64,000 nt of DNA, taken from an uncultured Anaerolineales bacterium. Lineage in GTDB: Bacteria; Chloroflexota; Anaerolineae; Anaerolineales; Villigracilaceae. Both the position numbers and the translations under genes were made by a program. The notes below the pieces were generated by a model, which had not been told where the DNA came from, did not search any database, and was given only the letters and a program-made list of their open reading frames with translations. This document shows, in pieces, positions 1 through 64,000 of this stretch. The stretch's first letter is position 1; each line of letters opens with the position of its first letter. The stretch covers positions 13,957 to 77,956 of the forward strand of contig CAISEG010000073.1 of the NCBI GenBank assembly GCA_903884265.1, in the 5' to 3' direction.

Positions 1-888
1 TTCTTCCTGAGCCAGCTTCAATGCAGCCTGTGCTGCGAGGAAGTTGCTGCCTACCAGAACATTTTGCACATTCTTGAAAATGGGATCATCCGGTCCGGGT
101 GTACCAGGAGAGGAACGAAGAGCAGCATATATGGAAGGTGGAATCTGATCTTCCAACCCGTATTTGGCAAGGATGGCAAGGGCCTCGAGCGGCATAGACG
201 GGTCGGGGGCGGTCGGACCGGAAGCTATCGCCTCAAGGGGACTGCCGACCACGTCCGAGAGGATCAAGCTGACGATGGTCGCTCCATTGCCCAGCTCTGC
301 AATGCCCCCACCCTTGACCCGGTCCAGATGGCGGCGTAGGGTATTTATTTCATCTACACTGGCTCCGCAGGCCAGCAGTGCAGAGGTGAGTGCCTGCATG
401 TCTGCCAAAGAGAGTCCTTCCAGCGGGGCAGTAACAAGGGCTGACCCCCCACCGGAAATCAGGCAGAAGAGCAGGTCCTCCGAGCCGAGGGAAGAGACCA
501 GTTCAATGGTTTTTTGCCCGGCTTTCAGGCTGAGCACGTCCGGGACAGGATGGCCGCCTGGGAGGATGGTTAATGGTATATGGGGGATGTTCGGTACATG
601 CTTGGTAATGACCAGGCTGGAAGAAAGCCATTCCCCCAGGATATCCACCATGACGTCCGACATAGCAACCGAGGCCTTGCCAATTCCCAGCAGGACCATG
701 CGATTAAATGATCTAAGGTCGTATACCCGGCCTGAGACTGAGAGAATTTCCCCGTCCAACCGGACAAAACGCCGCACCGCCGCACCTGGTTCCACGGCAG
801 CGATAGCAGCAGCCAGGATGCGGGTGATGGACGGTCCTTGCGAGGCAAGGCGAAGGCTGGAGGTCCAAAAAGACTCGGCAGAAAGCAT
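1..888 (-). CDS. glycerate 2-kinase (MOFRL/DUF4147, TtuD/GckA-like); first 296 codons, 3' end runs off the left edge
   Basis: Absent from the ORF track because there is no stop in the window. Hand translation from the ATG at 888 is open to base 1: MLSAESFWTSSLRLASQGPSITRILAAAIAAVEPGAAVRRFV...LLGIGKASVAM...GGHPVPD...FCLISGGGSALVTAPLEGLSLADMQALTSALLACGASVDEINTLRRHLDRVKGGG...LILSDVVGSPLEAIASGPTAPD. These blocks are characteristic of MOFRL-type glycerate kinases. Confidence 0.8.
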   Translation of the reverse strand, partial: MLSAESFWTSSLRLASQGPSITRILAAAIAAVEPGAAVRRFVRLDGEILSVSGRVYDLRSFNRMVLLGIGKASVAMSDVMVDILGEWLSSSLVITKHVPNIPHIPLTILPGGHPVPDVLSLKAGQKTIELVSSLGSEDLLFCLISGGGSALVTAPLEGLSLADMQALTSALLACGASVDEINTLRRHLDRVKGGGIAELGNGATIVSLILSDVVGSPLEAIASGPTAPDPSMPLEALAILAKYGLEDQIPPSIYAALRSSPGTPGPDDPIFKNVQNVLVGSNFLAAQAALKLAQEE

Positions 889-989
889 GGCTGTATGATA
901 GCATTAATTTGGAGTACAGAAGTTTACTTATGTGCCAGCGATGGCAAGCATTCAGACAGTAAACTTACAACCCCAAAGGAGTCTATTTT

Positions 990-1979
990 ATGTCCAAACC
1001 CAGAGTCTTTGTCACGCGCCGCCTCCTTGAAAGCGGTCTGAGCCTCGTACAGGAATTTTGCGAGGCCGATATCTGGTTTGGTGAAATGCCACCCAGCCGC
1101 GAAGAAATTCTAGGCAAGATCGCCGGTCAGGACGGTCTGCTATGCCTGCTGACCGACCGGATCGACGCCGAAGTAATGGAGGCTGCCGGGCCGGGGTTGA
1201 AAGTGATCAGTAACTGCGCGGTTGGCGTGGACAACGTGGATGTGTCCGCCGCCACTGCCCGCAGCATCCCGGTGGGTAATACACCCGGTGTTTTAACCGA
1301 AGCCACAGCCGATATGACATTCGCCTTGCTCATGGCTGCGGCCCGGAGGGTGGTGGAAGGCGAACGGCAGGTGCGCTCCGGCGGGTGGAAGACCTGGAGC
1401 CTGGACAATTTGCTAGGGGCGGATTTCGCTGGTGCCACACTGGGCCTGGTCGGCTTCGGGCGGATCGGGCGAGCCGTGGCACGGCGTGCAAGCGGGTTCG
1501 GGATGCGGGTCATTTATACAGATCCCAACCCTACCGCCCCGCAACCAGGTGAGGAAGCTCTTCAAGTAGATCTGGACACGCTTCTGCACGAATCAGATTT
1601 TGTCAGCCTGCACACCCCGCTAACAGATGAAACACGTGGCATGATGAATGCCGCCGCATTTGCGAAAATGAAAGCGACCGCGGTGCTGGTCAATACTTCA
1701 CGCGGCCCAGTGGTGGACCAGCCGGCGTTGTACCAGGTGCTGAAAAGCCACCAAATTTTTGCCGCTGCCCTGGATGTGACGGTCCCGGAGCCGCTCCCAA
1801 CCGACAACCCCCTGCTCACGCTCGAAAACTGCATTATCGTTCCGCACATCGCCAGCGCCAGCCGACAGACGCGCCAGAACATGTCCAGGATGGCAGCAGA
1901 GAATCTCATCGCCGGGCTGAAAGGCGAGCGCCTGCCAAACTGCGTCAATCCAGAAGTGTATGGAAGAGAACAGGGATAA
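990..1979 (+). CDS. D-isomer-specific 2-hydroxyacid dehydrogenase (glyoxylate/hydroxypyruvate reductase-like)
   Basis: 329 aa. NAD fold GLVGFGRIGRAVARR. Catalytic-region blocks LLHESDFVSLHTPLT, LVNTSRG, AALDV and IVPHIASAS. Divergent from the glycerate kinase gene. Confidence 0.85.
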   Translation: MSKPRVFVTRRLLESGLSLVQEFCEADIWFGEMPPSREEILGKIAGQDGLLCLLTDRIDAEVMEAAGPGLKVISNCAVGVDNVDVSAATARSIPVGNTPGVLTEATADMTFALLMAAARRVVEGERQVRSGGWKTWSLDNLLGADFAGATLGLVGFGRIGRAVARRASGFGMRVIYTDPNPTAPQPGEEALQVDLDTLLHESDFVSLHTPLTDETRGMMNAAAFAKMKATAVLVNTSRGPVVDQPALYQVLKSHQIFAAALDVTVPEPLPTDNPLLTLENCIIVPHIASASRQTRQNMSRMAAENLIAGLKGERLPNCVNPEVYGREQG

Positions 1980-2006
1980 GGGAAAAGTGCCTGGAAACAT
2001 GCCATC

Positions 2007-2042
2007 AAAAAGCCCCTCTTTCATTCAAAAGAGGGGCTTTTT
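2007..2042. terminator. bidirectional intrinsic terminator between convergent genes
   Basis: AAAAAGCCCCTCTT-loop-AAGAGGGGCTTTTT. GC-rich stem flanked by an A-run and a T-run, so it works in both directions. Confidence 0.8.
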
Positions 2043-2043
2043 A

Positions 2044-3027
2044 TCAAATTGTGATGGGCTTCCCCGTTTTTGCCGACTCGAATAGTGCCAGGATGACGGC
2101 GGTGTTCGCCCGGCTGTCCGACAGGCTGACCCGCGGCGGTTTATTGAGAAGGATTGCATCCGCCATGTCTTCCACTTCAGCAAGGTATGACTCCGTCCCC
2201 TTCACTGCAATCGTCTCGGTTTTACCGTCCTTTGTCAGATAGAGTTTCTCCTTCGGGCCAGGGTTGAACGGCCTGGGGATGATTAACGTTGCCTCGTCTC
2301 CGACAATTTCCATGAAAACATGATAAGGGATCTTGATGCTGCAATCAAACTGGGCAAAGACGTTCTGCGGGAAGCGCAATTGGGCAGTGAACAACTCGTC
2401 CACACCGGTCGGACCGGTGACCTGCCAGCCAAAGACTTCCAGCGGTTCCGCGCCAAGCACGAAGCGGGTATAGCTTAGCGGATAGCAGCCCACGTCCAAC
2501 AGGCCGCCGCCGCCCATCTCCGGTTTCCAGCGATAATCATCCGGGTTGGTCATCATGAAGGTGAATGAACCGCGCACCATTTTAATTTTCCCCAACCTGC
2601 CATCCGCCACAATTTCGCGGGTTTTCAAGGTCTGTGGATGCGAACGGTACATAAACGCTTCGGCAATCAATTTGCCCGAGCTCTCCGCAGCGGCAGACAT
2701 GGCGTCCACTTCTGCCAGGCTCAAGGCCAGGGGCTTCTCGCAGAGTACGTGTTTGCCCGCCTGGATTGCTTTGATGGTCCATTCAGCATGCAGATGGTTC
2801 GGCAGAGGGTTGTAGATGACATCGATTTCAGGATCCGCCAACAGGTCGACATACGAACCGTAAGCGCGTTTGACCTTATGCTTGCGGGCATATTCATCTG
2901 CATTATCCTGTGAGCGGCTGGCAACCGCTAATAATTGATTGCGTTTGGAATTGCGAAGCGGATCGAGCAGGGCTTTGGTGATCCGGGCGGTGCTGAGAAA
3001 TCCCCAGCGGAGGCAGGAAGCGGGCAT
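2044..3027 (-). CDS. Gfo/Idh/MocA family NAD(P)-dependent oxidoreductase
   Basis: Rossmann N-terminus LRWGFLSTARITKALL, and the EKP motif (VLCEKPLALSLAEVD). The ORF-track start (TTG at 3099) is probably too far upstream. The ATG at 3027 (MPASCLRWGF) has AAGGA upstream and removes the overlap with the neighbouring gene. Confidence 0.8.
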   Translation of the reverse strand: MPASCLRWGFLSTARITKALLDPLRNSKRNQLLAVASRSQDNADEYARKHKVKRAYGSYVDLLADPEIDVIYNPLPNHLHAEWTIKAIQAGKHVLCEKPLALSLAEVDAMSAAAESSGKLIAEAFMYRSHPQTLKTREIVADGRLGKIKMVRGSFTFMMTNPDDYRWKPEMGGGGLLDVGCYPLSYTRFVLGAEPLEVFGWQVTGPTGVDELFTAQLRFPQNVFAQFDCSIKIPYHVFMEIVGDEATLIIPRPFNPGPKEKLYLTKDGKTETIAVKGTESYLAEVEDMADAILLNKPPRVSLSDSRANTAVILALFESAKTGKPITI

Positions 3028-3091
3028 GGGTCTATCCTTTCGTGAACTGAGTGTAGAGCAATCCGGTCTGGGAGTCAAGTATAATGCGCCC

Positions 3092-3979
3092 ATGGCCAAG
3101 TCCCTCCGCCACTCCTCGTTTTTTCGACGCCTGCTGAGGCTCTTTGGTTGGTCGCGTTCCAGCAGTGTCCTGCTGGGGGGATTCTTCCTGATTTGCGGGC
3201 TGATCGTCTACGTCTGGTGGCCGCTCGCTGAGGAGGCGCTGGCAACCGTCAACTGGAACGGACCGTGGTGGCTGTACATGGACTGGCTCCTCTTGGGGAT
3301 CTTTGGCTTCATGACCCTGACCATCATCGCCCATGCCAACCTGGGACGGGACGCGCTGATCGTTTTTGTGGGAATGGTTGGTGGTTTGGTGATCGAATCC
3401 TGGGGCACGCAGACCAATCTATGGCATTATTACACCGCCGAGCGCCCACCGTTGTGGATCATCCCTGCCTGGCCGATCGCGAGCCTTTCGATCGACCGGA
3501 TCACGCGGGCCTTGAGATTTTTAACCACAACCCCCAAAAAACGGGGCCAGGAAGTCAGCAAGGAGCGCCAAGGGAAAAACCTGCCCTTCAATTACGACGT
3601 TGAGACTGCTGTGTTTAAATACCTCTACTGGATTATCTTCATCGGTTTCTACGCGCTGATGCTCTATTTCGTGGCCCCAACGTTTCAAAAGTCCTACACA
3701 ATCATGGCCGTGTTGCTGGTGGCACTGCTGACCCTGACACCGACCGACCATCGCTACGCTGTCTTGACTTTTATGGCCGGGACCGGATTAGGCTACTTCT
3801 TGGAGTTATGGGGCACGACGCGCCAGTGCTGGACGTATTACACCTTCCAAACTCCGCCATTCTTCGCAGTGCTGGCGCATGGCATGGCAGCGGTGGCCTT
3901 CTGGCGGGCGGGACGGATGGTCAAGTTGATCTTGGAGAGATTAAAGACCCTGATGCTTATGAGAACAAGAAGCGCCTGA
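3092..3979 (+). CDS. polytopic membrane protein with an internal duplication; family not recognised
   Basis: Multiple hydrophobic helices. The motif E-x-W-G-T-x4-W-x-Y-Y-T-x3-P-P occurs twice: IESWGTQTNLWHYYTAERPP (3395..3451) and LELWGTTRQCWTYYTFQTPP (3803..3859). Start moved to the ATG at 3092 (MAKSLRHSSFF) to avoid overlap with the antisense gene. Confidence 0.6.
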   Translation: MAKSLRHSSFFRRLLRLFGWSRSSSVLLGGFFLICGLIVYVWWPLAEEALATVNWNGPWWLYMDWLLLGIFGFMTLTIIAHANLGRDALIVFVGMVGGLVIESWGTQTNLWHYYTAERPPLWIIPAWPIASLSIDRITRALRFLTTTPKKRGQEVSKERQGKNLPFNYDVETAVFKYLYWIIFIGFYALMLYFVAPTFQKSYTIMAVLLVALLTLTPTDHRYAVLTFMAGTGLGYFLELWGTTRQCWTYYTFQTPPFFAVLAHGMAAVAFWRAGRMVKLILERLKTLMLMRTRSA

Positions 3980-3996
3980 AGGCGCTTCTTGTTCTC
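3961..3996. terminator. perfect 16-bp hairpin between convergent genes
   Basis: GAGAACAAGAAGCGCC-TGAA-GGCGCTTCTTGTTCTC. The loop contains the TGA stop of the + gene, and the stop of the minus gene lies 4 nt beyond the hairpin. Confidence 0.7.
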
Positions 3997-3999
3997 ATT

Positions 4000-6900
4000 C
4001 TAGGGATTAGGTATTTCCACCTTGAAATGCACCAGCGTCCCGTTGCCGGCATTGGTGACCCACAGACCGCCGGTGCCGTCGTAGGCAATGCCACTGGGCA
4101 GGAGCAACGTGCTGTTCGAGCAGCCATCCTGCACACGCACTGCTTGTCCGCTGGGGGAGAAGGTGATCAGGCGGCATAGTTCCGGGTCGGTGACGGTAAC
4201 GTTGCCAGTCCTGTCCCCGGCGATGAAGGGCTTGTTCTCCACAGATTGACCGTACCAGCCGTCCACCGGCCATTCGGCAATGGCGGTATACACCAGCCCG
4301 GCCGTATCAGGGGCAAAGACCTGTACGCGCTGGTTCCAGGTGTCAGTCACATAGACATTCCCGGTTGCATCCAGCGCCATCGCCACCGGTTCATCCAATT
4401 CACCGAGGGACAAACCCGGGGTACCGAACTGGGTGATGTATTTCCCGTCCGAATCAAAAACAACAATACGCTTGTTGCCGGTATCGGCCACATAGACACG
4501 GCCCTGGGCGTCCACAGCCAGGCCGCGCGGACCATAGAAGGCTTCGGGCGCATCGGAAGCCTGTCCAAAGAATCCCCACATGGTGACGAAAGTCCCTTCA
4601 GCGGTGAATTTCTCGATGCGATAGTTCCAGGTATCGGCTACGTATACACTGCCATCCGGTCCGACAGCGATGCCCCACGGTTCATTAAAGGTGCCTCCGG
4701 GAGCGGTGCCTTGCGATAGGTCCGCATGGGAACCCCAAACTTGGAGAACTGTTCCATCAGCACCCAGATGCTGGATGCGGTCATTCATCGAATCAGCCAC
4801 ATACAGGCTGCCATCCGAGGCTATAGCGATGCCGCGCGGTGACTGGAATTGCCCAGACCCTGTGCCGGCCGATCCCAATACAAGGTCCGGGGAGACCGGG
4901 GTTGTGATGGCTGCATACGGGTCAACGGGGGTCACCACCGGCTGAGCGCTGGCTCCATAAGGCCAGAGCAGGGAGGCGATATCCTTGCGGATGTAGTAAT
5001 GCATCCGGTCGGAGACGCCCCAATCGGTGATCGTATATGCCGTGCTGTTCCTTATGGCAGCCCACTGGGTGAAATCATCGTTGAGCCAGATCTGAAAGAC
5101 CGCACTGCGTACTTTTCCATCGGTGAAAAATGGCTTGATATGCGGCCAGACATACTCGAGGTAACCAAGCACATTCATTGCTGGAACGGTCTGGCCAGGG
5201 GCGGAGTACTGCGGCTGGAGAACGCTGGCACGTTCAGACTCGATCGTTCCCCATTTCAGGCTCCAGTAGTCCATGTTGGGCCACCACAGGCGCATGCCGG
5301 TGAACTCAAAGTAATCCTGCCGGACAACGGGTGTTATCTTGGCCAGGTTTTCATCCCCCACGGCAATCACCAGCGCCCGACGCGCGTCCACGGTGGGATT
5401 CACGTCGAAGTCAATCTTATTGGTGAAGCGACGCATGTACCACCAGTACGGGTAACGCACCTGGTTGTCATATGCTACAACGATATCGGTTGCAGTACCA
5501 GTAGTACGGATGGAAAGTTCCTCGATCTGGCCAAGAAGCGCCTTGGAATCCGGCGCCGCATGGGCATAGACCAGGGGCTCAGTGGCGTAATCATAGTTAA
5601 TGTAGGCGGCTCTGAAGGCATCCCTGCCAGTCTGCACGGCCAGAAGGCCGAAAAGAAGCAAAATGGCGAGGCGGGCAACATTCCGGAAGCTCCATCCAGC
5701 CACCTTGCCCCAAGGGACGGTTTCCACCAGCCACCCGACTGCCCAGGCTGTTGACAGGATCATCGGCAGGGCAATATGAATGGTCAGCCAAGGCATCTTT
5801 TCACCAGCATAAGTGAAAACGGCCAGGCTGCTCACCGACCAGAAGACCAGCAACGCTGCCACCGGCACTGGCTGAGCCGCTGCTGGACTTACGCTTGTCA
5901 ACATCACATCCGAAGGGTAAGAGTCGGTTTGAGGCCGGGTGAAGGGCCTGCCTGGCTGGCTCTGCCACAAACGCCCAAAGGTGGCAATCCCCGCCGCCGT
6001 CACCGTCCCGAGGGCCGATAGGAACTCGTACATCGGGACCATGAGCAGTACATAATAGTACAGGGGTTGGCCACCGCGGGCCACATCCTGCTGTTCCGTC
6101 CAATAACTGAGCGCCCCCACCAGTCCGCCGATAAGACCTTCGGGATTGGTGAAGAAGGTGCTGTAAAGCAAAATGAAGGGTACAAAGAATACCACGGCAT
6201 GGAACAGCCACTTGCGTCCGAACCACCAGAGTCCCAGGGCAATGGCGATAACAGCCAGCACCGTCGTCACCCCCGCCACTCGCAGCATGCCCGTCGCGGT
6301 GTAATCCAGGGCGGTGTAGCCCATCAATGAGATCGGGATGGCACTCAACAATGGCAGGACGAATGTGCCGAGAAGGATCAGCAAGTCGACTTCCCGTTCA
6401 GATTTAATGCCGGCCCAACCGAGACCTCGCACCAGTTCCACCCCCGACCAGACGAGAGAACCCGCTCCGCCCGCCGCCAGGATGCACACAACGATGATCA
6501 TTGTACGAACCGTCCCGGTGGCAGCTTCCGCCGCCGGTTTATGGGTAAGGTAGAACCCCGCTGCGCCAGCCAGGAACACCACGGTGAGCGACAAGCCAAG
6601 CAGGAAAGAGATCCTTCTCCGCGGCGACTTCCACGCGCGGCGCGAGACCCGGTCCACGAAATAAGCCGCCAGGAAGAGGAACTCCTCGGCAGCGAACATA
6701 TACGAGGTGGCCTTGTCAGTGAAGTGCAACGCGTTGACGGCAGTGAAAAGGAACAAAGCCCAGGTCTCACCGCGTTCAAGATATCGCAGGATGGCATATA
6801 TGGTCAGAATGCCCCACAGGACGATGTAAGACTCGTTCCGGGCGTAGCGTGCATAAAAGAGCATCAGTGGAGAAATGATGATCAGCCCACCCGCAACCAA

Positions 6901-7275
6901 CGCCCCGGTGCGGCCAAGGTAGCGCCGAAAGGCGAAGACAGCCACCAACATGGCGGCGATGCTGAGGACAGCCGCCGGGATGCGGGTGGTGAAATCGTTA
7001 TCGCCGAAGAGCGCATAGGAAAGGGCAATCATGTGGTACTGGAGCGGCCCGTGACTCATCGGGTCATACTTGTAGCCGTTACCAGAATACAGGCTGAAGG
7101 ATGGCACGACATGGTTGATCTCGTCGTGGCTCATGGCACGCGCCCCCAGATCATAAAAGCGTGAGAGGATTGCAGCTGCCAGCAACAGGACCACCAGCAA
7201 TGTTTCCACGTTCAAAGGGAACCAGCGCTTGAGTGGCGTATCGAGTATGGATGATTTTTCAGGAGCGGGTATCAT
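4000..7275 (-). CDS. GT-C-fold (PMT/ArnT-like) membrane glycosyltransferase fused to a C-terminal NHL-repeat beta-propeller
   Basis: 1091 aa. The N-terminal ~560 aa are polytopic with a first-loop DE motif (MSHDEINH) and the GDNDFTTRIPAAVLSIAAML block typical of GT39/GT83-type enzymes. The C-terminal ~290 aa carry repeated NHL blades (PRGIAIASDGSLYVADSMNDRIQHL, PWGIAVGPDGSVYVADTWNYRIEKF, PRGLAVDAQGRVYVADTGNKRIVVF, PVAMALDATGNVYVTDTWNQRVQVF). Confidence 0.75.
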   Translation of the reverse strand: MIPAPEKSSILDTPLKRWFPLNVETLLVVLLLAAAILSRFYDLGARAMSHDEINHVVPSFSLYSGNGYKYDPMSHGPLQYHMIALSYALFGDNDFTTRIPAAVLSIAAMLVAVFAFRRYLGRTGALVAGGLIIISPLMLFYARYARNESYIVLWGILTIYAILRYLERGETWALFLFTAVNALHFTDKATSYMFAAEEFLFLAAYFVDRVSRRAWKSPRRRISFLLGLSLTVVFLAGAAGFYLTHKPAAEAATGTVRTMIIVVCILAAGGAGSLVWSGVELVRGLGWAGIKSEREVDLLILLGTFVLPLLSAIPISLMGYTALDYTATGMLRVAGVTTVLAVIAIALGLWWFGRKWLFHAVVFFVPFILLYSTFFTNPEGLIGGLVGALSYWTEQQDVARGGQPLYYYVLLMVPMYEFLSALGTVTAAGIATFGRLWQSQPGRPFTRPQTDSYPSDVMLTSVSPAAAQPVPVAALLVFWSVSSLAVFTYAGEKMPWLTIHIALPMILSTAWAVGWLVETVPWGKVAGWSFRNVARLAILLLFGLLAVQTGRDAFRAAYINYDYATEPLVYAHAAPDSKALLGQIEELSIRTTGTATDIVVAYDNQVRYPYWWYMRRFTNKIDFDVNPTVDARRALVIAVGDENLAKITPVVRQDYFEFTGMRLWWPNMDYWSLKWGTIESERASVLQPQYSAPGQTVPAMNVLGYLEYVWPHIKPFFTDGKVRSAVFQIWLNDDFTQWAAIRNSTAYTITDWGVSDRMHYYIRKDIASLLWPYGASAQPVVTPVDPYAAITTPVSPDLVLGSAGTGSGQFQSPRGIAIASDGSLYVADSMNDRIQHLGADGTVLQVWGSHADLSQGTAPGGTFNEPWGIAVGPDGSVYVADTWNYRIEKFTAEGTFVTMWGFFGQASDAPEAFYGPRGLAVDAQGRVYVADTGNKRIVVFDSDGKYITQFGTPGLSLGELDEPVAMALDATGNVYVTDTWNQRVQVFAPDTAGLVYTAIAEWPVDGWYGQSVENKPFIAGDRTGNVTVTDPELCRLITFSPSGQAVRVQDGCSNSTLLLPSGIAYDGTGGLWVTNAGNGTLVHFKVEIPNP

Positions 7276-7424
7276 TCCGGCTATTGTACCAAAAATGGAG
7301 GATTTAGATTTCGGGATTCTTTATATTCAATAGGTCATTCAATATTGGATATTCAGGATTCGGACTTTGTTCCGACGCGTATTTCCGCGTCCTGTTTTCG
7401 GAATATAAAGCGGAGAATCTCTGG

Positions 7425-8348
7425 CTACGAATTCCAGCGCGCATACACCGCCTGCGAGAGCAATCTCCCAGCGCTTTTTTCCTTTGTCACCAGCTCGCCG
7501 CATTCCAGATCCCCCCCACAGCCTTTGACCATTTCAGCCAGCGCAGAATAGGCATGGATGGCCGGTAACTTAACTGCATACACTGTCAGCACAACGAAGA
7601 GAGGCCGGTCGCTCAGTACAGCCCGGCAGGTCCCCAGCAAATCCGGCAAAGACTTGTAGACCTCCCACACTTCCCCCTTCGGCCCGCGGCCAAATTTGGG
7701 CGGGTCGAGTAAGATGCCGTCGTATTTAACGCCTCGCCGCGCCTCGCGCTCGACAAATTTCATCGCATCATCCACGATCCAGCGGATAGGTTTATCATCC
7801 AGGCCCGAACGAGCCTGGTTGAGGCGCGCCCAACTGACAGACTTTTTTGAAGCGTCTACATGTGTGACCTTTGCCCCGGCTGCGGCACAGGCCAGCGACG
7901 CCAGGCCGGTGTAGCCAAACAAGTTGAGCACATTGGCGGGGGGTTTTTTCACAGCAGAATTAATTAACCCCGCCATCCAATCCCAATGTGCGGCTCCCTC
8001 CGGGAAGACACCCAGGTGCCTCCCGGGGGTGGTCATTACCGAGAAGCGCAAGGCCTTCAACCCCGTTTCCTTTCCGGAAACGGGGTTGAAGGAGTATCCC
8101 ATTTCCCATTGCTCTGGGACCTTTTTCTTAAAAGCCCAGTGTCCTCCGCTTTCCTCCGCGCTTGGTAGGAAGACAGCATCCGCTGCCTGCCACTTTTCGA
8201 CGGGCAAGGCTTTCGACCACAATGCCTGCACTTCCGGCCGGACGAAGGAGTAAGGGCCGAAGCGTTCCAGTTTCTGCCCGTTGCCAGAATCAAGCAGTTC
8301 GTAGTCTTGCCATTGGGGAGAGGAAAGTAGATGGATCTCAGTAACCAT
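7425..8348 (-). CDS. class I SAM-dependent (rRNA) methyltransferase, RlmI-like catalytic domain without PUA
   Basis: YELLDSGNGQKLERFG N-terminus, SAM motif VLNLFGYTGLASLACAAAGAKVTHVD, and ILLDPPKFG. The true start is taken as the ATG at 8348 (MVTEIHLL). The ORF-track start at 8594 would run antisense through mraZ and its promoter. Confidence 0.75.
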   Translation of the reverse strand: MVTEIHLLSSPQWQDYELLDSGNGQKLERFGPYSFVRPEVQALWSKALPVEKWQAADAVFLPSAEESGGHWAFKKKVPEQWEMGYSFNPVSGKETGLKALRFSVMTTPGRHLGVFPEGAAHWDWMAGLINSAVKKPPANVLNLFGYTGLASLACAAAGAKVTHVDASKKSVSWARLNQARSGLDDKPIRWIVDDAMKFVEREARRGVKYDGILLDPPKFGRGPKGEVWEVYKSLPDLLGTCRAVLSDRPLFVVLTVYAVKLPAIHAYSALAEMVKGCGGDLECGELVTKEKSAGRLLSQAVYARWNS

Positions 8349-8404
8349 AGAAACAATGCAATGAAATGACCAGGAAATACACCCTTTCAAAAACGTAAGA
8401 CCAC

Positions 8405-8434
8405 TTGTAATTGATACCTGTTCTGTGCTAAAAT
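8405..8434 (+). promoter_or_regulatory. candidate sigma-70 promoter of the dcw cluster (Pmra-like)
   Basis: TTGTAA (8405..8410), 18-nt spacer, then an extended -10 TGcTAAAAT (8426..8434). Confidence 0.5.
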
Positions 8435-8444
8435 GAGCCTGTCC

Positions 8445-8470
8445 GTGGGAGTAAGTGGGACGAAGTGGGA
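8445..8470 (+). promoter_or_regulatory. MraZ operator: three direct GTGGGA repeats with 10-bp periodicity
   Basis: GTGGGA at 8445..8450, 8455..8460 and 8465..8470, each separated by 4 nt. The site lies just downstream of the -10 element and 46 nt upstream of the mraZ ATG. It matches the TGGGN-N5 x3 operator architecture known for MraZ. Confidence 0.75.
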
Positions 8471-8515
8471 TGCCGGGTTTTCCGGCATTCTGGTTAAATA
8501 AAGGAATTAGAACTA

Positions 8516-8953
8516 ATGTTCCTAAACCAGTATCAGCACTCCTTCGATGATAAAGGCCGATTGACAATCCCGTCAAAACTTCGGGAGCTGCCAACCGAAG
8601 GTGCTTTTGTCGTCCAGGGGCTGGACCGCAACTTGATGGTACTGCCTCCTGCGGTTTTCGAGATCATATACAACCGCTTGATGGCGATGAGTATGACAGA
8701 CCCTAGCGCCCGTCTTCTGCGTCATATCATTCTCGGCAATGCTTTACAGGTTGTCCCGGATGGCGCCGGACGAATTCTAATCTCGCCGAACTTACGCGAG
8801 TTCGCCGGCTTACACAATGAGGTGGTCTTCGTGGGCCAGGGTGACTATTTTGAAATCTGGTCGCCTAAACTGTGGCAGGAACAGCAAGTGCAAATCAACG
8901 ATGCTGCAACCAATGCCCAACGTTTCGCCACGCTCGATCTCACCACCCGCTGA
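8516..8953 (+). CDS. mraZ: transcriptional regulator MraZ
   Basis: 145 aa. Two SpoVT/AbrB-like halves, each with a DxxGR motif (DDKGRLTIPSKLR and DGAGRILISPNLRE). First gene of the dcw cluster. Confidence 0.95.
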   Translation: MFLNQYQHSFDDKGRLTIPSKLRELPTEGAFVVQGLDRNLMVLPPAVFEIIYNRLMAMSMTDPSARLLRHIILGNALQVVPDGAGRILISPNLREFAGLHNEVVFVGQGDYFEIWSPKLWQEQQVQINDAATNAQRFATLDLTTR

Positions 8954-8954
8954 G

Positions 8955-9872
8955 ATGATCCCAGCGCACCAACCTGTACTTTACCAAGAAATTATACACG
9001 CTTTACGCCCGAAAAGAGGAGCACGCTACGTGGATGGAACACTAGGTGCAGGCGGCCATGCGGCCGGTCTGCTCGCCGGAAGTGACCCGGGAGGCCAGCT
9101 ACTCGGCATGGATGTGGACCCCCAGGCACTCGCCCTTGCCCACCTGAAACTCGCTCCCTTCGGGGAGCGCGCATGGTTAAAGAAGGCCCCCTACACCTCT
9201 CTACCCGACCAACTGGTTGAATTGGGGTGGGACTCGGTGGATGGAATCCTGCTCGACTTGGGAGCCTCTTCCATGCAGTTCGACACCCCGGAACGCGGTT
9301 TCTCTTTCTTGGTTGACGGCCCGCTGGACATGCGCTTCGACCCGTCGAACCCGCTCACCGCCGCCCAGATCGTCAACGAGTGGCCTGAGCAGGAATTGGC
9401 AGATATCCTCTTCCGTTACGGAGAAGAGCCCGCCTCCCGGCGCATTGCAAGAGCCATCATCGCCTCCCGGCCCGTGGGCGGGACCCAGCAACTGGCAGCT
9501 GTGGTCGAACGAGTCCAGCACCGACGCGGTCCCCACCACCCGGCCACGCAGACCTTCCAGGCCTTGCGTATCGCAGTAAATGCCGAACTGGAGTCTGTGG
9601 AAAAAATCCTACCAATGGCGGTTCAGGCTCTCGCTCCGGGTGGCAGGCTGGCAGTCATCTCGTTCCACTCACTGGAAGACCGGCTGGTTAAAGAATATTT
9701 CCGCCGGGAAAGCAAGGACTGCATATGTCCGCCTCGCCAACCGATCTGCACTTGCGGGCATAAAGCGAGTATCAAGGAAATATCCCGCCGGCCGATCACT
9801 CCGACGGAGACAGAAATTGACCAGAATTCCCGCGCACGCAGCGCCAAGTTACGTGTTGCTGAGAAATTATAA
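8955..9872 (+). CDS. rsmH: 16S rRNA (cytosine1402-N4)-methyltransferase RsmH
   Basis: HQPVLYQEI, GTLGAGGHA, LDLGASSMQFD and SFHSLEDRLVK. Start taken as the ATG at 8955, 1 nt after the mraZ stop. The ORF-track start at 8817 overlaps mraZ. Confidence 0.95.
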   Translation: MIPAHQPVLYQEIIHALRPKRGARYVDGTLGAGGHAAGLLAGSDPGGQLLGMDVDPQALALAHLKLAPFGERAWLKKAPYTSLPDQLVELGWDSVDGILLDLGASSMQFDTPERGFSFLVDGPLDMRFDPSNPLTAAQIVNEWPEQELADILFRYGEEPASRRIARAIIASRPVGGTQQLAAVVERVQHRRGPHHPATQTFQALRIAVNAELESVEKILPMAVQALAPGGRLAVISFHSLEDRLVKEYFRRESKDCICPPRQPICTCGHKASIKEISRRPITPTETEIDQNSRARSAKLRVAEKL

Positions 9873-9952
9873 GCAAGCCAATGGGTGTTGGCTCAGAACG
9901 GAGGTGCAGCGTCACCTAACACGACTAGAAGATATTCAACGGACAATAGAGA

Positions 9953-10426
9953 ATGAATAATGTTGAGCAAATCGTTCAGAAAGTTCGTCAGGCTCCCTGG
10001 CGGGTGCAACACCAGTGGATTGGCCTGTTTTTGCTTGCCCTGGTGTTGATGGCTATGGTGGCAGGCATTTATCTGAACGTGACAGTCGGAGCCGCGCTGG
10101 CTGGTCGTGAAACAATTTCGCTGGAGGCCAAGATCACCTCGAATTTGCGGACCAACGCTGATTCGGAAACCCAATTAGCCGGGCTGGCCTCCGTTGAAGC
10201 CATGCAGAAGCGTGCTGAAACCATGGGCTTCCAGCCCGCCAGCCCGGAGGATATCACCTACGTGGCAGTCCCGGGGTATGTGGTGCAACAAGGCGTGGAT
10301 ATGTCCACAGAGCATAAAGACCAAGCTGTTGTACCGGTCATTCTCCCCGAATACACTGAATCCTGGTTCGAGTATTTCATGAATCAGCAGGCTTCTTCCG
10401 CCCCTGCCGGAGCTCAGCAACCATGA
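9953..10426 (+). CDS. ftsL: FtsL-like bitopic cell-division protein
   Basis: 157 aa. Single TM helix (WIGLFLLALVLMAMVAGIYL) followed by a coiled-coil-type segment and AMQKRAETMGFQPA, which resembles the FtsL C-terminal LGM motif. It sits in the canonical position between rsmH and ftsI, and its stop overlaps the ftsI ATG (ATGA). Confidence 0.65.
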   Translation: MNNVEQIVQKVRQAPWRVQHQWIGLFLLALVLMAMVAGIYLNVTVGAALAGRETISLEAKITSNLRTNADSETQLAGLASVEAMQKRAETMGFQPASPEDITYVAVPGYVVQQGVDMSTEHKDQAVVPVILPEYTESWFEYFMNQQASSAPAGAQQP

Positions 10427-12159
10427 AGCAACGCCCTCTTGCCTGGCGCTACCTGAGTGTTGCCTTCCTGTTGGCATTGATGGGCATTGCCATCCTCGTG
10501 CAGATCATCCGCATCCAGAACAGCCAGGAAGTGGCAAGCGTCATTGATCAGGGCAATTACGTCTGGAAAGACTTTTACCCGCCACGCGGAGAAATTTACG
10601 ACCGCAATGGCAGCCTGCTCGCCGGGAACCAAACCGTTTTTGAAATTGGCCTGGACATGACCACCCACCCGGATATGCCAACAGTTATTCTGGCGCTCCA
10701 GATGGCGGGTCTGGATATGAATGATATTAATTACAGGATCTCTCAAGCCCCAGCCAATGCCCAATATATTGTTCTGGATGATTTTGTTTCCACCCTTAAA
10801 AAAGACCAACTAGTGGTCCTCCAGAATGCCGCTCACAATGACATGTCCGGGAAAAACCTGGATGCTATTTACTTTAAAGCTCATTACGGACGGAGTTACC
10901 CAGAAAACGATCTGGCTTCCAATGTACTCGGTTTCGTTACGGAAGATAATCATGGCTATCTGGGAATCGAAGAAAAATACGATAACATCCTGGCAGGCAT
11001 CCCCGTCCGGTTGGCAGTCCCCGCCGACCCACGGCGCGCTACCGAATACCCCACCATCCCTCCCGGTCAGACCATCATACTGACCATTGACCGTGAAATT
11101 CAGGCTGCCGTCGAAAACATCCTGGACCAGGCATTAGTGAATACCGGCGCATCCTCCGGAACGATTCTTGTTATGGACCCGCGCACCGGCGAAATCTTGG
11201 CCATGTCTTCGACACCCCGCCTGAACCTGAATGATTACCGGAGCATTTCAACGGTCTTTCCCGGAGAGACTCCATTCAACCGGGCCATCAGCCAGTCTTA
11301 TGAGCCCGGCTCAGTCGCAAAAATCCTGACCATGGCCGGCGCCTTGGATAGCGGAGTCGTCACGCCCGAAACGACCATTTTCGTCCCGGTATCCATCAGG
11401 GTTGGTGGATTTGATATTTACAACTGGGATGGCGGTGCATGGGGTAATCAGGATACGACCGGCTGCCTGGCGCATTCGCTTAACGTCTGCCTGGCATATA
11501 TATCTGACAGGTTGATGGGTAACGCCAGTTTCTACTCGTACCTGCAGCGCTTTGGCCTTGGTCATGCCACTGGCATTGACCTGGCTCAGGAAACATCAGG
11601 ACGTTTGAAACTCCCCGGCGATAGCGACTGGGGTCCTGTAGATCTGGGTACGAATGCCTTCGGCCAGGGTGTCTCTGTAACCCCCATCCAGATGGTAATG
11701 GCTGCATCAGCACTTGCCAATGATGGCAAGATGGTATATCCACACGTGCTGTACGCCAGGATCCAGGATGGCAAACAGGTCAATACCAAAACCCAAATCG
11801 TCGGCACTCCCGTTTCGGCCAATACCGCTCACACTCTCAGCGATATGCTGGCTAATGGATTGGAGATCGAATCTTCCACTGCAATTATTCCCGGTTACCG
11901 CATTGCCGGAAAAACTGGCACAGCGCAAATTCCGATCCCGGGAGGGGGATACGACCAGAGTAACATCAACGCGTCTTTTATTGGTTGGGGACCAGTAGAC
12001 GATCCCCGCTTCATCGTCTACGTCTGGCTCGAAAAACCGCAGAGCAACAAGGCCGCCTCCGTAGTAGCCGCTCCGATTTTTAAAAAGGTCGTCGAGAAAT
12101 TAATTGTCCTGATGGATATCCCACCAGATGCCGTCCGAATGCAGATGGTAGGACGATGA
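10423..12159 (+). CDS. ftsI: class B penicillin-binding protein (FtsI/PBP2-type transpeptidase)
   Basis: N-terminal TM anchor. SxxK (SVAK in YEPGSVAKILT), SxN (SLN) and KTG (AGKTGTA). Confidence 0.9.
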   Translation: MKQRPLAWRYLSVAFLLALMGIAILVQIIRIQNSQEVASVIDQGNYVWKDFYPPRGEIYDRNGSLLAGNQTVFEIGLDMTTHPDMPTVILALQMAGLDMNDINYRISQAPANAQYIVLDDFVSTLKKDQLVVLQNAAHNDMSGKNLDAIYFKAHYGRSYPENDLASNVLGFVTEDNHGYLGIEEKYDNILAGIPVRLAVPADPRRATEYPTIPPGQTIILTIDREIQAAVENILDQALVNTGASSGTILVMDPRTGEILAMSSTPRLNLNDYRSISTVFPGETPFNRAISQSYEPGSVAKILTMAGALDSGVVTPETTIFVPVSIRVGGFDIYNWDGGAWGNQDTTGCLAHSLNVCLAYISDRLMGNASFYSYLQRFGLGHATGIDLAQETSGRLKLPGDSDWGPVDLGTNAFGQGVSVTPIQMVMAASALANDGKMVYPHVLYARIQDGKQVNTKTQIVGTPVSANTAHTLSDMLANGLEIESSTAIIPGYRIAGKTGTAQIPIPGGGYDQSNINASFIGWGPVDDPRFIVYVWLEKPQSNKAASVVAAPIFKKVVEKLIVLMDIPPDAVRMQMVGR

Positions 12160-12165
12160 GGTTTT

Positions 12166-13578
12166 ATGCTAACGCTGGCTGATGCAGTCGAAGCTCTGAC
12201 GAATAACCGCCCGCCGCTCGAATCGGTGATTACCGAAGCAGCGATCGACTCGCGCCAGGTCATCCCCGGCTCGTTATTTGTCGCCATCCCCGGAGAGCGC
12301 GTGGACGGGCACGACTTCGTCGGCGACGCTTTCCAACGCGGGGCTTCTCTTGCATTAATCCAGCATGAAATTTCAGGCTCCTTCCGGACCGTGCGACTGG
12401 CTCCGGGTCAGTTCCCGGATCTGCAGGCCAACCTGGATACACCGCTTTGCCTGCTTGTAGAGAATACGGTTACCGCCCTCCAGCAGATCGCTCATTTCTG
12501 GCGTCGTAAACTGGACTTGCGCGTGATCGGCATCACCGGCAGCGTGGGAAAATCCACCACGAAAGAAGTCGTCGCTGAGGTTCTTGACCAGCGTTACACC
12601 ACATTAAAAAGCCCCGGTAATATGAACAACGAGATCGGCCTGCCCCTTACCATCCTAAAACTTGGAAAGGGCTACGAAAGGGCTGTATTGGAAATGGGAT
12701 TCTACGTCCCCGGAGAAATCGCCTTTCTTTGCGACATCGCCCTTCCAGAAATTGGTGTGGTCACCAACATTGGCACAGTCCACGCTGAACGGGCCGGTTC
12801 ACAGGAAGATATTTTCCGTGGTAAAGCCGAACTGGTAAAAGCCCTCCCTGCCAACGGGGTCGCCATACTCAACCTGGATGACCCATGGGTCCGAAAAATG
12901 GCTGAACTCACCATAGCCAGCGTTTTTTTCTATGGTCTCGACCCTGCAGCCGATCTGTGGGCTGACGAAGTGGAAGGCCTTGGCTTGGAGGGCATCCGCT
13001 TCCGCCTGCATTATCGGCACGAAACCCTGCATGTACGCATCCCCATGATTGGACAGCATTCAGTCCACACGGCATTGCGTGCAGCAGCAGTGGGGCTTGC
13101 AGATGGCCTGACATGGCAGGAAATCATGAACGGCCTGCGGCAGGGGCTTACCCAACTGCGTCTGACAGCCGTTCGCACGGAGAACGGAGCACTGCTGCTC
13201 GACGACACTTATAACGCATCGCCTGAGTCGATGCTTGCGGCGCTCAACCTCCTAGCTGAACTTGGAGGTCACAAGGTGGCGGTGCTGGGGGACATGCTTG
13301 AACTTGGGCAATATGAAAAACAGGGACATGAGATGGTGGGTGTGCGTGCCGCAGAAGTGGCCGATTCGCTGGTCACAGTGGGAAAACGCGGGCACATCAT
13401 CGCCACCGCAGCGCGACGGGCAGGGTTGGCGTCCAAAAAAATCGCTGAATTCGAGAATCACGATGAAGCCATCACCCACCTTCGAAAATCGCTCACCAAG
13501 GAAGACGTGGTCCTGATCAAAGGCTCGCACAGCATTCGCATGGACCACATCGTTACCGCCTTGGAGGTTCCCGAATGA
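12166..13578 (+). CDS. murF: UDP-N-acetylmuramoyl-tripeptide--D-alanyl-D-alanine ligase MurF
   Basis: GITGSVGKSTTKE P-loop, DDTYNASP and GDMLELG, which are signatures of MurF rather than MurE. Confidence 0.9.
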   Translation: MLTLADAVEALTNNRPPLESVITEAAIDSRQVIPGSLFVAIPGERVDGHDFVGDAFQRGASLALIQHEISGSFRTVRLAPGQFPDLQANLDTPLCLLVENTVTALQQIAHFWRRKLDLRVIGITGSVGKSTTKEVVAEVLDQRYTTLKSPGNMNNEIGLPLTILKLGKGYERAVLEMGFYVPGEIAFLCDIALPEIGVVTNIGTVHAERAGSQEDIFRGKAELVKALPANGVAILNLDDPWVRKMAELTIASVFFYGLDPAADLWADEVEGLGLEGIRFRLHYRHETLHVRIPMIGQHSVHTALRAAAVGLADGLTWQEIMNGLRQGLTQLRLTAVRTENGALLLDDTYNASPESMLAALNLLAELGGHKVAVLGDMLELGQYEKQGHEMVGVRAAEVADSLVTVGKRGHIIATAARRAGLASKKIAEFENHDEAITHLRKSLTKEDVVLIKGSHSIRMDHIVTALEVPE

Positions 13579-14567
13579 ATAATTCTGCTCTGGCGCTTAG
13601 CCTGGCTGGGCTGGCCTTCATGATGACTGTCATTTGGGGCGGTCCATTGTTGCGTATCCTGCGCCATTTCAAGGTCGGGAAGATTATCCGCATCGAAGAG
13701 CCGGGAACGCACATGGTCAAGATGGGTACTCCCACCATGGGTGGAGTGATGATCATCCTGCCGGTGGCACTTATCACTGTGATGCTTAACGGAGCCAGCC
13801 TAGTCGGTATGAGGGTACTCGGAAGATCGGTACTGGTCCCACTGGCAGCCATGGTGGGTTATGGCATCCTGGGTTCCCTGGATGATTGGGAAGGGATCCG
13901 CGGTAAGCGTAAGGGCCAGGGAATGCGTATCCGCACCAAACTCATCGCCCAAATCGTGCTTGCGTTGGGCCTGGCAGCTGTGTTGAGATACATCCTGGGT
14001 GTTCCTGATCTTTATATCCCGGGTATCCATTTCGAAATCGAACTGGGCTGGCTATACATTCCGCTTGCCGGTTTCGTGATTGTCGCAATGTCGAATGCGG
14101 TCAATTTTACTGACGGGTTGGATGGGCTGGCTGGGCTGATCGCGGCCACCATTTTCGCCTCATACGGCGGTGTGGCCCTGATGCAGGGACAGGTATTTAT
14201 CGCCCGTTTCTGTTTCACCATGGTCGGTGCATTATTTGGGTTCTTGTGGTTCAACGTCCACCCGGCACAATTAATAATGGGTGATACCGGAGCACTTTCG
14301 CTCGGTGCCACCATCGCTGTCATCGCTCTGATGACCGGTCAATGGGCTGTTTTACCCATCATCGCCGTCATCCCGGTCAGCGAGGCGCTGAGTGACGTGA
14401 TCCAGATCGTCTATTTCAAGGCCACCCACGGACGGCGGTTCTTCAAAATGGCACCGCTCCATTTGCATTTTGAACTACTTGGCTGGTCAGAGATGCAGAT
14501 CGTTCAACGTTTTTGGCTGATCGGCCTGCTGGGTGCCATGCTGGGTGTTGGATTGGTACTGGTGTAA
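13575..14567 (+). CDS. mraY: phospho-N-acetylmuramoyl-pentapeptide transferase MraY
   Basis: KxGTPTMGG, NAVNFTDGLDGLA and APLHLHFE. The ATG overlaps the murF stop (ATGA). Confidence 0.95.
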   Translation: MNNSALALSLAGLAFMMTVIWGGPLLRILRHFKVGKIIRIEEPGTHMVKMGTPTMGGVMIILPVALITVMLNGASLVGMRVLGRSVLVPLAAMVGYGILGSLDDWEGIRGKRKGQGMRIRTKLIAQIVLALGLAAVLRYILGVPDLYIPGIHFEIELGWLYIPLAGFVIVAMSNAVNFTDGLDGLAGLIAATIFASYGGVALMQGQVFIARFCFTMVGALFGFLWFNVHPAQLIMGDTGALSLGATIAVIALMTGQWAVLPIIAVIPVSEALSDVIQIVYFKATHGRRFFKMAPLHLHFELLGWSEMQIVQRFWLIGLLGAMLGVGLVLV

Positions 14568-14571
14568 AGGC

Positions 14572-15948
14572 ATGAAAACGGACTGGAACGGCAGAAGTGT
14601 AACCATTATCGGAGGCGCACGGCAGGGACAGGCGGCAGCGCGCTGGCTGGCGGGTCACGGCGCCCGCGTAACCGTGAACGACCGCCGCACTGCCGAGCAG
14701 ATGGCTGCCGCTCGTTCCGCGCTGTCCGATACGCCCGTAACCTGGGTGCTGGGCAGCCATCCGGTTGAGATTCTTGATACGACAGATATTGTCTGCCTCT
14801 CCGGCGGTGTGCCACTCGATAACCCCATCGTCGTTGAGGCCGTCCGGCGCGGTATCCCGTTAACCAACGATACGCAGATTTTCATGGAAATAGTCCCCTG
14901 CCGGACAGTTGGGATTACCGGTTCTGCAGGGAAGACAACCACCACCACGCTGGTCGGACAGATGGCAAAAATCGCCTTCGGTGACAAGGCACACGTCGGC
15001 GGTAACACCGGCGACCCACTGCTTAATCACGCAGACGAGATGAAACCAGACGATCTGGCTGTTTTGGAAATTTCCAGTTTCCAGTTGGAGCAGATGTCCC
15101 TTTCACCGAATGTTGCGGTGGTCTTGAATATCACACCCAATCACCTCGACCGGCATGGCACTATGGAAGCCTATACCGGTGCTAAAGAGCGCATCTTGAA
15201 TTTCCAGGCAACTGGCGACACAGCCGTTTTATGCCGGGAAGATCCAGGTTCCTGGAATTTGCGCAGCAAGGTGAACGGCCGATTTATTTCTTTTGGTTTT
15301 GGGAACATTCCAGGCGAACAGGATGGGAGTTTCCTGGCAGACGGCATCCTACACTTGCGCGAACGCGGTGTGGAGATCCCCCTGCTCCGTCGCAACCAGA
15401 TCCAACTGCGCGGCGACCACAACGTGATGAATGCGCTGGCGGCCTTTGCCATCGGTTACGCTGCAGGACTCCCGCTGGACGCCATGCTGGAAGCCGCCGA
15501 GGATTTCCGCGGAGTGGCCCACCGGCTGGAATTAGTACAAGAATGGAATGGAGCCAAATGGTATAACGACTCCATCGCCACTGCCCCCGAACGGACGATA
15601 GCTGCCATCCGTTCCTTTACCGAACCAATCATTCTACTGCTGGGCGGGCGGGATAAAAACCTGCCCTGGGAAGAACTGGCAGCCCTGGTGCATGAACGTG
15701 TGGAGCGCGTAATTCTCTTCGGTGAGGCGGCGGAGAAAATCGCCCCGGTTCTGGAACAAGCCCACGGTCCGATCCAGAAAACAGTGGATCGCTGCAAGGG
15801 CCTGCAAGAGGCCGTTCAGGTTGCAGCCCATGTGGCCGAGCCTGGCGATGTTGTCCTGCTGTCACCGGGCGGCACCAGCTTTGACCAATTCCGTGACTTC
15901 GAAGAACGTGGAGAGGCTTTTCGAAAATGGGTATCGGAACTTTCGTAA
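14572..15948 (+). CDS. murD: UDP-N-acetylmuramoylalanine--D-glutamate ligase MurD
   Basis: N-terminal Rossmann segment VTIIGGARQG and P-loop GITGSAGKTTTT. Start taken as the ATG at 14572 (MKTDWNG), 4 nt after the mraY stop. Confidence 0.9.
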   Translation: MKTDWNGRSVTIIGGARQGQAAARWLAGHGARVTVNDRRTAEQMAAARSALSDTPVTWVLGSHPVEILDTTDIVCLSGGVPLDNPIVVEAVRRGIPLTNDTQIFMEIVPCRTVGITGSAGKTTTTTLVGQMAKIAFGDKAHVGGNTGDPLLNHADEMKPDDLAVLEISSFQLEQMSLSPNVAVVLNITPNHLDRHGTMEAYTGAKERILNFQATGDTAVLCREDPGSWNLRSKVNGRFISFGFGNIPGEQDGSFLADGILHLRERGVEIPLLRRNQIQLRGDHNVMNALAAFAIGYAAGLPLDAMLEAAEDFRGVAHRLELVQEWNGAKWYNDSIATAPERTIAAIRSFTEPIILLLGGRDKNLPWEELAALVHERVERVILFGEAAEKIAPVLEQAHGPIQKTVDRCKGLQEAVQVAAHVAEPGDVVLLSPGGTSFDQFRDFEERGEAFRKWVSELS

Positions 15949-17207
15949 AACAATCTGCCCGATCTGCTGCGGCACCTGCCCGTCGCAACCGCGCTTCCAG
16001 TGGTGACTTGATCCTTGTGGCAGTCACCATAGCCCTGGCAGTATTTGGCTTGCTGATGCTGTATTCAGCCAGTCCCGATTTTTCCCTGTGGACTTACGGA
16101 TCAGCTTATTATATTTTCGAAAAGCAGTTGTTGTGGATGGGCATTGGGACACTGGCTGCATTCGTCCTCTCCCGCGTTGATTACCATATCTGGCGGAAGC
16201 TTTCTGTACCGTTGATGGGCCTGACGGTTTTTGGTTTGATTGCCGTTTTGATCATCAACGATGTCCGCAATAACGCAGTTCGTACAGTCTCTGGCGGCTC
16301 GGTCCAGCCTTCTGAATTGGCTAAGTTGGCAACCATTATCTATTTATCGGTCTGGTTGTACAGTAAACGCGAGCATTTGCACGATATCCACCTGGGATTG
16401 ATCCCGCTGGCTTTGATCCTGGGTGGGATTGGTGGTCTGATCTTCCTCCAGCCCGACCTGAGCGCAGCGGTGACCATATTCATCCTGGGCGGGCTGTTGT
16501 TCTACCTTGCCGACGGGGAAATGCGTCAGATCATCCTGTTCTGCGCCGTGGCGCTGGCAGCCGGATGGCTGGTGGTGCAGTTCAGTTCCACCGGTAAATC
16601 GCGCATCAGCTCATACACAGCTGGATTGCAAGACCCTTTGAAATCCAGCAGCCATGTTCTTTGGTCTTTGGAATCAATTTACAAAGGCAAATTATTTGGC
16701 GTAGGGATAGGTCGGGCAACAACAAAATTAATCGGTCTTCCATTTGCAGCCACCGACAGCGTTTTCGCAGTTATCGTCGAAGAACTGGGCTTGTTCGGTG
16801 CGTTCGGGTTAGCCAGCCTGTATGCCGTCCTGGCGTGGCGCGGTCTGAAGATCGCCGGTCGGGCCCCCGATTCACTCGGCTCCATGCTGGCCGCCGGGTT
16901 GACCTTCTGGATCGTCATCGAAGCCATCATCAATATGGCTGTCATGGTGGGCTTGCTGCCTTTTGCTGGCAATACCCTGCCTTTTGTCAGCGCAGGTGGC
17001 TCGAACCTGATTTCAACGCTGGCAGCCATTGGCATTCTTCTCAATATCTCCCGTCAATCCGGAAAGACCGCCCCGCTCCGTGCTGGGACTGGGTCTACCC
17101 CGGGAAGCAGAGAAAGGAAAACATACAGTGCGTCTGTTGATTTGCGCCGGCGGGACCGGCGGCGGAGTGTATCCCGCACTCGCCGTCCTGCAAACCATGC
17201 AAAATAA
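15927..17207 (+). CDS. ftsW: SEDS-family FtsW (peptidoglycan glycosyltransferase/lipid II-associated)
   Basis: 10-TM SEDS protein with QPSELAKL, GLPFAATDSVFAVIVEELG and LPFVSAGGSNL. The Arg-rich C-terminal tail overlaps murG. Confidence 0.9.
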   Translation: MGIGTFVKQSARSAAAPARRNRASSGDLILVAVTIALAVFGLLMLYSASPDFSLWTYGSAYYIFEKQLLWMGIGTLAAFVLSRVDYHIWRKLSVPLMGLTVFGLIAVLIINDVRNNAVRTVSGGSVQPSELAKLATIIYLSVWLYSKREHLHDIHLGLIPLALILGGIGGLIFLQPDLSAAVTIFILGGLLFYLADGEMRQIILFCAVALAAGWLVVQFSSTGKSRISSYTAGLQDPLKSSSHVLWSLESIYKGKLFGVGIGRATTKLIGLPFAATDSVFAVIVEELGLFGAFGLASLYAVLAWRGLKIAGRAPDSLGSMLAAGLTFWIVIEAIINMAVMVGLLPFAGNTLPFVSAGGSNLISTLAAIGILLNISRQSGKTAPLRAGTGSTPGSRERKTYSASVDLRRRDRRRSVSRTRRPANHAK

Positions 17208-18216
17208 AGCCGAGGTTCTCTGGGTGGGTGGAGAAGGCGGCATGGAAGCCCGGTTGGTAGAGCGGGCCAATGTGTCGTTTAAGACCATCCCGGCTGCCGG
17301 AATCCACGGTGTGGGCCTGAAAACGTTACCCGGTAATGTGCTCAGGCTCGTGCGTGGTTTCTTTGCGGCGCGGCGCATCCTTCACGATTTTAAACCAGAC
17401 GTGATGTTCTTCACCGGTGGGTACGTAGCTGTCCCAATGGCGCTGGCCGGAATGAGAATCCCAACCGTCCTCTACATCCCCGACATTGAACCGGGATTGG
17501 CACTCAAGACCCTGGCCCTCTTCGCCGACAAGATTACCGTCACCGCCCAGGACTCATTCCGCTATTTCAACCACCAGGAGCGTCTTGTTTTGACCGGTTA
17601 CCCGACCCGTGCCAAGCTTGCGAAGTGGACGCGTTCTAATGCCCGCCAGACCCTGAGCCTGACCGACGAAGCTCCCGTCCTGCTGATCTATGGCGGGAGC
17701 AAGGGAGCACGCTCAATCAACGCTGCCGTGCTGGCAAACCTTTCCCCCCTGCTGGAACGCGCCCAAGTCATCCATATCACCGGTGAATTGGACTGGTCGA
17801 CCGTAGATGCGAGAGCGAAAGACCTCAACAAGACCCAGGCTGCCCGTTACCACGCCTTCCCATATCTGGATGAGGAAATGGGCGCTGCCCTGGCCGCGGC
17901 TGACCTGGCACTCTCACGTGCTGGGGCCTCCACTCTGGGCGAATACCCACTTTTCGGCCTGCCAGCCATTCTAGTGCCCTATCCATACTCGTGGCGCTAC
18001 CAGAAAGTGAACGCCGACACCCTCGTCCGCCAAGGGGCGGCAGTTTTACTTGAAGATGGTAAGTTATCCGACCAGCTCCTGCCAACCGTGGACAATTTAC
18101 TCAGTCAGCCTCAGAAAATGGCTTCCATGCGCGCCGCCATGCAGCGCCTTTCCCACCCTGAGGCTGCTGCAGAGATCAACCGCCAATTATTCGCTCTTTG
18201 CCAGGAGAGGAACTGA
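17128..18216 (+). CDS. murG: UDP-GlcNAc:lipid I N-acetylglucosaminyltransferase MurG
   Basis: LICAGGTGGGVYPALAV and IYGGSKGARSIN. Start proposed at the GTG at 17128, 9 nt after AAAGGA. The ORF-track TTG at 17029 would add a non-conserved 33-aa extension. Confidence 0.85.
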   Translation: MRLLICAGGTGGGVYPALAVLQTMQNKAEVLWVGGEGGMEARLVERANVSFKTIPAAGIHGVGLKTLPGNVLRLVRGFFAARRILHDFKPDVMFFTGGYVAVPMALAGMRIPTVLYIPDIEPGLALKTLALFADKITVTAQDSFRYFNHQERLVLTGYPTRAKLAKWTRSNARQTLSLTDEAPVLLIYGGSKGARSINAAVLANLSPLLERAQVIHITGELDWSTVDARAKDLNKTQAARYHAFPYLDEEMGAALAAADLALSRAGASTLGEYPLFGLPAILVPYPYSWRYQKVNADTLVRQGAAVLLEDGKLSDQLLPTVDNLLSQPQKMASMRAAMQRLSHPEAAAEINRQLFALCQERN

Positions 18217-18220
18217 GACC

Positions 18221-18751
18221 ATGATAAGCCTGACTTTCGTCTTCTGGATGTATGTGGTCCTGTTCGCAATCATCGGTGGCATGCGCGGTTGGGCCAAGGA
18301 AATAGTGGTCTCCTTCAGCGTTATCCTGGCACTTACTTTCACCACACTGCTTTCGAATTACGTCCCATTTATTCGCGACGTACTTCAAAAAGACAGCAAG
18401 GTACTTTACTTTTGGCTGCGCTCAATCATTCTGGGCCTCCTGGTTTTCTTTGGTTACCAGACACCCAACATATCCCGATTTGCGCCCAAAATGAACCGCG
18501 AGAAACTCCAGGATGTAATTCTGGGAGTTGTCATCGGTGCTTTGAACGGATATTTGATCGCCGGAACGATCTGGTTCTACCTGGCGAATGCCGGTTACCC
18601 GTTTACCAACTTCATTACCGCTCCTACAGGAGACCTCGCCAAGGTGGCTGAGGCCATGCTCCATTATATGCCACCCCAACTGCTTGGCATCCCCGGCATT
18701 TACTTTGCTGTCGTGGTTGCATTTATGTTCGTGATTGTGGTGTTCATCTAA
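18221..18751 (+). CDS. CvpA-family small membrane protein inserted in the dcw cluster
   Basis: 176 aa from the ATG at 18221 (GGAGAGG SD). Four TM helices. The N-terminus MISLTFVFWMYVVLFAIIGGMRGWAKEIVVSF resembles CvpA (colicin V production) proteins. Confidence 0.55.
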   Translation: MISLTFVFWMYVVLFAIIGGMRGWAKEIVVSFSVILALTFTTLLSNYVPFIRDVLQKDSKVLYFWLRSIILGLLVFFGYQTPNISRFAPKMNREKLQDVILGVVIGALNGYLIAGTIWFYLANAGYPFTNFITAPTGDLAKVAEAMLHYMPPQLLGIPGIYFAVVVAFMFVIVVFI

Positions 18752-18754
18752 AAT

Positions 18755-20140
18755 ATGACACGCATCCATCTGATCGGCATTGGTGGTACCGGACTCTCAG
18801 CCATCGCCCGTGTCCTGCTCGAAATGGGACACACGGTGAGCGGGTCTGACCGCGCCGAATCGCCATTCACGCGCGACCTGCAAGCTGCAGGGGTGGCGAT
18901 CAGTATCGGACACCGCCCGGAGATCGTTCGCGGCGCCGACCTTGTGGTTCGCTCGTCAGCCATCCCTGACGACAACCCCGAAGTGACTGCTGCGCGTGCC
19001 CTCAGAATCCCGGTCCTGAAGCGAGGCGACTTCCTCGGCCATCTGATGGATGGCAAGACCGGTATCGCCATAGCTGGAACGCATGGCAAGACCACCACCA
19101 CCTCGATGATTGCATGGATACTCTCAGCATTAGGCCAGGATCCAACTTTCATCGTCGGCGGTGTACTGGTAAACCTGGGTGTAAATGCTCGGGCCGGTAA
19201 AGGTAATGCCTTCGTCATTGAAGCCGACGAATACGACGGCATGTTCCTGGGTCTCAAACCAACCATCGAAGTGGTCACCAACATCGAGTACGACCATCCC
19301 GATTGCTATTCCACTCCGGCTGATTACCAGGCCGCCTTTGTGGAATTCATGTATCGTCTTCCGGCAGGAGGTTCCCTGGTGGCATGCGCCGAAGATCCCG
19401 GGGCGCGCGACCTGTTGGGCAAAGCCGAAAAACTTGGCAAAGCGGTCATCCCTTACGGTCTGCGCCCCACAACCGAGACCGGCCAGGCATTGGATGTTTA
19501 CGCCAACGTGCTGGCTCCCAATGAAAAAAGCGGCTTAACATTCAGCGCTTCTGTGCTTGGCAAATCAGCCATGGTTGAACTCCAAGTGCCGGGAAAGCAC
19601 AACGTCCGCAATGCCCTGGCGGCGCTGACGGTGGCGCAATTGCTTGGCTTGGATCTCGACACCGCAGCCCAGGCGCTGGGTGAGTTTACCGGCACCGGAC
19701 GCAGGTTCGAGGTGCGCGGCGAAGTGAATGGCATCTTGATTATTGACGACTATGCGCATCATCCAACTGAAATCATCGCAACACTCGCCGCTGCCCGTAC
19801 CCGCTATCCCTCTCGCCGCATCTGGGCTGTCTGGCAACCGCACACCTACTCGCGCACCCAGGCCTTGTTCAACCAGTTCGCGACCGCATTCACCGACGCT
19901 GACGAGGTGATCGTAACCGAAATCTATGCGGCCCGTGAGGCTAAACAAGATTACTCATCAAAACAGGTTGTGGAAGCCATGCCGCGCACGGCGCACTTTA
20001 TCGCCGGATTATCGGAAGCAAGCAATTATCTGGTCTCGAATTTACGCCCTGGGGATGCCCTGTTGGTACTCTCAGCCGGAGATGCTGACCAAATTAGTAC
20101 CGATGTGCTGACCCATTTAAAGGAGGCTCGTAATGGCTGA
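18755..20140 (+). CDS. murC: UDP-N-acetylmuramate--L-alanine ligase MurC
   Basis: IHLIGIGGTGLSAIARVL, GTHGKTTTTSM and DDYAHHPTE. Confidence 0.95.
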   Translation: MTRIHLIGIGGTGLSAIARVLLEMGHTVSGSDRAESPFTRDLQAAGVAISIGHRPEIVRGADLVVRSSAIPDDNPEVTAARALRIPVLKRGDFLGHLMDGKTGIAIAGTHGKTTTTSMIAWILSALGQDPTFIVGGVLVNLGVNARAGKGNAFVIEADEYDGMFLGLKPTIEVVTNIEYDHPDCYSTPADYQAAFVEFMYRLPAGGSLVACAEDPGARDLLGKAEKLGKAVIPYGLRPTTETGQALDVYANVLAPNEKSGLTFSASVLGKSAMVELQVPGKHNVRNALAALTVAQLLGLDLDTAAQALGEFTGTGRRFEVRGEVNGILIIDDYAHHPTEIIATLAAARTRYPSRRIWAVWQPHTYSRTQALFNQFATAFTDADEVIVTEIYAAREAKQDYSSKQVVEAMPRTAHFIAGLSEASNYLVSNLRPGDALLVLSAGDADQISTDVLTHLKEARNG

Positions 20141-20321
20141 AAAGAAATATGTGTACGAGACCGAAGTAACGTCCCTGCCGCCCCTGCGCCTTATGCTGGG
20201 TGATGTGCCTGTTTCCGATCCAGAAGAATGGCGCAATTCCACTCAAAGACAACAGAAACTTAACCCTGAGATGGAAGGCACAGTCAAGCGGCTGATTGCC
20301 TATCTAAAGGATAATAAATAA
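20133..20321 (+). CDS. 62-aa hypothetical protein, translationally coupled to murC
   Basis: The ATG overlaps the murC stop (ATGGCTGA), and AAGGAGG lies 7 nt upstream. Hydrophilic, with no family recognised. Confidence 0.45.
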   Translation: MAEKKYVYETEVTSLPPLRLMLGDVPVSDPEEWRNSTQRQQKLNPEMEGTVKRLIAYLKDNK

Positions 20322-20326
20322 CCGGA

Positions 20327-21295
20327 GTGACAATTCTGCTGGTAAATACAAAACCTAGCCGTAGCTGCCCTAACCTTATGCAACCATCCAACTTTTCCGA
20401 CCTACGCTCCACCTTTGGCGACCGCCTGCAAGAGAATGTTCCTCTCTCCAGCTATACTGCGGCGCGCATTGGCGGTCCGGCAGATGCGATGGTCTTCGTC
20501 CGGTCGGCGGACGAGCTGGCCGAGGCTGCAGAGAAATTATGGAAAATGGATGTGCCCTACCTGCTTCTCGGTGGCGGTTCGAATGTGCTAGTCAGCGACA
20601 AAGGTGTTCGTGGCGTAGTGATCATCAATAGGGCGCGAATATTAAAATTCGACTCACAATCCGAACCGCCCAGCGTACACGCCGAATCGGGAGTTACAGC
20701 CAATGACGTTGCCCAGCGTGCAGCGCGGCTGGGATTGGCAGGATTCGAATGGGCCGCAGGCGTTCCCGGGTCGCTAGGTGGAGCTGTATACGGTAATGCC
20801 GGAGCTTTTGGCGAAAATATCGCCGGGAACCTGATCTCGATTGAGTTGATCCACCGTCAGGACGGACGCCAGGTCTGGCCGGTGGAAAAGATGGAATATG
20901 GCTACCGCACCAGCATGCTCAAACGCGATCGCCCCCCTGTCCTCATCCTTTCGGTGGATCTGGCCCTCAGTCACGGCAACCCGCAAGCCATCCAGGCTAA
21001 AATGGAACAATTTTCCGAGCGGCGGCGCAACACCCAGCCGCCCGGGGCCAGCATGGGTTCAATGTTCAAGAATCCGACTGACGACAAGGCAGGCCGTTTG
21101 ATCGAAGCTGCCGGCTTGAAAGGCAGACGGATAGGCAACGCTGAGATCAGCACACAGCACGCAAATTTTTTCATCAACCACGGACAAACGCGCGCCGAAG
21201 ACATGAAGGCGCTGATCGATTTGGCTAGAAATACTGTCTCTGAGAAATTCGGTATAAACCTTGAGCTTGAAGTGGAAATAATCGGTGAGTGGTAA
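20327..21295 (+). CDS. murB: UDP-N-acetylenolpyruvoylglucosamine reductase MurB
   Basis: YTAARIGGPAD, LLLGGGSNVLV and GSMFKNP. The start is uncertain: GTG at 20327 or ATG at 20378. Confidence 0.9.
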   Translation: MTILLVNTKPSRSCPNLMQPSNFSDLRSTFGDRLQENVPLSSYTAARIGGPADAMVFVRSADELAEAAEKLWKMDVPYLLLGGGSNVLVSDKGVRGVVIINRARILKFDSQSEPPSVHAESGVTANDVAQRAARLGLAGFEWAAGVPGSLGGAVYGNAGAFGENIAGNLISIELIHRQDGRQVWPVEKMEYGYRTSMLKRDRPPVLILSVDLALSHGNPQAIQAKMEQFSERRRNTQPPGASMGSMFKNPTDDKAGRLIEAAGLKGRRIGNAEISTQHANFFINHGQTRAEDMKALIDLARNTVSEKFGINLELEVEIIGEW

Positions 21296-21297
21296 GC

Positions 21298-22422
21298 ATG
21301 GATAAGAAACTCCGCATTGCAGTTCTCTTTGGTGGGCGGTCCGGTGAACACGAGGTTTCCCTCATGTCGGCCAGATCAGTGCTTTCTGCACTCGACCCTG
21401 GGAAGTATGAGATAACTCAAATCGGCATTACCAAGGATGGTGTCTGGTTGGTAGGTGAAAACGTGTTGGATGAAATGGACAAATCACAGACGGATGATAA
21501 AAACCTGAAACAAGTGATCATCATCCCCGACCAGCATCACAATCGTATTTGGGAAATCCGGGTTGAAGGATCCACCTGGATGCTGGAACCGCTTGCAGAT
21601 GTGGATGTGGTTTTTCCCGTTCTTCACGGCACATTCGGCGAAGATGGAACCCTGCAAGGGTTGCTGGAACTGGCTGACCTGGCATACGTAGGCGCAGGGG
21701 TGGTCGGCTCCTCGGTGGGCATGGATAAAGGCATCTTCAAGGATGTGATGCGTGCCAATGACATACCGACTGTAGAGTCCGTTATCGTCCTTCGGAGCGA
21801 GATCGAGACGAATATCGAGACCGTCATCCGCCGGGTCGAAGCAGTTGGACCTTATCCGTTGTTCGCCAAACCCGCCAATCTGGGTTCCTCGGTTGGTATT
21901 ACAAAGTGCAACAATCGTGCTGATATGAGCGAGGGACTTTTGGAAGCCGCAGCTTTTGATCGACGCGTGCTGGTTGAGCGCGGCCTGAATGCCCACGAGA
22001 TCGAAGTTTCCGTGTTGGGCAACGATACCCCACTGGCGTCCGTCCCTGGCGAAGTCCTGCCAAGCCGTGAGTTCTACTCCTATGAATCCAAGTACTTGGA
22101 TGGCACTTCCGATTTGCTCATCCCGGCTCCCCTACCTGCCGAGACTACCGAGAAGATCCGCCAAATGGCTGTCACTGCCTTCAAAGCCATTGATTGTGCC
22201 GGAATGGCGCGTGTCGATTTCTTTGTTGAAAAAGTCACCGGCGAGATCTACTTGAACGAACTTAACACCATCCCTGGCTTTACCAGTATCAGCATGTACC
22301 CCAAGCTATGGGAAGCCAGCGGATTATCATACGCCAAACTCGTTGACCGTTTGATCGAACTGGCTATCGAACGTAAGAACGACCGCGACCACACTGAACG
22401 CATCTTACGGAGAACATCATGA
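21298..22422 (+). CDS. ddl: D-alanine--D-alanine ligase
   Basis: VLFGGRSGEHEVS and the ATP-grasp blocks FAKPANLGSSVGI and YLNELNTIPGFT. ATG at 21298, 3 nt after the murB stop. Confidence 0.95.
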   Translation: MDKKLRIAVLFGGRSGEHEVSLMSARSVLSALDPGKYEITQIGITKDGVWLVGENVLDEMDKSQTDDKNLKQVIIIPDQHHNRIWEIRVEGSTWMLEPLADVDVVFPVLHGTFGEDGTLQGLLELADLAYVGAGVVGSSVGMDKGIFKDVMRANDIPTVESVIVLRSEIETNIETVIRRVEAVGPYPLFAKPANLGSSVGITKCNNRADMSEGLLEAAAFDRRVLVERGLNAHEIEVSVLGNDTPLASVPGEVLPSREFYSYESKYLDGTSDLLIPAPLPAETTEKIRQMAVTAFKAIDCAGMARVDFFVEKVTGEIYLNELNTIPGFTSISMYPKLWEASGLSYAKLVDRLIELAIERKNDRDHTERILRRTS

Positions 22423-23417
22423 CCTCCCTGCAGAAAACTTCCCACGCCAATTTTGTACGCCAGCGCCGTACACCTAAAACGCCTTCGGTTAAAACCCCGA
22501 AAAAGACGACACAAACCGCCCAAAAGGCATACCATCCCGCCTCGGTATACTTGCCGGCCGAACCGCGGCGTGTAGTACGCCGGACCGTTAGGCAAGCTCA
22601 AGGTAACGTTACGAGCCGGTCAACAAAAGCAGTGCATCGAAATGGTTTCGATATCGCCTTCACCCTTGGTCGGACCAAAGTGCATGCTCCGGTCTTGAAC
22701 ATCCCTGAGTTAGGTCCACGCTGGGTCTCCGCAGCAATGACCTTGGTACTGAGTTTCATGCTCTTCACAATGTGGACCGCGTCCCCCTTAACGGTAAAGG
22801 CAGCGGAATTACACGGCAACCAGCGTCTGAGCCTGACAGAAATCAATTCCATGCTCGGTATGATCGGAAAGCCGATCTTCAGTGCTGTCCCAGCCCAGAT
22901 AGAAACCAACCTGTACACCGCTTTCCCTGATCTGGAATCCGTCAAAGTCCGTATAAGCTTTCCCAGTCGCATCTCTGTGGATATAAAAGAACGGACACCC
23001 GTCATGGTTTGGTCACAGAATGGAAACACAACTTTGATCGATGCCAGTGGCGTAGCCTTTCCACTGCGCGGCGAGATTCCAGCCCTGCTCCAGGTAAGCG
23101 CCACCGGGGCTCCCACCGGGGTCCAACTGGATCCGGCGCTTCCAATCTACAAACAGAAGTTTATCGCCCCCGAAATGGTCAATGCAATGCTCGTGCTGGC
23201 TCCTGTAGTCCCAGCCGGGATGACGATGACCTTTGACCCGCAATATGGCATGGGTTGGAAAGACCCGCGCGGCTGGAGCGTCTATTTCGGTCAAACAACA
23301 AAAGATATTCCGATGAAAATGATGGTCTACCAGGCCATCGTGGATACTCTCACCCTCCAGGGCGTTCAGCCCTCGCTCATCAGCGTGGAATACCTGAACG
23401 CACCATTCTATAAGTAG
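22419..23417 (+). CDS. ftsQ: FtsQ/DivIB-type cell-division protein with a long basic N-terminal tail
   Basis: About 95-aa K/R/T/P-rich cytoplasmic region, one TM helix (WVSAAMTLVLSFMLFTMW), and a POTRA-like segment (VKAAELHGNQRLSLTEINSMLG...VKVRISFPSRISVDIKERTP). The ATG overlaps the ddl stop (ATGA). Confidence 0.75.
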   Translation: MTSLQKTSHANFVRQRRTPKTPSVKTPKKTTQTAQKAYHPASVYLPAEPRRVVRRTVRQAQGNVTSRSTKAVHRNGFDIAFTLGRTKVHAPVLNIPELGPRWVSAAMTLVLSFMLFTMWTASPLTVKAAELHGNQRLSLTEINSMLGMIGKPIFSAVPAQIETNLYTAFPDLESVKVRISFPSRISVDIKERTPVMVWSQNGNTTLIDASGVAFPLRGEIPALLQVSATGAPTGVQLDPALPIYKQKFIAPEMVNAMLVLAPVVPAGMTMTFDPQYGMGWKDPRGWSVYFGQTTKDIPMKMMVYQAIVDTLTLQGVQPSLISVEYLNAPFYK

Positions 23418-23429
23418 CCCAAGGGCCCT

Positions 23430-24668
23430 ATGGACGAAATTGTTGTTGGAATTGACGTCGGAACGACCAAAGTCTGCACCCTGGTTGGACGGATCGAAGA
23501 AGAAACCATCCGCATCCTGGGTGTGGGCATCGAGCCTTCGGCAGGCATCAAGAAGGGTGTCATTGTGGACCTGGCAGAAGCCGCCCAGGCGATCACTAAA
23601 TCGGTGAGCATGGCCGAGCAGACCTCGGGCGTGGAAATCACCGGTGCGATGGTCAGCCTGGCCGGGGCGCATGTATCGTCCATTAATAGCCGCGGTGTGG
23701 CGGGGATCTCCGACGAGGTAATTGATGAGGTAGATGTGGCGCGTGCCCTTGAAGCAGCCCGGGCAGTGGCCATTCCTCACAACCGCGAGGTCATCCACGT
23801 CATCCAGCGCGGCTTCACGGTGGATGGACAGGATGGTATTTCAATGCCGCTCGGCATGCGCGGATATCGGCTAGAAGTGGAAACCCATATCATCACTGCC
23901 GCCCAGGCCACAGTCGAGAACCTGCGCCAGTGCGTCAGTGCAGCGGGTGTGGAAGTATTGCAATTCGTGCTCAACCCCCTGGCTTCGGGTGATGTGGTAC
24001 TGACTGACAACGAACGCCAGATGGGTGTGGCAGTCTGCGATATCGGTGGCGGGACAACCGATCTGGCCCTATATGTGGATGGTCACGTCTGGCATACGAT
24101 GGTGTTGGCTGTGGGCGGCAACCATATCACGAACGACATCGCCACAGGCCTCCGTCTTCCGTTCAATAAAGCTGAAGAGATCAAGAAGAAATATGGTTTT
24201 GCAATGAAGTCAGGAGTCGGGGCCGAGGAAACATTCAACGTACCCACCTTCGGTGAAGACCAGCCGGTGAAAATCAGCCGACAGGATATGGCTCACATCA
24301 TTGAGGCCAGAGTTGAGGAAATCTTCATATTAACGCTGCAAGAGATTAAGCGTTCTGGTTATGATGGCTTGTTGCCAGCTGGCCTGGTTTTGACAGGCGG
24401 TACAAGTGCCCTGCCCGGTATTCGTCAACTGGCTTCAAAGGTTTTCGGACTTCCAATCCGTACCGCCAAGCCTGAAAACCTGGTTGGTCTGGTTGACCAG
24501 TTGAAGAGTCCCGCATACTCCACCAGCGTTGGCCTGCTGCACTGGGCAGCAGCGATGACTGAAGACGACTTTTCTTCTGCTCGTGGACGCAAACAACGCG
24601 GCGGAAAGAGAGAAGTCCAATTGAACCTGGATCCGGTCAGGGATTGGTTCAAGAGATTGTTACCGTAG
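23430..24668 (+). CDS. ftsA: cell-division protein FtsA
   Basis: Actin-fold phosphate loops [15 protein letters not shown] and [22 protein letters not shown]. Confidence 0.95.
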
Positions 24669-24747
24669 TAAGTACCGGACGGACGAACAAAATCGCCACG
24701 TCGCCAAAAGTATCGTCAACCGTTCTCACTTTTCAGGAGGTAGTAAC

Positions 24748-25881
24748 ATGGACGCAAAAAAGAATCAAGCTGAAACATTCGCCCGCATCAAAGTAGTAGG
24801 CGTGGGCGGAGGCGGCAGCAACGCCGTCAACCGGATGATCGAGGAAGGCATCCAGGGAGTGGAGTTTGTTGCGATCAACACCGACGCCCAGGCGTTGATG
24901 CTGGCCAAGGCTCCCACCCGAGTACGCATCGGCAACAAGCTGACGCGCGGTCTTGGAGCGGGCGGTAACCCGGAGGTTGGGCGCAAGTCGGCCGAAGAAT
25001 CCGCTGAAGACCTTTATAACGCGCTGAAAGGCGCAGATATGATCTTCATCACGGCCGGCCTGGGTGGTGGAACAGGCACTGGTGCTGCCCCCATCGTGGC
25101 CCAGATCAGCCGCGAGGTCGGTGCGCTAACCATTGGTGTGGTCACCCGGCCATTCACCTTCGAGGGTAACCGCCGGATGCAGCAGTGCGAGACCGGCATG
25201 GCAAAACTCAAAGAACATTCCGACACCCTCATCGTCATCCCCAATGATCGGCTGCTTCAGATTATGGACAAGCGCGCCAGCTTGAATGACTCCTTCAAGA
25301 TGGCGGATGATGTCCTGCGCCAAGGCATTCAGGGTATCTCCGAATTGATCACTGTACCTGGTTTGATCAATCTCGACTTTGCCGACGTGCGCACCATCAT
25401 GTCGGAAGGCGGTGCGGCGCTGATGGCAGTTGGTAAGGCCTCCGGAGAGGACCGTGCCCGCCTGGCTGCCGAGCAGGCCATCTCCAGTCAACTCCTCGAT
25501 ATCACTATCGATGGTGCCAAGGGTGTGCTCTTCAACGTAACAGGCGGTCCCAGTTTGACCCTGTTCGAGGTCAACCAGGCTGCAGCCATGATTCGTGAGA
25601 CCGCCCATCCGGATGTGAACATGATCTTTGGTGCGGTAATCGACCCGGATATGACCGACGAGATCCGCGTGACGGTCATTGCCACCGGCTTCGAGCGTTC
25701 TGGCATGCCACGCCGCATTGCCCACCCGACATCCCGCAGCATGGATGGTAAGCCCGCCAACCGCCCACTTGAATCGGTCTCCGTGGAAGCCCAGTCCGGC
25801 CAGCCCGGCACTGAATTCCGCCCACAGACTTTCAACACCGAAGATCTGGACATCCCGACCTTCCTGCGCAACCGCAAGTAG
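24748..25881 (+). CDS. ftsZ: cell-division GTPase FtsZ
   Basis: [13 protein letters not shown], the tubulin signature [17 protein letters not shown], and the conserved C-terminal peptide [20 protein letters not shown]. Confidence 0.98.
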
Positions 25882-25909
25882 CTTTCCCCCTCCTCTCCTG
25901 GAGCGTGAT

Positions 25910-25935
25910 CAGGGGCGACCCATGGGCCGCCCCTG
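25910..25935. terminator. GC-rich hairpin between the convergent ftsZ and the end of the minus-strand operon
   Basis: CAGGGGCGACCCA/TGGGCCGCCCCTG, a 13-bp palindrome with one mismatch, 29 nt after the ftsZ stop. Confidence 0.55.
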
Positions 25936-26005
25936 TACCGTTTAACCTTATCGGGTCATCTGGCACGCTAAAATTCCCGGGGGTTTCCTAGTTTTTATAA
26001 TCCCC

Positions 26006-26461
26006 TTATTCTGAATAGATCCGGATCGCGCTTAGGTCAAGGCTCAGTTCAAGGTGGGCTCCATACCGCATCCCTGGAATTTTTTCTGTGATCACTTCGA
26101 TTACTGACGGGTTCTGGAAATCGCGAATCTTAGTCTCTGGGTGGGGATAATAGACAAAACCTTCATACTCCTCGCCCTGAATCCTTACTCTACATGGGGA
26201 AAAAGAAAAATCCTCGGGCGGGTGCAGATCAGTCCAGGCGATTTGCTGGAAGGTAAAGTCCGGTTCGACCATTTCAAACCTCAACGGGGCGATGGAAATA
26301 TTCAGTGTACCGGTGAAGAATCGATCCAGGTCAAGGCCGCCTGCTTTGAAGAATGGTTTTTGCCGTTCCAGGCTGCTATACGGGTACTCTTTTGACGGTC
26401 CCGAGGCAACACGATGACCCTCAACAACTGTTCCGGGAACTTGGATATAATCCTTTTGCAT
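26006..26461 (-). CDS. hypothetical protein; weak resemblance to DUF120/CTP-dependent riboflavin kinase beta-barrel
   Basis: 151 aa. The pattern G-x-V-V-x-G ... F-x-G-T-L-N-I, then a C-terminal ...VIEVI... block, recalls archaeal RibK. This rests on recognition by eye only. Confidence 0.3.
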   Translation of the reverse strand: MQKDYIQVPGTVVEGHRVASGPSKEYPYSSLERQKPFFKAGGLDLDRFFTGTLNISIAPLRFEMVEPDFTFQQIAWTDLHPPEDFSFSPCRVRIQGEEYEGFVYYPHPETKIRDFQNPSVIEVITEKIPGMRYGAHLELSLDLSAIRIYSE

Positions 26462-26567
26462 AACCGTTTTCTTTCATTAGACGAGGGCACTTCCAATTAT
26501 CACCTTCACCTGACCATTCCCGCGCCCTAAAAGTGACAAATTGCGGGATGAGATACGCACAAAACAA

Positions 26568-27032
26568 CTAACCGTTCAATTCATCAATTAAGGCCAGCAT
26601 TTCGGCATTTTGTGGGATATCGGTCATGTCATGACCATAATGGACAAAACGGGCCGTCCCGGTTCGATCCACGAGCACCTGGGCGGGCATACGCCCAAAT
26701 TTGAACAGTTTGATCTCCTGCCCGTAGGTTTTTAATACAGAATGAATTGGGTCCGGCAGGCCAGTGAAGGGTAGGGAGTTATCACCAAAATAGCGTGCAA
26801 AAGCGGCAGCATCCTCTGGCCCAACAACCAGGATGACCGTGTTCCGATCTTCAAACTCCGTAAAATCTTGGCGCAACTGCGCCATGTGCGCGCGGCAGAA
26901 TGGTCAGATAAAACCGCGGTTGAAGACAAGTAATACATTCTTACCGCGGAAATCTGAAAGGCAGACTGGTTTGCCGGTATAGTCTGCTAGTTCAAAATTC
27001 GGTGCTGGGATGTTGATGGCTACTTTTGACAT
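26568..27032 (-). CDS. peroxiredoxin-like (PRX_like2/AhpC-TSA) thiol oxidoreductase; probable selenoprotein with in-frame UGA (U43)
   Basis: An ATG at 27032 with an AAGGAAA SD opens MSKVAINIPAPNFELADYTGKPVCLSDFRGKNVLLVFNRGFI-TGA(26906..26904)-PFCRAHMAQLRQDF... The frame is the same as ORF 26568..26885. The TGA replaces the first Cys of the family CxxC motif. Confidence 0.65.
26870..26883 (-). promoter_or_regulatory. candidate bacterial SECIS hairpin
   Basis: In the mRNA, GGCGC-AGUU-GCGCC starts 21 nt after the UGA, and the apical-loop G lies 27 nt after it. A flanking U-A pair extends the stem. Confidence 0.4.
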
Positions 27033-27065
27033 TTTGATTTCCTTTACCTATTGAAGGTCAAATTA

Positions 27066-28040
27066 TTAATTTCCAATATTCAACATTCGGTGCAGGTAAT
27101 CATTAACGGCCTGCATGAAGAGGGCAGGTTGTTCCTCGTGAGGGACATGACCTGCCAGCGGAATGATAATCAGTTTGGCGTTCGGTAATGCGCCCGCCAG
27201 GCGGATCGAGTCCGCGGTTGGGATAATTTTATCGGTATCACCAGTGATGACCAGCACCGGTAAGTCGAATTCGCTCAAACGCGCCGGTAGACCGGATGGC
27301 TGGCTGGCGGCAGTGAAATACCACAGGGCCCGGTCCCAGTTATCGACCTGGAGTGGTTTGGTATAACCGGCCATTGTCTCCGGTGTGATCTTTGATTGGT
27401 CGTACCAGGCTGTTTTGAGAAGCTGAATCCCGCTGGTCTGGATCGAGCGGACGATTAATGGGCCAAGATGATTCATCTGTGGTGTATTGTAGAATGGGCG
27501 CAGCCAGGAGGGTCCGCCGCCACCTTCATAGACCGCAGGATCCACCAGGATAAGTCCCTGGACACGGTCGGGGTGCTGGAGGTAAAACTGCATCGCGACC
27601 ATGCCACCCGCAGAATTTCCGACCAAGACAGCTTTCTGAACATTGTAAAAGTCCAGCAAACCGAGCAGCTGGTCCACGCTGGCCTGCGGACCGTAGGGAT
27701 TCTGGCCTTTCCATGTCATTGGGCGTTCTGTGAGACCGAAAGCAGTGCGGTCGTAGGCAATGACCATCCCATCCTGACTTAATGGTTCCATGACAGCGTG
27801 CCAGGAAAACAGGCTGGCTCCAAAGCCATGCAAGAGTACGATGACCGGCCCCCCCTTCCCCATCGTCTTGATGTGGACGGAAAGCCCATTGATCTCAATG
27901 AACTGGCTGTCGGAATCTGTCAATTGTCCAGGCTGGACAGTATCCGTAAGCGCCGGGACTGGGACGAGGAATGGGCCCACCAATACAATAAACAGCAGGG
28001 CGGTCAGAATAATAAGCAGGCTGCGCCGGAAGTTTTTCAT
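27066..28040 (-). CDS. alpha/beta-fold hydrolase with N-terminal membrane anchor/signal
   Basis: VLLHGFGASLFSW (oxyanion HG), nucleophile elbow GNSAGG, and a C-terminal GHVPHEE His motif. Confidence 0.8.
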   Translation of the reverse strand: MKNFRRSLLIILTALLFIVLVGPFLVPVPALTDTVQPGQLTDSDSQFIEINGLSVHIKTMGKGGPVIVLLHGFGASLFSWHAVMEPLSQDGMVIAYDRTAFGLTERPMTWKGQNPYGPQASVDQLLGLLDFYNVQKAVLVGNSAGGMVAMQFYLQHPDRVQGLILVDPAVYEGGGGPSWLRPFYNTPQMNHLGPLIVRSIQTSGIQLLKTAWYDQSKITPETMAGYTKPLQVDNWDRALWYFTAASQPSGLPARLSEFDLPVLVITGDTDKIIPTADSIRLAGALPNAKLIIIPLAGHVPHEEQPALFMQAVNDYLHRMLNIGN

Positions 28041-28047
28041 ATTAAGA

Positions 28048-28806
28048 TTACTTGTGAGCTCTTACCCATCTTATAAGGCTATAGAGAAAAACAAGCGCCA
28101 CAAGCAGGCTTGTGATCAACGAGGCGATCCAGATGAGCGGTTCATTTGAGAACTTGTAGCCAATCCCTACTAGCGACCACAAGATGACCAGAATGTAAGC
28201 CACGTCACGGCGGTTCAGGCTCATCAGGGTTGAAATCACAAGGACAGCCACGAGGACTACCAGGAACCAGGTTTGCGCAGCGATACCAAAAACATTCCAT
28301 TTTAGATAGTCTAACACATCGGTCACATTGGCAACCGTGGCAACCGTGATCCAACCCAAGTAGACGCTGAAGGGGATGCGCACAGCCCAGTTCTCGCCGG
28401 TCGAAACTCTTATTCGCCCAATGCCGAGACGCTGATAAATGGCAATAAGCGAGCCAAGTAGGACCAGCATGGCAGCCAGCGTCCCGACGAATTGTTGGTA
28501 ATGCCACAGAAAGATCCATACGCTGTTCGCCAGTCCACCGAGAACGACCCACCAACCAGTGGACTGCAGGCGCGGGTTAATCTTCTGCGCAGGCAGGGCC
28601 TGGTAGATTGCGTAGGCGAGCAGGCCCATGTAGATCAGGCCCCAAATGGCAAAGACATATCCAGCCGGGACGAAATAAACGTGAAAATTATCCGAGATCC
28701 GGCCAGTATTCAGTCCGTTGATCGGCAGGGCATCGGCCAGGATGTTGATGGTGATTGTAGCCAGAATAACGACAACAACAGAAATCTGACGGAGGGCATT
28801 TTTCAT
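28048..28806 (-). CDS. Trp-rich polytopic membrane protein, TspO/MBR-related (long form)
   Basis: 252 aa, about 7 TM helices and many Trp residues. The N-terminal block ILADALPINGLNTGRISDNFHVYFVPAGYVFAIWGLIYMGLL resembles proteins annotated as tryptophan-rich sensory protein-like. Assigned from memory of the family. Confidence 0.45.
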   Translation of the reverse strand: MKNALRQISVVVVILATITINILADALPINGLNTGRISDNFHVYFVPAGYVFAIWGLIYMGLLAYAIYQALPAQKINPRLQSTGWWVVLGGLANSVWIFLWHYQQFVGTLAAMLVLLGSLIAIYQRLGIGRIRVSTGENWAVRIPFSVYLGWITVATVANVTDVLDYLKWNVFGIAAQTWFLVVLVAVLVISTLMSLNRRDVAYILVILWSLVGIGYKFSNEPLIWIASLITSLLVALVFLYSLIRWVRAHK

Positions 28807-28814
28807 AATTTTTC

Positions 28815-29192
28815 CTATTCGCTTAATTTGATCTCCAGGATCGCATAGTGGGTATGGCGCAATCTGGAATTGATTGAAAGAAGGATGCCCATCAAGCTGT
28901 ATTTTTTATAGATCAAATGGGCCACTTCCTTCTCTACCGTAGGGTCCGCCACGCGACGCGCCTGGGCCGGGATCCATTCACTTAGCAATCCCCCATCCAT
29001 TTTGCATAACGCCACATTGACATGACCATTATTGCGGATGCGCTTGACTTTACCCGATTCATCCACGGTCCGGACGAAGAGCGTCTTCCCATCCTGAACG
29101 AACCAGACAGGAGTCTTCATACCCTCGCCATTCCTGCGGAAGGTTTCGAGATTGATGTATTGTTGGTGTTTGAATTGTTCCAATTTATCCAT
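28815..29192 (-). CDS. PPOX-class (pyridoxamine 5'-phosphate oxidase-like) flavin/F420-binding split-barrel protein
   Basis: 125 aa. YINLETFRRNGEGMKTPVWFVQDGKTLFVRTVDESGKVKRIRNNGHVNVA is typical of small PPOX class F420/FMN enzymes. Confidence 0.7.
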   Translation of the reverse strand: MDKLEQFKHQQYINLETFRRNGEGMKTPVWFVQDGKTLFVRTVDESGKVKRIRNNGHVNVALCKMDGGLLSEWIPAQARRVADPTVEKEVAHLIYKKYSLMGILLSINSRLRHTHYAILEIKLSE

Positions 29193-29199
29193 TTTGCAC

Positions 29200-29955
29200 C
29201 TATTTCAAACCAGCCAGAAAATCCAACGTTGCCCCGACAATCTGATTTTGCTGGTCTTCCCTCGATATTGTTGCAAGATTATCGCCCGCTTGCGGACCAT
29301 ACCAGCCGAACTGGGCGTGGTCGCCACCTTCGATGGGAACAAAAACAGTCCCCACAGGGAGCAATTCATGAGATGCATTGATCTTGGCAGGTGTGGACAG
29401 CCCATCGAGAGTGCCTGAGATGGATAGGACCTCAACCCCACTTAGAGATAGATCATCACTTCGAGCAGGATAGGATGCCCAAAGGACCAATCCCTGGACC
29501 TTGCCCGGATGCGAATGGACAAAATTGGCTGCCATGGACCCTCCCAATGAGTGCCCACCCACAGCCCAGTGCTGGATCGCTGGGTAAGCAGCGATAACCT
29601 CCGCGGCCGCAGCCGGTTTGAAGACCGCCAAGTTAAGCGGGACATGGACAATTACCACAAGGTAACCCTGGGCGGCAATCTGGTGCGCGGCGGGAGCATA
29701 GGCACGATAATCCACGCGGCCGCCGGGATAAATAATAAAACCGGTTGTTGGCGGAGTAGTCAAGGGAGTAAAGACCAGCCATTGGCCGGTCTCAATTGCC
29801 ACGGCGTGGTCGGATTGGAGTGCGGTAAGCGCTTCTGGCATGGGTTTGGCCGGGGTTGAGCCCCATATCACGAAGGCGAGGGCGAGCACTACCAGCAGGA
29901 CGATGGATGCCAGAAGTATCCGGGTCCAGGCAGTAGTGCGTTTCTTCTCAGCCAT
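29200..29955 (-). CDS. membrane-anchored alpha/beta hydrolase
   Basis: N-terminal TM helix (ILLASIVLLVVLALAFVIW), nucleophile elbow GGHSLGG, and a C-terminal GGDHAQF motif. Confidence 0.7.
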   Translation of the reverse strand: MAEKKRTTAWTRILLASIVLLVVLALAFVIWGSTPAKPMPEALTALQSDHAVAIETGQWLVFTPLTTPPTTGFIIYPGGRVDYRAYAPAAHQIAAQGYLVVIVHVPLNLAVFKPAAAAEVIAAYPAIQHWAVGGHSLGGSMAANFVHSHPGKVQGLVLWASYPARSDDLSLSGVEVLSISGTLDGLSTPAKINASHELLPVGTVFVPIEGGDHAQFGWYGPQAGDNLATISREDQQNQIVGATLDFLAGLK

Positions 29956-31213
29956 TGGCCACCTCCGGAGTAGGGGGAACCACGGGAACTCTCACCAGGA
30001 TGATCCGTCGATATGCAAAGTACACCGCCCAGAGCATTAGGGCTGAACTCACAACACCGGGAGCCCAGGCGCCAAAGTTTTGGAGCAGGAATCCACCCGC
30101 CGAAGGGGCAATCACGCGCGTCACACTTTCCAATGAAGTGGAGATTCCCAGAGTGCCGCCAATCTCTGCGCGGGTGACTGACTTGGTAATGGCACTGTTG
30201 ATGATCGTGTTTAGCATTCCGCCACCCAGGGACAGGGGTAGCATGACGACCAACAGGACCGGTAGGTTCGGAGTAATTGCCCAACCGGCAAGACCAAAGA
30301 CCATCAACCACATGCTGGTGATAATGATGGCATTTTCTCTGAAACGTTTGGTCACAAGACCCACCCCAACGCCCTGAACCACTACCGAAAGCAGACCTAC
30401 ATAGGCGAGCACGTAGCCAGTGGTCTGTGAGGACAGTTTTAGTTTATACGCCGCGTACAAGGAAAAGATGGATTGGAACATGGAAAACGCCAGTCCGAAG
30501 AAGAACCGCACATGCAGTAGCGGACCAACCTTGGGGCGGTTAAGTGCATTGACCAAAGCCTTAAGCGTGAACGGAGGGCGTTTCCGCTCGCGGAGGTCTA
30601 AGCGGCGTTCTTCTGAAAGCGACTCGGGCAGGAAGAAGAAGATCGAGATCAGATTAAGGAAAGAGAGTCCCGCAGCGACCAATGCTGGAACACTATATCC
30701 AAATTTACTGAGCAGACCTCCAACCGCGGGTCCGATGATGAAACCCAGCCCAAAGGCCGCGCCGATTAGGCCCAGCCCCTTGGCACGGTTCTTTTCATCT
30801 GTTATATCAGAGATGTAGGCCTGCGCCACCGTGATATTGCCTCCAGTCAACCCATCCACACTGCGGCTAAGGAATAAGACGCCCAACACAAAGACGTTAA
30901 TGGCGGTCGAGGCAGCCAGGCTTGCCAGGCTGTGTCCAAGGGGTTCTGCAAATGCCAGTAATAGGAAGCCAACAAAAGTCCCGGCTACACTAAGCAACAG
31001 GATCAGGCGGCGGCCAAACCGGTCTGAGAGGCGGCCCATTAATGGCGCACCAAAAAGAGAAGCAGCTGCATAGGAAGCGGTCAGCAGCCCGATGACAGCC
31101 GGTGTTGCACCAAATTTTTCAGCATAATATGGCAATAGCGGCAGGATCAGGCTGAAGCCAAGCAGGTCAACGAATACAACAATAAAGATGTTAATTAAAC
31201 GGGCAGTTTTCAT
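29948..31213 (-). CDS. MFS transporter (DHA1/TetA-like efflux type)
   Basis: 12 TM helices. MFS motif A GRLSDRFGRRLILL. Overlaps the downstream gene by 8 nt. Confidence 0.85.
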   Translation of the reverse strand: MKTARLINIFIVVFVDLLGFSLILPLLPYYAEKFGATPAVIGLLTASYAAASLFGAPLMGRLSDRFGRRLILLLSVAGTFVGFLLLAFAEPLGHSLASLAASTAINVFVLGVLFLSRSVDGLTGGNITVAQAYISDITDEKNRAKGLGLIGAAFGLGFIIGPAVGGLLSKFGYSVPALVAAGLSFLNLISIFFFLPESLSEERRLDLRERKRPPFTLKALVNALNRPKVGPLLHVRFFFGLAFSMFQSIFSLYAAYKLKLSSQTTGYVLAYVGLLSVVVQGVGVGLVTKRFRENAIIITSMWLMVFGLAGWAITPNLPVLLVVMLPLSLGGGMLNTIINSAITKSVTRAEIGGTLGISTSLESVTRVIAPSAGGFLLQNFGAWAPGVVSSALMLWAVYFAYRRIILVRVPVVPPTPEVANG

Positions 31214-31221
31214 ATGGGTAT

Positions 31222-32091
31222 CTACTTTTCCAGAGGTTTAAAAGACGAGGGGATAATATTAACAGTCATATCTACAGACCGGGCAGGCAGGCGAAATAAG
31301 CTTCGTAATCCTTCCCGCAGGAACCCGAACAGGAAGCTAAATTGTGATCCGATTCTGATATCTAAGCCAGTCTTGCCGTCAGTGGCAGAAGAGGCTAGCC
31401 AGAGAGCCTTGCGAGCCGCGACTTCCGGTTTCTTCCCGGCAGCGCGGATCAGGAAAGGCATGAAACCGCGCAAGCGCTTCTCATGATTCTCGAAGGTGTC
31501 GATCTCGGTCAGCAAATCGGTATCCATCAGGCCGGGCTGGAGGGTGTACACCCCTACGCCGCTTTCTTTGTATTCAGAAGCCAGCGCCAGGGTAAAGACC
31601 CGGATCCAGGCTTTGGTTGAGCCATAAGCGTTCTGGTTCGGGACCGGTTTCTTCGAACCCGCACCAAGGATGTTAATGAGCTTGCCAGCCTTGCGCGGCA
31701 GGAAATGGCGCATGGCGGTCGCCGTACCATAATAATTGCCAAATATATTGGTCCGCAACACGGACAGAAACTGGTCAGGTGAAAGGTCGAGGGTCGCACC
31801 ATACGGGCCGGCAGTCCCCGCATTGTTGACCCAGATATCAAAGCCGCCATATTCCTTAATGGCAAAAAACGCCAGATCCTCCACTTGCTTCTGATCCGAG
31901 ACATCGCAGGCAAAGGCCAAAGCATCCAGCCCCTCCGCACGCAGGCTGGAGGCATTTTGTTCAATATCGTTTTTCGAACGAGCAGAGAGTATCACCTTTG
32001 CCCCTTCATGAGCGAAAAGGTTGGCGATGGCCTTTCCCAGGCCGCGGCTGGCTCCGGTGATGACAGTGACTTTTCCTTCAAGTTCTTTCAT
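31222..32091 (-). CDS. short-chain dehydrogenase/reductase (SDR)
   Basis: TGASRGLGKAIA cofactor motif, NNAG, and catalytic YGSTKA. Confidence 0.85.
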   Translation of the reverse strand: MKELEGKVTVITGASRGLGKAIANLFAHEGAKVILSARSKNDIEQNASSLRAEGLDALAFACDVSDQKQVEDLAFFAIKEYGGFDIWVNNAGTAGPYGATLDLSPDQFLSVLRTNIFGNYYGTATAMRHFLPRKAGKLINILGAGSKKPVPNQNAYGSTKAWIRVFTLALASEYKESGVGVYTLQPGLMDTDLLTEIDTFENHEKRLRGFMPFLIRAAGKKPEVAARKALWLASSATDGKTGLDIRIGSQFSFLFGFLREGLRSLFRLPARSVDMTVNIIPSSFKPLEK

Positions 32092-32107
32092 GTTTATTCC
32101 TTTTATC

Positions 32108-33142
32108 TTATTTTTCTGAGATCAATTCCACTGCAGCTGCCGGTTGTTTGCGGAAGCGGTCAGCGATCCAAATCCCGAATGCCACCACTCCAGCCAAGAC
32201 CAAGACCAGTAAATACTCGATCAATGGTATGCGTAAAATCTCGTTGAGTTGCACCCAACCGCGGCTGGGATAGACAAGCAGCGCACCCCCGACGAACAAT
32301 CCGGTAAAGGTCCACTTCAGCCAGCGTGGTAGATTGAGGCCATGCATCTGGGTCACGATGAAGATTCCAGCAAAACCAAAAGCGAACATCGGCCAGATGC
32401 CATTACCCTGAATAATTGCCACCAGCGTGCCGTGTACGGCTACCGTGACTTCCTGAACGACCATCCAGTATTTGTTGATATGGATGCGGGTCAGGAACAA
32501 GCTGCCCTGTAGCAACAGCAGGAACATATAGAAGAATCCGATCAGATGGCCGGTGGTATTCTCCATCGGATGATACCAGAAAGTATAAACAATGGCCCAT
32601 GCAAAAAGGTAACCGTGGTACTTACGCACAAAAGACATGACACGTTTACCCAGCGGAACTTTTTTCCCCCAGAAAAGTCCGCGTCGCTTATTCTCCATAA
32701 GCAGGATCGCTACCAGCATTAGGATGACCGAACTCTGGGATGAGAATATGGAAACATCCTGCGCCAGCCCATCGTACCAGAGGTGGGTCTGGACAAAGTG
32801 TAAAAGGATGAAAAAGACATTGGCTCCCAGCGCAACCAGGTTCACCAGATGCAGACCCGTGCTATATTTCTTGACCCGTGACTGGGCATAAAAAATAAGA
32901 CTCCAGAGTGTAATCTGGTGCAATACATAAAACATCCAGGCTGTGAAATGAGACCAGAAGGTCGGGGTGATCAGTTTCCAGTAATACCAGGCTGCGCCCC
33001 GGTCCAGCAGATGCGGGATGGAGGCAAGACGCTGTCCCGCCCACCAAATGAGCCCAGTGAAGGCAATACTGAAAGCAATGCCTCCCAACAGGGCAATCCT
33101 GACAGATCGGGGTTGATCAAGGGGGTTGGTTAGAGATGCCAT
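32108..33142 (-). CDS. polytopic membrane protein of unknown family; first gene of the operon facing litR
   Basis: 344 aa, about 9 TM helices with several intramembrane His residues (LHFVQTHLWYDG, YHGYLFAWAIVYTFWYHPME, TVAVHGT). AGGAA SD. Confidence 0.6.
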   Translation of the reverse strand: MASLTNPLDQPRSVRIALLGGIAFSIAFTGLIWWAGQRLASIPHLLDRGAAWYYWKLITPTFWSHFTAWMFYVLHQITLWSLIFYAQSRVKKYSTGLHLVNLVALGANVFFILLHFVQTHLWYDGLAQDVSIFSSQSSVILMLVAILLMENKRRGLFWGKKVPLGKRVMSFVRKYHGYLFAWAIVYTFWYHPMENTTGHLIGFFYMFLLLLQGSLFLTRIHINKYWMVVQEVTVAVHGTLVAIIQGNGIWPMFAFGFAGIFIVTQMHGLNLPRWLKWTFTGLFVGGALLVYPSRGWVQLNEILRIPLIEYLLVLVLAGVVAFGIWIADRFRKQPAAAVELISEK

Positions 33143-33180
33143 TTCCTTATATTTTTCCTTTTTTGGTCAAATTTAGATAT

Positions 33181-33209
33181 ATTATAATAGACTGCACATA
33201 AATTGTCAA
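33181..33209 (-). promoter_or_regulatory. consensus sigma-70 promoter for the 32108..33142 operon
   Basis: On the minus strand: TTGACA (33209..33204), 17-nt spacer, TATAAT (33186..33181). Confidence 0.7.
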
Positions 33210-33234
33210 GTTATTGTATAGATTTACTTGACAA
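33203..33234. promoter_or_regulatory. perfect 9-bp inverted repeat; candidate LitR/CarH operator
   Basis: TTGTCAAGT (33203..33211), 14-nt spacer, ACTTGACAA (33226..33234). Each arm contains the -35 hexamer of one of the two divergent promoters. Confidence 0.6.
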
Positions 33235-33256
33235 AATTAACTATTACAAGTATGAT
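33228..33256 (+). promoter_or_regulatory. sigma-70 promoter of litR/carH
   Basis: TTGACA (33228..33233), 17-nt spacer, TATGAT (33251..33256), 29 nt before the ATG. Confidence 0.65.
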
Positions 33257-33285
33257 TAACTTGGTTAAAAGAAAAGACAATATCA

Positions 33286-34236
33286 ATGGATAAATCTGGT
33301 TCAGCTTCACCCCTCTATAACATAGGCGTAGTTACCCGCGTCACTGGAGTTCCAATCGCAACTCTGCATGCCTGGGAAAGGCGCTATGGATTCCCTGACG
33401 CTGCACGATCTGCTGGCGGGCACCGCCTGTATTCAGAAAAAGACATCGCCCGTTTGCGCTGGGTCAAATCCCAAGTGGATTCAGGACTGACTGTCAGCCG
33501 GGCGGTGATCGCGGCGCGCGCCCTTGAAGCGAATGGACGCCTGTTCCTACCCAATGAATCGGAGGCAAGTCAAAAGTCTCAATCCAGCCGCATCGCTTTC
33601 CCATCCCTGCGTGAATCACTGCTGGACGCCCTCTTCCACCACAACCTGCCGCGCGCTGACCAATTAATGGGAGAGATGCTGGCGTTTTACTCCCCTGAAG
33701 ACCTGACGTTGGAGGTCATAGGCCCGGCATTGAATGCCATCGGTGAAGCCTGGGAACAGGGGCACATCACCATTGCCACCGAGCACCTAGCAACCAATTA
33801 CCTGCGTCACCGCCTGTTGATGTGGATGGTGACCGGTCTAACCCCCAGATCTGGGGACTCGATTGTGCTTGCCTGCGCGCCAGGCGAACTGCACGAGGGG
33901 AGTCTCCTGATGCTGGGTGTGCTTTTACGCCGTAAGGGTTGGCCAGTGGCCTATCTCGGCCAGAACGTACCCTTCCACGACCTGGCAAAATTTATTGACG
34001 ATATTCATCCCAGTGCAGTTGTACTTGTAGCCATCTGCGAAGAACCGGCGCGGGCGCTCACAGATTGGCCGCATTGGATCAACCAAGTGGGCGGTCACCC
34101 TATCATCGGATTTGGCGGGCGGGCATTTATCGTCCACCCGGAGTTGCAGGGAATGGTGCCAGGTGTCTATCTAGGTACATCAATATCGGAAGGTATGACA
34201 AATTTGGTTTCACTACTTCAAAGGATTGAAAAATAA
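33286..34236 (+). CDS. litR: MerR-family, B12-binding light-responsive regulator (CarH/LitR class)
   Basis: N-terminal MerR HTH (YNIGVVTRVTGVPIATLHAWERRYGFP...GGHRLYSEKDI). W-x9-E-H motif (WEQGHITIATEH). A cobalamin-binding Rossmann module follows, with lower-ligand region ACAPGELHEGSLLMLGVLLRRKGWPVAYLGQNVP. Confidence 0.8.
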   Translation: MDKSGSASPLYNIGVVTRVTGVPIATLHAWERRYGFPDAARSAGGHRLYSEKDIARLRWVKSQVDSGLTVSRAVIAARALEANGRLFLPNESEASQKSQSSRIAFPSLRESLLDALFHHNLPRADQLMGEMLAFYSPEDLTLEVIGPALNAIGEAWEQGHITIATEHLATNYLRHRLLMWMVTGLTPRSGDSIVLACAPGELHEGSLLMLGVLLRRKGWPVAYLGQNVPFHDLAKFIDDIHPSAVVLVAICEEPARALTDWPHWINQVGGHPIIGFGGRAFIVHPELQGMVPGVYLGTSISEGMTNLVSLLQRIEK

Positions 34237-34251
34237 TGCGTAAAAAAAAAG

Positions 34252-34279
34252 AACGGCCTCCAGAAAAACAGAGGCCGTT
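34252..34279. terminator. hairpin terminator; strong in the minus direction (obg), weaker for litR
   Basis: AACGGCCTC-loop(10)-GAGGCCGTT, preceded on the + strand by A9, which becomes a T-run for the minus strand. Confidence 0.6.
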
Positions 34280-34377
34280 TGAATTCCCTCAATTTTAAGA
34301 TCACTTGCCTTCCACCAGTACAGCTCGGGCAAGAACACTAAACATAGGAGAGTTGGATGGATAAAACTGAAGGGTAT

Positions 34378-35643
34378 TTACTCGCGATACTCCAGCTCAT
34401 ACTCCCCGATATAGACGGTATCCCCCTCCTGCGCGCCAGCTTCCCGGAGCGCCTTGTCCACGCCAAGACGTTCCATCAATTTCTGGAAGCGTCGCACCGA
34501 CCCGGACTGGTCCCATGGGGTCATTTCGGCCGCGCGTTCGATGGATACCGATTTGACACGAAAGCCGCCGTCCGATTCGCGCAGGATAGTGAAGGCGCGC
34601 GGGTCTTCGACAGGACGGTAGACCGGCATGGGTGGTTCGACTTCCTCCAGCGTGGGTGTCTCGGCGAGGATGGCAGCAGCTTTGAGCAGCAACGCGCGTG
34701 TATCGGTCCGTGCCAGGGCTGAGATCGCCATTGAAACAATGCCGCGCTTCTTGAGTTCCTTTTTGATCTTCGGCCAGCGCTCCAGGACCTCGGGCTGGTC
34801 AATTTTATTCAAGGCAACGATCTGCGGCTTCTTTGGCAGGTTCGGATCAAAGAGACCCAGTTCGGTGTTGCTTTGGTCAAAATCCTCCAACGGATCGTCG
34901 GAGAGACCATCCAGGAGGTGGATCAGAACCCGGGTGCGCTGGATGTGACGCAGGAAATCATGTCCCAGACCTACGCCTTGTGCGGCCCCTTCCACCAAGC
35001 CAGGGATGTCGGCGAGAACAACAGTCGTGTCAGCATCCACTTCTGCCACACCCAGGTTCGGTTCAATGGTCGTGAACGGATAAGCGGCAATTTTTGGCCT
35101 TGCATTGGTCAGGACAGACAGCAAAGTGGATTTTCCCGCGTTGGGTACACCAACGATGCCGATGTCAGCTATGAGTTTGAGCTCAAGGCGCAACCGTTTC
35201 TCCTCACCCGGTTCACCACGTTCAGCGGTGCGGGGGATCTGGTTGATGGAACTCTTGAAGTGGGGATTGCCACGCCCGCCGCGCCCGCCCTTGCAGACCT
35301 GCAATTGCTGGTCAAGCGCGGTCATGTCGCCAATCAGCTCTCCGGTAGCAGCGTCGTAGACCACCGTGCCAGGTGGGACAAGCACAAAAAGGTCATCGGC
35401 AGATTTACCAGACTTGTTATTGGTTCCTCCGCCTTTGCCGTCCTCCGCTGAATAACGAGTCGTATGGCGGAAAGCAGCTAGCGTGTTGAGGGTGGGAAGT
35501 ACTTCAAGAATAACGTTACCACCGCGCCCACCGTCGCCACCATCGGGTCCACCACGTGGTACATATTTCTCGCGATGGAAATGAACCATGCCATCGCCAC
35601 CTTTGCCGGATTGTACGAGGATTTCTGCTTGATCTATGAACAT
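34378..35643 (-). CDS. obg: GTPase Obg/CgtA
   Basis: Obg fold MFIDQAEILVQSGKGGDGMVHFHREKYVPRGGPDGGDGGRGGNVIL. G1 GVPNAGKST, G3 DIPGL, G4 NKID. C-terminal OCT-like domain. Confidence 0.95.
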   Translation of the reverse strand: MFIDQAEILVQSGKGGDGMVHFHREKYVPRGGPDGGDGGRGGNVILEVLPTLNTLAAFRHTTRYSAEDGKGGGTNNKSGKSADDLFVLVPPGTVVYDAATGELIGDMTALDQQLQVCKGGRGGRGNPHFKSSINQIPRTAERGEPGEEKRLRLELKLIADIGIVGVPNAGKSTLLSVLTNARPKIAAYPFTTIEPNLGVAEVDADTTVVLADIPGLVEGAAQGVGLGHDFLRHIQRTRVLIHLLDGLSDDPLEDFDQSNTELGLFDPNLPKKPQIVALNKIDQPEVLERWPKIKKELKKRGIVSMAISALARTDTRALLLKAAAILAETPTLEEVEPPMPVYRPVEDPRAFTILRESDGGFRVKSVSIERAAEMTPWDQSGSVRRFQKLMERLGVDKALREAGAQEGDTVYIGEYELEYRE

Positions 35644-35971
35644 GACCCTATTGTAACAAAGAGGTCGGGTTTCTGTGAGGAACCCAGCCTCTAGTTTATC
35701 TGTCGTTCCTGACCATTTATTTCAATTCCATGAACACTGGCCGGACCAGAACGCAGTACTTGCCGGAATTGCTGACGGAAAATCGAAGAAAACTGCAATC
35801 ATGGGTAATAAAGGAGATAAAAAAAGTTATAATAATCCAATACATGGAATATCACCAAGAGGTCGTGCCACGAAAATCACCATTCATTGTTAAATAATGG
35901 AAAGACTTTGTCCATTCCGTTGCGCATCCTCAATAGCTCAGTTAAGCGGTAGGTTATTTGAAAGGAGTTTC

Positions 35972-36466
35972 ATGGAAACAAAGGAAGAACTATCCAGCCC
36001 CTTTTCGATTGGAAATAATGAAACAAGCCAGCTAAAGACACTGGATATCAATAAAGTAAGGGAATTATGGTCAAAAACATACAATACCAATGGAAAACCG
36101 GATTGGTCCCATATTTATCCATATTATCACCCGCAAGTGGTTTTCCAGGATCCCATCCAACGCATCGAAGGGATGGAGGAATTTGTCGCCCTGTGCTCAC
36201 GTTTGGCAAAGCGCTGCGAAAGTCTGCAAATGGAAATCCTCTCCATAGCCCAGAATTCCAATACCATTTTAATGGACTGGATCATGACCATGTCTTTCAA
36301 TAAATATCCCAGCACTCCGGTATACGGGAGCACAAAACTCACCATCCACACGGACGGTCGGATCATTCACCAGCGCGACTATTTTGACCTGTGGGGCGAT
36401 ATCTTCAATGGGATTCCCTATTTCAAAAAAGCCTATCGAAAATTCATGCGAAAGCACTTCGGGTAG
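35972..36466 (+). CDS. NTF2-like (SnoaL-type) small protein
   Basis: 164 aa from the ATG at 35972 (AAAGGAG SD). The cone-fold pattern YHPQVVFQDPIQRIEGMEEF...DWIMTM...DGRIIHQRDYFD is typical of the SnoaL/NTF2 superfamily. Confidence 0.55.
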   Translation: METKEELSSPFSIGNNETSQLKTLDINKVRELWSKTYNTNGKPDWSHIYPYYHPQVVFQDPIQRIEGMEEFVALCSRLAKRCESLQMEILSIAQNSNTILMDWIMTMSFNKYPSTPVYGSTKLTIHTDGRIIHQRDYFDLWGDIFNGIPYFKKAYRKFMRKHFG

Positions 36467-36477
36467 AGGAGCAACCC

Positions 36478-37407
36478 ATGCCAAAGCGGGAACTACCTGA
36501 TGAATTGATATTCATCAAAAACAGACGGGCAATCCAGAGGGCTACTACCGCTTCCATGGCGGGTAAGGTCTGTGTGGTATCCGGTTCATCCTCAGGAGTA
36601 GGACTGGAGGCTATTAAACGTCTTGCCCGTGGAGGCGCACAAATCGTCATGGTCTGCCGGAACCCAGACAAAGCCGATACCATCCGGAAGGAGGTGCTGG
36701 CACTATACAATGTCCGGGTGGATATCATCACATCAGATTTCAGTGATCTGGACGATGTCCGTAAAGCAGCGAATATCCTACTCAAAGATTACCCCCGTAT
36801 CGATGTACTGATCAACTCAGCTGGTCTGCATTCAACCACCCGTACGACCACCAAGGCTGGATTTGAAACGGTTTTCTGCGTAAATCATCTCGCTCCGTTT
36901 CTTCTTACTTACCTGCTTCTTGAGCGGTTAAAGAAAAGCGCACCCGCCCGTATCATCCAGGTGAATTCTGAAGGTCACAGGTTCGGCGGTCTGGATTTGG
37001 ATGATCTGAATTGGGAACACCGGCATTACATGGGACTCCGGGGGTACGGCGCTTCCAAGGTTGCGCAGCTGCTAACCACTTGGGAATTTGCTGACCGCTT
37101 GAAGGGATCTAGAGTTACCATCAACGCGATGCACCCAGGGGATGTGAAGACCAATATTGGCAATAACAACGGACCTTTGTATAGGTGGTTCCTTCATAAT
37201 GTCACCTGGCATACGCTAAAAGACCCGCTCTTATCCGGTGAAGCGCTGTACTACCTGGCTGCCGCCCCCGAATTGGCAGAAGTGAGCGGCCGTTTTTTCC
37301 ACCTGACCATCGATGAGAAACCCGCGACCAATGCCCTGGATCGGGAGAAAGGCCGCAAGGTATGGGATCTGAGCATGGAAATGACCGGGCTTACAGCAAG
37401 TCCTTAA
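36478..37407 (+). CDS. SDR-family oxidoreductase (retinol dehydrogenase/WWOX-like subgroup)
   Basis: VVSGSSSGVGLEA, NSAG and YGASKVA. ATG at 36478 with a GAGGAG SD. The 3' end overlaps the convergent gene by 17 nt. Confidence 0.8.
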   Translation: MPKRELPDELIFIKNRRAIQRATTASMAGKVCVVSGSSSGVGLEAIKRLARGGAQIVMVCRNPDKADTIRKEVLALYNVRVDIITSDFSDLDDVRKAANILLKDYPRIDVLINSAGLHSTTRTTTKAGFETVFCVNHLAPFLLTYLLLERLKKSAPARIIQVNSEGHRFGGLDLDDLNWEHRHYMGLRGYGASKVAQLLTTWEFADRLKGSRVTINAMHPGDVKTNIGNNNGPLYRWFLHNVTWHTLKDPLLSGEALYYLAAAPELAEVSGRFFHLTIDEKPATNALDREKGRKVWDLSMEMTGLTASP

Positions 37408-39007
37408 GAACCTTATCCGCGGCCAATTTGCCGGTCAGAATGGAAATCGGCAATCCGGAAGGACTATATGTCCATTGTCCCGCCTGGTATATGTCTGGAA
37501 TCGGCGTCAGAACAGAACTTGCCACTTTTGGAAGTCTATTCACTGCTGGGATGTAATCATTGGTGAATGCCCAGCCTGTGATGGCACCATCAGAGTTCCC
37601 GGAGATCCTCTCAATGGTCAGTGGGGTGGAAGTAAAACTGTCAATGACTGCCGCCCTGAGTCCCGGGTAAATACTGGAATCCAGCACATCAATTATCTCA
37701 TTCGTCATCATTTCCTTAAACTCGTCATACCATCCCATTGCCTGGATATGTTTCGCCAGGGAATAGTCAAATAACACGCTGATGATAAGCCCTGTTTTGC
37801 CTTCGGGGGCAAGGCTGCCATCCCTGAGAACGGGGCAGGATATTTCATAGGTGTTAAGCTCAAGGAATCGCTTTAGCCAGGTCACAATCCGTTGTTTATC
37901 ACCAATAATTCTTCTAAGGTCCTTCCGGTCAGGGTCGAACAAACCATTTATACTGGAATTGGATAGACCGGATATGGATGGGGTATAGAAAAAGTGAGCG
38001 TTGGATATTTTTGCAAAATACGCCTTGTCTAAATTTATGGTTAGGTAAAGGGTAAAAACGGAATCTCCGCCGGTTTTCCCTGAAATTGCTTTCTGTCTTG
38101 CTTGGATCTTCCTGACTACTTTGCTGTCCGTCAAGGTTGACAGGTTGGTGATGCGGAAAAGGGTCTTTAAATCCGCCGCCCAGACCAGCTTCCTGTATCG
38201 ATATAGATTTCCATTGGAATCAGCCACCTGATTCCTTCCAGGATCAACGCTTGTAATCTCCGTTTCTTTTATTATTTCTCCGTGATTTTCCAGGATGAAC
38301 CGCTCCATTGCCTGGGGAAAACTTCCGGTTCCTCCCCTGGGGTATCGGTAATCCAGGTAAAGGGTGAAATAACTTAACGCAAAGTATGCCGGGGTCTTTT
38401 GAAAAAAATGCTGGTCAATGATATCCAGTAATGCCTGGTTCTTGGAAAATCCGGACAGGTATTCATCTACAGGCTGATATAGTTTGGTCATTTTTGGAAG
38501 AGTTCGTATGTATTTCATTGCCCATGGAAGAATCGTCCTGGATATATATTTCAGGTTGGTTAAATCCATGAATAGCGGATTATCAATGCCATAAAGGATA
38601 TCCATGTACCCCATAACTTTGCGGACTTCCTGGACAATGCCAGCAATATCCCGCTTATTTTCAGGAAAGTATTTTCCCAAAAGTTCCTGGTAGGCTTTCA
38701 GACTGTCTTTTGAGTCGACCTCGACCACATCTTTTCCAATGCCAATGGATACGCCATTCGCAAGAAATTCGACTTCCAGTCCCAGCTGTCTGAGCATAGG
38801 AAACACAATCCCTGAATTTTCAATCCCCCGGATGCCCCCATCAAAAACGAATCCCTTATAATTAAACGAATTGACCAGCCCCCCGGTCTTCTTTTCCTTT
38901 TCGCACAACAGAACCTTCAAACCCGCTTTGGAAAGGTAAGAGGCGGCCGTAAGGCCGGCCATTCCGCCTCCAACAATGATGACATCATAAGTTAAAGAGG
39001 TATCCAT
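37391..39007 (-). CDS. FAD-dependent oxidoreductase of the phytoene desaturase (CrtI)/amine oxidase superfamily
   Basis: 538 aa. Dinucleotide fold YDVIIVGGGMAGLTAASYLSKAGLKVLLCEKEKKTGG. C-terminal FAD block YQAGQWTYSPSGLP. Confidence 0.75.
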   Translation of the reverse strand: MDTSLTYDVIIVGGGMAGLTAASYLSKAGLKVLLCEKEKKTGGLVNSFNYKGFVFDGGIRGIENSGIVFPMLRQLGLEVEFLANGVSIGIGKDVVEVDSKDSLKAYQELLGKYFPENKRDIAGIVQEVRKVMGYMDILYGIDNPLFMDLTNLKYISRTILPWAMKYIRTLPKMTKLYQPVDEYLSGFSKNQALLDIIDQHFFQKTPAYFALSYFTLYLDYRYPRGGTGSFPQAMERFILENHGEIIKETEITSVDPGRNQVADSNGNLYRYRKLVWAADLKTLFRITNLSTLTDSKVVRKIQARQKAISGKTGGDSVFTLYLTINLDKAYFAKISNAHFFYTPSISGLSNSSINGLFDPDRKDLRRIIGDKQRIVTWLKRFLELNTYEISCPVLRDGSLAPEGKTGLIISVLFDYSLAKHIQAMGWYDEFKEMMTNEIIDVLDSSIYPGLRAAVIDSFTSTPLTIERISGNSDGAITGWAFTNDYIPAVNRLPKVASSVLTPIPDIYQAGQWTYSPSGLPISILTGKLAADKVLKDLL

Positions 39008-39028
39008 TAAGTTGCGCTCCAGGTCAAA

Positions 39029-39058
39029 ATTATATCAGGTGTCTTTCAATAACATCAA
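39029..39058 (-). promoter_or_regulatory. candidate promoter of the CrtI-like gene
   Basis: On the minus strand: TTGATG (39058..39053), 18-nt spacer, TATAAT (39034..39029). GGAG SD downstream. Confidence 0.4.
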
Positions 39059-39179
39059 GATTTATTCAAGGCAGGATATTCAAAAGCAAGAGCCAGCCTT
39101 CCCCTATGGGACAATTAGCGAGGAGGAACTTCAACGCTAAAAGAAGACAACTCTGGAAAGAGTTAGTGTGCTATCTAAT

Positions 39180-39215
39180 GTTAAAAGTCCCAGGCCTTCG
39201 TCCGGGACTTTTAAC
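39180..39215 (-). terminator. 12-bp perfect hairpin downstream of the 39234..40568 gene
   Basis: GTTAAAAGTCCC-loop(12)-GGGACTTTTAAC, beginning 19 nt after the stop codon. Confidence 0.55.
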
Positions 39216-39233
39216 ATTAAAGATAATCCTCAC

Positions 39234-40568
39234 TTATTTCTTCTTGCTCTTCTTCCCAAATTTTGCCTTGAGGATATCCTCCAGCGTCGGCTGGCCGATC
39301 TCCTGCAGCTCATAGCGTACACGCTGGTAGGGTTTGGTGATCTTAATGACCCGCGTTAGGTCGATCGGGGTGCCAATGATGACCAAATCCACATCAGCTT
39401 TCTTGATGGTGGCCTCCAGGTCTTTCATCTGAGCCGCACCGTAGCCCATGGCCGGAAGGATGGGACCGGTCTTGGGGTATTTCTTGTAAGTTTCGGCGAT
39501 GGATCGGACCGCGAACGGTCGCGGGTCCACGATCTCTTTGGCGCCGAAGCGTTTGGCAGCCACGAATCCAGCGCCGTAAGCCATCTCACCATGGGTCAGG
39601 GTGGGGCCGTCCTCAATGACCAGGACGCGCTTGCCCAGGATTGCTGCTGGATTGTCGACAAAAAGCGGAGAGGCAGCTTCGATGATGGTGGCTTTCGGAT
39701 TCAGCTGGCGCAGGTTCTCGCGGATCTTGATGACCGCCTGCGGGTCAGCAGTGTCAACCTTGTTGATGACGATCACATCCGCGTCACGGCTGTTGACCTC
39801 GCCGGGATGGTAGGCGCTCTCATGCCCGGGGCGGTGCGGATCAGCGACCACGATCTTCAGGTCCGAGACATAGAACGAGAAATCGTTGTTACCTCCGTCC
39901 CAAAGGATGATATCCACTTCCTTCTCAGCGGCGCGCAGGATCTTCTCGTAATCCACTCCGGCATAGACAATGACACCGTTGTCGATGTGGGGTTCGTATT
40001 CCTCGCGCTCTTCGATGGTGCACTCGTTCTTATCAAGGTCAGCGTAGGTGGCGAAACGCTGGACTTCCTGCTTGACCAGGTCACCGTAGGGCATCGGGTG
40101 ACGGATGGCAGCGACCTTGAAGCCCATGTTGCGCAGGATGAGCGAGACACGGCGAGTGGTCTGGCTCTTGCCCGCCCCGGTACGCACTGCACAGATCGAT
40201 ATGACCGGCTTTGTGGATTTGACCTGGGTGGATTTCTCCCCCATCAGGCGGAAGTCGGCTCCGGCAGCCAGCACCATCGAAGCCTTGTGCATGACCACTT
40301 CGTGTGGAACATCCGAGTAGGCAAAGATGACCTGCTCCACTTTCAAATCCTTGATGAGTTTCAGCAGGTCGGTTTCGGCATAGATGGGAATGCCTTTGGG
40401 ATAAAGTTTCCCCGCCAGTTGTTTCGGATAAGTGCGGCCTTCGATGTCGGGGATCTGGGTCGCAGTAAAAGCCACCACTTCATAGTCCTTGTTGTCACGG
40501 AAATAGACATTGAAGTTGTGAAAGTCGCGCCCGGCGGCGCCCATGATGAGAGTACGGGTTGGGGACAT
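39234..40568 (-). CDS. cyclic 2,3-diphosphoglycerate synthetase-family P-loop protein
   Basis: 444 aa. The N-terminus LIMGAAGRDFHNFNVYFRDNKDYEVVAFTATQIPDIEGRTYP and the P-loop-like CAVRTGAGKSQTT match my recollection of the cDPGS family. Not verified by search. Confidence 0.55.
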   Translation of the reverse strand: MSPTRTLIMGAAGRDFHNFNVYFRDNKDYEVVAFTATQIPDIEGRTYPKQLAGKLYPKGIPIYAETDLLKLIKDLKVEQVIFAYSDVPHEVVMHKASMVLAAGADFRLMGEKSTQVKSTKPVISICAVRTGAGKSQTTRRVSLILRNMGFKVAAIRHPMPYGDLVKQEVQRFATYADLDKNECTIEEREEYEPHIDNGVIVYAGVDYEKILRAAEKEVDIILWDGGNNDFSFYVSDLKIVVADPHRPGHESAYHPGEVNSRDADVIVINKVDTADPQAVIKIRENLRQLNPKATIIEAASPLFVDNPAAILGKRVLVIEDGPTLTHGEMAYGAGFVAAKRFGAKEIVDPRPFAVRSIAETYKKYPKTGPILPAMGYGAAQMKDLEATIKKADVDLVIIGTPIDLTRVIKITKPYQRVRYELQEIGQPTLEDILKAKFGKKSKKK

Positions 40569-40747
40569 AAAAATCTCCTTCAGAAAAGATGAATTTCAGT
40601 AAAAAGCAGTCTGTGCTTGCTGTATCCATTGGCAGATTTCACAATGGCAAGAACCTCCCGCGCTTCCCTGGAAGCTCTCTGTCCAAATGGGCATCCTGCA
40701 AGAAGACAGAAATTTACTGATCTTTCGCAGCGGACTGCTCCGCTACG

Positions 40748-42526
40748 TCACATCACTTCTGGGGCTGTGATGCCCAAAAGCGCCAATGAATTGGCCAAGG
40801 TTTGCTTTACCGCGGCGACCATGCGCAGGCGTGCCGCTCGGATCTCGGGACTGGCCTGCACGACCGGGCAGGCATCGTAGAACCCGGCAAAGGCTTTGGC
40901 AGTATTGTAAGCAATGTTGGCAATGGCAAGCGGTTTGTACTCTGCCGCCGCGCGCTGGACCTCCGACGGAAAACGGGAGAGCCAGTCAATTAATTCCACT
41001 TCGGCAGGTTCAAGTGAATGATCGAAAGCCGAAGGGGGAAGATTGGTGATATCAACGCCAGCTTTCCGCAAGATCGAGTTGCAGCGCACGTGTGCATATT
41101 GAATATAAGGTGAAGCCTGTCCGTTGAAATCCAGTGCTGTCTTCCAATCAAAGGTGACCATTTTCGTATTTTCACGCGCCAGCATGGGATACTTGAGGGC
41201 ACCCAGCCCGACGGCTTTTGCTACACTTTCGAGCTGTGCCTCGGTCAGTGAGGGGTTTTTCTTGTGGGCTTCGGCCCTGGCGCGCGTGGTGGCTTCGCGC
41301 AGTAAATCTTCTAGAAGCACGACCGTCCCTTCACGGGATGACATGACCACGTTGCCGGGCAGAGTCACCAATTCGTAGGAGATATGCCCGGATTTCCTGG
41401 CCTGCTCGTGCCCGGCGATTTCGAGGATCTTGAATATCTGGGTAAAGTGCAGGCTCTGGCGTACATCCACCAGGTAAAGTGACTTCGCCAGGTCGGGATA
41501 ATCGCTGAATTTATGTAAAGCCAGTGCCAGGTCTTCGGTGGCATAAAGGGCGGTCCCGTCTGAGCGTAAAACAACCGCTGTATGGAACTGTTCCTTTGCC
41601 AGACCCAGCACCTCGTCGATTTTGACGATCACCGCCCCACCCTGCGACCTCTCGTCCGTGGCAATGCCACGGCGGACGAGCTCCTCGACGATCTCCTTGC
41701 CGGATTTTTCTTCCTGGCTGTTGAAGTAGTAGACATCAAAACGCACGTCGAGGGCGGCGTACATCTGGCGGAAACCTTCCAGTGACCACTCGCGGGTCCG
41801 CTCCCAAAGGGCGACGATCTGTGGTTCGCGCTTATCCCAGCGGGCATACACGCTGCGAACCTCGGTCTCGAGGTCAGGATCCTCTTCCAACCGCTTCGAC
41901 GCCTCGGCATAGATCTCGCCCATCCATTTGGTGATATCAGCGGATGGCTCTTCGCCGTTGTGGAACTTAAGATATCCCCATAGCCACTTGATGACATGCA
42001 GGCCCATATCGCCTGGGTAGTTGGCGCGCACCACGTCATACCCGGCAAATTCCAGGATACGGCAGATGGCGTCGCCTAAAATGGTACCGCGCAGATGCCC
42101 AACATGGAAAGCCTTGTGGGTATTCGGGTGGGAAAATTCGATCATCACGCGCTGACCAGTGGCGGGTCCAGACCCGAAGCGATCTTTCTGGTCCAGCACA
42201 GTCTCCACAACACGGCGGGTATATTCCTGCGTATCGAAAAACAGGTTGAGATAACCCTTGACCGCTTCGGCATGGCTGAGACCGGGTACACCGCTCACCT
42301 GGCTCTGCACCTGTTCGGCAATTTCCTGGGCGCGCTGGGCAACGTCTATTTTTTTACCCAGGCGCGCCTCGGCCGCAGCGACTGCAAAAAAGGAAGTGGA
42401 CATGCCCCACTCCCCGCTAAAGGGAATTGGTTTCCACTCCAGCACAGACAGGGGAATCCCATTGGCTGTGCAGAAGGCTTTGATCCTGGCTTCGATGGTT
42501 TGCTGTTCGGTTTGAAACATAGTCAC
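40748..42526 (-). CDS. argS: arginine--tRNA ligase
   Basis: 592 aa. Class I HIGH motif (PNTHKAFHVGHLRGTILGD) and an anticodon-binding DALR-type C-terminus. Start is either the GTG at 42526 or the ATG at 42520. Confidence 0.9.
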   Translation of the reverse strand: MTMFQTEQQTIEARIKAFCTANGIPLSVLEWKPIPFSGEWGMSTSFFAVAAAEARLGKKIDVAQRAQEIAEQVQSQVSGVPGLSHAEAVKGYLNLFFDTQEYTRRVVETVLDQKDRFGSGPATGQRVMIEFSHPNTHKAFHVGHLRGTILGDAICRILEFAGYDVVRANYPGDMGLHVIKWLWGYLKFHNGEEPSADITKWMGEIYAEASKRLEEDPDLETEVRSVYARWDKREPQIVALWERTREWSLEGFRQMYAALDVRFDVYYFNSQEEKSGKEIVEELVRRGIATDERSQGGAVIVKIDEVLGLAKEQFHTAVVLRSDGTALYATEDLALALHKFSDYPDLAKSLYLVDVRQSLHFTQIFKILEIAGHEQARKSGHISYELVTLPGNVVMSSREGTVVLLEDLLREATTRARAEAHKKNPSLTEAQLESVAKAVGLGALKYPMLARENTKMVTFDWKTALDFNGQASPYIQYAHVRCNSILRKAGVDITNLPPSAFDHSLEPAEVELIDWLSRFPSEVQRAAAEYKPLAIANIAYNTAKAFAGFYDACPVVQASPEIRAARLRMVAAVKQTLANSLALLGITAPEVM

Positions 42527-42583
42527 TCGTACCTGAAATTATATCATTCCAGACCTTAAAGGTTTGTGAGACGTTCAGTATAC

Positions 42584-42742
42584 CTAAAAAAACCTGCTCC
42601 AGCTGCCATCTCCGTCGATGATGAATTTGTCGATACCGGCTTCGAGATAAGGTGCCTCGAGTAAACCCTGCAATGCGCGCACAATGCTGGTCTTGCCGGA
42701 ACTGGAGGTGCCATTGATGAAAACGATCGTTCCACTTTACAT
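42584..42742 (-). pseudogene. remnant of a chloramphenicol-phosphotransferase-like (CPT) P-loop kinase gene
   Basis: On the minus strand: ATG-TAA-SGTIVFINGTSSSGKTSIVRALQGLLEAPYLEAGIDKFIIDGDGSWSRFF-TAG. Codon 2 is a stop, and the frame ends after 50 codons, whereas the family is about 175 aa. The segment IxxNGxSSxGKxxIxRxLQ..L..P.L..G.D.F matches the CPT N-terminus. Confidence 0.5.
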
Positions 42743-42823
42743 GGACAGCCTCGAATTAAGAAACGGGAGCCCCATCGTTCCGGGCGCTCCCGCTCAAGGT
42801 TTTTGCAAGCCGCGAACTCAGGA

Positions 42824-43330
42824 CTATTTCTTCGCGGTAGTCTTTTTAGGGTTGGTTGTTTTCTTAGCTGCTGGTTTTTTAGTCTCGGTTTTTTTGACAG
42901 CTGGTTTTTTAGCAGCAGTCTTCTTTTTAGGTTCGCCCTTGAGTTCTCCAGCAGCGTCAGCCTTGGGCTCTTTTTTCACGGCAGCCGTACGGCGCGAGGC
43001 AGCTTTCTTCTTTACAGGTTCGGCCTCCGCGACCGGTTCCACCGTCGCAGGTTTGGCTTCGACCGTGGCTGGTTCCATTTTGGCCAAGGCCTTCATCAGG
43101 CGGCTTTTGCGACGGGCGGCGTTATTCTTGTGGATCACGCCTTGTTCGGCAGCTTTATCCAGGGAGCTGATGGCTTCCAAGACAGCTGCTTTCGATTCGG
43201 GAGCGCCTTCCTCGATAGTGTTGCGGGCATTTTTGACAGCAATGCGCGCTTCGCCGCGGTAGACGCGGTTGCGCAGACGTTTCTTGTCATTCTGACGATT
43301 ACGTTTGATTTGAGACTTAATGTTAGCCAC
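42824..43330 (-). CDS. rpsT: 30S ribosomal protein S20 with ~80-aa Lys/Ala/Pro-rich C-terminal extension
   Basis: (M)ANIKSQIKRNRQNDKKRLRNRVYRG...AAEQGVIHKNNAARRKSRLMKALA is the canonical S20 sequence. GTG start after GGAGGAAG. The tail is ...KKKAASRRTAAVKKEPKADAAGELKGEPKKKTAAKKPAVKKTETKKPAAKKTTNPKKTTAKK. Confidence 0.9.
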   Translation of the reverse strand: MANIKSQIKRNRQNDKKRLRNRVYRGEARIAVKNARNTIEEGAPESKAAVLEAISSLDKAAEQGVIHKNNAARRKSRLMKALAKMEPATVEAKPATVEPVAEAEPVKKKAASRRTAAVKKEPKADAAGELKGEPKKKTAAKKPAVKKTETKKPAAKKTTNPKKTTAKK

Positions 43331-43640
43331 TTACTTCCTCCAAATATTAATACAATTTCACGGCGCATCATTTTACAGCACGGCAGGGAATCTGTCCAGA
43401 CCGAATTGACCGCCAATTTTAGGAAAGGATTCAGAAAATGATATAATGGCAATAAATGAGCCTGGAGATGTCTGGATGACCTATGCCAGTCACCCAGATG
43501 TGGACAGTGGGAAGGCCGTGACAATTCCATTTTGTCTAGGCTTTGAGGGAAATACAGATCCAAAAGCAGAAGTGATCCTGAATTTATCCGTTTTTGAAGA
43601 GAATGCATTATATCCGTTTCTCGCTAATTGGAGGCGTGGG

Positions 43641-45218
43641 ATGAAACTCAATCACTTCTTCTTGCTCATTAGCCTTGTTATATTGGGCTTTGCCTGTCCC
43701 TTATCCGCGTCAGTGACGCCCACAAATCCTGCTGTTCCAACCTCGATCACGCCCACGCCCGCGATTCCAACCACCTCCATCCCAGCAACAAACGTCCCAA
43801 CCACAAGTCAAACATCTATAGAAGCAACGGTCGCGTCGACGCTTACTACGGCAGGACCGTATCTGGTCTACGTGCGCAACCAGGGGAACGGGCAGGAATT
43901 GGTGTTGATGGACGCAGATGGAAAAGGGGAAAAGACATTTCCTTTCCCGATGAATAACAATCTTTCTACGCCCCGGTTGCTTTCCAATATGGTCTCACCG
44001 GATGGGCTCTGGCTGGCATACTATACCGGATCTGCCGGGCCGGCTTTTGGCCAGGTAGGACCCAATTCAGCAGACCTGACGCTCAACCTGATGAGCCTGT
44101 TCGGTGGCATGGCACCGGTCGGGAGCACGCAGATTATTGCCCACCTATTATCTGTTGATTATCCCGTCAACTTTGCGCAGGCAGCCCAGCAACTAGGTCT
44201 ACCGGATATCAGCGCACAGAGTTTGCAGGACGCATTCGTGAACGGGATCGCCCAATCCATCGCCTGGTCGCCGGATGGACTGTACCTGGCCTTCGCCGGC
44301 CAGATGGACGGGCTTTCGTCAGACTTGTATCTTTATGATACCTCCGACGGAACCATTCAGCGGTTGAGTAGCGGCCCGGAGGAAGTCCAGTGGATCGACT
44401 GGTCGCCGGATGGGAAATGGATCCTAGATGGGAGCTGCTACCAAGTCGGAGAAGGAATGACCTACAATGTCTATGCGACCTCGCTTGACGGGAGGGCCGT
44501 CCGCACTTTGATAGAAAATTTCACCCTCGCCGGCGACCCGAACTGGATCAATGCACACGCGTTCCTGGCATGGCAGAGTCAGAATGGGCCAGGGAATTTC
44601 GAGCTGGAGCGGGTCGATGTTGAAAGCGGTAATGAAACCATGATTTGGAATGGCTCTTTTGACTGGATAGCAGTCGACCCGGCCGGGTCCTGGCTCGCTT
44701 TACATGCATGGACGAGTGGGATTAGCGGGCTATCGCTGATAAACCTGGCAACTCTGGCATCGACCCGCGTCAAGGTTCCTGATATGGCTCATATTTATGG
44801 AGTTTATCAGGATATGCTCGGCACCGGTTCAGCACCAGATCGGCTATTTTTAACCAGAGATGAAACCGATTTGAGTTTATATTATCTCTCGACAGACGGG
44901 GTAATGACACCTGCCGGAACCAGTGCAAATCTTTTCAGCGTGGCACCCAACCATGCGGGTTGGATTGCGATAAAGGATAATATCCAATTATTTCTGGAGA
45001 ATGGCTCCCAGACCAATACTTTCACCCTCCCCGATGGGATGAAGGGGGGTGATTTCCAACAAATCATCTGGCGGCCAGATTCATCAGGTATTTTCCTGTT
45101 AAGTTCCGCCAACCGGTTATACGCGTTGGACTTTTTGTCCGGTATTTCTACATTAGTCGGACAATCTTTGATTATTTACCCGGCGGGTCCTGAAGGGTTG
45201 ATCTGGGTACACAAATAA
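43641..45218 (+). CDS. lipoprotein with Thr/Pro linker and TolB-like (PD40/WD40-like) beta-propeller repeats
   Basis: ATG at 43641 after GGAGG. Signal peptide plus lipobox LGFAC. PD40-type repeats VSPDGLWLAYY, AWSPDGLYLAFAG and DWSPDGKWILDG. Confidence 0.65.
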   Translation: MKLNHFFLLISLVILGFACPLSASVTPTNPAVPTSITPTPAIPTTSIPATNVPTTSQTSIEATVASTLTTAGPYLVYVRNQGNGQELVLMDADGKGEKTFPFPMNNNLSTPRLLSNMVSPDGLWLAYYTGSAGPAFGQVGPNSADLTLNLMSLFGGMAPVGSTQIIAHLLSVDYPVNFAQAAQQLGLPDISAQSLQDAFVNGIAQSIAWSPDGLYLAFAGQMDGLSSDLYLYDTSDGTIQRLSSGPEEVQWIDWSPDGKWILDGSCYQVGEGMTYNVYATSLDGRAVRTLIENFTLAGDPNWINAHAFLAWQSQNGPGNFELERVDVESGNETMIWNGSFDWIAVDPAGSWLALHAWTSGISGLSLINLATLASTRVKVPDMAHIYGVYQDMLGTGSAPDRLFLTRDETDLSLYYLSTDGVMTPAGTSANLFSVAPNHAGWIAIKDNIQLFLENGSQTNTFTLPDGMKGGDFQQIIWRPDSSGIFLLSSANRLYALDFLSGISTLVGQSLIIYPAGPEGLIWVHK

Positions 45219-45531
45219 CCGGAGAGGAAGCAAATATGGGAGCCAAGAATTTCTTGAAAGCGGCAAGACATGGGTTCAGATCAAACCGGCCATCGCCCAT
45301 TGAGGCAGACCGGATGGCAACCAGCCTCACAAACATCGCCAGACCGTTGGGGTAAACCATGTCCCCTTACACGATCGCAGTCTGGTAAAGAGAGAAGAAA
45401 ATCCGTCCTGGCCAAAACAACATCCAATTCTTTATGGATCAATACGAATGTACTCATTGCCTTTGACGTCATAAATGCTATAATTGTTCAATCGATAATT
45501 TTCAATCTTAAATATTCCAAGGAGCCCTTTT

Positions 45532-46239
45532 ATGAACAAGAAAATGATCTTCCCTGTTTTGGCCCTGGCGCTTGCCATTCTCGCCTGTACTTTCAACAGC
45601 GTGACACAGCCTACGCCAACGAATGTGCCACCCGTCGTTCAACCCACTGTGCCTCCCGTCGTGCAATCCAACGTCCTCTTCCAAGATAATTTCAGCAGCT
45701 CCAACAGCGGCTGGGAAGTCGGCGACTACGCCTCCGGAAGCGTCGGTTATGGTAACGGATATTATTTCGTGAAAACGACGAAAAAAGGGGTCAACATGTA
45801 CGGTGCGGCTTTCCAGACGATGACAGACGCAGTCATTGAGGTGGATGCCACGGAAGTCAACGGCCCGAGCAATAACAATACCGGGTACGGCGTGGTCTGC
45901 CGCCTGCAATCAGGTACCGATGCCGATATGGGCTATTATTTCCGTATCAGCGGCGATGGTTATTATTCTGCAGATGTGGCGAGTGGCGGCAATTTTACTA
46001 CCCTGCTGACTGGTGACGATTGGCAGACTTCCTCCGCCATCAATCAAGGCAGTGCGACCAACCACATCCTCGTGAGCTGTAACGGCAATCATTTTATCTT
46101 CGAGGTCAATGGGGTTACCTTGTTCGAAGGGGATGACAGCACATTCGTTTCCGGTGACGTTGCCCTGATGGGCACCACCTATGAAGACAGTACCTCCGCC
46201 GAATTCCATTTCAACAATTTCGTAGCCTCGCGACCATAA
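45532..46239 (+). CDS. lipoprotein with a concanavalin/LamG-like (DUF1080-like) jelly-roll domain
   Basis: Signal peptide plus lipobox LAILAC. Pro/Val linker (PPVVQPTVPPVVQ). The body FQDNFSSSNSGWEVGD...YYFRISGDGYY...FEVNGVTLFEG resembles DUF1080-type domains. Confidence 0.45.
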   Translation: MNKKMIFPVLALALAILACTFNSVTQPTPTNVPPVVQPTVPPVVQSNVLFQDNFSSSNSGWEVGDYASGSVGYGNGYYFVKTTKKGVNMYGAAFQTMTDAVIEVDATEVNGPSNNNTGYGVVCRLQSGTDADMGYYFRISGDGYYSADVASGGNFTTLLTGDDWQTSSAINQGSATNHILVSCNGNHFIFEVNGVTLFEGDDSTFVSGDVALMGTTYEDSTSAEFHFNNFVASRP

Positions 46240-46266
46240 GACGGACGTCAAACCCACTTTTGCATT

Positions 46267-46301
46267 CCAGCCGGTCAGTATGCTGACCGGCTGGTTTTTT
46301 T
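46267..46301 (+). terminator. intrinsic terminator
   Basis: CCAGCCGGTCAG-TATG-CTGACCGGCTGG followed by TTTTTTT. Confidence 0.85.
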
Positions 46302-46502
46302 GCATTCCTCTTTATTTGTTCGTACAAAATCCCTTTTTACCTGCCAATGGCGTCCAAAAGCAGACTGATATGGCTTTTCACGCCAATCCTGTTTAGTCTT
46401 GGGTACAATCGACCTCCTGAGGAGGAGGCGAGATAACTGATGGCAGAACGGCAAGCCGCGATTGGAGGGGGGAAATAAAAGAGAAACAATTCATTGCTCC
46501 CC

Positions 46503-46555
46503 GAATTTCCAGCCTCAAGCGGAATTTCTCCCATAGAATTTCAATCGTGAATTTG
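46503..46555 (+). repeat. four direct GAATTT(C/G) heptamers in 53 bp
   Basis: GAATTTC at 46503, 46522 and 46536, and GAATTTG at 46549, all inside a 521-bp non-coding gap. Confidence 0.5.
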
Positions 46556-46822
46556 CAAAAGAAAACGCGGCAAGAGGGTTCACAAACCAACGCTGCAGAC
46601 TCATATCTGCGGTATGGCGCTGTGCAGCTTGTACCTCAAGGGTCTACTTCTCCTGCAGGGAGGATGTCGCGAACGCTGCCAGTGCGCATCCCTTGCTGCA
46701 CTTGAATAGTAGTACATATGTTCTAATGTGTCAACGAACAATAATTGACCTGGAACTATTAAGAACCTGGATGACGTTTTTTAGAAAGAATTCATCCTGT
46801 CACATCATGATAAAATACTCTC

Positions 46823-49483
46823 ATGCAATCTTCCATTGAAAAACTGCGTAAATTCTTCCGTCTCGAACATGAAAACGGTTATACCAATACGGCGGTGATC
46901 GGCGGTCTGGCTAACGTTTTAAACCTGTGGGAAGGCGAAGCCCGCAACGATAAACTACCAGAGGAGATCGTCCAGATCACCTCGGCCACCCTGCGCGCCT
47001 ATGCCGACCTGGATCCAGCGGGGCGGCTCGAATCACTGAAAACACTTTGGAAGCAAATATTGGAAAAGGTGCCGGAAGCGGCACTTTTGAAAAAGCAAAA
47101 CCCTGCCAAACCGGTCCAGAAGGCTCCCCCAGCGCAGCCGGCAATTGTGGAGCCGGTAATGATCCCAGAACCGGAAGCGCCTCCGGAGATGACAACGGCG
47201 CTGATGGTACCGGCAGTTCCGATATTGGAAGAAGGAACCGAAAGCGGCGTGCAGGAACAGGGCCAGGCGAGGCAGGCAATCCCTGAAAATGAAGAACCCA
47301 AGCCAGCCCCGACCCCGGTCACCACGGCAGCAAACGCCCGGACTCCTCGCCTCCAACGGACAGTTCCCGGGCGCGCCGAGAGCCATCCCGGCGGAGTGAC
47401 CAGTAAACGTCCCATCGCCCTGAACGCCTCACTGACGGTGCTGGCGGGCGTGGGGCCACGGCACGCTTCCATGCTTACCCGCCTGGGTCTCAACACACTG
47501 GGCGATATGCTCTACAATTTTCCCCACCGCTATGAGGATTACAGCCAGCTCAAGCCGATCCAGGATGTATTCTACGGACAGTTGATCACCGTGATCGGCG
47601 AGGTGACCATGGTGGCCTCACGGCCGCTGCGCGGCGGGAAAATGACCATCACCGAAGCGGTGATCAACGACGGCACGGCAGCCTTGCGCATGACCTGGTT
47701 CAACCAGCCCTGGCTAACCAACCGGTTAAAGGTGGGCGAAGCCATCTCGGTCTCCGGAAAAGTGGAGCAGTACCTGGGCCGCCTGGTGATGAACAGCCCG
47801 GACTGGGAACCGGTGGAAGTGGAAAACCTGCACACCAACCGGATCGTCCCGATTTATTCGTTGACCGCCAATGTGACCCAAAAATGGCTGCGCAAGTTGA
47901 TGCACCAGGTTGTCACCTACTGGGCACCGAGACTGACCGACCACCTGCCAGAAACCATCCGCCAGGCAGTAAACCTGCCCGACCTGGGAACAGCTTTGCT
48001 GCAGGCGCATTTCCCTGACTCTGACGCCACGCTGCAAACCGCACGCCAGCGTCTGGCTTTTGATGAAATCTTTTTCCTGCAAACGGGCGTCCTGCGCCAG
48101 CGGCGTGACTGGCAGTCTGCACCCGGACGGATCTTCGAAGTAGACGAGACCTGGCTGGAAACCCGCCTGGCAACCCTGCCGTTCATCCTGACGAATGCCC
48201 AGAAGAAGGCCGTGGCTGAGATACGCTCCGACCTGAAATCTGGCAAGCCGATGAATCGCCTGCTTCAAGGGGATGTAGGCTCGGGGAAAACCGTGGTGGC
48301 AGCCCTGGCAGCAGCCATGGTGAACCAATCCGGGGCGCAGGCAGCGATCATGGCTCCCACCTCCATCCTGGCAGATCAACACTTCCACACCTTCCAGAAG
48401 GTACTGGCCGGAGAGAACGGACAGCTCAAATCGGAACAGATCCGCCTGTTGGTGGGCGATACTCCTGCGGGGGAAAAGGAAGAGATCCGGGCCGGACTCG
48501 CCAGCGGCGAGATCAAGATTGTCATCGGTACGCATGCCCTGATCGAAGAGCCGGTCAAATTTGCCGATCTGCAATACGTGGTGGTGGATGAACAGCATCG
48601 CTTCGGGGTGGAGCAGCGGGCGGCCCTGCGCTCCAAGGGCACCAATCCCCACTTGCTGGTGATGACCGCCACACCCATCCCGCGCTCGCTGGCTTTGACT
48701 ATATACGGGGACCTCGACCTTTCGGTGATGGATGAACTACCGCCCGGACGCCAGACCATCCCGACCCACATCCTTGCACCGCAGGAACGCGAGCGGGCCT
48801 ATGCGCTCATCCGCAGCCAGATCAAGGACGGGCACCAGGCATTCATCATCTATCCATTGGTGGAAGAGAGCGAGAAGAGCGAACTTCTGGCTGCCACGCA
48901 GCAACATGAAACCCTGCAAAAGGATATCTTCGCAGATCTGAAACTGGGCCTGCTGCATGGACGGATGAAAGCTGAAGAAAAAGATGCCGTTATGCTGGCC
49001 TTCCGCGAAAAAAAGTACGACATCCTGGTCTCGACCACCGTGGTGGAAGTGGGCGTGGACGTGCCAAACGCAACCGTCATGCTAATCGAAGGCGCCAACC
49101 ATTTTGGGCTGGCCCAGCTGCACCAGCTGCGAGGCCGGGTGGGACGGAGTGAAGTCCAGTCTTACTGCCTATTGATCCCCGACCACGAAGACGCGGCCGA
49201 AAACGATCGGCTGAAAGCAATGGCCGAAAGTAACGACGGATTTGTGCTGGCTGAGCGCGACCTGCAACAACGCGGTCCTGGCGAATTCCTGGGAACTCGT
49301 CAGGCCGGATACGCCACAACGTTGAAGATGGCCAGCCTGAGCGACATTCAACTGATCGAAAAAGCCCGCACGCAGGCACTCGAACTTTTTGCTCGTGACC
49401 CGGAGCTGAAAGACCCCGAAAATTCCTTGCTGGGCGAAGCGCTTGGGCGCTTCTGGGGTGGCGGCAAGGGAGATGTCAGTTAA
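46823..49483 (+). CDS. recG: ATP-dependent DNA helicase RecG with ~190-aa N-terminal extension
   Basis: Wedge/HhH region LTVLAGVGPRHASMLTRLGLNTLGDML. Walker A GDVGSGKT, DEQHRFG, TATPIPRS and QLRGRVGR. 886 aa against a usual length of about 690. Confidence 0.9.
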   Translation: MQSSIEKLRKFFRLEHENGYTNTAVIGGLANVLNLWEGEARNDKLPEEIVQITSATLRAYADLDPAGRLESLKTLWKQILEKVPEAALLKKQNPAKPVQKAPPAQPAIVEPVMIPEPEAPPEMTTALMVPAVPILEEGTESGVQEQGQARQAIPENEEPKPAPTPVTTAANARTPRLQRTVPGRAESHPGGVTSKRPIALNASLTVLAGVGPRHASMLTRLGLNTLGDMLYNFPHRYEDYSQLKPIQDVFYGQLITVIGEVTMVASRPLRGGKMTITEAVINDGTAALRMTWFNQPWLTNRLKVGEAISVSGKVEQYLGRLVMNSPDWEPVEVENLHTNRIVPIYSLTANVTQKWLRKLMHQVVTYWAPRLTDHLPETIRQAVNLPDLGTALLQAHFPDSDATLQTARQRLAFDEIFFLQTGVLRQRRDWQSAPGRIFEVDETWLETRLATLPFILTNAQKKAVAEIRSDLKSGKPMNRLLQGDVGSGKTVVAALAAAMVNQSGAQAAIMAPTSILADQHFHTFQKVLAGENGQLKSEQIRLLVGDTPAGEKEEIRAGLASGEIKIVIGTHALIEEPVKFADLQYVVVDEQHRFGVEQRAALRSKGTNPHLLVMTATPIPRSLALTIYGDLDLSVMDELPPGRQTIPTHILAPQERERAYALIRSQIKDGHQAFIIYPLVEESEKSELLAATQQHETLQKDIFADLKLGLLHGRMKAEEKDAVMLAFREKKYDILVSTTVVEVGVDVPNATVMLIEGANHFGLAQLHQLRGRVGRSEVQSYCLLIPDHEDAAENDRLKAMAESNDGFVLAERDLQQRGPGEFLGTRQAGYATTLKMASLSDIQLIEKARTQALELFARDPELKDPENSLLGEALGRFWGGGKGDVS

Positions 49484-49502
49484 TTTTTTTTTGGAGAATA
49501 AA

Positions 49503-50021
49503 ATGGTACGCGCATTATTTCCCGGAACCTTTGACCCTGTGCACTACGGCCACATTGACATCGCCACCCGGGCCGCTCGCCTATTTGACGAGCTGGTCAT
49601 CGCTGTTTATGACCGGCCACTGAAAAGCCTGATGTTCCTGCCCGAAGAACGCATCGCCCTGGTGACCGAGACCTTTAAAGCCCACCCAAAGATCAGGATT
49701 ATGGGTTACAGTGGAATGACGGTGGAGTTCTGCCGCAAGATCGACGCCCAGGTGATCGTGCGCGGCCTGCGCGTCTTTTCGGACTTCGAGTACGAATTCC
49801 GCATGGCACTCGCCAATCACCGCCTGGCTCCGGATATCGAATCCGTGGCTTTCATCACCGACGAGGACCAAACCTTCCTTTCGTCCACCACCGTGCGCGA
49901 GATCGCTTCGCTGGGCGGAGATGTTTCCAGCATGGTCCCGGCGCATGTTGAAGCTGCGCTCAAGAACAAGGTCAAAGACCTGAGCGACCAGCAGTTACGC
50001 CCTTTCGGGATTAAAGTATAA
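49503..50021 (+). CDS. coaD: phosphopantetheine adenylyltransferase
   Basis: MVRALFPGTFDPVHYGHIDI (T/HxGH) and ISSTTVREI. ATG at 49503 after GGAGA. Confidence 0.95.
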   Translation: MVRALFPGTFDPVHYGHIDIATRAARLFDELVIAVYDRPLKSLMFLPEERIALVTETFKAHPKIRIMGYSGMTVEFCRKIDAQVIVRGLRVFSDFEYEFRMALANHRLAPDIESVAFITDEDQTFLSSTTVREIASLGGDVSSMVPAHVEAALKNKVKDLSDQQLRPFGIKV

Positions 50022-50057
50022 TCAAGGTGTTCCGACCTTGTACTTGCGGAGGAGCCA

Positions 50058-50534
50058 ATGGATATTCTTCACCTAATCGACCGCCTGGAAGAACTTTTCA
50101 ATAACAGCCGTCCCATCCCGCTGACGCATAATGTCATCGTGGACGAGGATAAGTTCCTGGACATCATTGACCAGATGCGCATCTCCGTACCGGAGGAAGT
50201 CAAGAAAGCGCAACAGGTCTTTTCGCAAAAGGACCGGGTGATGGCCCAAGCTCAGGAAGAAGCCAACCGGACCCTGCAACTTGCGCGCGAAAAAGCCGAT
50301 GCAATGATCGAGAAAGAAGTACTCGTAGCAGATGCCCAGCGGCGCTCCAGTCAGATCATTGACCAGGCGCGAGTGGAAGCCGAAGATATTAAAGCCGGTG
50401 CAGACGAGTATGCGCTGGATGCCTTAATGAACCTGCAGAAAGAACTGGAACATCTGAGCACGCAAGCCCAGAATGGCGTGCAAGTCCTGCTGCAGAAGAG
50501 GCAGCCGGCGGACCCGATGCCCGAGGAGAAATAA
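50058..50534 (+). CDS. coiled-coil hypothetical protein (ATP-synthase-b/H-like heptad pattern)
   Basis: 158 aa, E/A/Q/K-rich. No catalytic motif recognised. Confidence 0.5.
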   Translation: MDILHLIDRLEELFNNSRPIPLTHNVIVDEDKFLDIIDQMRISVPEEVKKAQQVFSQKDRVMAQAQEEANRTLQLAREKADAMIEKEVLVADAQRRSSQIIDQARVEAEDIKAGADEYALDALMNLQKELEHLSTQAQNGVQVLLQKRQPADPMPEEK

Positions 50535-50539
50535 ACCAA

Positions 50540-50571
50540 CAGCCTCCGCAATTCTGCGGAGGCTGTTTTTT
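50540..50571 (+). terminator. intrinsic terminator
   Basis: CAGCCTCCGCA-ATTC-TGCGGAGGCTG followed by TTTTTT. Confidence 0.85.
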
Positions 50572-50594
50572 GTCTTTTCATCTGTCAGGTTTCA

Positions 50595-51269
50595 TCAAAG
50601 AGCGACACTGCCCACGTTACGAATAACCATGACCACTTTTCCTTTGATTTCAAGGGGTTCGGACTTGTCGATCATGATCGGTTTCATGGTGGGGTTGGCA
50701 GGCTGGAGCCGGTATTGTTCCTTCTCTTTGAAGAAATATTTTAGGGTGGTCTCGTCCCGGTTTGGGAGCCAGATGGCAACCATCTCACCGTTATTGGCCT
50801 TGATGGTGGGTTTAATAATGACAATATCGCCATCATTGATCATGGCATCGATCATGGACTCGCCCTTCACCTTAAGGGCGAAGAGTTCAGAGCCCTTTTC
50901 CCCGGAAGGCAGAAGGCTGCGGGCCACGTCGACCGCATCCATTTCATTTCCGATGCCCAGATAGGTCGCACCCGGGGCAGGAACCAGCATGGGCTCACCG
51001 GCAGCGATCGGACCCAGGATGGGGATCTTGATCAAGTCCTTGCTGACCGGGTCGGTCAAGCGTACAGCGCGCGAGAATTTAGCATCCCGTTCGATGAGAC
51101 CCATTTCGGCCAGTTGCTTTAAATAGTAGGTAACAACAGAAGTGGAAGTAATCCCAACCGCCTCACCAATCTCACGAATGGAAGGGGGATAGCCCTTGCT
51201 AATCCGTTCGTTGAGGTAATCGATGATCTTCTGATGCCGTTCAGTCAAACCTCTGCGAGTTCTAACCAT
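50595..51269 (-). CDS. lexA: SOS repressor LexA
   Basis: Winged-helix N-terminus (LTERHQKIIDYL...PSIREIGEAVGITSTSVV). Ala-Gly cleavage site (PIAAGEP). S24 peptidase Ser (VKGESM) and Lys (IKGKVVMVIR). Confidence 0.95.
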   Translation of the reverse strand: MVRTRRGLTERHQKIIDYLNERISKGYPPSIREIGEAVGITSTSVVTYYLKQLAEMGLIERDAKFSRAVRLTDPVSKDLIKIPILGPIAAGEPMLVPAPGATYLGIGNEMDAVDVARSLLPSGEKGSELFALKVKGESMIDAMINDGDIVIIKPTIKANNGEMVAIWLPNRDETTLKYFFKEKEQYRLQPANPTMKPIMIDKSEPLEIKGKVVMVIRNVGSVAL

Positions 51270-51312
51270 TGGAACCTTCCTTTCTATTTATGCCAACCAA
51301 ACATTTGTGCTA

Positions 51313-51342
51313 ATTATAATACGAACACTCGTTCTATGTCAA
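51313..51342 (-). promoter_or_regulatory. lexA promoter with embedded LexA (Cheo-type) box
   Basis: On the minus strand: TTGACA (51342..51337), 18-nt spacer, TATAAT (51318..51313). The palindrome GAACACTCGTTC (51323..51334) lies inside the spacer. Confidence 0.75.
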
Positions 51343-51510
51343 GCGCGGATATTTTGGAAAAGAAGAGAATAAAGTGGTATGGAGCGATGGCGCAAGAAAT
51401 GCTGGAGATAGTGCCCTAAGCAAATCGAATATTGGTAAACCCCAACAATGGTATTTGCCTGTACCAAAATGTAAAAGGTTAGTAAACCACCCTGCAAGGA
51501 TAAATTCTCT

Positions 51511-52482
51511 TTAATCGGACCAAACAGCGATCTTGCGATCCCATCTATGTGCGCGTAGTTTTAGGATCAATTCTTGGGATAAACCCATCCCATCACTAAC
51601 CCTAAAATCCTCCTGGAGGTGATCCAAGGTCCGCATACCGACGATCGTGGTGCTGACGGATTTATTTGTAAGAATGAACCGCAGTGCCATTTCAGGCAAA
51701 CGCATATTTTCAGGCAACATATCCTTTAATGCGTCTGCGCGTATCACCGTGGGCTGAAGGTTCTCCGGCCCAAAATATCTCGCACGCCAGTCGTTTACAG
51801 GAAAATGCGTATCCGGGGTCAGCCTGCCTGAAAGGCCGCCTTCATCCAGAGGCACTCGACCAATTATCCCAATGTTCATTTTTTTGCATAACGGGAATAG
51901 TCCGTCCTCAGGAGCCTGGTCAAAGATATTGTATATTACCTGAACAGTGTCAATTAATCCCGTCTGTATGGCCTTCAAGCCATTCTCCGGTTCCCATCGA
52001 TTAAGGCTCAGGCCAAAAAAACGGATCATTTTTTTCGACTTTAGATCGGAAATCGTCTGTTTCCACTCATCGCTTTCGGACCAGGAATCATCCCAAACGT
52101 GGAATTGTAGTAAATCGATATGATCGGTTCCAAGGCTCTCCAGAATCTTTTCCGTATAATCGATTACGTGCTGCCGCGGAAACACGTCTATCAGTTTATC
52201 TTTTGAGTTGCCGGGCCATTTAAAATTTTTTGGTGGTATCTTGCTTGCAGCAATGATCCTGGCTTCAGGGTTCTTCTTTATCAGTTTCCCAAGCAATTTA
52301 TCACTATGCCCGCTTCCATACGACCAGGCGCTATCAAAGAAAGTACATCCCATTTCAAGAGACATTTGTAAGGTTTCAAGCGATCCCTTGTCGCTGGCAT
52401 CCTTCCAATCACCCATACCCCACAAGCCATGACCGATTTCGCTTACCGAAAGATTTGTTCTGCCAAGTTTTCTATATTTCAT
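51511..52482 (-). CDS. aldo/keto reductase
   Basis: 323 aa. MKYRKLGRTNLSVSEIGHGLWGMG, FFDSAWSYG and HIDLLQFH are typical AKR blocks. Confidence 0.85.
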   Translation of the reverse strand: MKYRKLGRTNLSVSEIGHGLWGMGDWKDASDKGSLETLQMSLEMGCTFFDSAWSYGSGHSDKLLGKLIKKNPEARIIAASKIPPKNFKWPGNSKDKLIDVFPRQHVIDYTEKILESLGTDHIDLLQFHVWDDSWSESDEWKQTISDLKSKKMIRFFGLSLNRWEPENGLKAIQTGLIDTVQVIYNIFDQAPEDGLFPLCKKMNIGIIGRVPLDEGGLSGRLTPDTHFPVNDWRARYFGPENLQPTVIRADALKDMLPENMRLPEMALRFILTNKSVSTTIVGMRTLDHLQEDFRVSDGMGLSQELILKLRAHRWDRKIAVWSD

Positions 52483-52671
52483 GATCTTCTTTCATCCTTT
52501 CACTCTTTCACCTGTTTAGTTCTCCCGGGTAATCTATCAATGCCCGCTATGATCAAATAGTTAACCTTTAAGGTGACCTGGTTACGGGAGTCCCTTTATC
52601 ATAATGGTCAAGACCTGCCCAAGGGAAAAAGGACAGGTCTTTGTATCTGATTGTCAAAAGAGAGCGAATCG

Positions 52672-53496
52672 TTAGCCCTTTAGAGCTCCGGCCATCAACC
52701 CGCGCAAGAAATAGCGCCCCAGAAAAAGATAAACCAGTAATGTTGGAAGCGCAGCCAGCAAGGTGGCGGCCATCAAGACGTTCCATTGCACGAGCTGGCT
52801 CCCTGCCAGGTTGTTGAGGGCTACCGTTACGGGCCAATGTGACTGATTGGTCAAGATCACCGCAAATAGAAATTCATTCCAGGCCTGAGTAAATTGCCAG
52901 ATGATGACCACGGCAAAGCTTGGCGCCGATAGTGGCAACATAATATACCGATACAGACCTATCAGGCCGGCGCCGTCAATTTTGCCTGCCTCCAGAATTT
53001 CAGTTTCAATGCCTGCATAATAGTTACGGAATATTAAGGTGGTGATCGGGATACCGTAAATAATATGTACCAGGATCAGACCGGGAATATCCCCGTACAG
53101 CTTGATGGCTTGCATGAACTTCACCAGCGGAATCAGGATGCTCTGGTATGGAATGAACATCCCAAAAAGGATCAGTGAGAATACAAGATTCGAGCCGCGA
53201 AACTTCCATTTCGCAAGAAGATAGCCATTTATCGATCCAAGCAGTGAAGAAAGAATTGCCTCCGGGATAACCATCATCAAACTATTGTTTATATTAGGGG
53301 CAAGCTGCCGATACCCTGCAATAAAATTCTCGACGTGCAGGCCGTTTATTGGTAAAGACCACATCGTCTTAAGATCGACTTGGTTAAATGCTTTGAAACT
53401 CGTAAGCAGCATTAAATATATCGGCAGAAGATAAAAAGCTGCCAGGGCGATTAAAATAATATAAAAAAGAATGTGGGTTAGAACACGGCGGGTCAT
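52672..53496 (-). CDS. carbohydrate ABC transporter permease (MalG-type)
   Basis: 6 TM helices. EAA loop EAGKIDGAGLIGLYRYIMLP. Confidence 0.85.
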   Translation of the reverse strand: MTRRVLTHILFYIILIALAAFYLLPIYLMLLTSFKAFNQVDLKTMWSLPINGLHVENFIAGYRQLAPNINNSLMMVIPEAILSSLLGSINGYLLAKWKFRGSNLVFSLILFGMFIPYQSILIPLVKFMQAIKLYGDIPGLILVHIIYGIPITTLIFRNYYAGIETEILEAGKIDGAGLIGLYRYIMLPLSAPSFAVVIIWQFTQAWNEFLFAVILTNQSHWPVTVALNNLAGSQLVQWNVLMAATLLAALPTLLVYLFLGRYFLRGLMAGALKG

Positions 53497-54569
53497 AGCT
53501 GAGTCTCCGTGCGCATATTATTGATCAAGTAGGGTATCACGAGAATCGCGACGCTGACCAGCATTAGGACACCGATGGCTGCTCCTTGAGCGTAGTTGGT
53601 ACCGTCGAAGGTGGTCGTCCACATATAAATACCAGGGACATCCAGACTAATCGCCTTATTACCGAGGGCTACGATCAGGTCAAATATCTTCAGAGACATG
53701 TGAGCGAGGATGATCACCGCGCTGAGCGTGACGGGCTGAAGCATGGGGAAAATAATAAACCGATAGATCTGCCATTCGCTGGCTCCATCGACGCGCGCCG
53801 CTTCGCGTAGATCATCTGAAATGCTGCGCATACCGCCCATATAGAGTGCCATGGTGAACCCCGATAATTGCCAGACTGCCGGGATCACAGTAAATGCCAT
53901 ACCCCACGGTTGAGGCGTGGAATGCCACAGGCTGATGAGCGACTTTAATCCAAGTGTCTGGAAAATAAGATTAAGTCCGGTGATGCGATTGCCCGTAGCC
54001 GGATTCATTAACCATCCCCAGACGACCCCTGATGCGATGAATGATATAGACATCGGGAACAAAAAAATACCTCGAAAGAGCGCTTCGCCTTTGAGTTTTT
54101 GATCCAGTAAAATAGCTAAACCTAAACCTAGAATGAGGCAGCCCAGGATGAAACCAACCGTGAACATAGCAGTATTACGAACATCGATCACAAAGCGGGG
54201 ATTATTAGTAAACAGGAGATAGTATTGTCTCAACCCTGCCCAGGTATAATCCGGGTTCAGACCCTTCCAATTGCTCAGGGAGACCCGGATGGACCAACCA
54301 ATGAAGCCATAAACAAAAATAGCCACCGCCACCATCGACGGGAGCAGCAAGGCAATGGAGAGCACAGTTTCATTTTCAAACATCGATAAAATTATTACGA
54401 TGCCTGAATAAAATATTAATCCACTTGCCAACAAGCCGATCGAGGTGAGATTTTTTCCAGCGATCATCAGCTGGATTTTTCCAAGGGTAAAAATGCAGAT
54501 CGCACCAAAGAGGATCAGAGCAAGCGCTAGAATTAGTTTTGGCACTTGAAGATTGAACTTACGAAACAT
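53493..54569 (-). CDS. carbohydrate ABC transporter permease (MalF-type)
   Basis: EAA loop EAARVDGASEWQIYRFIIFP. Overlaps the downstream permease gene by 4 nt. Confidence 0.85.
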   Translation of the reverse strand: MFRKFNLQVPKLILALALILFGAICIFTLGKIQLMIAGKNLTSIGLLASGLIFYSGIVIILSMFENETVLSIALLLPSMVAVAIFVYGFIGWSIRVSLSNWKGLNPDYTWAGLRQYYLLFTNNPRFVIDVRNTAMFTVGFILGCLILGLGLAILLDQKLKGEALFRGIFLFPMSISFIASGVVWGWLMNPATGNRITGLNLIFQTLGLKSLISLWHSTPQPWGMAFTVIPAVWQLSGFTMALYMGGMRSISDDLREAARVDGASEWQIYRFIIFPMLQPVTLSAVIILAHMSLKIFDLIVALGNKAISLDVPGIYMWTTTFDGTNYAQGAAIGVLMLVSVAILVIPYLINNMRTETQL

Positions 54570-54718
54570 CCGCGGCCTCTCTTCCGACTTTTGCTTTCCT
54601 TAAATTTCGACCTAGTTCAATCATATTAGCCAATCTAGAGCCTGTCAACCTTCAGTTTATGATGGAATGGGCGGCTCAAAGAGCCGCCCATTCACCTTAC
54701 TGCTTAGCGTATATCAAT

Positions 54719-56029
54719 TTACTTCGGGCAGACACCGTCTGTTTTGCAGGCAGCCACAAGCGCGGCCTGGAAATCAGCAGTCTTGCTTGTATCGGCCTGG
54801 AACAAGCCAATAGCAGTGCCAATGGAGGTCGCCCAGGCAGGTGCGGCAACTACACCATGCATCAAGCTGCCGACCACGACATTACTGGTCCAATCCTTGG
54901 CAGCATCCTGCGAATACTCGCTGAAAAGAGCCTGGTTGCAGTCTGTACGAGCGCAGATGGAGCCCTTGAGCGGGTTGAAGGCTTCCTGACCGGCCTTAGA
55001 AGCTGCGACGGTCAACCAGTCTGTAGCCGCATCCGGGTGCTTGGCACCCACGGGCAGGACGAAGCTGTCCGAGAGGAAGTTGAAGACGCCATAGGTACCG
55101 GGGGAAACAGCCCAATCGAAATCGGTATGAGGAGTCAGAGCAAGGCCATTGGGGGCGGCGTTGGCAAAATAACCGTAAGCCCAGTCGCCCATAATGTTGA
55201 AGGCGGCATCACCGTCAGAGACCATCTTGGAAGCGGTCTGCCAGTCAGACAGCGTGGAGGCATCGGGGTTGGTATAGGAGAGAGCCTTGGCATAATTGGC
55301 GATGCCCGCGGCAACATCCGTACCGGCCCAGTCGGTGGTCGGGGGGTTGGTCCACAAGCCGTTCCATTTGTCAGCACCGATCGTGCCGATCATGATATTC
55401 TCGAACAGGTGAATGGCGGTCCAAGGGGCGCCGAGGGACAGGCAGATCTTACCAGCAGCTTTGATCTGGTCGCAAACGGCGAAGAAAGCATCCAGAGTCG
55501 CAAAATCGGTCTTGGGGTTGACAGTAACGCCAGCCGCAGCCAGGACCTTGGGGTTGAACCACATCACGTTCGAGCGGTGAATGTTCACCGGCACGCTGTA
55601 AGGATGTCCATCCTTTGAGATGAGCGGGAGGAGAGTGGCGGGGAGGACACTATTCAGACCTGTCGAAGCGAAGAGGGCGTCCAAAGGCTGAACCTGACCA
55701 GCTGCCACATAGTTGGCGATCGTCTCCTGGCCAGCGTGGGCCTGCCATGAATCGGGCGGGTCATTCGCAGCCAGACGGGTAGCCAGAACAGCTTTGGCGT
55801 TCGTGCCAGCGCCACCGGCTACGGCCGCGTTGACGAATGTGATGCTGGGATACTGCTGGTTGAAGATCTTGATCATGGCAGCCAGGCCATCGGCTTCGCC
55901 GGGGCCAACCCACCACGAGAACACTTCTACCTGGGTGCTGGCAGCCGGTTTGGGCGTACCGCAAGCGGAAAGAATCGTTGCCGCGATTACCAGGAAAGCT
56001 ACAAGCGTATACACTTTCTTATTAAACAT
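54719..56029 (-). CDS. extracellular solute-binding lipoprotein (sugar ABC, family 1)
   Basis: Signal peptide plus lipobox ILSACGT. 436 aa with the typical SBP_bac_1 composition. First gene of the operon with the two permeases. Confidence 0.8.
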   Translation of the reverse strand: MFNKKVYTLVAFLVIAATILSACGTPKPAASTQVEVFSWWVGPGEADGLAAMIKIFNQQYPSITFVNAAVAGGAGTNAKAVLATRLAANDPPDSWQAHAGQETIANYVAAGQVQPLDALFASTGLNSVLPATLLPLISKDGHPYSVPVNIHRSNVMWFNPKVLAAAGVTVNPKTDFATLDAFFAVCDQIKAAGKICLSLGAPWTAIHLFENIMIGTIGADKWNGLWTNPPTTDWAGTDVAAGIANYAKALSYTNPDASTLSDWQTASKMVSDGDAAFNIMGDWAYGYFANAAPNGLALTPHTDFDWAVSPGTYGVFNFLSDSFVLPVGAKHPDAATDWLTVAASKAGQEAFNPLKGSICARTDCNQALFSEYSQDAAKDWTSNVVVGSLMHGVVAAPAWATSIGTAIGLFQADTSKTADFQAALVAACKTDGVCPK

Positions 56030-56577
56030 TTATTCTTCTCCTTGTTATATTTTGAGGTGAGAGAAAATTGGCTGAATTAATGTTAACTTGTTGTTGGTAT
56101 CACCTCCTATTCCATACGAGTCAGGTTTGGCAGAAAACCGTTGATGAACAGGGGAACTGCCCCGATAACGCCTGCATCTTTACCAAAATGGAGGAGAAGA
56201 AGGGCGATTCTCCAAGATTTTTACAAGGCAGACAGCCGTGTGGCAGATTATATTGTCTCTATCTTGGGAGCGCTCTCAACCCTACACACATTATATAGAC
56301 ATATCGATTACAAGTCAACTACTAAACTCTGATGGGTTTATCGGTATCAAGAATTAATTTCCTTTATCCGGAATTTTCACAAAGACAAGATGTTTCCTTT
56401 CCACCGGTTCCATAGGGACGGTACACCAGGGAATTAGTGATCCTCTTCTCTAAAAAAGGGGGGTAAAAGGCTGGGAAAGAACCGTTTATTAAACGTGGAT
56501 GCGGGCGCTCTGGGAAAACTTAAACCTGAATATTGATAATCTTAAAGTTTTTCTTTATAAATATCAATATTTACCTA

Positions 56578-56605
56578 TTGACAATTAATATATTTTGTAT
56601 ATAAT
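56578..56605 (+). promoter_or_regulatory. near-consensus promoter of the DUF2089/DUF4097 cluster
   Basis: TTGACA (56578..56583), 16-nt spacer, TATAAT (56600..56605), in an AT-rich gap. Confidence 0.6.
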
Positions 56606-56654
56606 ATCAATTAGATACCTATGGTGCTCTCGCTTTCAAAAAAAAAAGGCTAAT

Positions 56655-56873
56655 ATGAATTCTATCTACAATGCTTATCAAGCCTACGAACGCCGGGTCA
56701 CACGGGGTGAGTTTGTTACCACTCTGAGAACAGCCGGAAAAAGCTCCACTCCCCCTGAGCCCCTGCTCGCCCGTGTAGGTGATCTTCTTATCCACACCGG
56801 CCTGAAACTCAAGCGGCGTTATGCCACCGGTAAGGCCATGGCATGGTCACCGATGACCGGGAGCAAACAATGA
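56655..56873 (+). CDS. 72-aa hypothetical protein, translationally coupled to the DUF2089 gene
   Basis: MNSIYNAYQAYERRVTRGEF... The stop overlaps the next ATG (ATGA at 56870). About 45 nt downstream of the predicted promoter. The SD is weak (AAGG). Confidence 0.4.
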   Translation: MNSIYNAYQAYERRVTRGEFVTTLRTAGKSSTPPEPLLARVGDLLIHTGLKLKRRYATGKAMAWSPMTGSKQ

Positions 56874-57250
56874 AAACAGCCCTGAGTAAATGCCCGGTGT
56901 GTGAAGGTGAACTGACTGTCACCCGCCTGCATTGTGAGACCTGCGACACGGCCATCGAGGGCCGCTTCACTAACGGCGCTTTTGCGGGTCTCACCCCGGA
57001 ACAGTTAGATTTTATTGAAACGTTCGTCCGTTGCGAAGGGAAGATCACCCGTATGGAAGACGAAATGGCGCTTTCCTACCCGACCATTCGCAACCGGCTC
57101 CAGGATGTGATCCGCGCCCTGGGCTACGAACCGGGTAAGGAAGAAGCCAATGACATGTCTGACGAGAAGCGCCGTAGCATTCTCGAAGAACTCGATTCCG
57201 GCAAGATCTCTGCCGAAGAGGCCATGCGCGTCCTGAACGGAGAGGAGTGA
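56870..57250 (+). CDS. DUF2089-type Zn-ribbon/HTH protein with C-terminal SHOCT/LiaX-N-like module
   Basis: CPVCEGELTVTRLHCETCDTAIEGRF (CxxC...CxxC). LTPEQLDFIETFVRCEGKITRMEDEMALSYPTIRNRL (HTH). C-terminus DEKRRSILEELDSGKISAEEAMRVLNGE. Confidence 0.75.
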   Translation: MKTALSKCPVCEGELTVTRLHCETCDTAIEGRFTNGAFAGLTPEQLDFIETFVRCEGKITRMEDEMALSYPTIRNRLQDVIRALGYEPGKEEANDMSDEKRRSILEELDSGKISAEEAMRVLNGEE

Positions 57251-57252
57251 GT

Positions 57253-58485
57253 ATGAAACAACAAACCGTAACCGCCATCCCGACACCCAACATCGTGATC
57301 AAATCCATTCCCGGCGACCTGCGTGTTGCCGGATGGGATCGCTCCGAGATCATGGTCAAGACGGACGGGGATGGGCTGGAAATCTCTGCCGAGACGGACC
57401 CAATCGTTATCTCCTGTAATGAAGACCTGATCCTTTATGTTCCACGCAGCGCTAACGTAAACGTGGAAAAAGTTTCCGGCGACGCCATCCTGCAAGCCTT
57501 GCACGGCCCAATCACACTTGGGCCAGTAGCAGGCGACCTTACCATGAATGACCTCGGCCCGGTCAGCTTGGGGACGATTGCAGGGGACGCCAGCTTGCGG
57601 AATATCGGTGCCTTGAACGCCGAGAGCATCAGCGGCGACCTCACCCTCCGCGGCGGACACGGTATCTGTGCGGTGGACAAGGTGGGTGGAGACGGATCGA
57701 TCCGCGACGTGGATGGCATGCTGACCATCGATAACGTTGGATCAGACCTTTATGTACGGAATGTGCATGGCGCAGTGACCGTCAAAGCCGGGGCGGATGT
57801 AGCTTTCTACGTTTCCCCGGTCCCCGGCCAGATCTACGATGTGACCGCCGGAGACGATTTGATCGTACGCCTCGCCCCGGATGCCAACATCAAACTCCAT
57901 CTGAACGCAGCTTCTCGTGATTCGATCCAGGTTGATTTTCCCGGTGTTGAATTGCCTGAAGATTGCAGCTCCTGCGAAGTGATCCTTGGCCAACAGGCAG
58001 AGGGCATGGCAGAGATGCTCCTGACCGCCAGCGGCGACCTGCTGGTGACCAGCCAGGCCGATCCATGGGAATCAGCTGCCGATTTCGACAGTGGCAACTG
58101 GCACATTCCTTCCATCCCACCCATTCCCCCGATCCCCCCCCTGCCCCCGGATTTCTCCGAGCGCATCAACCGGCGCGTGCAAGCCTCCATGGAGCGGGCC
58201 CAGGTGCATATGGAAGCGGCCAGCCACCGCACCGAGGCCAAGGTCCAGGCCGCCATGCGCCGGGCCGAAATGAAGGCACGCGCGGCCGAAGTTCGTGTCC
58301 GACGCGGGGCTCAGGTCAATGTCAATGTAGGGCGGTGGAATTGGGACCTCTCTCCGCACGGGCCGGTGGAAACAGATGAAGCCGTCTCAGATGACGAACG
58401 CCTGATCATCCTGCGCATGCTGCAGGAAAAGAAAATCAGTCTTGCAGAAGCCGAGAAACTGCTGGCGGCTCTGGAAAGTAAATGA
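57253..58485 (+). CDS. DUF4097 (LiaG/YvlB-like beta-helix) protein with poly-Pro linker, coiled coil and C-terminal SHOCT/LiaX-N-like module
   Basis: Repeated V(S/A)GD(L/A) rungs (VSGDAIL, VAGDLTM, IAGDASL, ISGDLTL, VGGDGSI). IPSIPPIPPIPPLPP. C-terminus DDERLIILRMLQEKKISLAEAEKLLAALESK. Confidence 0.75.
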   Translation: MKQQTVTAIPTPNIVIKSIPGDLRVAGWDRSEIMVKTDGDGLEISAETDPIVISCNEDLILYVPRSANVNVEKVSGDAILQALHGPITLGPVAGDLTMNDLGPVSLGTIAGDASLRNIGALNAESISGDLTLRGGHGICAVDKVGGDGSIRDVDGMLTIDNVGSDLYVRNVHGAVTVKAGADVAFYVSPVPGQIYDVTAGDDLIVRLAPDANIKLHLNAASRDSIQVDFPGVELPEDCSSCEVILGQQAEGMAEMLLTASGDLLVTSQADPWESAADFDSGNWHIPSIPPIPPIPPLPPDFSERINRRVQASMERAQVHMEAASHRTEAKVQAAMRRAEMKARAAEVRVRRGAQVNVNVGRWNWDLSPHGPVETDEAVSDDERLIILRMLQEKKISLAEAEKLLAALESK

Positions 58486-58488
58486 CAT

Positions 58489-58626
58489 TTCCTTCCTATC
58501 CTCGTGCCCCTCTTCCCGAGGGAGGGGCCGGGGACAGGAAAAAACAAGACTCCCTTCCTCGCGCCCCCTCCCCGCCCACTTGGGGGGATGCTTCGTAAAG
58601 GGAAAGGCCGGGGACTGGTAAAAACA
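58489..58626 (+). repeat. imperfect tandem duplication of a CU-rich/GA-rich ~70-80-nt intergenic unit
   Basis: The 21-nt cores GGCCGGGGACAGGAAAAAACA (58526..58546) and GGCCGGGGACTGGTAAAAACA (58606..58626) match at 19/21 positions. Each is preceded by CCTTCCT...GCCCCTC...AGGGA(G/A) segments able to pair. Confidence 0.55.
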
Positions 58627-58636
58627 GGAGAGAGCG

Positions 58637-59305
58637 ATGACTGACCAGGAACGTGAACAAGTACTCAAAATGATTGAAAATGGCACGATCTCGCCGGAAG
58701 ACGGCCTGAAATTGATGCAAACTCTCGACCAGAGCCCGGCCGAAGACGAAGAAATCGTTGGCAAAACGGGAGTGGGTGTCGTACCCACAGAGGCTGCCGA
58801 AAAAGACGGGGTTGAGGAGCAGACCGAAAAGTCCAATTTCGGTAAAGACCCGCGCATCGCCAGCGTCAAAAACGCAGTCCGCCGTCTTTGGCAAATACCC
58901 CTGTGGATCGGCGTAGCCATCACCATCCTGAGCGCGTGGGGAATGTACACCATGGTGCAGGCCTCCAGGCTCAATTTCTGGTTCTACTGTTTGAGCGCCC
59001 CGCTTCTTTTGGGAGTACTAGTGATCGTGGCTGCCATCGGTAGCCGCAAGGCACGCTGGATCTTTGTGGATGTGCATCAGAAACCGGATGAGAAACCGGC
59101 CCATATTTTCCTGGGATTCCCCCTCCCGCTCAAACTTGCCGCATGGTTCCTGCGCACGTTCGGCCATTTCATCCCCGACCTGAAAAAGACGAATGTGGAC
59201 GAGGTGATCGAGATGGTTGAAACCGGTTTCACCGGCGAGGAGCCACTGGTGGTCAATGTGGATGAAGGCGAGGACGGCGAGCGCGTGCAAGTTTACATTG
59301 GATAA
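58637..59305 (+). CDS. membrane protein: N-terminal SHOCT/LiaX-N-like module, two TM helices, C-terminal acidic domain
   Basis: MTDQEREQVLKMIENGTISPEDGLKLMQTLDQS. TM helices PLWIGVAITILSAWGMYTMV and FWFYCLSAPLLLGVLVIVAAI. The C-terminus ...PLVVNVDEGEDGERVQVYIG is paralogous to the next gene. Confidence 0.7.
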   Translation: MTDQEREQVLKMIENGTISPEDGLKLMQTLDQSPAEDEEIVGKTGVGVVPTEAAEKDGVEEQTEKSNFGKDPRIASVKNAVRRLWQIPLWIGVAITILSAWGMYTMVQASRLNFWFYCLSAPLLLGVLVIVAAIGSRKARWIFVDVHQKPDEKPAHIFLGFPLPLKLAAWFLRTFGHFIPDLKKTNVDEVIEMVETGFTGEEPLVVNVDEGEDGERVQVYIG

Positions 59306-59382
59306 GATATTTACTGGGAATCCAACAATAAAGAGATCAAAGATAGTTAGTCAATTGGTTATTATTTAGCAAGGAGGATCAC

Positions 59383-59754
59383 ATGGCTACCACTGAAGAA
59401 CGTATGAAGATCTTGATGATGATTGAGCAGGGTAAAGTAAGCGCAGAAGAGGGAGCCAAGTTACTGGCAGCACTGGCCAGTGCCAACCGTCCCTTGGGCG
59501 GGCTTTCAGCCAGCGGCGCTAAATGGCTGCGCGTGCGTGTCACCGATGGCGCCAGCGGACGCTCGAAAGCCACCGTGCAGATCCCGATCAGTCTGATGGA
59601 AGCTGGGATGAAGATTGGCGCGCATTTCGCTCCCGAAATCGACGGAGTTAACATGGATCAACTTATGGAGGCTCTGCGCTCCGGTATGACCGGTAAGATC
59701 ATCGATGTGACCGATGATGAAGATGGCGAACACGTGGAAATATTCGTTGAATAA
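59383..59754 (+). CDS. soluble paralogue: SHOCT/LiaX-N-like module plus the same C-terminal acidic domain
   Basis: MATTEERMKILMMIEQGKVSAEEGAKLLAALASA. WLRVRVTD...IPISLMEAGMKIG...KIIDVTDDEDGEHVEIFVE aligns with the C-terminus of 58637..59305. AAGGAGG SD. Confidence 0.7.
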   Translation: MATTEERMKILMMIEQGKVSAEEGAKLLAALASANRPLGGLSASGAKWLRVRVTDGASGRSKATVQIPISLMEAGMKIGAHFAPEIDGVNMDQLMEALRSGMTGKIIDVTDDEDGEHVEIFVE

Positions 59755-59933
59755 TAGCCGATTGATAGCAGGCCAATAGGTAGCCGGCCTGCAAATGTGG
59801 TTTACTGCATCCAGTAAAAATCGATGATCTTTCATGTACATAATGGCCCGGAGAAAACGGGACTTAGGTCCAGCTTCTTATGCAGTAGCCTGTCAACTGG
59901 CTGGAATTCAACCAAAGAAAGAAGGAGCATGCC

Positions 59934-60842
59934 ATGTCTGAAACCCTTGAAAAAAAGTTCCCTGTTACATTACCGGCGCGGCTCAACCTGAGCAACATCC
60001 GCGGCTCGGTGGAAATTCGCCCAAGCGATGACGGCTTCATCCAGGTGACGACCACCAAGCAGCCCCATACGGGGGATGAAAAGCGCACCGAGATCGAGAT
60101 TACCCAGGAAGCGGATGGGACTGTCAAGGCGGCTACACGCTTTCCAGACGGCTGGAACTGGCTGTTCGGTTCCCAACCTTGTGTTGTGGATTATAAAGTG
60201 ACAGCACCGCGTCATTGTTCCATTAAGGTAAACGGGGTAAGCAACACAGTCCTTGCTGAAGGATTCGAGGGCGATACCACTGTGAATTCGGTCAGCGGAG
60301 AGATCACAATCCGCGACCTGAAAGGTTCCGTGCGGATTCACACCGTCAGCGGGGACGCCGACGGAGAACGCATCACCGGTTCGTTGGACCTGGATACAGT
60401 ATCAGGAAATATGACATTGCTCGATTCCGTCCTGAGCTCGATCAAAGGCAACACCGTCAGCGGCGACATGCAGATCCGCACTCCGTTGACCGAAGGCCCC
60501 TACTATTTCAAATCGGTATCCGGCCAGGTCCGTCTGACCGTGCCGGCCAACAGCCACTGCACGGCTGAATTGCACAGCGTTAGCGGCGACCTGGTCTCAA
60601 CCTTCCCGATTACCGGGGCTTCCCGTCATCGCGGAAACCAGGCGGTCAACGTTCAAGGCGGTGGGGTAAAAATTTCCCTGCACAGCGTATCAGGTGACCT
60701 GTCGCTGGAATGTGACGAAGAAATTCCAGCTGTGGCAGAACTGGTAAAAACCACCTCCAGTGAAGAGCGCCGGTCAGTGCTGGAACGCGTCGAACGCGGC
60801 GAACTTACTGTTGATGAGGCGCTGGGCCAGCTGCATAAGTAA
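59934..60842 (+). CDS. second DUF4097 beta-helix protein with C-terminal SHOCT/LiaX-N-like module
   Basis: VSGEITI, VSGDADG, VSGNMTL, VSGDMQI, VSGQVRL, VSGDLVS and VSGDLSL rungs. C-terminus SEERRSVLERVERGELTVDEALGQLHK. Confidence 0.75.
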   Translation: MSETLEKKFPVTLPARLNLSNIRGSVEIRPSDDGFIQVTTTKQPHTGDEKRTEIEITQEADGTVKAATRFPDGWNWLFGSQPCVVDYKVTAPRHCSIKVNGVSNTVLAEGFEGDTTVNSVSGEITIRDLKGSVRIHTVSGDADGERITGSLDLDTVSGNMTLLDSVLSSIKGNTVSGDMQIRTPLTEGPYYFKSVSGQVRLTVPANSHCTAELHSVSGDLVSTFPITGASRHRGNQAVNVQGGGVKISLHSVSGDLSLECDEEIPAVAELVKTTSSEERRSVLERVERGELTVDEALGQLHK

Positions 60843-61047
60843 GGGCCCTGACAAAACCTGTCCCTTTATTTAGAACCAGGTTCTGCTAATAATTTTAGAG
60901 TGGGATCCTTGAAGGTGGGACTGGTCCCCGAGCTGAGTTTGAGCCCGAAGATTCCCAAAACATACAGCCCGGGATTGGGTGCTGGCAAACCCACCAATCC
61001 CGGTTATTCTATGCAGAATTCCTGAATTCACCCCTTTGGATAAGAAG

Positions 61048-62412
61048 ATGGAAAATTCCTCGCCCAAACCCCTCAAACGCCCCGCCGGTATGACTGGTTT
61101 CAGCATCGTCTTCGTGGGGCAGCTTATTTCCGTCGTCGCCACACAGATGACTAGCTTTGCCCTGACCCTGTGGATCTATGGGAAAACGAGCAGTGCCACG
61201 GCTTTGGGACTGGCACAGGTTTTCTATATCGTGCCGTTCCTGATCATCTCCCCCATCGCCGGAGCAATGGTGGACCGTTATAACCGTAAACTCATGATGA
61301 TGATCAGCGATATCGGAGCAGGACTGGCGACCACGATCCTCCTGGTCATTTCTGCGCTGGGAATACTTCAACTCTGGTACCTATACGCAGTCATGACGAT
61401 CATGGGACTGGTCGGCGCATTCCAATGGCCGGCCTATTCAGCCGCGATCACCACCATGGTTTCGAAAGAGCAGCTCGGCCGGGCGAATGGGATGATGTCA
61501 CTTATCGACGCTGGTCCGGGTGTGATCGCTCCGCTCTTGGCCGGAGCACTGATTGGCTTCATCAAGCTGACCGGGATCCTGGTGATAGATGTGGTGACTT
61601 ACGGTATTGCGATCCTGTCACTTGCAATCGTCTTTGTCCCACAGCCAGCGCACACCGAAGAGGGTGAAAAGGCAAAAAGTAACATCTGGAAGGAATCCAT
61701 CTTTGGTTTCAAATACATTTTCGCCCGTCGTGGACTTCTTGGATTGCTATGCATTTTCCTGGTTGGAAACCTTTTCTCCGGCATCGCCGGTACACTCTTT
61801 GCCCCGGTCATACTGGCCCGCACCAGCAACAACAGTGTCATGATGGGCACTGTCCAATCCACAGCGGCCATCGCCGCAGTGGCAGGCGGATTGATTATGA
61901 GCGTCTGGGGGGGTTTCAAACGCCGCATCACCGGGGTGGTATTGGGCTGGGGGCTTTCGTCCCTATTTGGTATGATGCTGTTCGGTTTCGGGCGGAGCTT
62001 GGTCGTCTGGATCCCCACTGTCATGTTCATGACCGTCTTCGGCGCATTGATCAACGGTTCCAGCCAAGCCATCTGGCAGTCCAAGGTTGAACCCGACCTG
62101 CAGGGACGCGTCTTTGCTTCCCGCCGGATGATCGCCTGGATCACGCAACCGATCACTCCCATCATCGCCGGGACACTGGCCGATTATGTTTTGGAACCGG
62201 CTATGAAAACGCAGACCAGCCTCTCCAATATCTTCGGTCCATACTTCGGCACCGGGCCCGGAGCTGGGATGGGCTTGTTGATTACCCTGTGCGGTATCGG
62301 TTGCGTGCTTACCGCCATCGTCGGATACTCCTTGCCGGTCATCCGCAATGTGGAGGACTCCGTGCCCGACCACGACCGGCTGAATAAAGCCGAAGCTGTT
62401 CCAGCTGATTGA
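61048..62412 (+). CDS. MFS transporter (MFS_3/EntS-macrolide-efflux-like)
   Basis: 12 TM helices. Loop 2-3 motif GAMVDRYNRKLMM. Start taken as the ATG at 61048 (MENSSPKPL). Confidence 0.8.
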   Translation: MENSSPKPLKRPAGMTGFSIVFVGQLISVVATQMTSFALTLWIYGKTSSATALGLAQVFYIVPFLIISPIAGAMVDRYNRKLMMMISDIGAGLATTILLVISALGILQLWYLYAVMTIMGLVGAFQWPAYSAAITTMVSKEQLGRANGMMSLIDAGPGVIAPLLAGALIGFIKLTGILVIDVVTYGIAILSLAIVFVPQPAHTEEGEKAKSNIWKESIFGFKYIFARRGLLGLLCIFLVGNLFSGIAGTLFAPVILARTSNNSVMMGTVQSTAAIAAVAGGLIMSVWGGFKRRITGVVLGWGLSSLFGMMLFGFGRSLVVWIPTVMFMTVFGALINGSSQAIWQSKVEPDLQGRVFASRRMIAWITQPITPIIAGTLADYVLEPAMKTQTSLSNIFGPYFGTGPGAGMGLLITLCGIGCVLTAIVGYSLPVIRNVEDSVPDHDRLNKAEAVPAD

Positions 62413-62445
62413 TCCGGCTCGTACGCATATAAAGGCAGAGAGAAT

Positions 62446-63210
62446 ATGAGTCCTAAAACAGTTGAAAAGCCCGAATATGGGAACTGGGTTTCAAAGAAAT
62501 TTATCTATATGCCCGGAACGATCGGCATCGTATGTCTGGGGTTGACATTCCTGTCGGCCTGGTGGGCCATCCCAGCCGTCATTTTTCTGGTCATTGCGGC
62601 ATATTTTTTATACGCCCGCACCCTGTTTTCCCCTCAAGGCGGAGACATCCAGAACCGAATCCGCGCCTTGGTCCTGGAGCACCTGGACTGGGATGGGAAC
62701 GGGCAGGTACTGGACATCGGTTGCGGGAACGCTGCCCTGACCATCGCCCTCGCCCACAAATATCCCCGGGCCGCGGTAACCGGCATTGACTACTGGGGCG
62801 GCAACTGGGAATACTCGCAGGCTGTCTGTGAAAAGAATGCACAGCTTGAAAAGGTTGGGGAACGCGCCACCTTCCGAAAGGTCAGCGCCTCGAAATTGCC
62901 TTTTGACAACGAAAGCTTTGACGCAGTGGCGAGCAATCTCACTTTCCATGAGGTCAGCGATTCTGCCGACAAACGGGATCTTGTCCGGGAGGCTCTGCGG
63001 GTGGTCAAAAAGGGAGGCAAATTCGCATTCCAGGATTTATTCCTGATGAAGCCGGTATATGGGGAAGCGCAGGAATTGCTGGAAACGATTCGAAGTTGGG
63101 GGATCGAAAAGGTCGAATTTATTGAAACACGCCAGGCGGACTTCATCCCAGACGCGCTGAAACTGCCGTTCATGGTTGGAACCCTGGGTCTGATCGTTGG
63201 AAAGAAATAA
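62446..63210 (+). CDS. class I SAM-dependent methyltransferase with two N-terminal TM helices
   Basis: Motif I VLDIGCGNAALTIAL, and post-I/II blocks VTGIDYW and FDAVASNLTFHEV. Confidence 0.75.
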   Translation: MSPKTVEKPEYGNWVSKKFIYMPGTIGIVCLGLTFLSAWWAIPAVIFLVIAAYFLYARTLFSPQGGDIQNRIRALVLEHLDWDGNGQVLDIGCGNAALTIALAHKYPRAAVTGIDYWGGNWEYSQAVCEKNAQLEKVGERATFRKVSASKLPFDNESFDAVASNLTFHEVSDSADKRDLVREALRVVKKGGKFAFQDLFLMKPVYGEAQELLETIRSWGIEKVEFIETRQADFIPDALKLPFMVGTLGLIVGKK

Positions 63211-63262
63211 CAGGAAGAGAGCCAGCATTTCTACTTCCATTCTTCCAAAACAGGAGAAAGAT

Positions 63263-64000
63263 ATGCGAGACCGAATTCAGGAAGCTTTAAAACGCAGTAA
63301 AGCCGACTATACCGAAATCCGCATTGAAGAGAAAGAGACCACCCGGGTAGTCTTTCGCGGCAAAGACCTGGAAGTGGCGAATGCGAATATCGATAAGGGT
63401 GGCATTGTCCGCAGCCTGATCAAGAACAAAGGCTGGGGAGTGGTCAGCTTCAACAACCTGGACGACCTGTTCACCAAAGTGGACCAGGCTTACCAATGCG
63501 CCCAGGTGGGCTCCGCGCCCGAGCCGATCGAACTGGCTTCGGTGGAACCTGTCGAAAAGATCACCACGGTCGAGATGAAACGCGATTTTCGCGACATCCC
63601 GCTGGCCGAGAAAAAAGCCCTGGCTGAGCGCTACAACCAGGTGGTGCTGAGTCACAGCCGCAAGATCGTCGACACCCAGGCTGTCTACTCGGACATTTTC
63701 ACCCACCTCATCCTGGCCAATTCTGAAGGGACGTACATTGAACAGGAAAAACCATCCGTGGTTGTCGGGACCACGGCCATCGCCCGGGATGGGGAGAACG
63801 TCCAACAGGCACACGATTCGCTGGCCACCACCCAAGGCTATGAGTATGTGCTCGACAAGGATGAATTAGCCCGAAAAACCGCTCAGAAAGCCGTCGAACT
63901 GCTGGATGCGCAATCAATTAAGGCCGGGCAGTATACCGTTGTCGCTGACCAGATGCTGGCAGGCGTCTTCATCCACGAAGCCTTCGGTCATCTCTCCGAA
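63263..64000 (+). CDS. TldD/PmbA-family metalloprotease; N-terminal 246 codons, continues past the right edge
   Basis: Not in the ORF track because there is no stop in the window. ATG at 63263 after AGGAGAAAG. MRDRIQEALKRSKADYTEIRIEEKETTRVVFRGKDLE... ends with the metal-binding motif FIHEAFGHLSE. Confidence 0.8.
   Translation, partial: MRDRIQEALKRSKADYTEIRIEEKETTRVVFRGKDLEVANANIDKGGIVRSLIKNKGWGVVSFNNLDDLFTKVDQAYQCAQVGSAPEPIELASVEPVEKITTVEMKRDFRDIPLAEKKALAERYNQVVLSHSRKIVDTQAVYSDIFTHLILANSEGTYIEQEKPSVVVGTTAIARDGENVQQAHDSLATTQGYEYVLDKDELARKTAQKAVELLDAQSIKAGQYTVVADQMLAGVFIHEAFGHLSE

Follow-up and report, generated by a model that had tools for sequence, protein, structure and literature searches.

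A Peroxiredoxin-like Gene Split by an In-Frame UGA in an Uncultured Anaerolineales Bacterium Probably Encodes a UxxC Selenoprotein

Results

A Redoxin Gene Interrupted by a Single TGA Codon

The 64-kb stretch of DNA analyzed here, hereafter called the window, is ordinary chromosome. It carries a dcw cluster of cell-wall and division genes that ends in ftsA-ftsZ and is followed by obg, argS, recG, lexA, and an ABC transporter. Abutting the end of this cluster is a same-strand run of genes that encode an SDR, an MFS transporter, a hydrolase, an F420-type PPOX oxidoreductase, a 252-aa membrane protein, another hydrolase, the Prx-like protein that is the subject of this report, and a 151-aa protein. 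The Prx-like gene is located 33 nt after the alpha/beta-hydrolase gene, and in at least 12 Anaerolineae genomes its immediate upstream neighbor is the gene for the 252-aa membrane protein. Neither this membrane protein nor the 151-aa protein, both of them conserved neighbors, matched an NCBIfam family, and scans for promoters and terminators around the gene yielded sites no more numerous than those in shuffled sequence.

On the minus strand, nucleotides 27032..26568 hold one AhpC/TSA-Redoxin reading frame of 154 sense codons, which runs from an ATG at 27032 to a TAG at 26570..26568 (Table 1). Translation of this frame gives MSKVAINIPAPNFELADYTGKPVCLSDFRGKNVLLVFNRGFI*PFCRAHMAQLRQDF..., wherein the sole internal stop is the TGA at 26906..26904, and the sequence surrounding this stop is LLVFNRGFI-*-PFCRAHMAQLRQD. 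When the TGA is read as selenocysteine (Sec, U), the product becomes MSKVAINIPAPNFELADYTGKPVCLSDFRGKNVLLVFNRGFI-U-PFCRAHMAQLRQDF...ELNG. A mechanical list of open reading frames splits the gene into a piece of 42 aa (26904..27032) and a piece of 105 aa (26568..26885). The initial annotation had reported that the ORF track holds just the C-terminal 105 aa, that an upstream frame from the ATG is in phase with this portion and is preceded by a Shine-Dalgarno sequence, and that the TGA generates a U-P-F-C motif. Translation confirmed the common phase, the AAGGAAA sequence is present, and the coordinates of the TGA and the motif are both correct.

Table 1. Features of the Prx-like locus (coordinates within the window)
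Feature	Position	Strand	Basis
Candidate Prx-like selenoprotein CDS	26568..27032	-	Translation, Pfam matches, full-length homologues, dN/dS
In-frame TGA, proposed Sec codon (residue 43, first position of U-P-F-C)	26904..26906	-	Comparison with homologues
TGC codon of Cys46, second residue of the UxxC redox motif	26895..26897	-	Invariant in alignment; structure alignments
Shine-Dalgarno-like AAGGAAA, 5 nt before ATG 27032	27038..27044	-	Read off the sequence
SECIS-type hairpin UGGCGC-AGUU-GCGCCA, 6 bp, 4-nt loop	26869..26884	-	Folding, pairing conservation, codon entropy

With Cys substituted for the internal stop, the protein matches the Pfam family AhpC-TSA (PF00578) over residues 9-128 with a score of 73.7 bits (cut-off 26; E value 1.7e-20). 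It also matches the Redoxin family above the cut-off, with 59 bits and an E value of 6e-16. Because at least 21 metagenome contigs of the species, each assembled independently, show the identical split into 42 aa and 105 aa, we reject a sequencing error as its source. A screen of the 41 TGA-joined ORF pairs in the window for comparable read-through revealed that all the others are adjacent genes or antisense noise.

The sequences on the two sides of the TGA evolve in a similar manner. The dN/dS ratio is approximately 0.12 over 11 ungapped codons before the TGA and 0.13-0.15 over codons +13 to +99 after it, and the 34 codons preceding the TGA contain no stops across 89 distinct sequences. Residues A10, P11, F13, L25, V36, and N38-R39-G40-F41, as well as C46, are invariant in an alignment of 19 sequences (alignment A2). 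Given the similar ratios upstream and downstream and the absence of stops from the upstream piece, the two halves constitute one protein under purifying selection.

TGA or Cys Occupies a Single Column Among Homologues

A scan of species-representative genomes (one genome per species) produced at least 551 relatives, and the best 80 of the 551 were examined at the stop column. All 80 carry TGA at the identical column. By label, these loci derive from 62 Chloroflexota MAGs, 17 Actinomycetota, and 1 member of the Leptospirales. The Chloroflexota among them include Anaerolineales, Anaerolineaceae, Ardenticatenaceae, Promineifilaceae, Leptofilum, Longilinea, and Desulfolinea, and the Actinomycetota include Thermoleophilia and Gaiellales. 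More distant metagenomic homologues (L004, L007, L090, L092, and L095) likewise have TGA at this column. Downstream of it, three of these TGA forms (L004, L092, and L095) carry the residues HMMQLH and another (L090) carries HMSQLR. Overall, the TGA form persists in homologues with identities as low as 55%.

Searches at the protein level recovered two types of relatives. The first comprises dozens of proteins of 105-106 aa that are 81-99% identical and start at the same post-stop Met. The second comprises full-length proteins of 153-165 aa that are 55-71% identical, and full-length homologues as a whole are 55-82% identical across residues 1-154. Nearly all full-length homologues in the database align a Trp with the stop column, and one aligns a Gly. 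When DNA was fetched for the Trp-bearing homologues, the codon was found to be TGA, which gene callers had translated by using genetic code 4.

Genuine Cys forms also exist. Cys (TGC) is present at the stop column in L008 and L009, the former having the motif CPFC, and the full-length homologue P0033 has TGC and CPFC as well. Cys is also aligned with this column in the distant homologues P0141-P0149 (CPYC, CPFC, or CSHC), P0195, P0211, and P0224. A profile search that covered 1.8 billion cluster representatives, from which the best 150 matches were taken, gave a comparable picture. Thirty-five of these 150 matches appear to be truncated TGA forms, because they begin with the Met-x-Gln-Leu (MxQL) that directly follows the stop column; full-length Cys forms (CPFC, CPYC, CSHC, and CPQC) were found at lower identity. 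Judged from these alignments, the occurrence of either TGA or Cys at one column among homologues is the classical signature of a Sec/Cys pair. The comparison with homologues suggested in the initial annotation thus places TGA or Cys at the exact column and uncovers no scattered disruptions of the frame.

A SECIS-Type Hairpin Is Conserved at the RNA Level

Downstream of the UGA, and within the coding sequence, the mRNA can form a hairpin from the segments GGCGC (26883..26879), AGUU (26878..26875), and GCGCC (26874..26870), with an additional U-A pair (26884/26869) that lengthens the stem to 6 bp. This 6-bp hairpin lies 20 nt past the UGA. The GGCGC strand begins at the 21st nucleotide after the UGA, a spacer of 25 nt separates the UGA from the loop, and the G and U of the loop are nucleotides 27 and 28. 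The hairpin previously described for this locus is therefore present exactly as drawn. An 18-nt stretch (26886..26869; CAUGGCGCAGUUGCGCCA) that contains the 16-nt hairpin has a minimum free energy (MFE) of -10.3 kcal/mol. The folding z-score is -0.1 over the first 40 nt past the UGA, -1.1 over 76 nt, and -3.8 for the 18-nt hairpin itself. The hairpin alone is statistically unremarkable for its G+C-rich setting, and the z-score of the wider context is not significant. Because the structure is thermodynamically unremarkable by itself, the case for a SECIS element rests on its relatives.

In the published model of bacterial SECIS (bSECIS) elements, the stem has 4-16 bp, the loop has 3-9 nt, and the MFE is -7.5 kcal/mol or lower (PMC13188914). 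One of the first two loop nucleotides is a G, as a rule with a G or U after it, and the UGA is separated from the loop by 16-37 nt (PMC13188914). The hairpin examined herein agrees with the model in every respect: the second nucleotide of its 4-nt AGUU loop is a G that precedes a U, its stem has 6 bp, and both its spacing of 25 nt and its MFE lie within the published bounds.

We then consider how this hairpin has been maintained. When 87 distinct sequences were aligned by their TGA (alignment A3), hardly any variation was seen within AUGGCGCAGUUGCG(C/U)CA, whereas the flanking codons vary freely. Over these 87 sequences, 98.9% of hairpin cells are paired, compared to 17-67% for slid controls. 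GC pairs become GU in 18 sequences through alternation between CGC and CGU, and compensatory changes within the stem convert GC to AU or UA and CG to UA. In the lineage with HMMQLH, the hairpin is GAUGC-AGUU-GCAUC, in which two pairs are altered on both sides; in the lineage with HMSQLR, it is UCGC-AGUU-GCGA, in which one pair is altered on both sides. Such double changes are scarce, amounting to only 7 cells and approximately two evolutionary events, and one stem pair is broken in each of L013 and L046. RNAalifold recovers the same hairpin helix. A search with this program for a larger lower stem gave only a 3-bp helix (columns 10-12/18-20) that arises from invariant columns and is uninformative. 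The spacing that the initial annotation considered typical of bacterial SECIS elements lies within the range of the bSECIS model, and the hairpin is conserved with compensatory changes.

Codon usage within the hairpin provides a second line of evidence. The codon for Ala+8 has a relative entropy of 0.09 (GCG in 81 of 83 sequences), and those for Gln+9 and Leu+10 have a relative entropy of 0, being CAG and UUG, respectively, in 88 of 88 sequences. At other conserved Leu positions of the same genes, UUG accounts for merely 11-16% or so of the codons. Arg+11 (relative entropy 0.33) is encoded by CGC, CGU, or CGA only. The remaining conserved positions, at which the amino acid is retained in at least 85% of sequences, have relative entropies of 0.6-1.0, with the exception of Cys46 (0.36). 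Furthermore, the residues MAQLR encoded by the hairpin are not conserved in distant Cys-form homologues, which have HMALLRR, HAAQLRQ, HMIRLRR, or HMDQLQR instead. The frozen synonymous sites of the putative Sec forms fit a constraint that acts on the RNA rather than on the protein.

One Cys form, L008, retains the same hairpin, and thus the hairpin sequence alone is no proof of Sec insertion. A recent change from Sec to Cys would explain its presence in L008. An Rfam search of positions 26780..26960 at a permissive E value gave only a chance match to a miRNA; to our knowledge, Rfam contains no general model of bacterial SECIS elements.

Sec-Decoding Genes and the Genetic Code

Within the 64-kb window, ARAGORN detected no tRNA, and no Rfam family reached its gathering score. 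Queries with SelB of the relative L060 and with E. coli SelA and SelD gave no tblastn match in the window. Likewise, no tRNA-Sec, selA, selB, or selD gene is present within the 10-kb flanks on either side of the gene in 79 of the best 80 relatives. The exception is L060, an Actinomycetes MAG with a TGA-form orthologue, in which three Sec-decoding genes reside 7-10 kb from the orthologue. Its tRNA-Sec (17535..17631) was identified by ARAGORN and matches Rfam family RF01852 with 79.8 bits compared to a gathering score of 47. Adjoining this tRNA gene is selB (17707..19926), whose product has the domains GTP_EFTU, Beta-barrel_SelB, and SelB-wing_3, and the C terminus of SelA lies beyond SelB. In a separate observation, the upstream neighbor of the L060 orthologue is a catalase gene. 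Both Chloroflexi and Actinobacteria are documented to include Sec-decoding members (PMC1794560), and the selenoproteomes of some Chloroflexota are very large (PMC13326102). We infer that the organism represented by the window is also capable of decoding Sec.

Other explanations for the in-frame UGA were also considered. The codon might be read without selenium, whether through genetic code 4 (Trp), genetic code 25 (Gly), or a near-cognate tRNA, such that residue 43 would be Trp, Gly, or Cys. Public full-length proteins with Trp, and in one instance Gly, at column 43 seem to favor this possibility, as does the lack of detectable Sec machinery in the window. However, the Trp residues correspond to TGA in the DNA and were produced by gene callers, while genuine full-length homologues align the Cys of a CxxC redox motif with this column rather than Trp. 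In addition, TGA serves as the ordinary terminator of 11 of the 37 recognizable genes in the window, including those for a PBP, MurG, MurC, Ddl, ArgRS, and LexA. Because these genes end at TGA where expected, the organism uses the standard code, and any code that assigns UGA to an amino acid is excluded. Read-through that does not involve Sec would have no need for a conserved stem-loop at the distance of a SECIS element, and one relative, L060, has tRNA-Sec and selB genes near its orthologue. We therefore consider decoding without selenium to be very unlikely.

Even less credible is the proposal that the locus yields two products, namely a 42-aa peptide and a 105-aa protein that initiates at Met50 (ATG 26885), with the hairpin regulating this initiation. 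In its favor, the Met50 start codon hardly varies and borders the hairpin on the 5' side, but no Shine-Dalgarno sequence precedes it. The 105-aa product would be devoid of strands beta1-beta3 and of the entire redox motif of the thioredoxin fold. Moreover, exactly one TGA, at the column homologous to Cys, divides the two pieces, which invariably share a frame, and the Cys-form homologues are single proteins of 150-165 aa.

Finally, the view that a nonsense mutation inactivated a Cys-type redoxin gene beside a coincidental hairpin is in keeping with the truncated 105-aa protein listed by gene callers and NCBI nr and with the unremarkable z-score of the hairpin surroundings, but comparative data effectively refute this pseudogene explanation. 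The same TGA occurs in all of the best 80 of at least 551 species genomes, from three phyla, and on the 21 or more independent contigs. Purifying selection acts on the 42 upstream codons (dN/dS 0.12), which contain no other stops or frameshifts, and hardly any synonymous change is seen in the hairpin codons.

Predicted Fold and Active Site

By sequence, the closest solved structures are 2ywn (a Prx-like/BCP protein from Sulfolobus), 2l5o (a putative thioredoxin), and ResA. In these alignments, Cys46 corresponds to the peroxidatic Cys of the PxxxTxxC motif in BCP-type proteins and to the second Cys of the CxxC motif in ResA, and Sec43 corresponds to the Thr of 'FTQVC' in 2ywn and to the first Cys of 'CPGC' in 2l5o. 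Modeled with AlphaFold, the natural Cys form P0033 has a thioredoxin fold (mean pLDDT 91.5), in which the motif opens a helix formed by residues 45-56. This model is nearest to BCP-type peroxiredoxins (TM 0.80-0.84), followed by ResA (TM 0.70-0.75).

Cys46 and a conserved Arg (Arg114) are present. However, the protein is not a canonical peroxiredoxin, because the Pro and Thr of the PxxxT/SxxC motif are replaced by Arg39 (within the invariant NRGF) and Sec43, respectively. A thioredoxin-like UxxC motif (U43-P-F-C46) stands in place of the TxxC or TxxU of peroxiredoxins. The N terminus, as read from the sequence, has no hydrophobic segment, membrane anchor, or signal peptide, and the protein is probably cytoplasmic. 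The name "Prx-like thiol:disulfide oxidoreductase" thus fits the protein better than "peroxiredoxin."

Relationship to Known Selenoproteins

Prx-like selenoproteins with a UxxC motif have reportedly been known since the work of Kryukov and Gladyshev in 2004. They were already present in the first surveys of prokaryotic selenoproteomes and are listed under the category "Prx-like thiol:disulfide oxidoreductase" (PF00578, UxxC/UxxU; PMC1088965, PMC1794560, PMC13188914). The gene described herein resembles these published members in its homology to PF00578, in having UxxC where Sec-containing peroxiredoxins have TxxU, and in the location of a SECIS element within the coding region soon after the UGA. 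The local context [LF][FV][YFN]RG..U-P-[FY]-C-R is also shared, for example with Sargasso sequences that read LFYRGHW-U-PYCRR. In the Sargasso data, 22 Sec forms and 4 Cys forms of the Prx-like protein were counted (PMC1088965), and the same excess of Sec forms is evident here, where 80 of the best 80 relatives have TGA.

There are also differences. The signature FNRGF-x-U-PFC-xx-HMAQLRQD ... GRMPAQ ... HYGH-x-M-x-DIP marks the present group. Its carriers are chiefly Chloroflexota of the Anaerolineae type and Actinomycetota of the Thermoleophilia type, not Deltaproteobacteria or marine plankton. A BLASTP comparison with one published Sargasso member (AACY01221093) aligned 21 active-site residues (E value 1e-4) and nothing outside them. 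Since similarity to the member that was compared is confined to these residues, we suggest that the present proteins form a separate subfamily, although the published Prx-like family is itself heterogeneous.

The Sec peroxiredoxin PrxU (TxxU) of Eubacterium acidaminophilum (Sohling et al. 2001, as cited in PMC13188914) belongs to the same superfamily and has the same fold, with Sec in the active-site turn that precedes helix alpha-1. In PrxU, Sec takes the place of the peroxidatic Cys of PxxxTxxC, whereas the protein described here keeps C46 and has Sec three residues before it, in place of the Thr. The NCBIfam model for PrxU (NF040737) gives 18.8 bits compared to a cut-off of 270. The best NCBIfam match is to NF040769, SelL-related redox protein (E value 6.5e-22), and spans only profile positions 2-99 of 173. 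No curated NCBIfam model captures the subfamily, because even this best match scores 78 bits, below the cut-off of 120. SelL and SelL-related proteins (PRX_like2) share the Prx-like thioredoxin fold and a CxxC-type motif with the protein examined herein, which differs from fish SelL in having one Sec rather than two. The motif of fish SelL is reportedly UxxU, as described by Shchedrina et al. in 2007.

ResA/TlpA and BCP/PrxQ proteins (PDB 1st9, 2l5o, 3drn, 3hjp, and 2ywn) are the nearest by sequence and fold, and the CxxC of ResA is equivalent to U43 and C46. Identities to these fold matches are 18-29%, and those proteins are without selenium. The PxxxT of BCP is absent from the Prx-like protein, as are the membrane anchor or signal peptide of ResA/TlpA, again by reading of the sequence.

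Discussion

We conclude that the split gene very probably represents a single gene for a Prx-like UxxC oxidoreductase that contains a Sec-specifying UGA and an in-frame SECIS element. This reading, first put forward as a UGA in place of the first Cys codon of a CxxC-type motif, with a bacterial SECIS element downstream, draws its support from the Sec/Cys column, the agreement with the bSECIS model, the signs of selection on the RNA, and the Sec-decoding genes near the L060 orthologue.

Based on these comparisons, we propose the following sequence of events. The minus-strand region 27032..26568 would encode a cytoplasmic thioredoxin-fold AhpC/TSA protein of approximately 17 kDa with the active site Sec43-Pro-Phe-Cys46. 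During translation, the UGA at 26906..26904 would be decoded as Sec, with the UGGCGC-AGUU-GCGCCA hairpin serving as the SECIS element that brings SelB-GTP-Sec-tRNA(Sec) to the ribosome. Sec43, positioned just ahead of the N terminus of helix alpha-1, is predicted to be the nucleophile that attacks a disulfide or a peroxide. By analogy with the family, Cys46, which is one helical turn further on, may resolve Sec43 by forming a selenenylsulfide, and the Sec43-Cys46 selenenylsulfide may then be reduced by a thiol reductant. The protein would thus act as a UxxC thiol/selenol oxidoreductase, being either a disulfide reductase or a peroxide-reducing enzyme.

The most immediate consequence of this assignment concerns annotation. 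Databases currently hold either a 105-aa fragment named "redoxin domain-containing protein" or "peroxiredoxin Q/BCP," or a full-length protein with a spurious catalytic Trp, and both would be corrected. The gene belongs to a known kind of bacterial selenoprotein for which such splitting by annotation pipelines is routine. The element described here is also a clean, highly conserved, and minimal bacterial SECIS candidate that could seed a family-specific annotation model. Selenoprotein biology itself is unchanged by this result, whose value lies chiefly in annotation and which a specialist would have expected.

We rate the protein as a UxxC selenoprotein of known kind that appears to belong to a distinct and widespread subfamily, as judged against one Sargasso member and NCBIfam. 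A more specific proposal, which we regard as possible but rather doubtful, is that FNRGF-x-U-PFC...HMAQLRQD marks a subfamily for which there is no model, in which, among Anaerolineae of soil, sediment, and wastewater and Thermoleophilia, Sec is near-universal and Cys forms are rare, and in which a near-invariant minimal SECIS element (GGCGC-AGUU-GCGCC) is maintained across three phyla. If such a distinct subfamily does exist, it would offer a simple genomic marker of the Sec-decoding trait in poorly cultured lineages. It would also suggest that the gene has spread horizontally together with its built-in SECIS element, and would raise the possibility of a functional pairing with the conserved 252-aa membrane protein encoded upstream.

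For the organism itself, recognition of a UxxC selenoprotein implies that a bacterium of the Anaerolineales type decodes selenocysteine, and would add a redox enzyme to its repertoire for oxidative stress or thiol homeostasis.

Database representation of the family

Entries for this selenoprotein family in public protein collections (P0001-P0120 and P0236, together with loci L004 and L007 of relatives) take two erroneous forms. One comprises 105-aa truncations labelled “peroxiredoxin Q/BCP” or “redoxin domain-containing protein.” The other is full length and places Trp at the catalytic position, or Gly in one case (P0236). At L004 and L007, the loci whose DNA was fetched, the Trp corresponds to a TGA codon, and it appears in the protein because gene callers, faced with short contigs, switched to genetic code 4. 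The Gly of P0236 may reflect the application of genetic code 25.

Genes near the selenoprotein gene

At least 12 Anaerolineae genomes have the gene for a 252-aa membrane protein (55-78% identity) adjoining the TGA-containing Prx-like gene on its upstream side. Because of this recurrent position directly upstream, the membrane protein may be a functional partner of the selenoprotein. The 151-aa protein encoded downstream is kept at the equivalent position in six related genomes (L010, L012-L015, and L021), with 59-73% identity.

At L060, an Actinomycetes MAG locus with a TGA-form orthologue, the gene directly upstream encodes a catalase (L060:8427-9948). It is split into overlapping ORFs (8427-9362 and 9232-9948), which probably stems from a frameshift introduced when the MAG was assembled. 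Also at this locus are tRNA-Sec, selB, and selA, at 17.5-20.4 kb.

Features of the window and the natural Cys form of the Prx-like protein
Feature	Position	Strand	Description
252-aa protein	window 28048-28806	-	multi-pass membrane protein; no Pfam/NCBIfam family
151-aa protein	window 26006-26461	-	short way downstream of selenoprotein gene; no Pfam/NCBIfam family
MerR-type regulator	window 33286-34236	+	B12-binding domains; CarH-like light/B12 sensor architecture
1091-aa protein	window 4000-7275	-	PMT_2 glycosyltransferase domain and NHL repeats
Natural Cys form	L008:3926-4396; L009:2975-3445		TGC codon; motif CPFC

A natural Cys form and variation in the SECIS-type hairpin

In the natural Cys form, present at two loci of relatives, the SECIS-type hairpin is still intact, and its retention suggests that Cys replaced Sec recently. 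The neighbours of the Cys-form gene are a DSBA gene and an ORF for an RVT_1 reverse transcriptase.

One stem pair of the hairpin is broken in each of two other relatives (L013:10127-10186 and L046:10130-10189). The former has GCA in place of GCG, while the latter has GCC/UGC, with the Arg at codon +11 after the TGA changed to Cys.

By-eye inspection of the supplement of PMC1088965 revealed that at least two published Sargasso Prx-like selenoprotein genes likewise use CAGUUG to encode Gln-Leu a few codons past the UGA, as in TGACCATTTTGTGAAAGGCAGTTGGCC. Given this shared sequence, SECIS elements of the Prx-like superfamily may repeatedly rely on an AGUU(G) loop.

Follow-up and report, generated by a model that had tools for sequence, protein, structure and literature searches.

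A probable B12-dependent light switch between back-to-back promoters in an uncultured Anaerolineales bacterium

In the 64-kb stretch of DNA analyzed here (the window), a regulator gene and an operon are transcribed away from each other across a short gap. An earlier note on this DNA had proposed that the regulator is a CarH/LitR-type B12 photoreceptor, and that a single repressor complex on a perfect inverted repeat in the gap would occlude the -35 boxes of both genes' promoters. This raises the questions of whether the protein belongs to this family, which element in the gap it would recognize, and what it would control. The regulator gene and its immediate surroundings contain the following features.

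33286..34236, plus strand: CarH/LitR-type regulator gene, with a 316-aa product combining a MerR helix-turn-helix and B12 modules
33751..33786, plus strand: codons of W156-x9-E166-H167 (regular-expression match; residues 156-167, WEQGHITIATEH)
33886..34119, plus strand: codons of a variant B12-binding motif, E201-x-H203-x2-S206-x41-V248-x-I250-x26-G277-G278
34252..34279, either strand: G+C-rich, terminator-like hairpin with an 11-pair stem, an A-run on its left and a T-rich stretch on its right, between the regulator gene and the convergent obg gene

The hairpin is likely a two-way terminator, leaving the regulator gene monocistronic. The regulator matched the Pfam families MerR_1 (PF13411, 51 bits) and B12-binding_2 (PF02607, 50 bits), while its match to B12-binding (PF02310), at 28.8 bits, fell just under the cut-off of 32.1. 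Residues 6-261 aligned with Thermus thermophilus CarH/LitR (TtCarH; PDB 5C8D, 5C8E, 5C8F and 3WHP) in phmmer (E 5e-39; about 31-33% identity), with residues 6-75 lying against the TtCarH DNA-binding domain and with the W, E and H of W-x9-E-H and the axial His aligned. An AF2 model of the regulator had a pLDDT of 81, with residues 88-101 disordered. All top 50 Foldseek matches to this model were TtCarH/LitR, with E down to 3e-20, and the cobalamin-binding domain superposed with a TM score of 0.88 and an rmsd of 2.1-2.3 A. The two proteins have the same three-module architecture and fold, including a Rossmann domain seen in the regulator both by alignment and by fold, and they share W-x9-E-H, the axial His in E-x-H, and GG. 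The linker is about 25 residues longer in the regulator. Among NCBIfam families the top-scoring match was NF052513 (HTH-type transcriptional repressor CarH, 174.4 bits, E 2.8e-51), a narrow equivalog family with a cut-off of 400 bits, so that the NCBI criterion makes the regulator a homologue within the family rather than an equivalog; NCBIfam matches to classical MerR-type families were weak. The recognition-helix motif is HAWERRY (HxWERRY rather than RxWERRY). WERRY is invariant in the clade, and the His/Arg position before it is His in 106 of 115 members and Arg in 8. An exact-protein look-up found no record of an identical regulator in public assemblies.

Sequence, modelled fold and W-x9-E-H identify the 316-aa protein as a class I CarH/LitR homologue. 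The earlier note had assigned it to this family and suggested an HMM or structure comparison with CarH/LitR; the phmmer alignment, the fold match and the motif bear the assignment out. Two related identities were considered and rejected. Myxococcus xanthus CarA, a B12-independent paralogue, shares the domain layout of the regulator and resembles it in the DNA-binding domain, and its operator was first described as inverted repeats over a -35 box (PMC9304148). However, the Trp of W-x9-E-H is missing from CarA together with four flanking residues, a deletion also seen in the CarA-like copy of a Myxococcus comparison locus (L040, 5128-5994), whereas the motif is complete in the regulator, which is therefore not CarA-like. 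Class II LitR of the Pseudomonas type consists of a four-helix bundle only and has no Rossmann B12 domain (PMC9758184); the presence of this domain excludes that identity.

We found W-x9-E-H, a four-helix-bundle motif that in CarH caps the adenosyl group of adenosylcobalamin (AdoCbl) (PMC8156234), in 120 of 120 clade members by regular expression. All the motifs on which the earlier note had relied were found in the regulator: WEQGHITIATEH, ELHEGS (residues 201-206) and GQNVP (residues 225-229). The note had described the B12-binding motif as close to canonical, which is right, but the deviation proved to be systematic. With the classic motif taken as the strict pattern D/E-x-H-x2-G/P-x41-S-x-T/V-x22-27-GG, none of the 120 clade members, nor the window protein, had a full match. 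In the regulator the Glu, the axial His, the GG and all spacings are kept, while S206 stands in place of G/P, V248 in place of S and I250 in place of T/V, which sets it apart from TtCarH at three signature positions. The clade as a whole keeps E-x-H and GG and has S, V and I/M at these positions. In addition, the residue after the Trp is Glu, in contrast to TtCarH, where a His at this position forms the bis-His light state. In the alignment, Leu and Asn also replace the Arg and Asp (Arg176 and Asp201 in TtCarH numbering) that form a salt bridge in the TtCarH dimer. This suggested that the regulator oligomer may differ from that of TtCarH. For the regulator we infer AdoCbl binding, a light response and the oligomeric state.

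The non-coding gap (33143-33285) spans 143 bp, with a G+C content of 22%, versus 54% for the window. It contains two promoters facing away from each other and the inverted repeat.

33181..33209, minus strand: promoter of the divergent operon, with TTGACA (33209..33204), a 17-bp spacer and TATAAT (33186..33181), 12/12 consensus
33203..33211, either strand: left arm of the inverted repeat, TTGTCAAGT, exact over 9 bp
33226..33234, either strand: right arm of the inverted repeat, ACTTGACAA, exact over 9 bp
33228..33256, plus strand: promoter of the regulator gene, with TTGACA (33228-33233), a 17-bp spacer and TATGAT (33251-33256), 11/12 consensus

The perfect 9-bp inverted repeat and both TTGACA-N17 promoters lie exactly where the earlier note had placed them. 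Transcription would start near 33174 on the minus strand and near 33263 on the plus strand. The two promoters were the top two promoter matches within 28000-40000; the whole 64 kb contains six sites with at least 11/12 consensus positions, against 0.6 expected from shuffles. The two arms are the only exact copies of the 9-bp sequence in the window, where further matches were limited to one-mismatch copies at chance level. We found that the opposed -35 hexamers supply six of the nine palindrome bases, leaving only three more symmetric bases, and that on outward extension of the dyad 3 positions out of 14 were symmetric, no more than background. The promoters and the repeats between them are highly non-random, which does not hold for the palindrome as such.

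We then searched both strands of the 64 kb with the published rule for CarH operators, which requires three tandem 11-bp units, at least two of them with T-nn-ACA and one with T-nn-RCR (PMC9304148). This search uncovered one match, in the gap, against a shuffle mean of 0.03.

33192..33224, minus strand: candidate CarH operator core, three tandem 11-bp repeats of the form nnnnTnnACAn, with unit scores 2, 2 and 1
33224..33214, minus strand: operator repeat AATCTATACAA, the inner unit
33213..33203, minus strand: operator repeat TAACTTGACAA, carrying the minus-strand -35 box
33202..33192, minus strand: operator repeat TTTATGTGCAG, a pseudo-repeat with T-nn-GCA
33224..33234, plus strand: mirrored unit TTACTTGACAA, matching nnnnTnnACAn and holding the -35 box of the regulator promoter

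The three-repeat rule detected no other CarH operator in the window. The only other adjacent pair of full repeats (2384-2405) lies inside an open reading frame (2044-3099) and was judged a chance occurrence. The promoter of a CrtI-like gene at 39058 had no repeats, and no flanking phased repeats were found at four other strong promoters of the window. Control promoters revealed that any consensus TTGACA -35 box scores as a CarH repeat core. The plus-strand -35 box adjoins the operator as a mirrored fourth unit, which is possibly a fourth binding unit.

Based on these sequence comparisons, the recognition element is most likely the three tandem 11-bp direct repeats and not the 9-bp palindrome. 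The proposal that one complex could act on both -35 boxes stands in part: the site overlaps both, so a single bound complex could shut both promoters, for which there is a precedent in Sorangium (below), while the palindrome is most probably not the recognition element. MerR, CueR and ZntR share the N-terminal MerR helix-turn-helix with the regulator. These classical activators bind a dyad in an over-long spacer of 19-20 bp and activate by distorting the DNA. In the window each spacer measures 17 bp, and the repeats run across the -35 box instead of being sited inside a 19-20-bp spacer, which fits steric repression and argues for repression rather than activation; with both spacers at 17 bp, activation by spacer distortion was rejected.

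To place the operator in an evolutionary context, we compared orthologous loci. Both -35 boxes and the TTGACAA arm are conserved in 35 of them, and the offset from arm to arm is 24, 33-36 or 46, that is, it changes in steps of about 11 bp. Of 46 regions upstream of orthologous regulators, 14 contained arrays that follow the CarH rule, where 0.03 would be expected. In all 14 the array is on the strand of the divergent gene and takes in that gene's -35 box; one locus (L009) has a second array besides, without a -35 box. In close relatives the repeat cores are invariant, and the invariant blocks fall on the repeats and on each of the four hexamers. Both hexamers of the minus-strand promoter are conserved in orthologues at fixed spacing, and the plus-strand promoter has a conserved GTAnnAT block. 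Orthologues with as little as about 50% protein identity still have the divergent arrangement and the operator blocks. In most orthologues, dyad symmetry outside the hexamers does not exceed background. A subset has long true palindromes, with outward symmetry of 13/14 (L089), 11/14 (L090 and L092) and 10/14 (L088).

On the other side of the gap, the minus-strand promoter precedes seven genes whose open reading frames are 7-16 bp apart or overlapping. Family assignments are from Pfam.

27066..33142, minus strand: seven-gene operon under the minus-strand promoter
32108-33142, minus strand: 344-aa His-rich membrane protein
31222-32091, minus strand: gene 2, SDR
29948-31213, minus strand: gene 3, MFS transporter
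29200-29955, minus strand: gene 4, Abhydrolase_5
28815-29192, minus strand: gene 5, PNPOx-like
28048-28806, minus strand: gene 6, 252-aa membrane protein
27066-28040, minus strand: gene 7, alpha/beta hydrolase

Neither crtI nor crtB was found in the 64-kb window. In seven orthologous loci, the regulator is divergent to a true CrtI gene (TIGR02734, 481 bits; cut-off 238) followed by crtB, which is exactly the crtI-carH layout of Sorangium. The seven-gene operon matches the tail of the crtI-crtB carotenoid operons in relatives: in two loci (L002 and L005) its genes come after crtI-crtB under the orthologous regulator, and its gene order recurs in four others (L001, L003, L004 and L008). Judged from these relatives, the operon may supply tailoring or accessory functions to a light-induced pathway for carotenoids and photoprotection.

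Characterized CarH systems resemble the locus to different degrees. The autoregulated TtCarH gene has an operator of three tandem 11-bp nnnnTnnACAn repeats, one of them with the -35 box (PMC9304148, PMC8156234); the window operator differs in lying between back-to-back promoters and in its mirrored fourth unit. In Sorangium cellulosum, one CarH site with three 11-bp repeats overlaps promoter elements of the divergent crtI and carH genes, with a footprint of 34-38 bp and with B12- and light-dependent control demonstrated by qRT-PCR, EMSA and footprinting (PMC9304148). The Sorangium and Haliangium proteins have also been studied as fusions of DNA-binding domain and linker to the TtCarH cobalamin-binding domain (PMC9304148). 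Sorangium belongs to another phylum, and only one of the three repeats at its crtI-carH site is full, the other two being pseudo-repeats. In the window two repeats are full and one is a pseudo-repeat, the promoters are of consensus grade, and there is no crtI beside the regulator. CarH/LitR of Bacillus megaterium, an AdoCbl-dependent repressor, has four tandem repeats over a -35 or -10 box (PMC9304148). One extra repeat is likewise found in the orthologues whose offset is 33-36. In the published description the B. megaterium repeats all run in one direction, unlike the last unit of the window, which is inverted.

Taken together, we consider it probable that a class I CarH/LitR repressor switches both divergent promoters in response to AdoCbl and light. 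In the dark, the regulator would bind AdoCbl and assemble into an oligomer, which is a tetramer in the CarH of Thermus and Bacillus. Its MerR-type DNA-binding domains would occupy the successive 11-bp repeats at 33192-33224. On the minus-strand promoter, the complex would then cover the -35 box and the spacer; it would also abut the regulator's own -35 box, covering this as well if a fourth domain engages 33224-33234, and RNA polymerase would thereby be excluded from both promoters. Light would cleave the Co-C bond, the oligomer would fall apart and DNA binding would be lost, after which both near-consensus promoters would fire and produce more repressor along with the products of the seven-gene operon. 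In this scheme the direction of regulation and the use of the mirrored unit are inferred, as are AdoCbl binding, the oligomeric state and the light response.

The gap could also be read symmetrically, with a dimer or a dimer of dimers recognizing TTGTCAAGT-N14-ACTTGACAA and the inner TTGTATAG serving as a spacer. Dyads are the classical binding sites of MerR-family proteins. In addition, the 9-bp repeat is perfect, complementarity between the 16-nt arms reaches 81%, and the four orthologues with long true palindromes (L088, L089, L090 and L092) have them around the same boxes. However, opposed consensus -35 boxes by themselves force six of the nine bases, outward symmetry is at background in the window (3/14) and in most orthologues, and the inner unit TATTG.ATA, phased at 11 bp with the left arm, does not vary among close relatives. 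Offset steps of about 11 bp are more easily explained by the addition of repeat units than by a fixed dyad, and the CarH operators that have been solved and footprinted are tandem direct repeats. We therefore regard symmetric recognition as unlikely. Chance is less plausible again: two strong housekeeping promoters could stand back to back in an AT-rich gap while the regulator acts elsewhere or is inactive. This would agree with the six near-consensus promoters (at least 11/12) in the 64 kb and with the scoring of any TTGACA as a CarH repeat, but not with a three-repeat array that is unique in the 64 kb (shuffle mean 0.03) and recurs at 14 of 46 orthologous regulators (0.03 expected), nor with the lack of flanking repeats at other strong promoters and the conservation of divergent layout and operator blocks to about 50% protein identity. 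Such a coincidence is highly improbable.

A different question is whether the signal is light at all. The corrinoid co-repressor could instead report cobalamin supply, with no physiological role for light. The host lineage is from sediment and peat, where light is limited, and clade-wide changes affect the nucleotide-loop side of the B12 motif. Moreover, apo-CarH does not repress, so that B12 supply always gates the switch (PMC9304148). Against this, W-x9-E-H, which caps the photolabile adenosyl group and tells CarH from B12-independent CarA, is strict in 120 of 120 members, and the targets in relatives are crtI-crtB, for the synthesis of photoprotective carotenoids. The window itself has no genes for B12 synthesis or uptake, and an Rfam scan of it returned nothing and hence no cobalamin riboswitch. 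A pure B12-status sensor is thus very unlikely, and we retain the light-dependent switch.

Within the light-dependent reading, a further departure from TtCarH can be imagined. The Anaerolineae clade may use all four DNA-binding domains, three on the repeats and the fourth on the inverted unit, and at the same time its B12-motif substitutions and the Glu after the Trp may alter corrinoid choice or the photochemistry of the light state. The longer linker may help the fourth domain to reach the inverted unit with the regulator's -35 box. In TtCarH one DNA-binding domain stays free, and this head-to-head geometry is not seen there. We consider the combination rather unlikely; if true, an operator series of 3, 4 or 5 units would tune the switch. 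The natural series, differing by whole 11-bp units, is useful for studying the flexibility of DNA binding by CarH and for optogenetic design.

A single CarH site over divergent promoters has already been demonstrated in Sorangium. The known principle is unchanged, and the locus is a neat, largely ordinary example of the known B12 light switch. Judging by its letters, it would be a compact bidirectional light switch of consensus strength. A search of the literature at hand found nothing specific on a described Chloroflexi CarH. With this locus, the B12-photoreceptor switch reaches uncultured Anaerolineae, which are usually regarded as fermenters living in the dark. The host lineage was found in freshwater sediment and peat (the public runs are DNA metagenomes, with no RNA-seq listed). 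A CarH switch in Anaerolineae from such sites implies exposure to light and defence against it.

The locus also marks the seven-gene operon as probably light-induced and linked to carotenoids, which gives a handle on the function of its genes, including the His-rich membrane family. The 344-aa and 252-aa membrane proteins had no Pfam match even at E = 10 and no NCBIfam match. We found no support for the 252-aa protein as TspO-like. For the 344-aa protein, a PDB search gave no match and the AF2 model was weak (pLDDT 58). The unnamed family to which this His-rich protein belongs is widespread, and some of its members are fused to a cytochrome-b5 reductase module.

The non-coding gap (33143-33285) between the gene for the 316-aa CarH/LitR-type regulator (33286-34236, plus strand) and the divergent seven-gene operon (27066-33142, minus strand) spans 143 bp and has a G+C content of 22%, compared with 54% for the whole window. 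The sequence elements named in the earlier note were all found at the positions it reported, and neither arm of its inverted repeat has another exact copy in the window. Both promoters that it claimed are present and ranked first and second within 28000-40000 in a consensus scan. A repeat finder described the dyad as 16-nt arms, 81% complementary, with zero gap.

33203-33211: left arm, TTGTCAAGT, exact match
33226-33234: right arm, ACTTGACAA, exact match
33209..33181, minus strand: operon promoter, TTGACA-N17-TATAAT, 12/12 consensus matches
33228-33256, plus strand: regulator promoter, TTGACA-N17-TATGAT, 11/12 consensus matches
33224..33192, minus strand: candidate operator, three tandem 11-bp units, AATCTATACAA / TAACTTGACAA / TTTATGTGCAG
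33224-33234, plus strand: mirrored unit, TTACTTGACAA, a formal repeat holding the -35 box of the regulator promoter
34252-34279: hairpin at the end of the regulator gene, common to the convergent obg

Six promoter-like sites with at least 11/12 matches were found in the whole window, against 0.6 expected from shuffles. The other four sigma-70 consensus promoters (11-12 of 12) lie at 51342, 54648, 56318, and 56578; those at 56318 (minus) and 56578 (plus) point in opposite directions with about 260 bp between them. Textbook -35/-10 promoters appear to be in use by this Anaerolineae genome.

Published CarH operators are tandem 11-bp direct repeats, nnnnTnnACAn (three in Thermus, four in Bacillus, five in Myxococcus), and the -35 TTGACA falls within one of the repeats (PMC9304148). 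In the candidate operator at 33192-33224, two of the units are full repeats and the third is a pseudo-repeat (T-nn-GCA); the middle unit includes the operon promoter's -35 box. We searched with the published rule, which asks for three units in tandem, all of them T-nn-RCR or better and two or more T-nn-ACA. Over both strands of the 64 kb this was the single site, and block shuffling (30 replicates) yielded 0.03 matches on average. The mirrored unit runs in the opposite direction to the array and overlaps it by one base. Because any consensus TTGACA contains T-nn-ACA, the right arm is not independent evidence for a binding unit. Each of four strong promoters elsewhere in the window likewise has one such "repeat", with no phased repeats beside it.

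We collected 160 related loci from genomes and metagenomes. Among these, 35 orthologous loci, at protein identities of 44-97%, carry a TGTCAA box and a TTGACA box upstream of the regulator, with both -10 boxes at 17-bp spacing. The box-to-box offset was 24 in 16 loci (window included), 33-36 in 18, and 46 in one, with no locus in between. The added units were TTGTATAG-like and in phase with the left arm. The operator therefore increases in size in complete steps of one unit, about 11 bp each. The strict three-repeat rule matched 14 of 46 orthologue upstream regions (0.03 expected from shuffles); each of the 14 has an array that shares its strand with the divergent gene and includes that gene's -35 box. 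Locus L009 has an additional second array, without a TTGACA box. Eight gap blocks were invariant among six close relatives: the membrane-protein Shine-Dalgarno, GGT..ATTT, ATTATA, TG.A.A, TTGTCAA, TATTG.ATA, CTTGAC, and GTA..ATT. TG.A.A corresponds to the outer repeat and TATTG.ATA to the inner repeat. GGT..ATTT (33165-33174) falls outside the repeats and promoter hexamers, at roughly +1 to +10 of the transcript predicted for the minus strand.

The earlier note took the palindrome itself as the operator. This is not the best reading, since dyad symmetry outside the hexamers does not exceed background in the window (3/14) or in most loci, and the phased 11-bp units are favoured. Strong symmetry was seen only in a subset (L089, 13/14; L090 and L092, 11/14; L088, 10/14). 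What is conserved is a back-to-back promoter pair with 11-bp units in phase between the two, rather than a palindrome in itself. In L089 and L090, the -35 boxes lie inside a nearly perfect 18-bp inverted repeat (CTGTACTGGTTTTGTCAA / TTGACAAAACCAGTACAG) in the stretch that precedes the regulator gene (some 100 bp ahead of 3001); a GTACA unit is located 11 bp outside each box and the tandem inner repeat is absent. This is a truly palindromic form of the operator in the same clade.

Of the models considered, the best supported is one in which an AdoCbl-bound oligomer would occupy 33192-33224 in the dark. As DNase footprints of three-repeat CarH sites span 34-38 bp (PMC9304148), the complex is predicted to span the -35 box on the minus strand together with most of that promoter's spacer, and to extend as far as the margin of the plus-strand -35 box (33228). 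RNA polymerase at the plus-strand promoter would also have to contact the sequence preceding that -35 box, and this sequence is the array, so both promoters would be blocked even with a fourth DNA-binding domain idle. In the light, the protein would be released and two consensus-grade promoters would fire. The 17-bp spacers of both promoters argue against MerR-style activation. The earlier proposal that one complex shuts two promoters is supported by the array, which overlaps or abuts both -35 boxes, and by Sorangium cellulosum, where one CarH site controls divergent crtI and carH promoters (qRT-PCR, EMSA, and footprinting; PMC9304148). The principle of one-site dual control is therefore not new; the peculiarities of the clade worth note are its variant B12 motif, an operator with an inverted terminal unit and stepwise size, and the unnamed target genes.

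The regulator has the Pfam domains MerR_1, B12-binding_2, and B12-binding, the last at 28.8 bits, slightly below the 32.1 cut-off. Its closest solved relatives are Thermus thermophilus LitR/CarH (TtCarH; 3WHP, 5C8D; E 5e-39, residues 6-261). An AlphaFold2 model from 16 clade members had a mean pLDDT of 81, with linker residues 88-101 disordered. TtCarH/LitR made up all of the top 50 Foldseek matches in the PDB, and the cobalamin-binding domain superposed with a TM of 0.88 and an rmsd of 2.1-2.3 A. The family proposed in the earlier note is supported. The best NCBIfam model was the CarH equivalog (174 bits vs a cut-off of 400). Among the candidates scored, 2950 proteins matched at E 1e-20 or better; the nearest (60-99% identity) were from Anaerolineales or Anaerolineae where the source names them, and the public runs containing the locus were metagenomes from freshwater sediment and peat. 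We filed the regulator as a class I CarH/LitR homologue. CarA was ruled out because it lacks the Trp of W-x9-E-H, which the regulator has, and class II LitR because that class lacks the Rossmann domain (PMC9758184).

According to published reviews, a protein counts as a CarH homologue if it has both W-x9-E-H and the classic E-x-H-x2-G-x41-S-x-V/T-x22-27-GG; the recognition helix is described as RxWERRY (PMC8156234; PMC9304148). WEQGHITIATEH forms residues 156-167 of the regulator and ELHEGS residues 201-206. W-x9-E-H is complete in the regulator and 120/120 clade members, and the full classic B12 motif had no match among these proteins. The clade form is E-x-H-x2-S-x41-V-x-M/I-x26-GG. The earlier description of the B12 motif as close to canonical is right: ELHEGS is present, and the axial ligand His, the Glu, the GG pair, and all spacings are retained, but three signature positions are substituted clade-wide. 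The regulator likely binds B12. The recognition helix is HxWERRY in 106/115 members. TtCarH has a His after the Trp that forms the bis-His light state, whereas the clade mostly has Glu there (113/120). The residues of the TtCarH dimer salt bridge, Arg176-Asp201, align with Leu/Asn in the regulator. Thermus and Deinococcus proteins have a linker between the DNA-binding and cobalamin-binding domains about 25 residues shorter than that of the regulator. Another Chloroflexota MAG encodes a CarH-like paralogue that is more distant (L023 5983-7323, 446 aa, 32% identity) and has a C-terminal extension of about 130 residues past the B12 domain.

Downstream of the minus-strand promoter are seven genes with gaps of 7-16 bp or overlaps.

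32108-33142, minus strand: gene 1, 344-aa His-rich membrane protein
minus strand: genes 2-3, SDR, then MFS transporter
minus strand: genes 4-5, Abhydrolase_5 protein, then PNPOx-like protein
28048-28806, minus strand: gene 6, 252-aa membrane protein
minus strand: gene 7, alpha/beta hydrolase

At orthologous loci, the divergent gene encoded the 344-aa protein (10 loci), a TIGR01777/YfcH oxidoreductase (8), a true phytoene desaturase followed by crtB (7; TIGR02734 481 bits, cut-off 238), an NmrA-like protein (5), or the SDR (4). The gene order was carH <-> crtI - crtB - 344-aa protein in L002 and carH <-> crtI - crtB - SDR - 252-aa protein - hydrolase in L005; crtI and crtB are absent from the 64-kb window. 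These gene orders indicate that the operon of the window is the accessory segment of a mosaic one, in which carotenoid genes also occur and a CarH-type site stands at the head.

The 344-aa protein had no match in Pfam, NCBIfam, or the PDB. It belongs to a large, unnamed membrane family with more than 3000 close homologues, all labelled "hypothetical" (833 clusters at 50% identity), and has about nine predicted helices and seven invariant His. Some long members (P0355, P0366) carry an N-terminal module of cytochrome b5 plus FAD and NAD reductase. Another (P0274) is an Abhydrolase_5 fusion, and an Abhydrolase_5 gene also lies three places downstream in the operon. We regard the protein as a candidate for a membrane oxidoreductase that is induced by light and has carotenoids or lipids as substrates. 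The 252-aa protein had no family match. It also adjoins more distant CarH-like regulators (32-52% identity) at three other loci (L010 7970-8521, L023 7348-8007, L025 7355-8014), so its link to the regulator family extends beyond the window operon.

A gene cluster on the far side of obg (35897-39007) encodes a second SDR, a SnoaL/DUF2358-like protein, and a flavoprotein of the CrtI superfamily (538 aa). The last was rejected as a true CrtI (TIGR02734 70.6 bits vs the 238.1 cut-off); its promoter (39058..39029, 10/12, extended -10) has no CarH-type repeats. The 444-aa ORF at 39234-40568 (minus) had no Pfam match at E 1e-5. The operon lies in ordinary chromosome, not a mobile element. A division and cell-wall (dcw) gene cluster (8817-25881, plus; mraW, ftsI-like PBP, Mur ligases, mraY, ftsW, murB, ddl, ftsQ, ftsA, ftsZ) ends about 1.2 kb from its last gene.

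Follow-up and report, generated by a model that had tools for sequence, protein, structure and literature searches.

Proteins of the DUF2089 family have already been divided into a zinc ribbon (ZnR), a helix-turn-helix (HTH) and a SHOCT-like module by Ravi, Anantharaman, Aravind and Gennaro (2024, mSystems, PMC11237479), who list the gene pair 'DUF2089 -> SHOCT-like+X' together with Toastrack+SHOCT-like architectures and propose that such contexts couple a membrane-proximal signal to transcription. One of their contexts comprises four genes and includes a sigma factor, a zf-HC2 anti-sigma receptor and membrane-anchored Toastracks. The same authors place SHOCT-like bihelical modules at the N-terminus of YvlB (yvlABCD) of Bacillus subtilis, a protein with many contacts in two-hybrid assays (PMC9239133) that shares the Toastrack (DUF4097) beta-helix with LiaG and with Enterococcus LiaX of the Lia/Psp network. 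Classical SHOCT domains (Eberhardt et al. 2013, PMC3581485) are likewise short, bihelical, terminal and joined to many unrelated domains. Control of a DNA-binding protein through reversible capture by a membrane partner is, in turn, the principle of anti-sigma/sigma pairs and of PspA holding PspF. We know of no laboratory study of DUF2089 members or of cassettes of this kind.

Here, we analyse a 64,000-nucleotide stretch of the metagenome-assembled genome of an uncultured Anaerolineales bacterium (Chloroflexota), hereafter the window, in which the region 56578-60842 reads as a single operon and represents a local expansion of the widespread DUF2089 / SHOCT-like+X / Toastrack cassette. With S for the SHOCT-like hairpin, X for an unclassified beta/alpha domain, ZH for zinc ribbon plus HTH and TR for Toastrack, the gene order is a small open reading frame (ORF; g0), DUF2089 (ZH-S, g1), Toastrack-S (g2), S-2TM-X (g3), S-X (g4) and a second Toastrack-S (g5) (Table 1). 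The ORFs and their coordinates agree with an earlier note on this DNA, as does its count of six genes, the sixth being the small ORF g0. Stop and start codons overlap between g0 and g1 and between g1 and g2, which speaks for a single operon; the gaps inside the cluster (151, 77, 179 and 136 nt) could hold internal promoters, which counts against the explanation that we favour below. The 151-nt gap between g2 and g3 folds no better than shuffled sequence (z -0.96), and Rfam gives zero matches in 56000-61200. Sugar ABC genes lie upstream of the cluster, and genes for an MFS transporter, a methyltransferase and TldD lie downstream.

Table 1 Features of the cluster and its flanks, in window positions (hairpin scores are for PF22746).
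Feature	Position	Strand	Description
Inverted repeat, candidate operator	56529..56571	.	19-nt arms, 84% complementary; core TATTGATA-N21-TATCAATA; just 5' of the -35 hexamer
Sigma-70-type promoter	56578..56605	+	TTGACA-16-TATAAT; 12/12 consensus positions
g0, small ORF	56655..56873	+	72 aa; stop overlaps the DUF2089 ATG (ATGA); conserved LLxRxGxxLIxxGxKLK segment
g1, DUF2089 protein	56870..57250	+	126 aa; four-Cys Zn ribbon, HTH, acidic linker, C-terminal S
g1 S hairpin	about 57158-57244		profile match at about 57164-57238 (135-aa frame, residues 108-132); E 8.7e-4, 19.3 bits
g2, soluble Toastrack protein	57247..58485	+	412 aa; GTG start overlaps g1 stop by 4 nt
g2 S hairpin	about 58396-58479		residues 384-411; E 2.3e-5
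g3, membrane protein	58637..59305	+	222 aa; N-terminal S, ~55-aa acidic linker, 2 TM, C-terminal X
g3 S hairpin	58649-58732		residues 5-32; E 2.3e-7, 30.6 bits, above cut-off
g3 TM helices	about 58892-59038		about residues 86-106 and 113-134 (hydropathy windows)
g3 X domain	about 59051-59302		
g4, soluble g3 paralogue	59383..59754	+	123 aa; S, flexible linker, X
g4 S hairpin	59395-59478		residues 5-32; E 5.3e-9, 35.8 bits
g4 X domain	about 59518-59751		
g5, soluble Toastrack/DUF4097 protein	59934..60842	+	302 aa; PF13349 E 3.5e-13, 49.9 bits; C-terminal S
g5 S hairpin	about 60762-60836		profile match at about 60762-60824 (residues 277-297); E 4.1e-4, 20.3 bits
MFS_1/MFS_3-type transporter	60979..62412	+	Pfam MFS_1 E 3.9e-32; directly 3' of the cluster

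The locus shares with the contexts of Ravi et al. (PMC11237479) the three-part regulator, a neighbour that joins a SHOCT-like module at its N-terminus to an unnamed globular domain, and Toastracks with the same module, and the DUF2089 and SHOCT-like+X pairing is present as g1 with g3 and g4, compared with the Bacillus 'X' by architecture. It differs in that both Toastracks are soluble, that the membrane anchor is a 2-TM paralogue of S-X and that there are four to five S modules per operon; between the upstream sugar ABC genes and the downstream MFS, methyltransferase and TldD genes, there is no ORF for a sigma factor or a zf-HC2 anti-sigma receptor. The operon is thus a variant of a kind already predicted and catalogued by comparative genomics, with little new in kind, and the suggestion of the earlier note that no such arrangement had been described does not hold: Pfam models exactly this module (PF22746) and PMC11237479 lists the component architectures.

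The likeness to LiaX that the same note had drawn for the module was also not recovered, as the LiaX and LiaG models of NCBIfam align with nothing but the Toastrack part of g5, far under their cut-offs (LiaX NF038025, positions 339-449 only, 20.4 bits against 350; LiaG NF049997, 42.5 bits against 285), and do not match g3 or g4. The link of the module to YvlB rests on the statement in Ravi et al. (PMC11237479), and the arrangement differs, with N-terminal modules in YvlB and C-terminal S on the Toastracks here. None of the five proteins has the classical SHOCT model of Pfam among its matches at E <= 0.1, and their S belongs to PF22746.

Pfam bears out the regulator as a DUF2089 protein through both its zinc ribbon (PF22747, E 4.8e-14, 52.6 bits, cut-off 27.6; cysteines CPVC...CETC) and its HTH (PF09862, E 4.4e-20, 71.5 bits, cut-off 33.4). 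A start at 56843 would give 135 aa, whereas orthologues have 126 aa. The preceding g0 is without a Pfam match; its homologues lie 5' of DUF2089 in loci L001, L002, L005 and L007, and it is present in about 21 of 80 Anaerolineales loci, roughly a quarter. Two DUF4097 proteins had been proposed, and for g5 this is clear, as the PF13349 match spans profile positions 12-246 of 247. For g2 the Pfam match is weak (18.1 bits, below the cut-off of 22.9), yet the protein aligns to g5 as a paralogue (BLASTP E 4e-11) and to a Toastrack profile built from the loci. From N- to C-terminus, it comprises the beta-helix (about residues 1-270), a proline-rich stretch IPSIPPIPPIPPLPP, an arginine-rich helical segment (residues 300-362, net charge +6) and S. 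Neither g2 nor g5 has TM segments, and the position of g5 is filled in only about 18 of the 80 Anaerolineales loci.

The proposed 2-TM protein with a soluble paralogue stood up to hydropathy analysis and to comparison of g3 with g4, which are homologous in the N-terminal module as well as in the C-terminal domain (E 1e-11 and 8e-5; X homology E 1e-11). As basic residues flank both TM helices of g3, the positive-inside rule predicts both of its ends to be cytoplasmic, and none of the soluble parts of the five S proteins has a signal peptide. With 6016 homologues and 1588 clusters at 50% identity, the g4 family is large, and an AlphaFold2 model of g4 from an 89-sequence alignment (pLDDT 82.7, pTM 0.50; a single sequence gave a poor model, pLDDT 62) has two confident domains, with helices at 4-16 and 21-34 followed by a beta-beta-alpha-alpha-alpha-beta-beta arrangement. 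In this model, S is a helical hairpin with pLDDT 86-97. X matches zero Pfam families across the 89 members and is unrelated to Toastrack and to DUF2089 by hhalign. Profile searches of the PDB with g4, g5 and DUF2089 found no real relatives, a match to a de novo TIM barrel being a repeat artefact, and a Foldseek search of the PDB with the whole two-domain g4 model returned nothing below E 0.03, with TM-scores <=0.31.

What unites the five proteins g1-g5 is S. The motif that had been read five times is matched by PF22746 (SHOCT-like_DUF2089-C; a bihelical module of ~32 residues) at a terminus of all five by hmmscan, at the positions given for it, and these profile matches identify one homologous module in place of low-complexity helices. 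Only g3 and g4 exceed the gathering cut-off of 27 bits in hmmscan, g2 also doing so in a six-frame search of the genome; that g1 and g5 fall below it counts against the explanation favoured below, but in dozens of genomes the orthologues of both have the module in the matching position. One could suppose, from a module of ~28 residues with two of five matches under the cut-off, that the segments are unrelated amphipathic helices alike by chance. The 1.66-Mb assembly, however, holds six PF22746 matches in total, and five of them lie within these 4 kb, a clustering that is not chance; throughout the phylum, orthologues have the module at the corresponding termini, and 88 of 89 g4 homologues match the profile. 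These three observations refute chance likeness, to which we give practically no credence. A second such pair is encoded in this genome; its partner keeps an N-terminal S but otherwise consists of a completely different domain with about ten 29-aa repeats.

The cassette is conserved far beyond this genome, in line with the co-occurrence in related genomes that the note had looked to for support. The triad ZH-S / S-X / TR-S, the core cassette phylum-wide, was found at 43 loci from many Chloroflexota families, and most of the 80 Anaerolineales loci have ZH-S > TR-S > S-2TM-X > S-X. When 30 DUF2089 loci were picked by HTH score alone, the regulator carried S in all 30 and the next gene was always a Toastrack or S-X, with S visible there in at least 25; many Chloroflexota loci have DUF2089 adjacent to a gene for an N-terminal S and a globular domain. 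Overall, about two thirds of sampled Chloroflexota genomes have DUF2089 and about 44% have S-X. Of 14 control genomes, 4 have DUF2089 as well, namely those of Thermus, Deinococcus, Bacteroides and Thermotoga. Because the search for loci by narrow alignment gave matches from Anaerolineae only, spread beyond Chloroflexota rests on these control genomes and the literature.

A compact, very widely distributed operon headed by a small autoregulated HTH protein might also be a toxin-antitoxin or anti-phage defence module in place of a signalling one. We consider this very improbable: the proteins lack enzyme and toxin domains in Pfam and NCBIfam, PADLOC gives no meaningful match (only g1 against LmuB, 13 bits, E 0.004), and conservation is vertical, with the cassette present in all 20 genomes sampled from the bacterium's family and set among syntenic housekeeping genes. 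MFS homologues adjoin it in 12 of 44 loci from several Chloroflexota families, and also in L001-L003, so that the transporter is a recurrent yet optional neighbour and possibly a regulated cargo.

Comparison of the S modules with each other separates them by protein type. They are 45% identical within one protein type across genomes, compared to 36% inside one operon, and on a tree of 113 modules the label 'regulator' or 'partner' switches 3 times, compared to 25-30 in shuffles. S therefore comprises two old lineages, a regulator type (DUF2089) and a partner type (S-X, S-2TM-X, Toastrack-S). The modules are acidic (mean net charge -2.1, 90% at or below 0), and a pairing of acidic regulator S with basic partner S was rejected, because the average charge is negative for every type and closest to neutral for the regulator type. 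S is also retained on g3-type proteins although these are already integral membrane proteins, and its acidity together with this retention argues against a simple lipid anchor and toward docking. Natural fusions of the forms 2TM-X-S-X and S-S-X likewise speak for docking.

These observations bear on whether the hairpins bind each other at all. They could instead be independent localisation tags that bring each protein to the inner membrane face or to a shared third-party receptor, so that the proteins would only be co-localised. Such a tag fits the anchoring at the inner membrane leaflet that Ravi et al. favour for SHOCT-like modules (PMC11237479), the sole published test of classical SHOCT, in which experiments gave no support for oligomerisation (PMC3581485), and the tag-like position of S, which ends its protein on the N- or C-terminal side and is joined by a flexible linker; the two published points count against docking. 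A net acidic S, however, is unfavourable for anionic bacterial lipids, the 2-TM paralogue needs no anchor and yet keeps its S, and a generic shared tag would not require regulator and partner S to be distinct phylum-wide. We regard localisation tags as rather unlikely. Still less probable, in our estimate, is that S is a small ligand- or nucleic-acid-binding unit, helix-hairpin-helix-like, that senses one molecule operon-wide, or an autoinhibitory lid on its own protein. Nucleic-acid binding was raised as possible by Eberhardt et al. (PMC3581485), but an acidic hairpin would bind nucleic acids poorly; and while the low pTM of the g4 model leaves room for a transient intramolecular contact, a common docking surface is unlikely among partner domains as unrelated as HTH, Toastrack, X and 29-aa repeats.

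The DNA upstream of g0 would fit autoregulation. Promoters of the form TTGACA-N16-18-TATAAT precede orthologous operons (L001, L002, L004-L008), and the pattern TATTGAWA-N15-25-TWTCAATA has a single occurrence in the entire 1.66-Mb assembly, namely the promoter-side palindrome. ATATTGA is found in 8 of 8 orthologous promoter regions, in which ATTGA[AT]/[AT]TCAAT occurs 24 times compared to 3.6 +/- 1.9 in shuffles. The consensus promoter, the genome-unique palindrome and the recurring ATATTGA speak for the explanation that follows; the operator remains a candidate assigned by motif recurrence in AT-rich DNA, with a half-site that resembles the -35 hexamer, which counts against it.

Overall, we consider autoregulation by the DUF2089 protein combined with S-S docking on membrane-associated partners to be the best explanation, with about even chances of being right. 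As the earlier note suggested, the most economical reading of homologous S modules and gene co-occurrence is that the module mediates an assembly to which a DNA-binding protein and a membrane anchor belong. The DUF2089 protein would bind the promoter-side palindrome and autoregulate the operon, perhaps also controlling the MFS transporter gene downstream of it. The C-terminal S of the regulator, tethered by a flexible acidic linker, would dock to partner-type hairpins, one of them displayed by g3 on the cytoplasmic side of the membrane; further hairpins would come from g4 and the two Toastracks, which may join g3 through X-X and beta-sheet contacts. The assembly would respond to a change at or near the membrane, so that the regulator is kept off DNA or set free to bind it, and the switch could run in either direction. 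Less probable is a two-flavour S docking code, independent of PspA and free of kinase and sigma factor, in which a Zn-ribbon/HTH repressor would be reversibly parked on a membrane-anchored S-2TM-X / S-X / Toastrack platform via four-helix bundles of paired hairpins, with X-X pairing tying the soluble proteins to the anchored one. Compared with membrane-sequestered transcription factors, to which there is no sequence relationship, capture here is proposed to run via a small hairpin common to every component. To our knowledge, no known system works in this way.

The proposed system would work without PspA. LiaFSR, PspC and PspA are all missing from the cluster; PspA/LiaH (PF04012) has zero matches in the assembly itself (71% complete), and 25 of the family's 26 analysed genomes lack it too, 24 of the 26 being at least 90% complete. 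With no PspA in the assembly that carries the cassette and nearly none in its family, a Psp/Lia-type envelope response is not to be assumed, the release on envelope stress that the note had raised as one possibility stays conjectural, and the cassette does not depend on PspA. What this analysis adds to the catalogued architectures is the two S types, the acidic S kept on the membrane paralogue, the PspA-poor family and the genome-unique promoter palindrome. Were S to serve in docking, a transcription factor could be connected to membrane-associated partners by very compact means, and the presence of SHOCT-like modules on so many unrelated domains would have an explanation. With four partner hairpins, anchored and soluble paralogues, a clean promoter and a candidate operator, this operon is a rich test case; should the docking code be true, the four- and five-module operons of Anaerolineales would be its most elaborate natural example and a handle for its dissection.

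Six ORFs (g0 to g5) follow one another in a single direction on the + strand between 56578 and 60842 in the ORF map of the window. Each of g1 to g5 matches PF22746 (‘SHOCT-like_DUF2089-C’), a module already modelled in Pfam, with E values from 5.3e-9 to 8.7e-4 and at the very terminus named in the earlier note. When the entire assembly (1.66 Mb in 194 contigs, 71% complete) was searched in six frames, five of the six matches fell within this cluster, so the five-fold repeat is real and far beyond chance. Thus, the observation that five consecutive proteins carry one module is confirmed, but the interpretation attached to it, a possible membrane-tethered transcription factor with a LiaX-like module, is only partly supported: the LiaX and LiaG models match just the Toastrack part of g5, far under cut-off, and the likeness of the module to LiaX is not supported.

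Features of the six-gene cluster and its promoter region
Feature	Position	Strand	Details
Inverted repeat	56529-56571		19-nt arms
Promoter TTGACA-16-TATAAT	56578-56605	+	12/12 consensus positions
g0	56655-56873	+	72 aa; stop overlaps next start as ATGA
g1	56870-57250	+	DUF2089 protein; Zn ribbon PF22747, E 4.8e-14; HTH PF09862, E 4.4e-20
g2	57247-58485	+	412 aa; GTG start overlapping g1 stop; Toastrack weak, 18.1 bits, under cut-off
g2-g3 gap	58486-58636		151 nt
g3	58637-59305	+	222 aa; two hydrophobic helices
g3-g4 gap	59306-59382		77 nt
g4	59383-59754	+	123 aa; paralogue of g3 at both ends, E 1e-11 and 8e-5
g5	59934-60842	+	Toastrack/DUF4097, 49.9 bits

The weak Toastrack protein g2 is clearly paralogous to g5 (E 4e-11), and genes for an MFS transporter, a methyltransferase and TldD/PmbA lie downstream of g5. 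Residues 288-362 of g2 lie between its Toastrack and its hairpin and comprise a proline run (IPSIPPIPPIPPLPP) and then an Arg-rich helical segment of net charge +6; this is the sole basic patch among proteins that are otherwise strongly acidic, and it is kept only within the family (7 loci). The gap between g2 and g3 holds two copies of a unit that is C/T-rich and then G/A-rich; its folding is no better than that of shuffled sequence (z −0.96), and no Rfam family matches it.

AlphaFold2, given an alignment of 89 diverse homologues, modelled g4 with a mean pLDDT of 82.7: two helices (residues 4-16 and 21-34, pLDDT 86-97) form a hairpin, and a disordered linker joins it to a domain of beta-beta-alpha-alpha-alpha-beta-beta order, here called X. 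The hydrophobic positions conserved in the hairpin include Leu11, Leu27 and Leu28 of g4. No Pfam model for X was found in any of the 89 members and no relative in the PDB by sequence; the g4 model had no noteworthy fold match, in a search whose power was lowered by using the whole two-domain model as query. Profile comparison ruled out X as a relative of Toastrack or DUF2089. The g4 family is large, with 6016 matches in a collection of 5.8 billion proteins (1588 clusters at 50% identity). Of 301 Chloroflexota genomes, 131 have a member, among them each of the 20 sampled from the family of the window, whose organism is placed in Anaerolineales by the names of its homologues.

To compare related loci, we scanned their six-frame ORFs with profiles built for the Zn ribbon plus HTH, Toastrack, X and the hairpin. 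A unit of three proteins, all bearing the hairpin, recurs in 43 loci from many Chloroflexota families: a DUF2089 regulator with a C-terminal hairpin, then a hairpin-X and a Toastrack-hairpin protein in either order. Among 80 Anaerolineales/Anaerolineae loci, nearly every one that is long enough has the order regulator, Toastrack-hairpin, hairpin-2TM-X, hairpin-X; roughly 18 have a second Toastrack after hairpin-X, as in the window, and roughly 21 have the small ORF g0. Some cultured members of Anaerolineae also have the cassette, with records labelled Anaerolinea thermophila among those retrieved. When DUF2089 loci were selected by HTH score alone, the regulator ended in the hairpin in 30 of 30 and the next gene was always a Toastrack or hairpin-X gene. 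This conservation indicates that an old cassette of three modules underwent a lineage-specific expansion to give the five-fold arrangement: hairpin-X was duplicated, one of the copies acquiring a 2-TM hairpin, and the Toastrack gene was duplicated as well.

Other variation surrounds this core. Close relatives have an extra MFS gene between the 2-TM and soluble paralogues (L001 7144-7962, L002 2985-4274) where only the g3-g4 gap is left here, so the gene was lost in the source genome. MFS_3-type transporters recur at 12 of 44 loci, and six loci of different families (L013, L015, L018, L026, L032, L035) have an ORF of about 340 aa, resembling GNAT-type acetyltransferases, beside the cassette. 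In several Chloroflexota lineages (L020-L024, L036-L040, L029, L030, L043) DUF2089 retains its HTH and C-terminal hairpin but has other residues in place of the Zn-ribbon cysteines (for example, LITRDPVSGGELIVTRLECPESG), and the ribbon appears to be dispensable or metal-free in these orthologues.

Hairpins of one protein type share 45% identity across genomes, more than the 36% shared by the different hairpins of one operon. In a tree of 113 modules, the four type labels underwent 13 changes, compared to 51-58 in shuffles, and a regulator-versus-partner label underwent 3, compared to 25-30. There are therefore two long-standing flavours of the hairpin, one on DUF2089 and one on its partners. 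In charge, the modules are acidic: the net value averages −2.1 and is at or below 0 in 90% of them, with the regulator type the least acidic (−1.3). These counts contradict the idea that an acidic regulator hairpin pairs with basic partner hairpins.

We favour a model, to which we give about an even chance, in which the hairpins would dock with one another and so tie the DUF2089 regulator to its partner proteins. Neither g2 nor g5 has a hydrophobic N-terminus or TM segment. Basic residues precede TM1 (KNAVRR) and follow TM2 (SRKAR) of g3, whose inter-helix loop is short, and by the positive-inside rule its hairpin and X would both face the cytoplasm, so that all parts of the cluster could meet on that side. 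The main alternative, that the hairpins are independent tags, would accord with the proposal of Ravi et al. 2024 (PMC11237479) that in such contexts, taken to act as the lia operon does, SHOCT-like modules attach proteins to the inner leaflet. We consider it rather unlikely: the hairpins are acidic and are retained on g3-type proteins, which are already integral to the membrane and in which an acidic linker of about 55 residues separates the hairpin from the first TM helix. These properties speak against simple lipid anchoring and favour docking. Counting against the docking model, oligomerisation of the classical SHOCT domain found no support in Eberhardt et al. 2013, although that work concerned a different family and homo-oligomers. 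Among g4 homologues (P0128, P0123, P0129), one natural fusion joins 2TM-X-S-X (S, the hairpin) in a single chain and others carry two tandem hairpins before X; these fusions also favour docking and suggest X-X and S-S proximity.

The sixth match of the assembly lies on another contig, C95 (L124 2066-3772, − strand), where a second DUF2089-hairpin gene (137 aa) is followed by one for a 425-aa protein with an N-terminal hairpin (31 bits). In the latter, a unit of 29 aa (87-nt period) is repeated about ten times in tandem and includes a conserved CHDHG motif, which may bind metal. Its globular part is entirely different from those of the partners in the window and the hairpin is kept, as would be expected if the hairpin links partner to regulator. 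Direct repeats of AATAACCAATA and a TTGACA hexamer lie in AT-rich DNA upstream of this pair.

At the promoter of the cluster, the inverted repeat (half-sites TATTGATA) abuts the −35 hexamer; both this hexamer and the −10 hexamer are themselves overlapped by similar half-sites. A single transcript would be expected to start at about 56612. The core of the repeat, TATTGAWA-N21-TWTCAATA, has its single occurrence in the whole assembly here. All eight orthologous operons compared have consensus promoters and ATATTGA (8/8), and ATTGA[AT]/[AT]TCAAT occurs 24 times in them compared to 3.6 ± 1.9 in shuffles. The recurring half-sites and the palindrome would fit autoregulation by the HTH protein g1 at a candidate operator. 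The assignment is tentative, given the AT-richness of the DNA and the likeness of the half-site to the −35 hexamer.

Ravi et al. 2024 (PMC11237479) split DUF2089 into ZnR, HTH and SHOCT-like parts, listed DUF2089 paired with a SHOCT-like+X neighbour, and reported that YvlB and other Toastrack proteins bear SHOCT-like modules. Their four-gene context contains a sigma/anti-sigma pair and membrane-anchored Toastracks, both absent from this cluster. The hairpin is reported to be N-terminal on the Toastrack of B. subtilis YvlB, as it is in some Chloroflexota (L130, L133, L134), whereas it is C-terminal in the window. PspA/IM30 (PF04012) is absent from the source assembly (71% complete) and from 25 of 26 family genomes (G301-G318 and others, most >90% complete), so that in these organisms the cassette does not serve as an accessory to a Psp system; such absence is unusual given how widespread PspA is. 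PADLOC gave no meaningful defence-system match, and the papers that mention DUF2089 report no functional study of it. Overall, this regulatory cassette is already in the literature, described by computation but experimentally untouched, and the cluster represents a richer local form of it.
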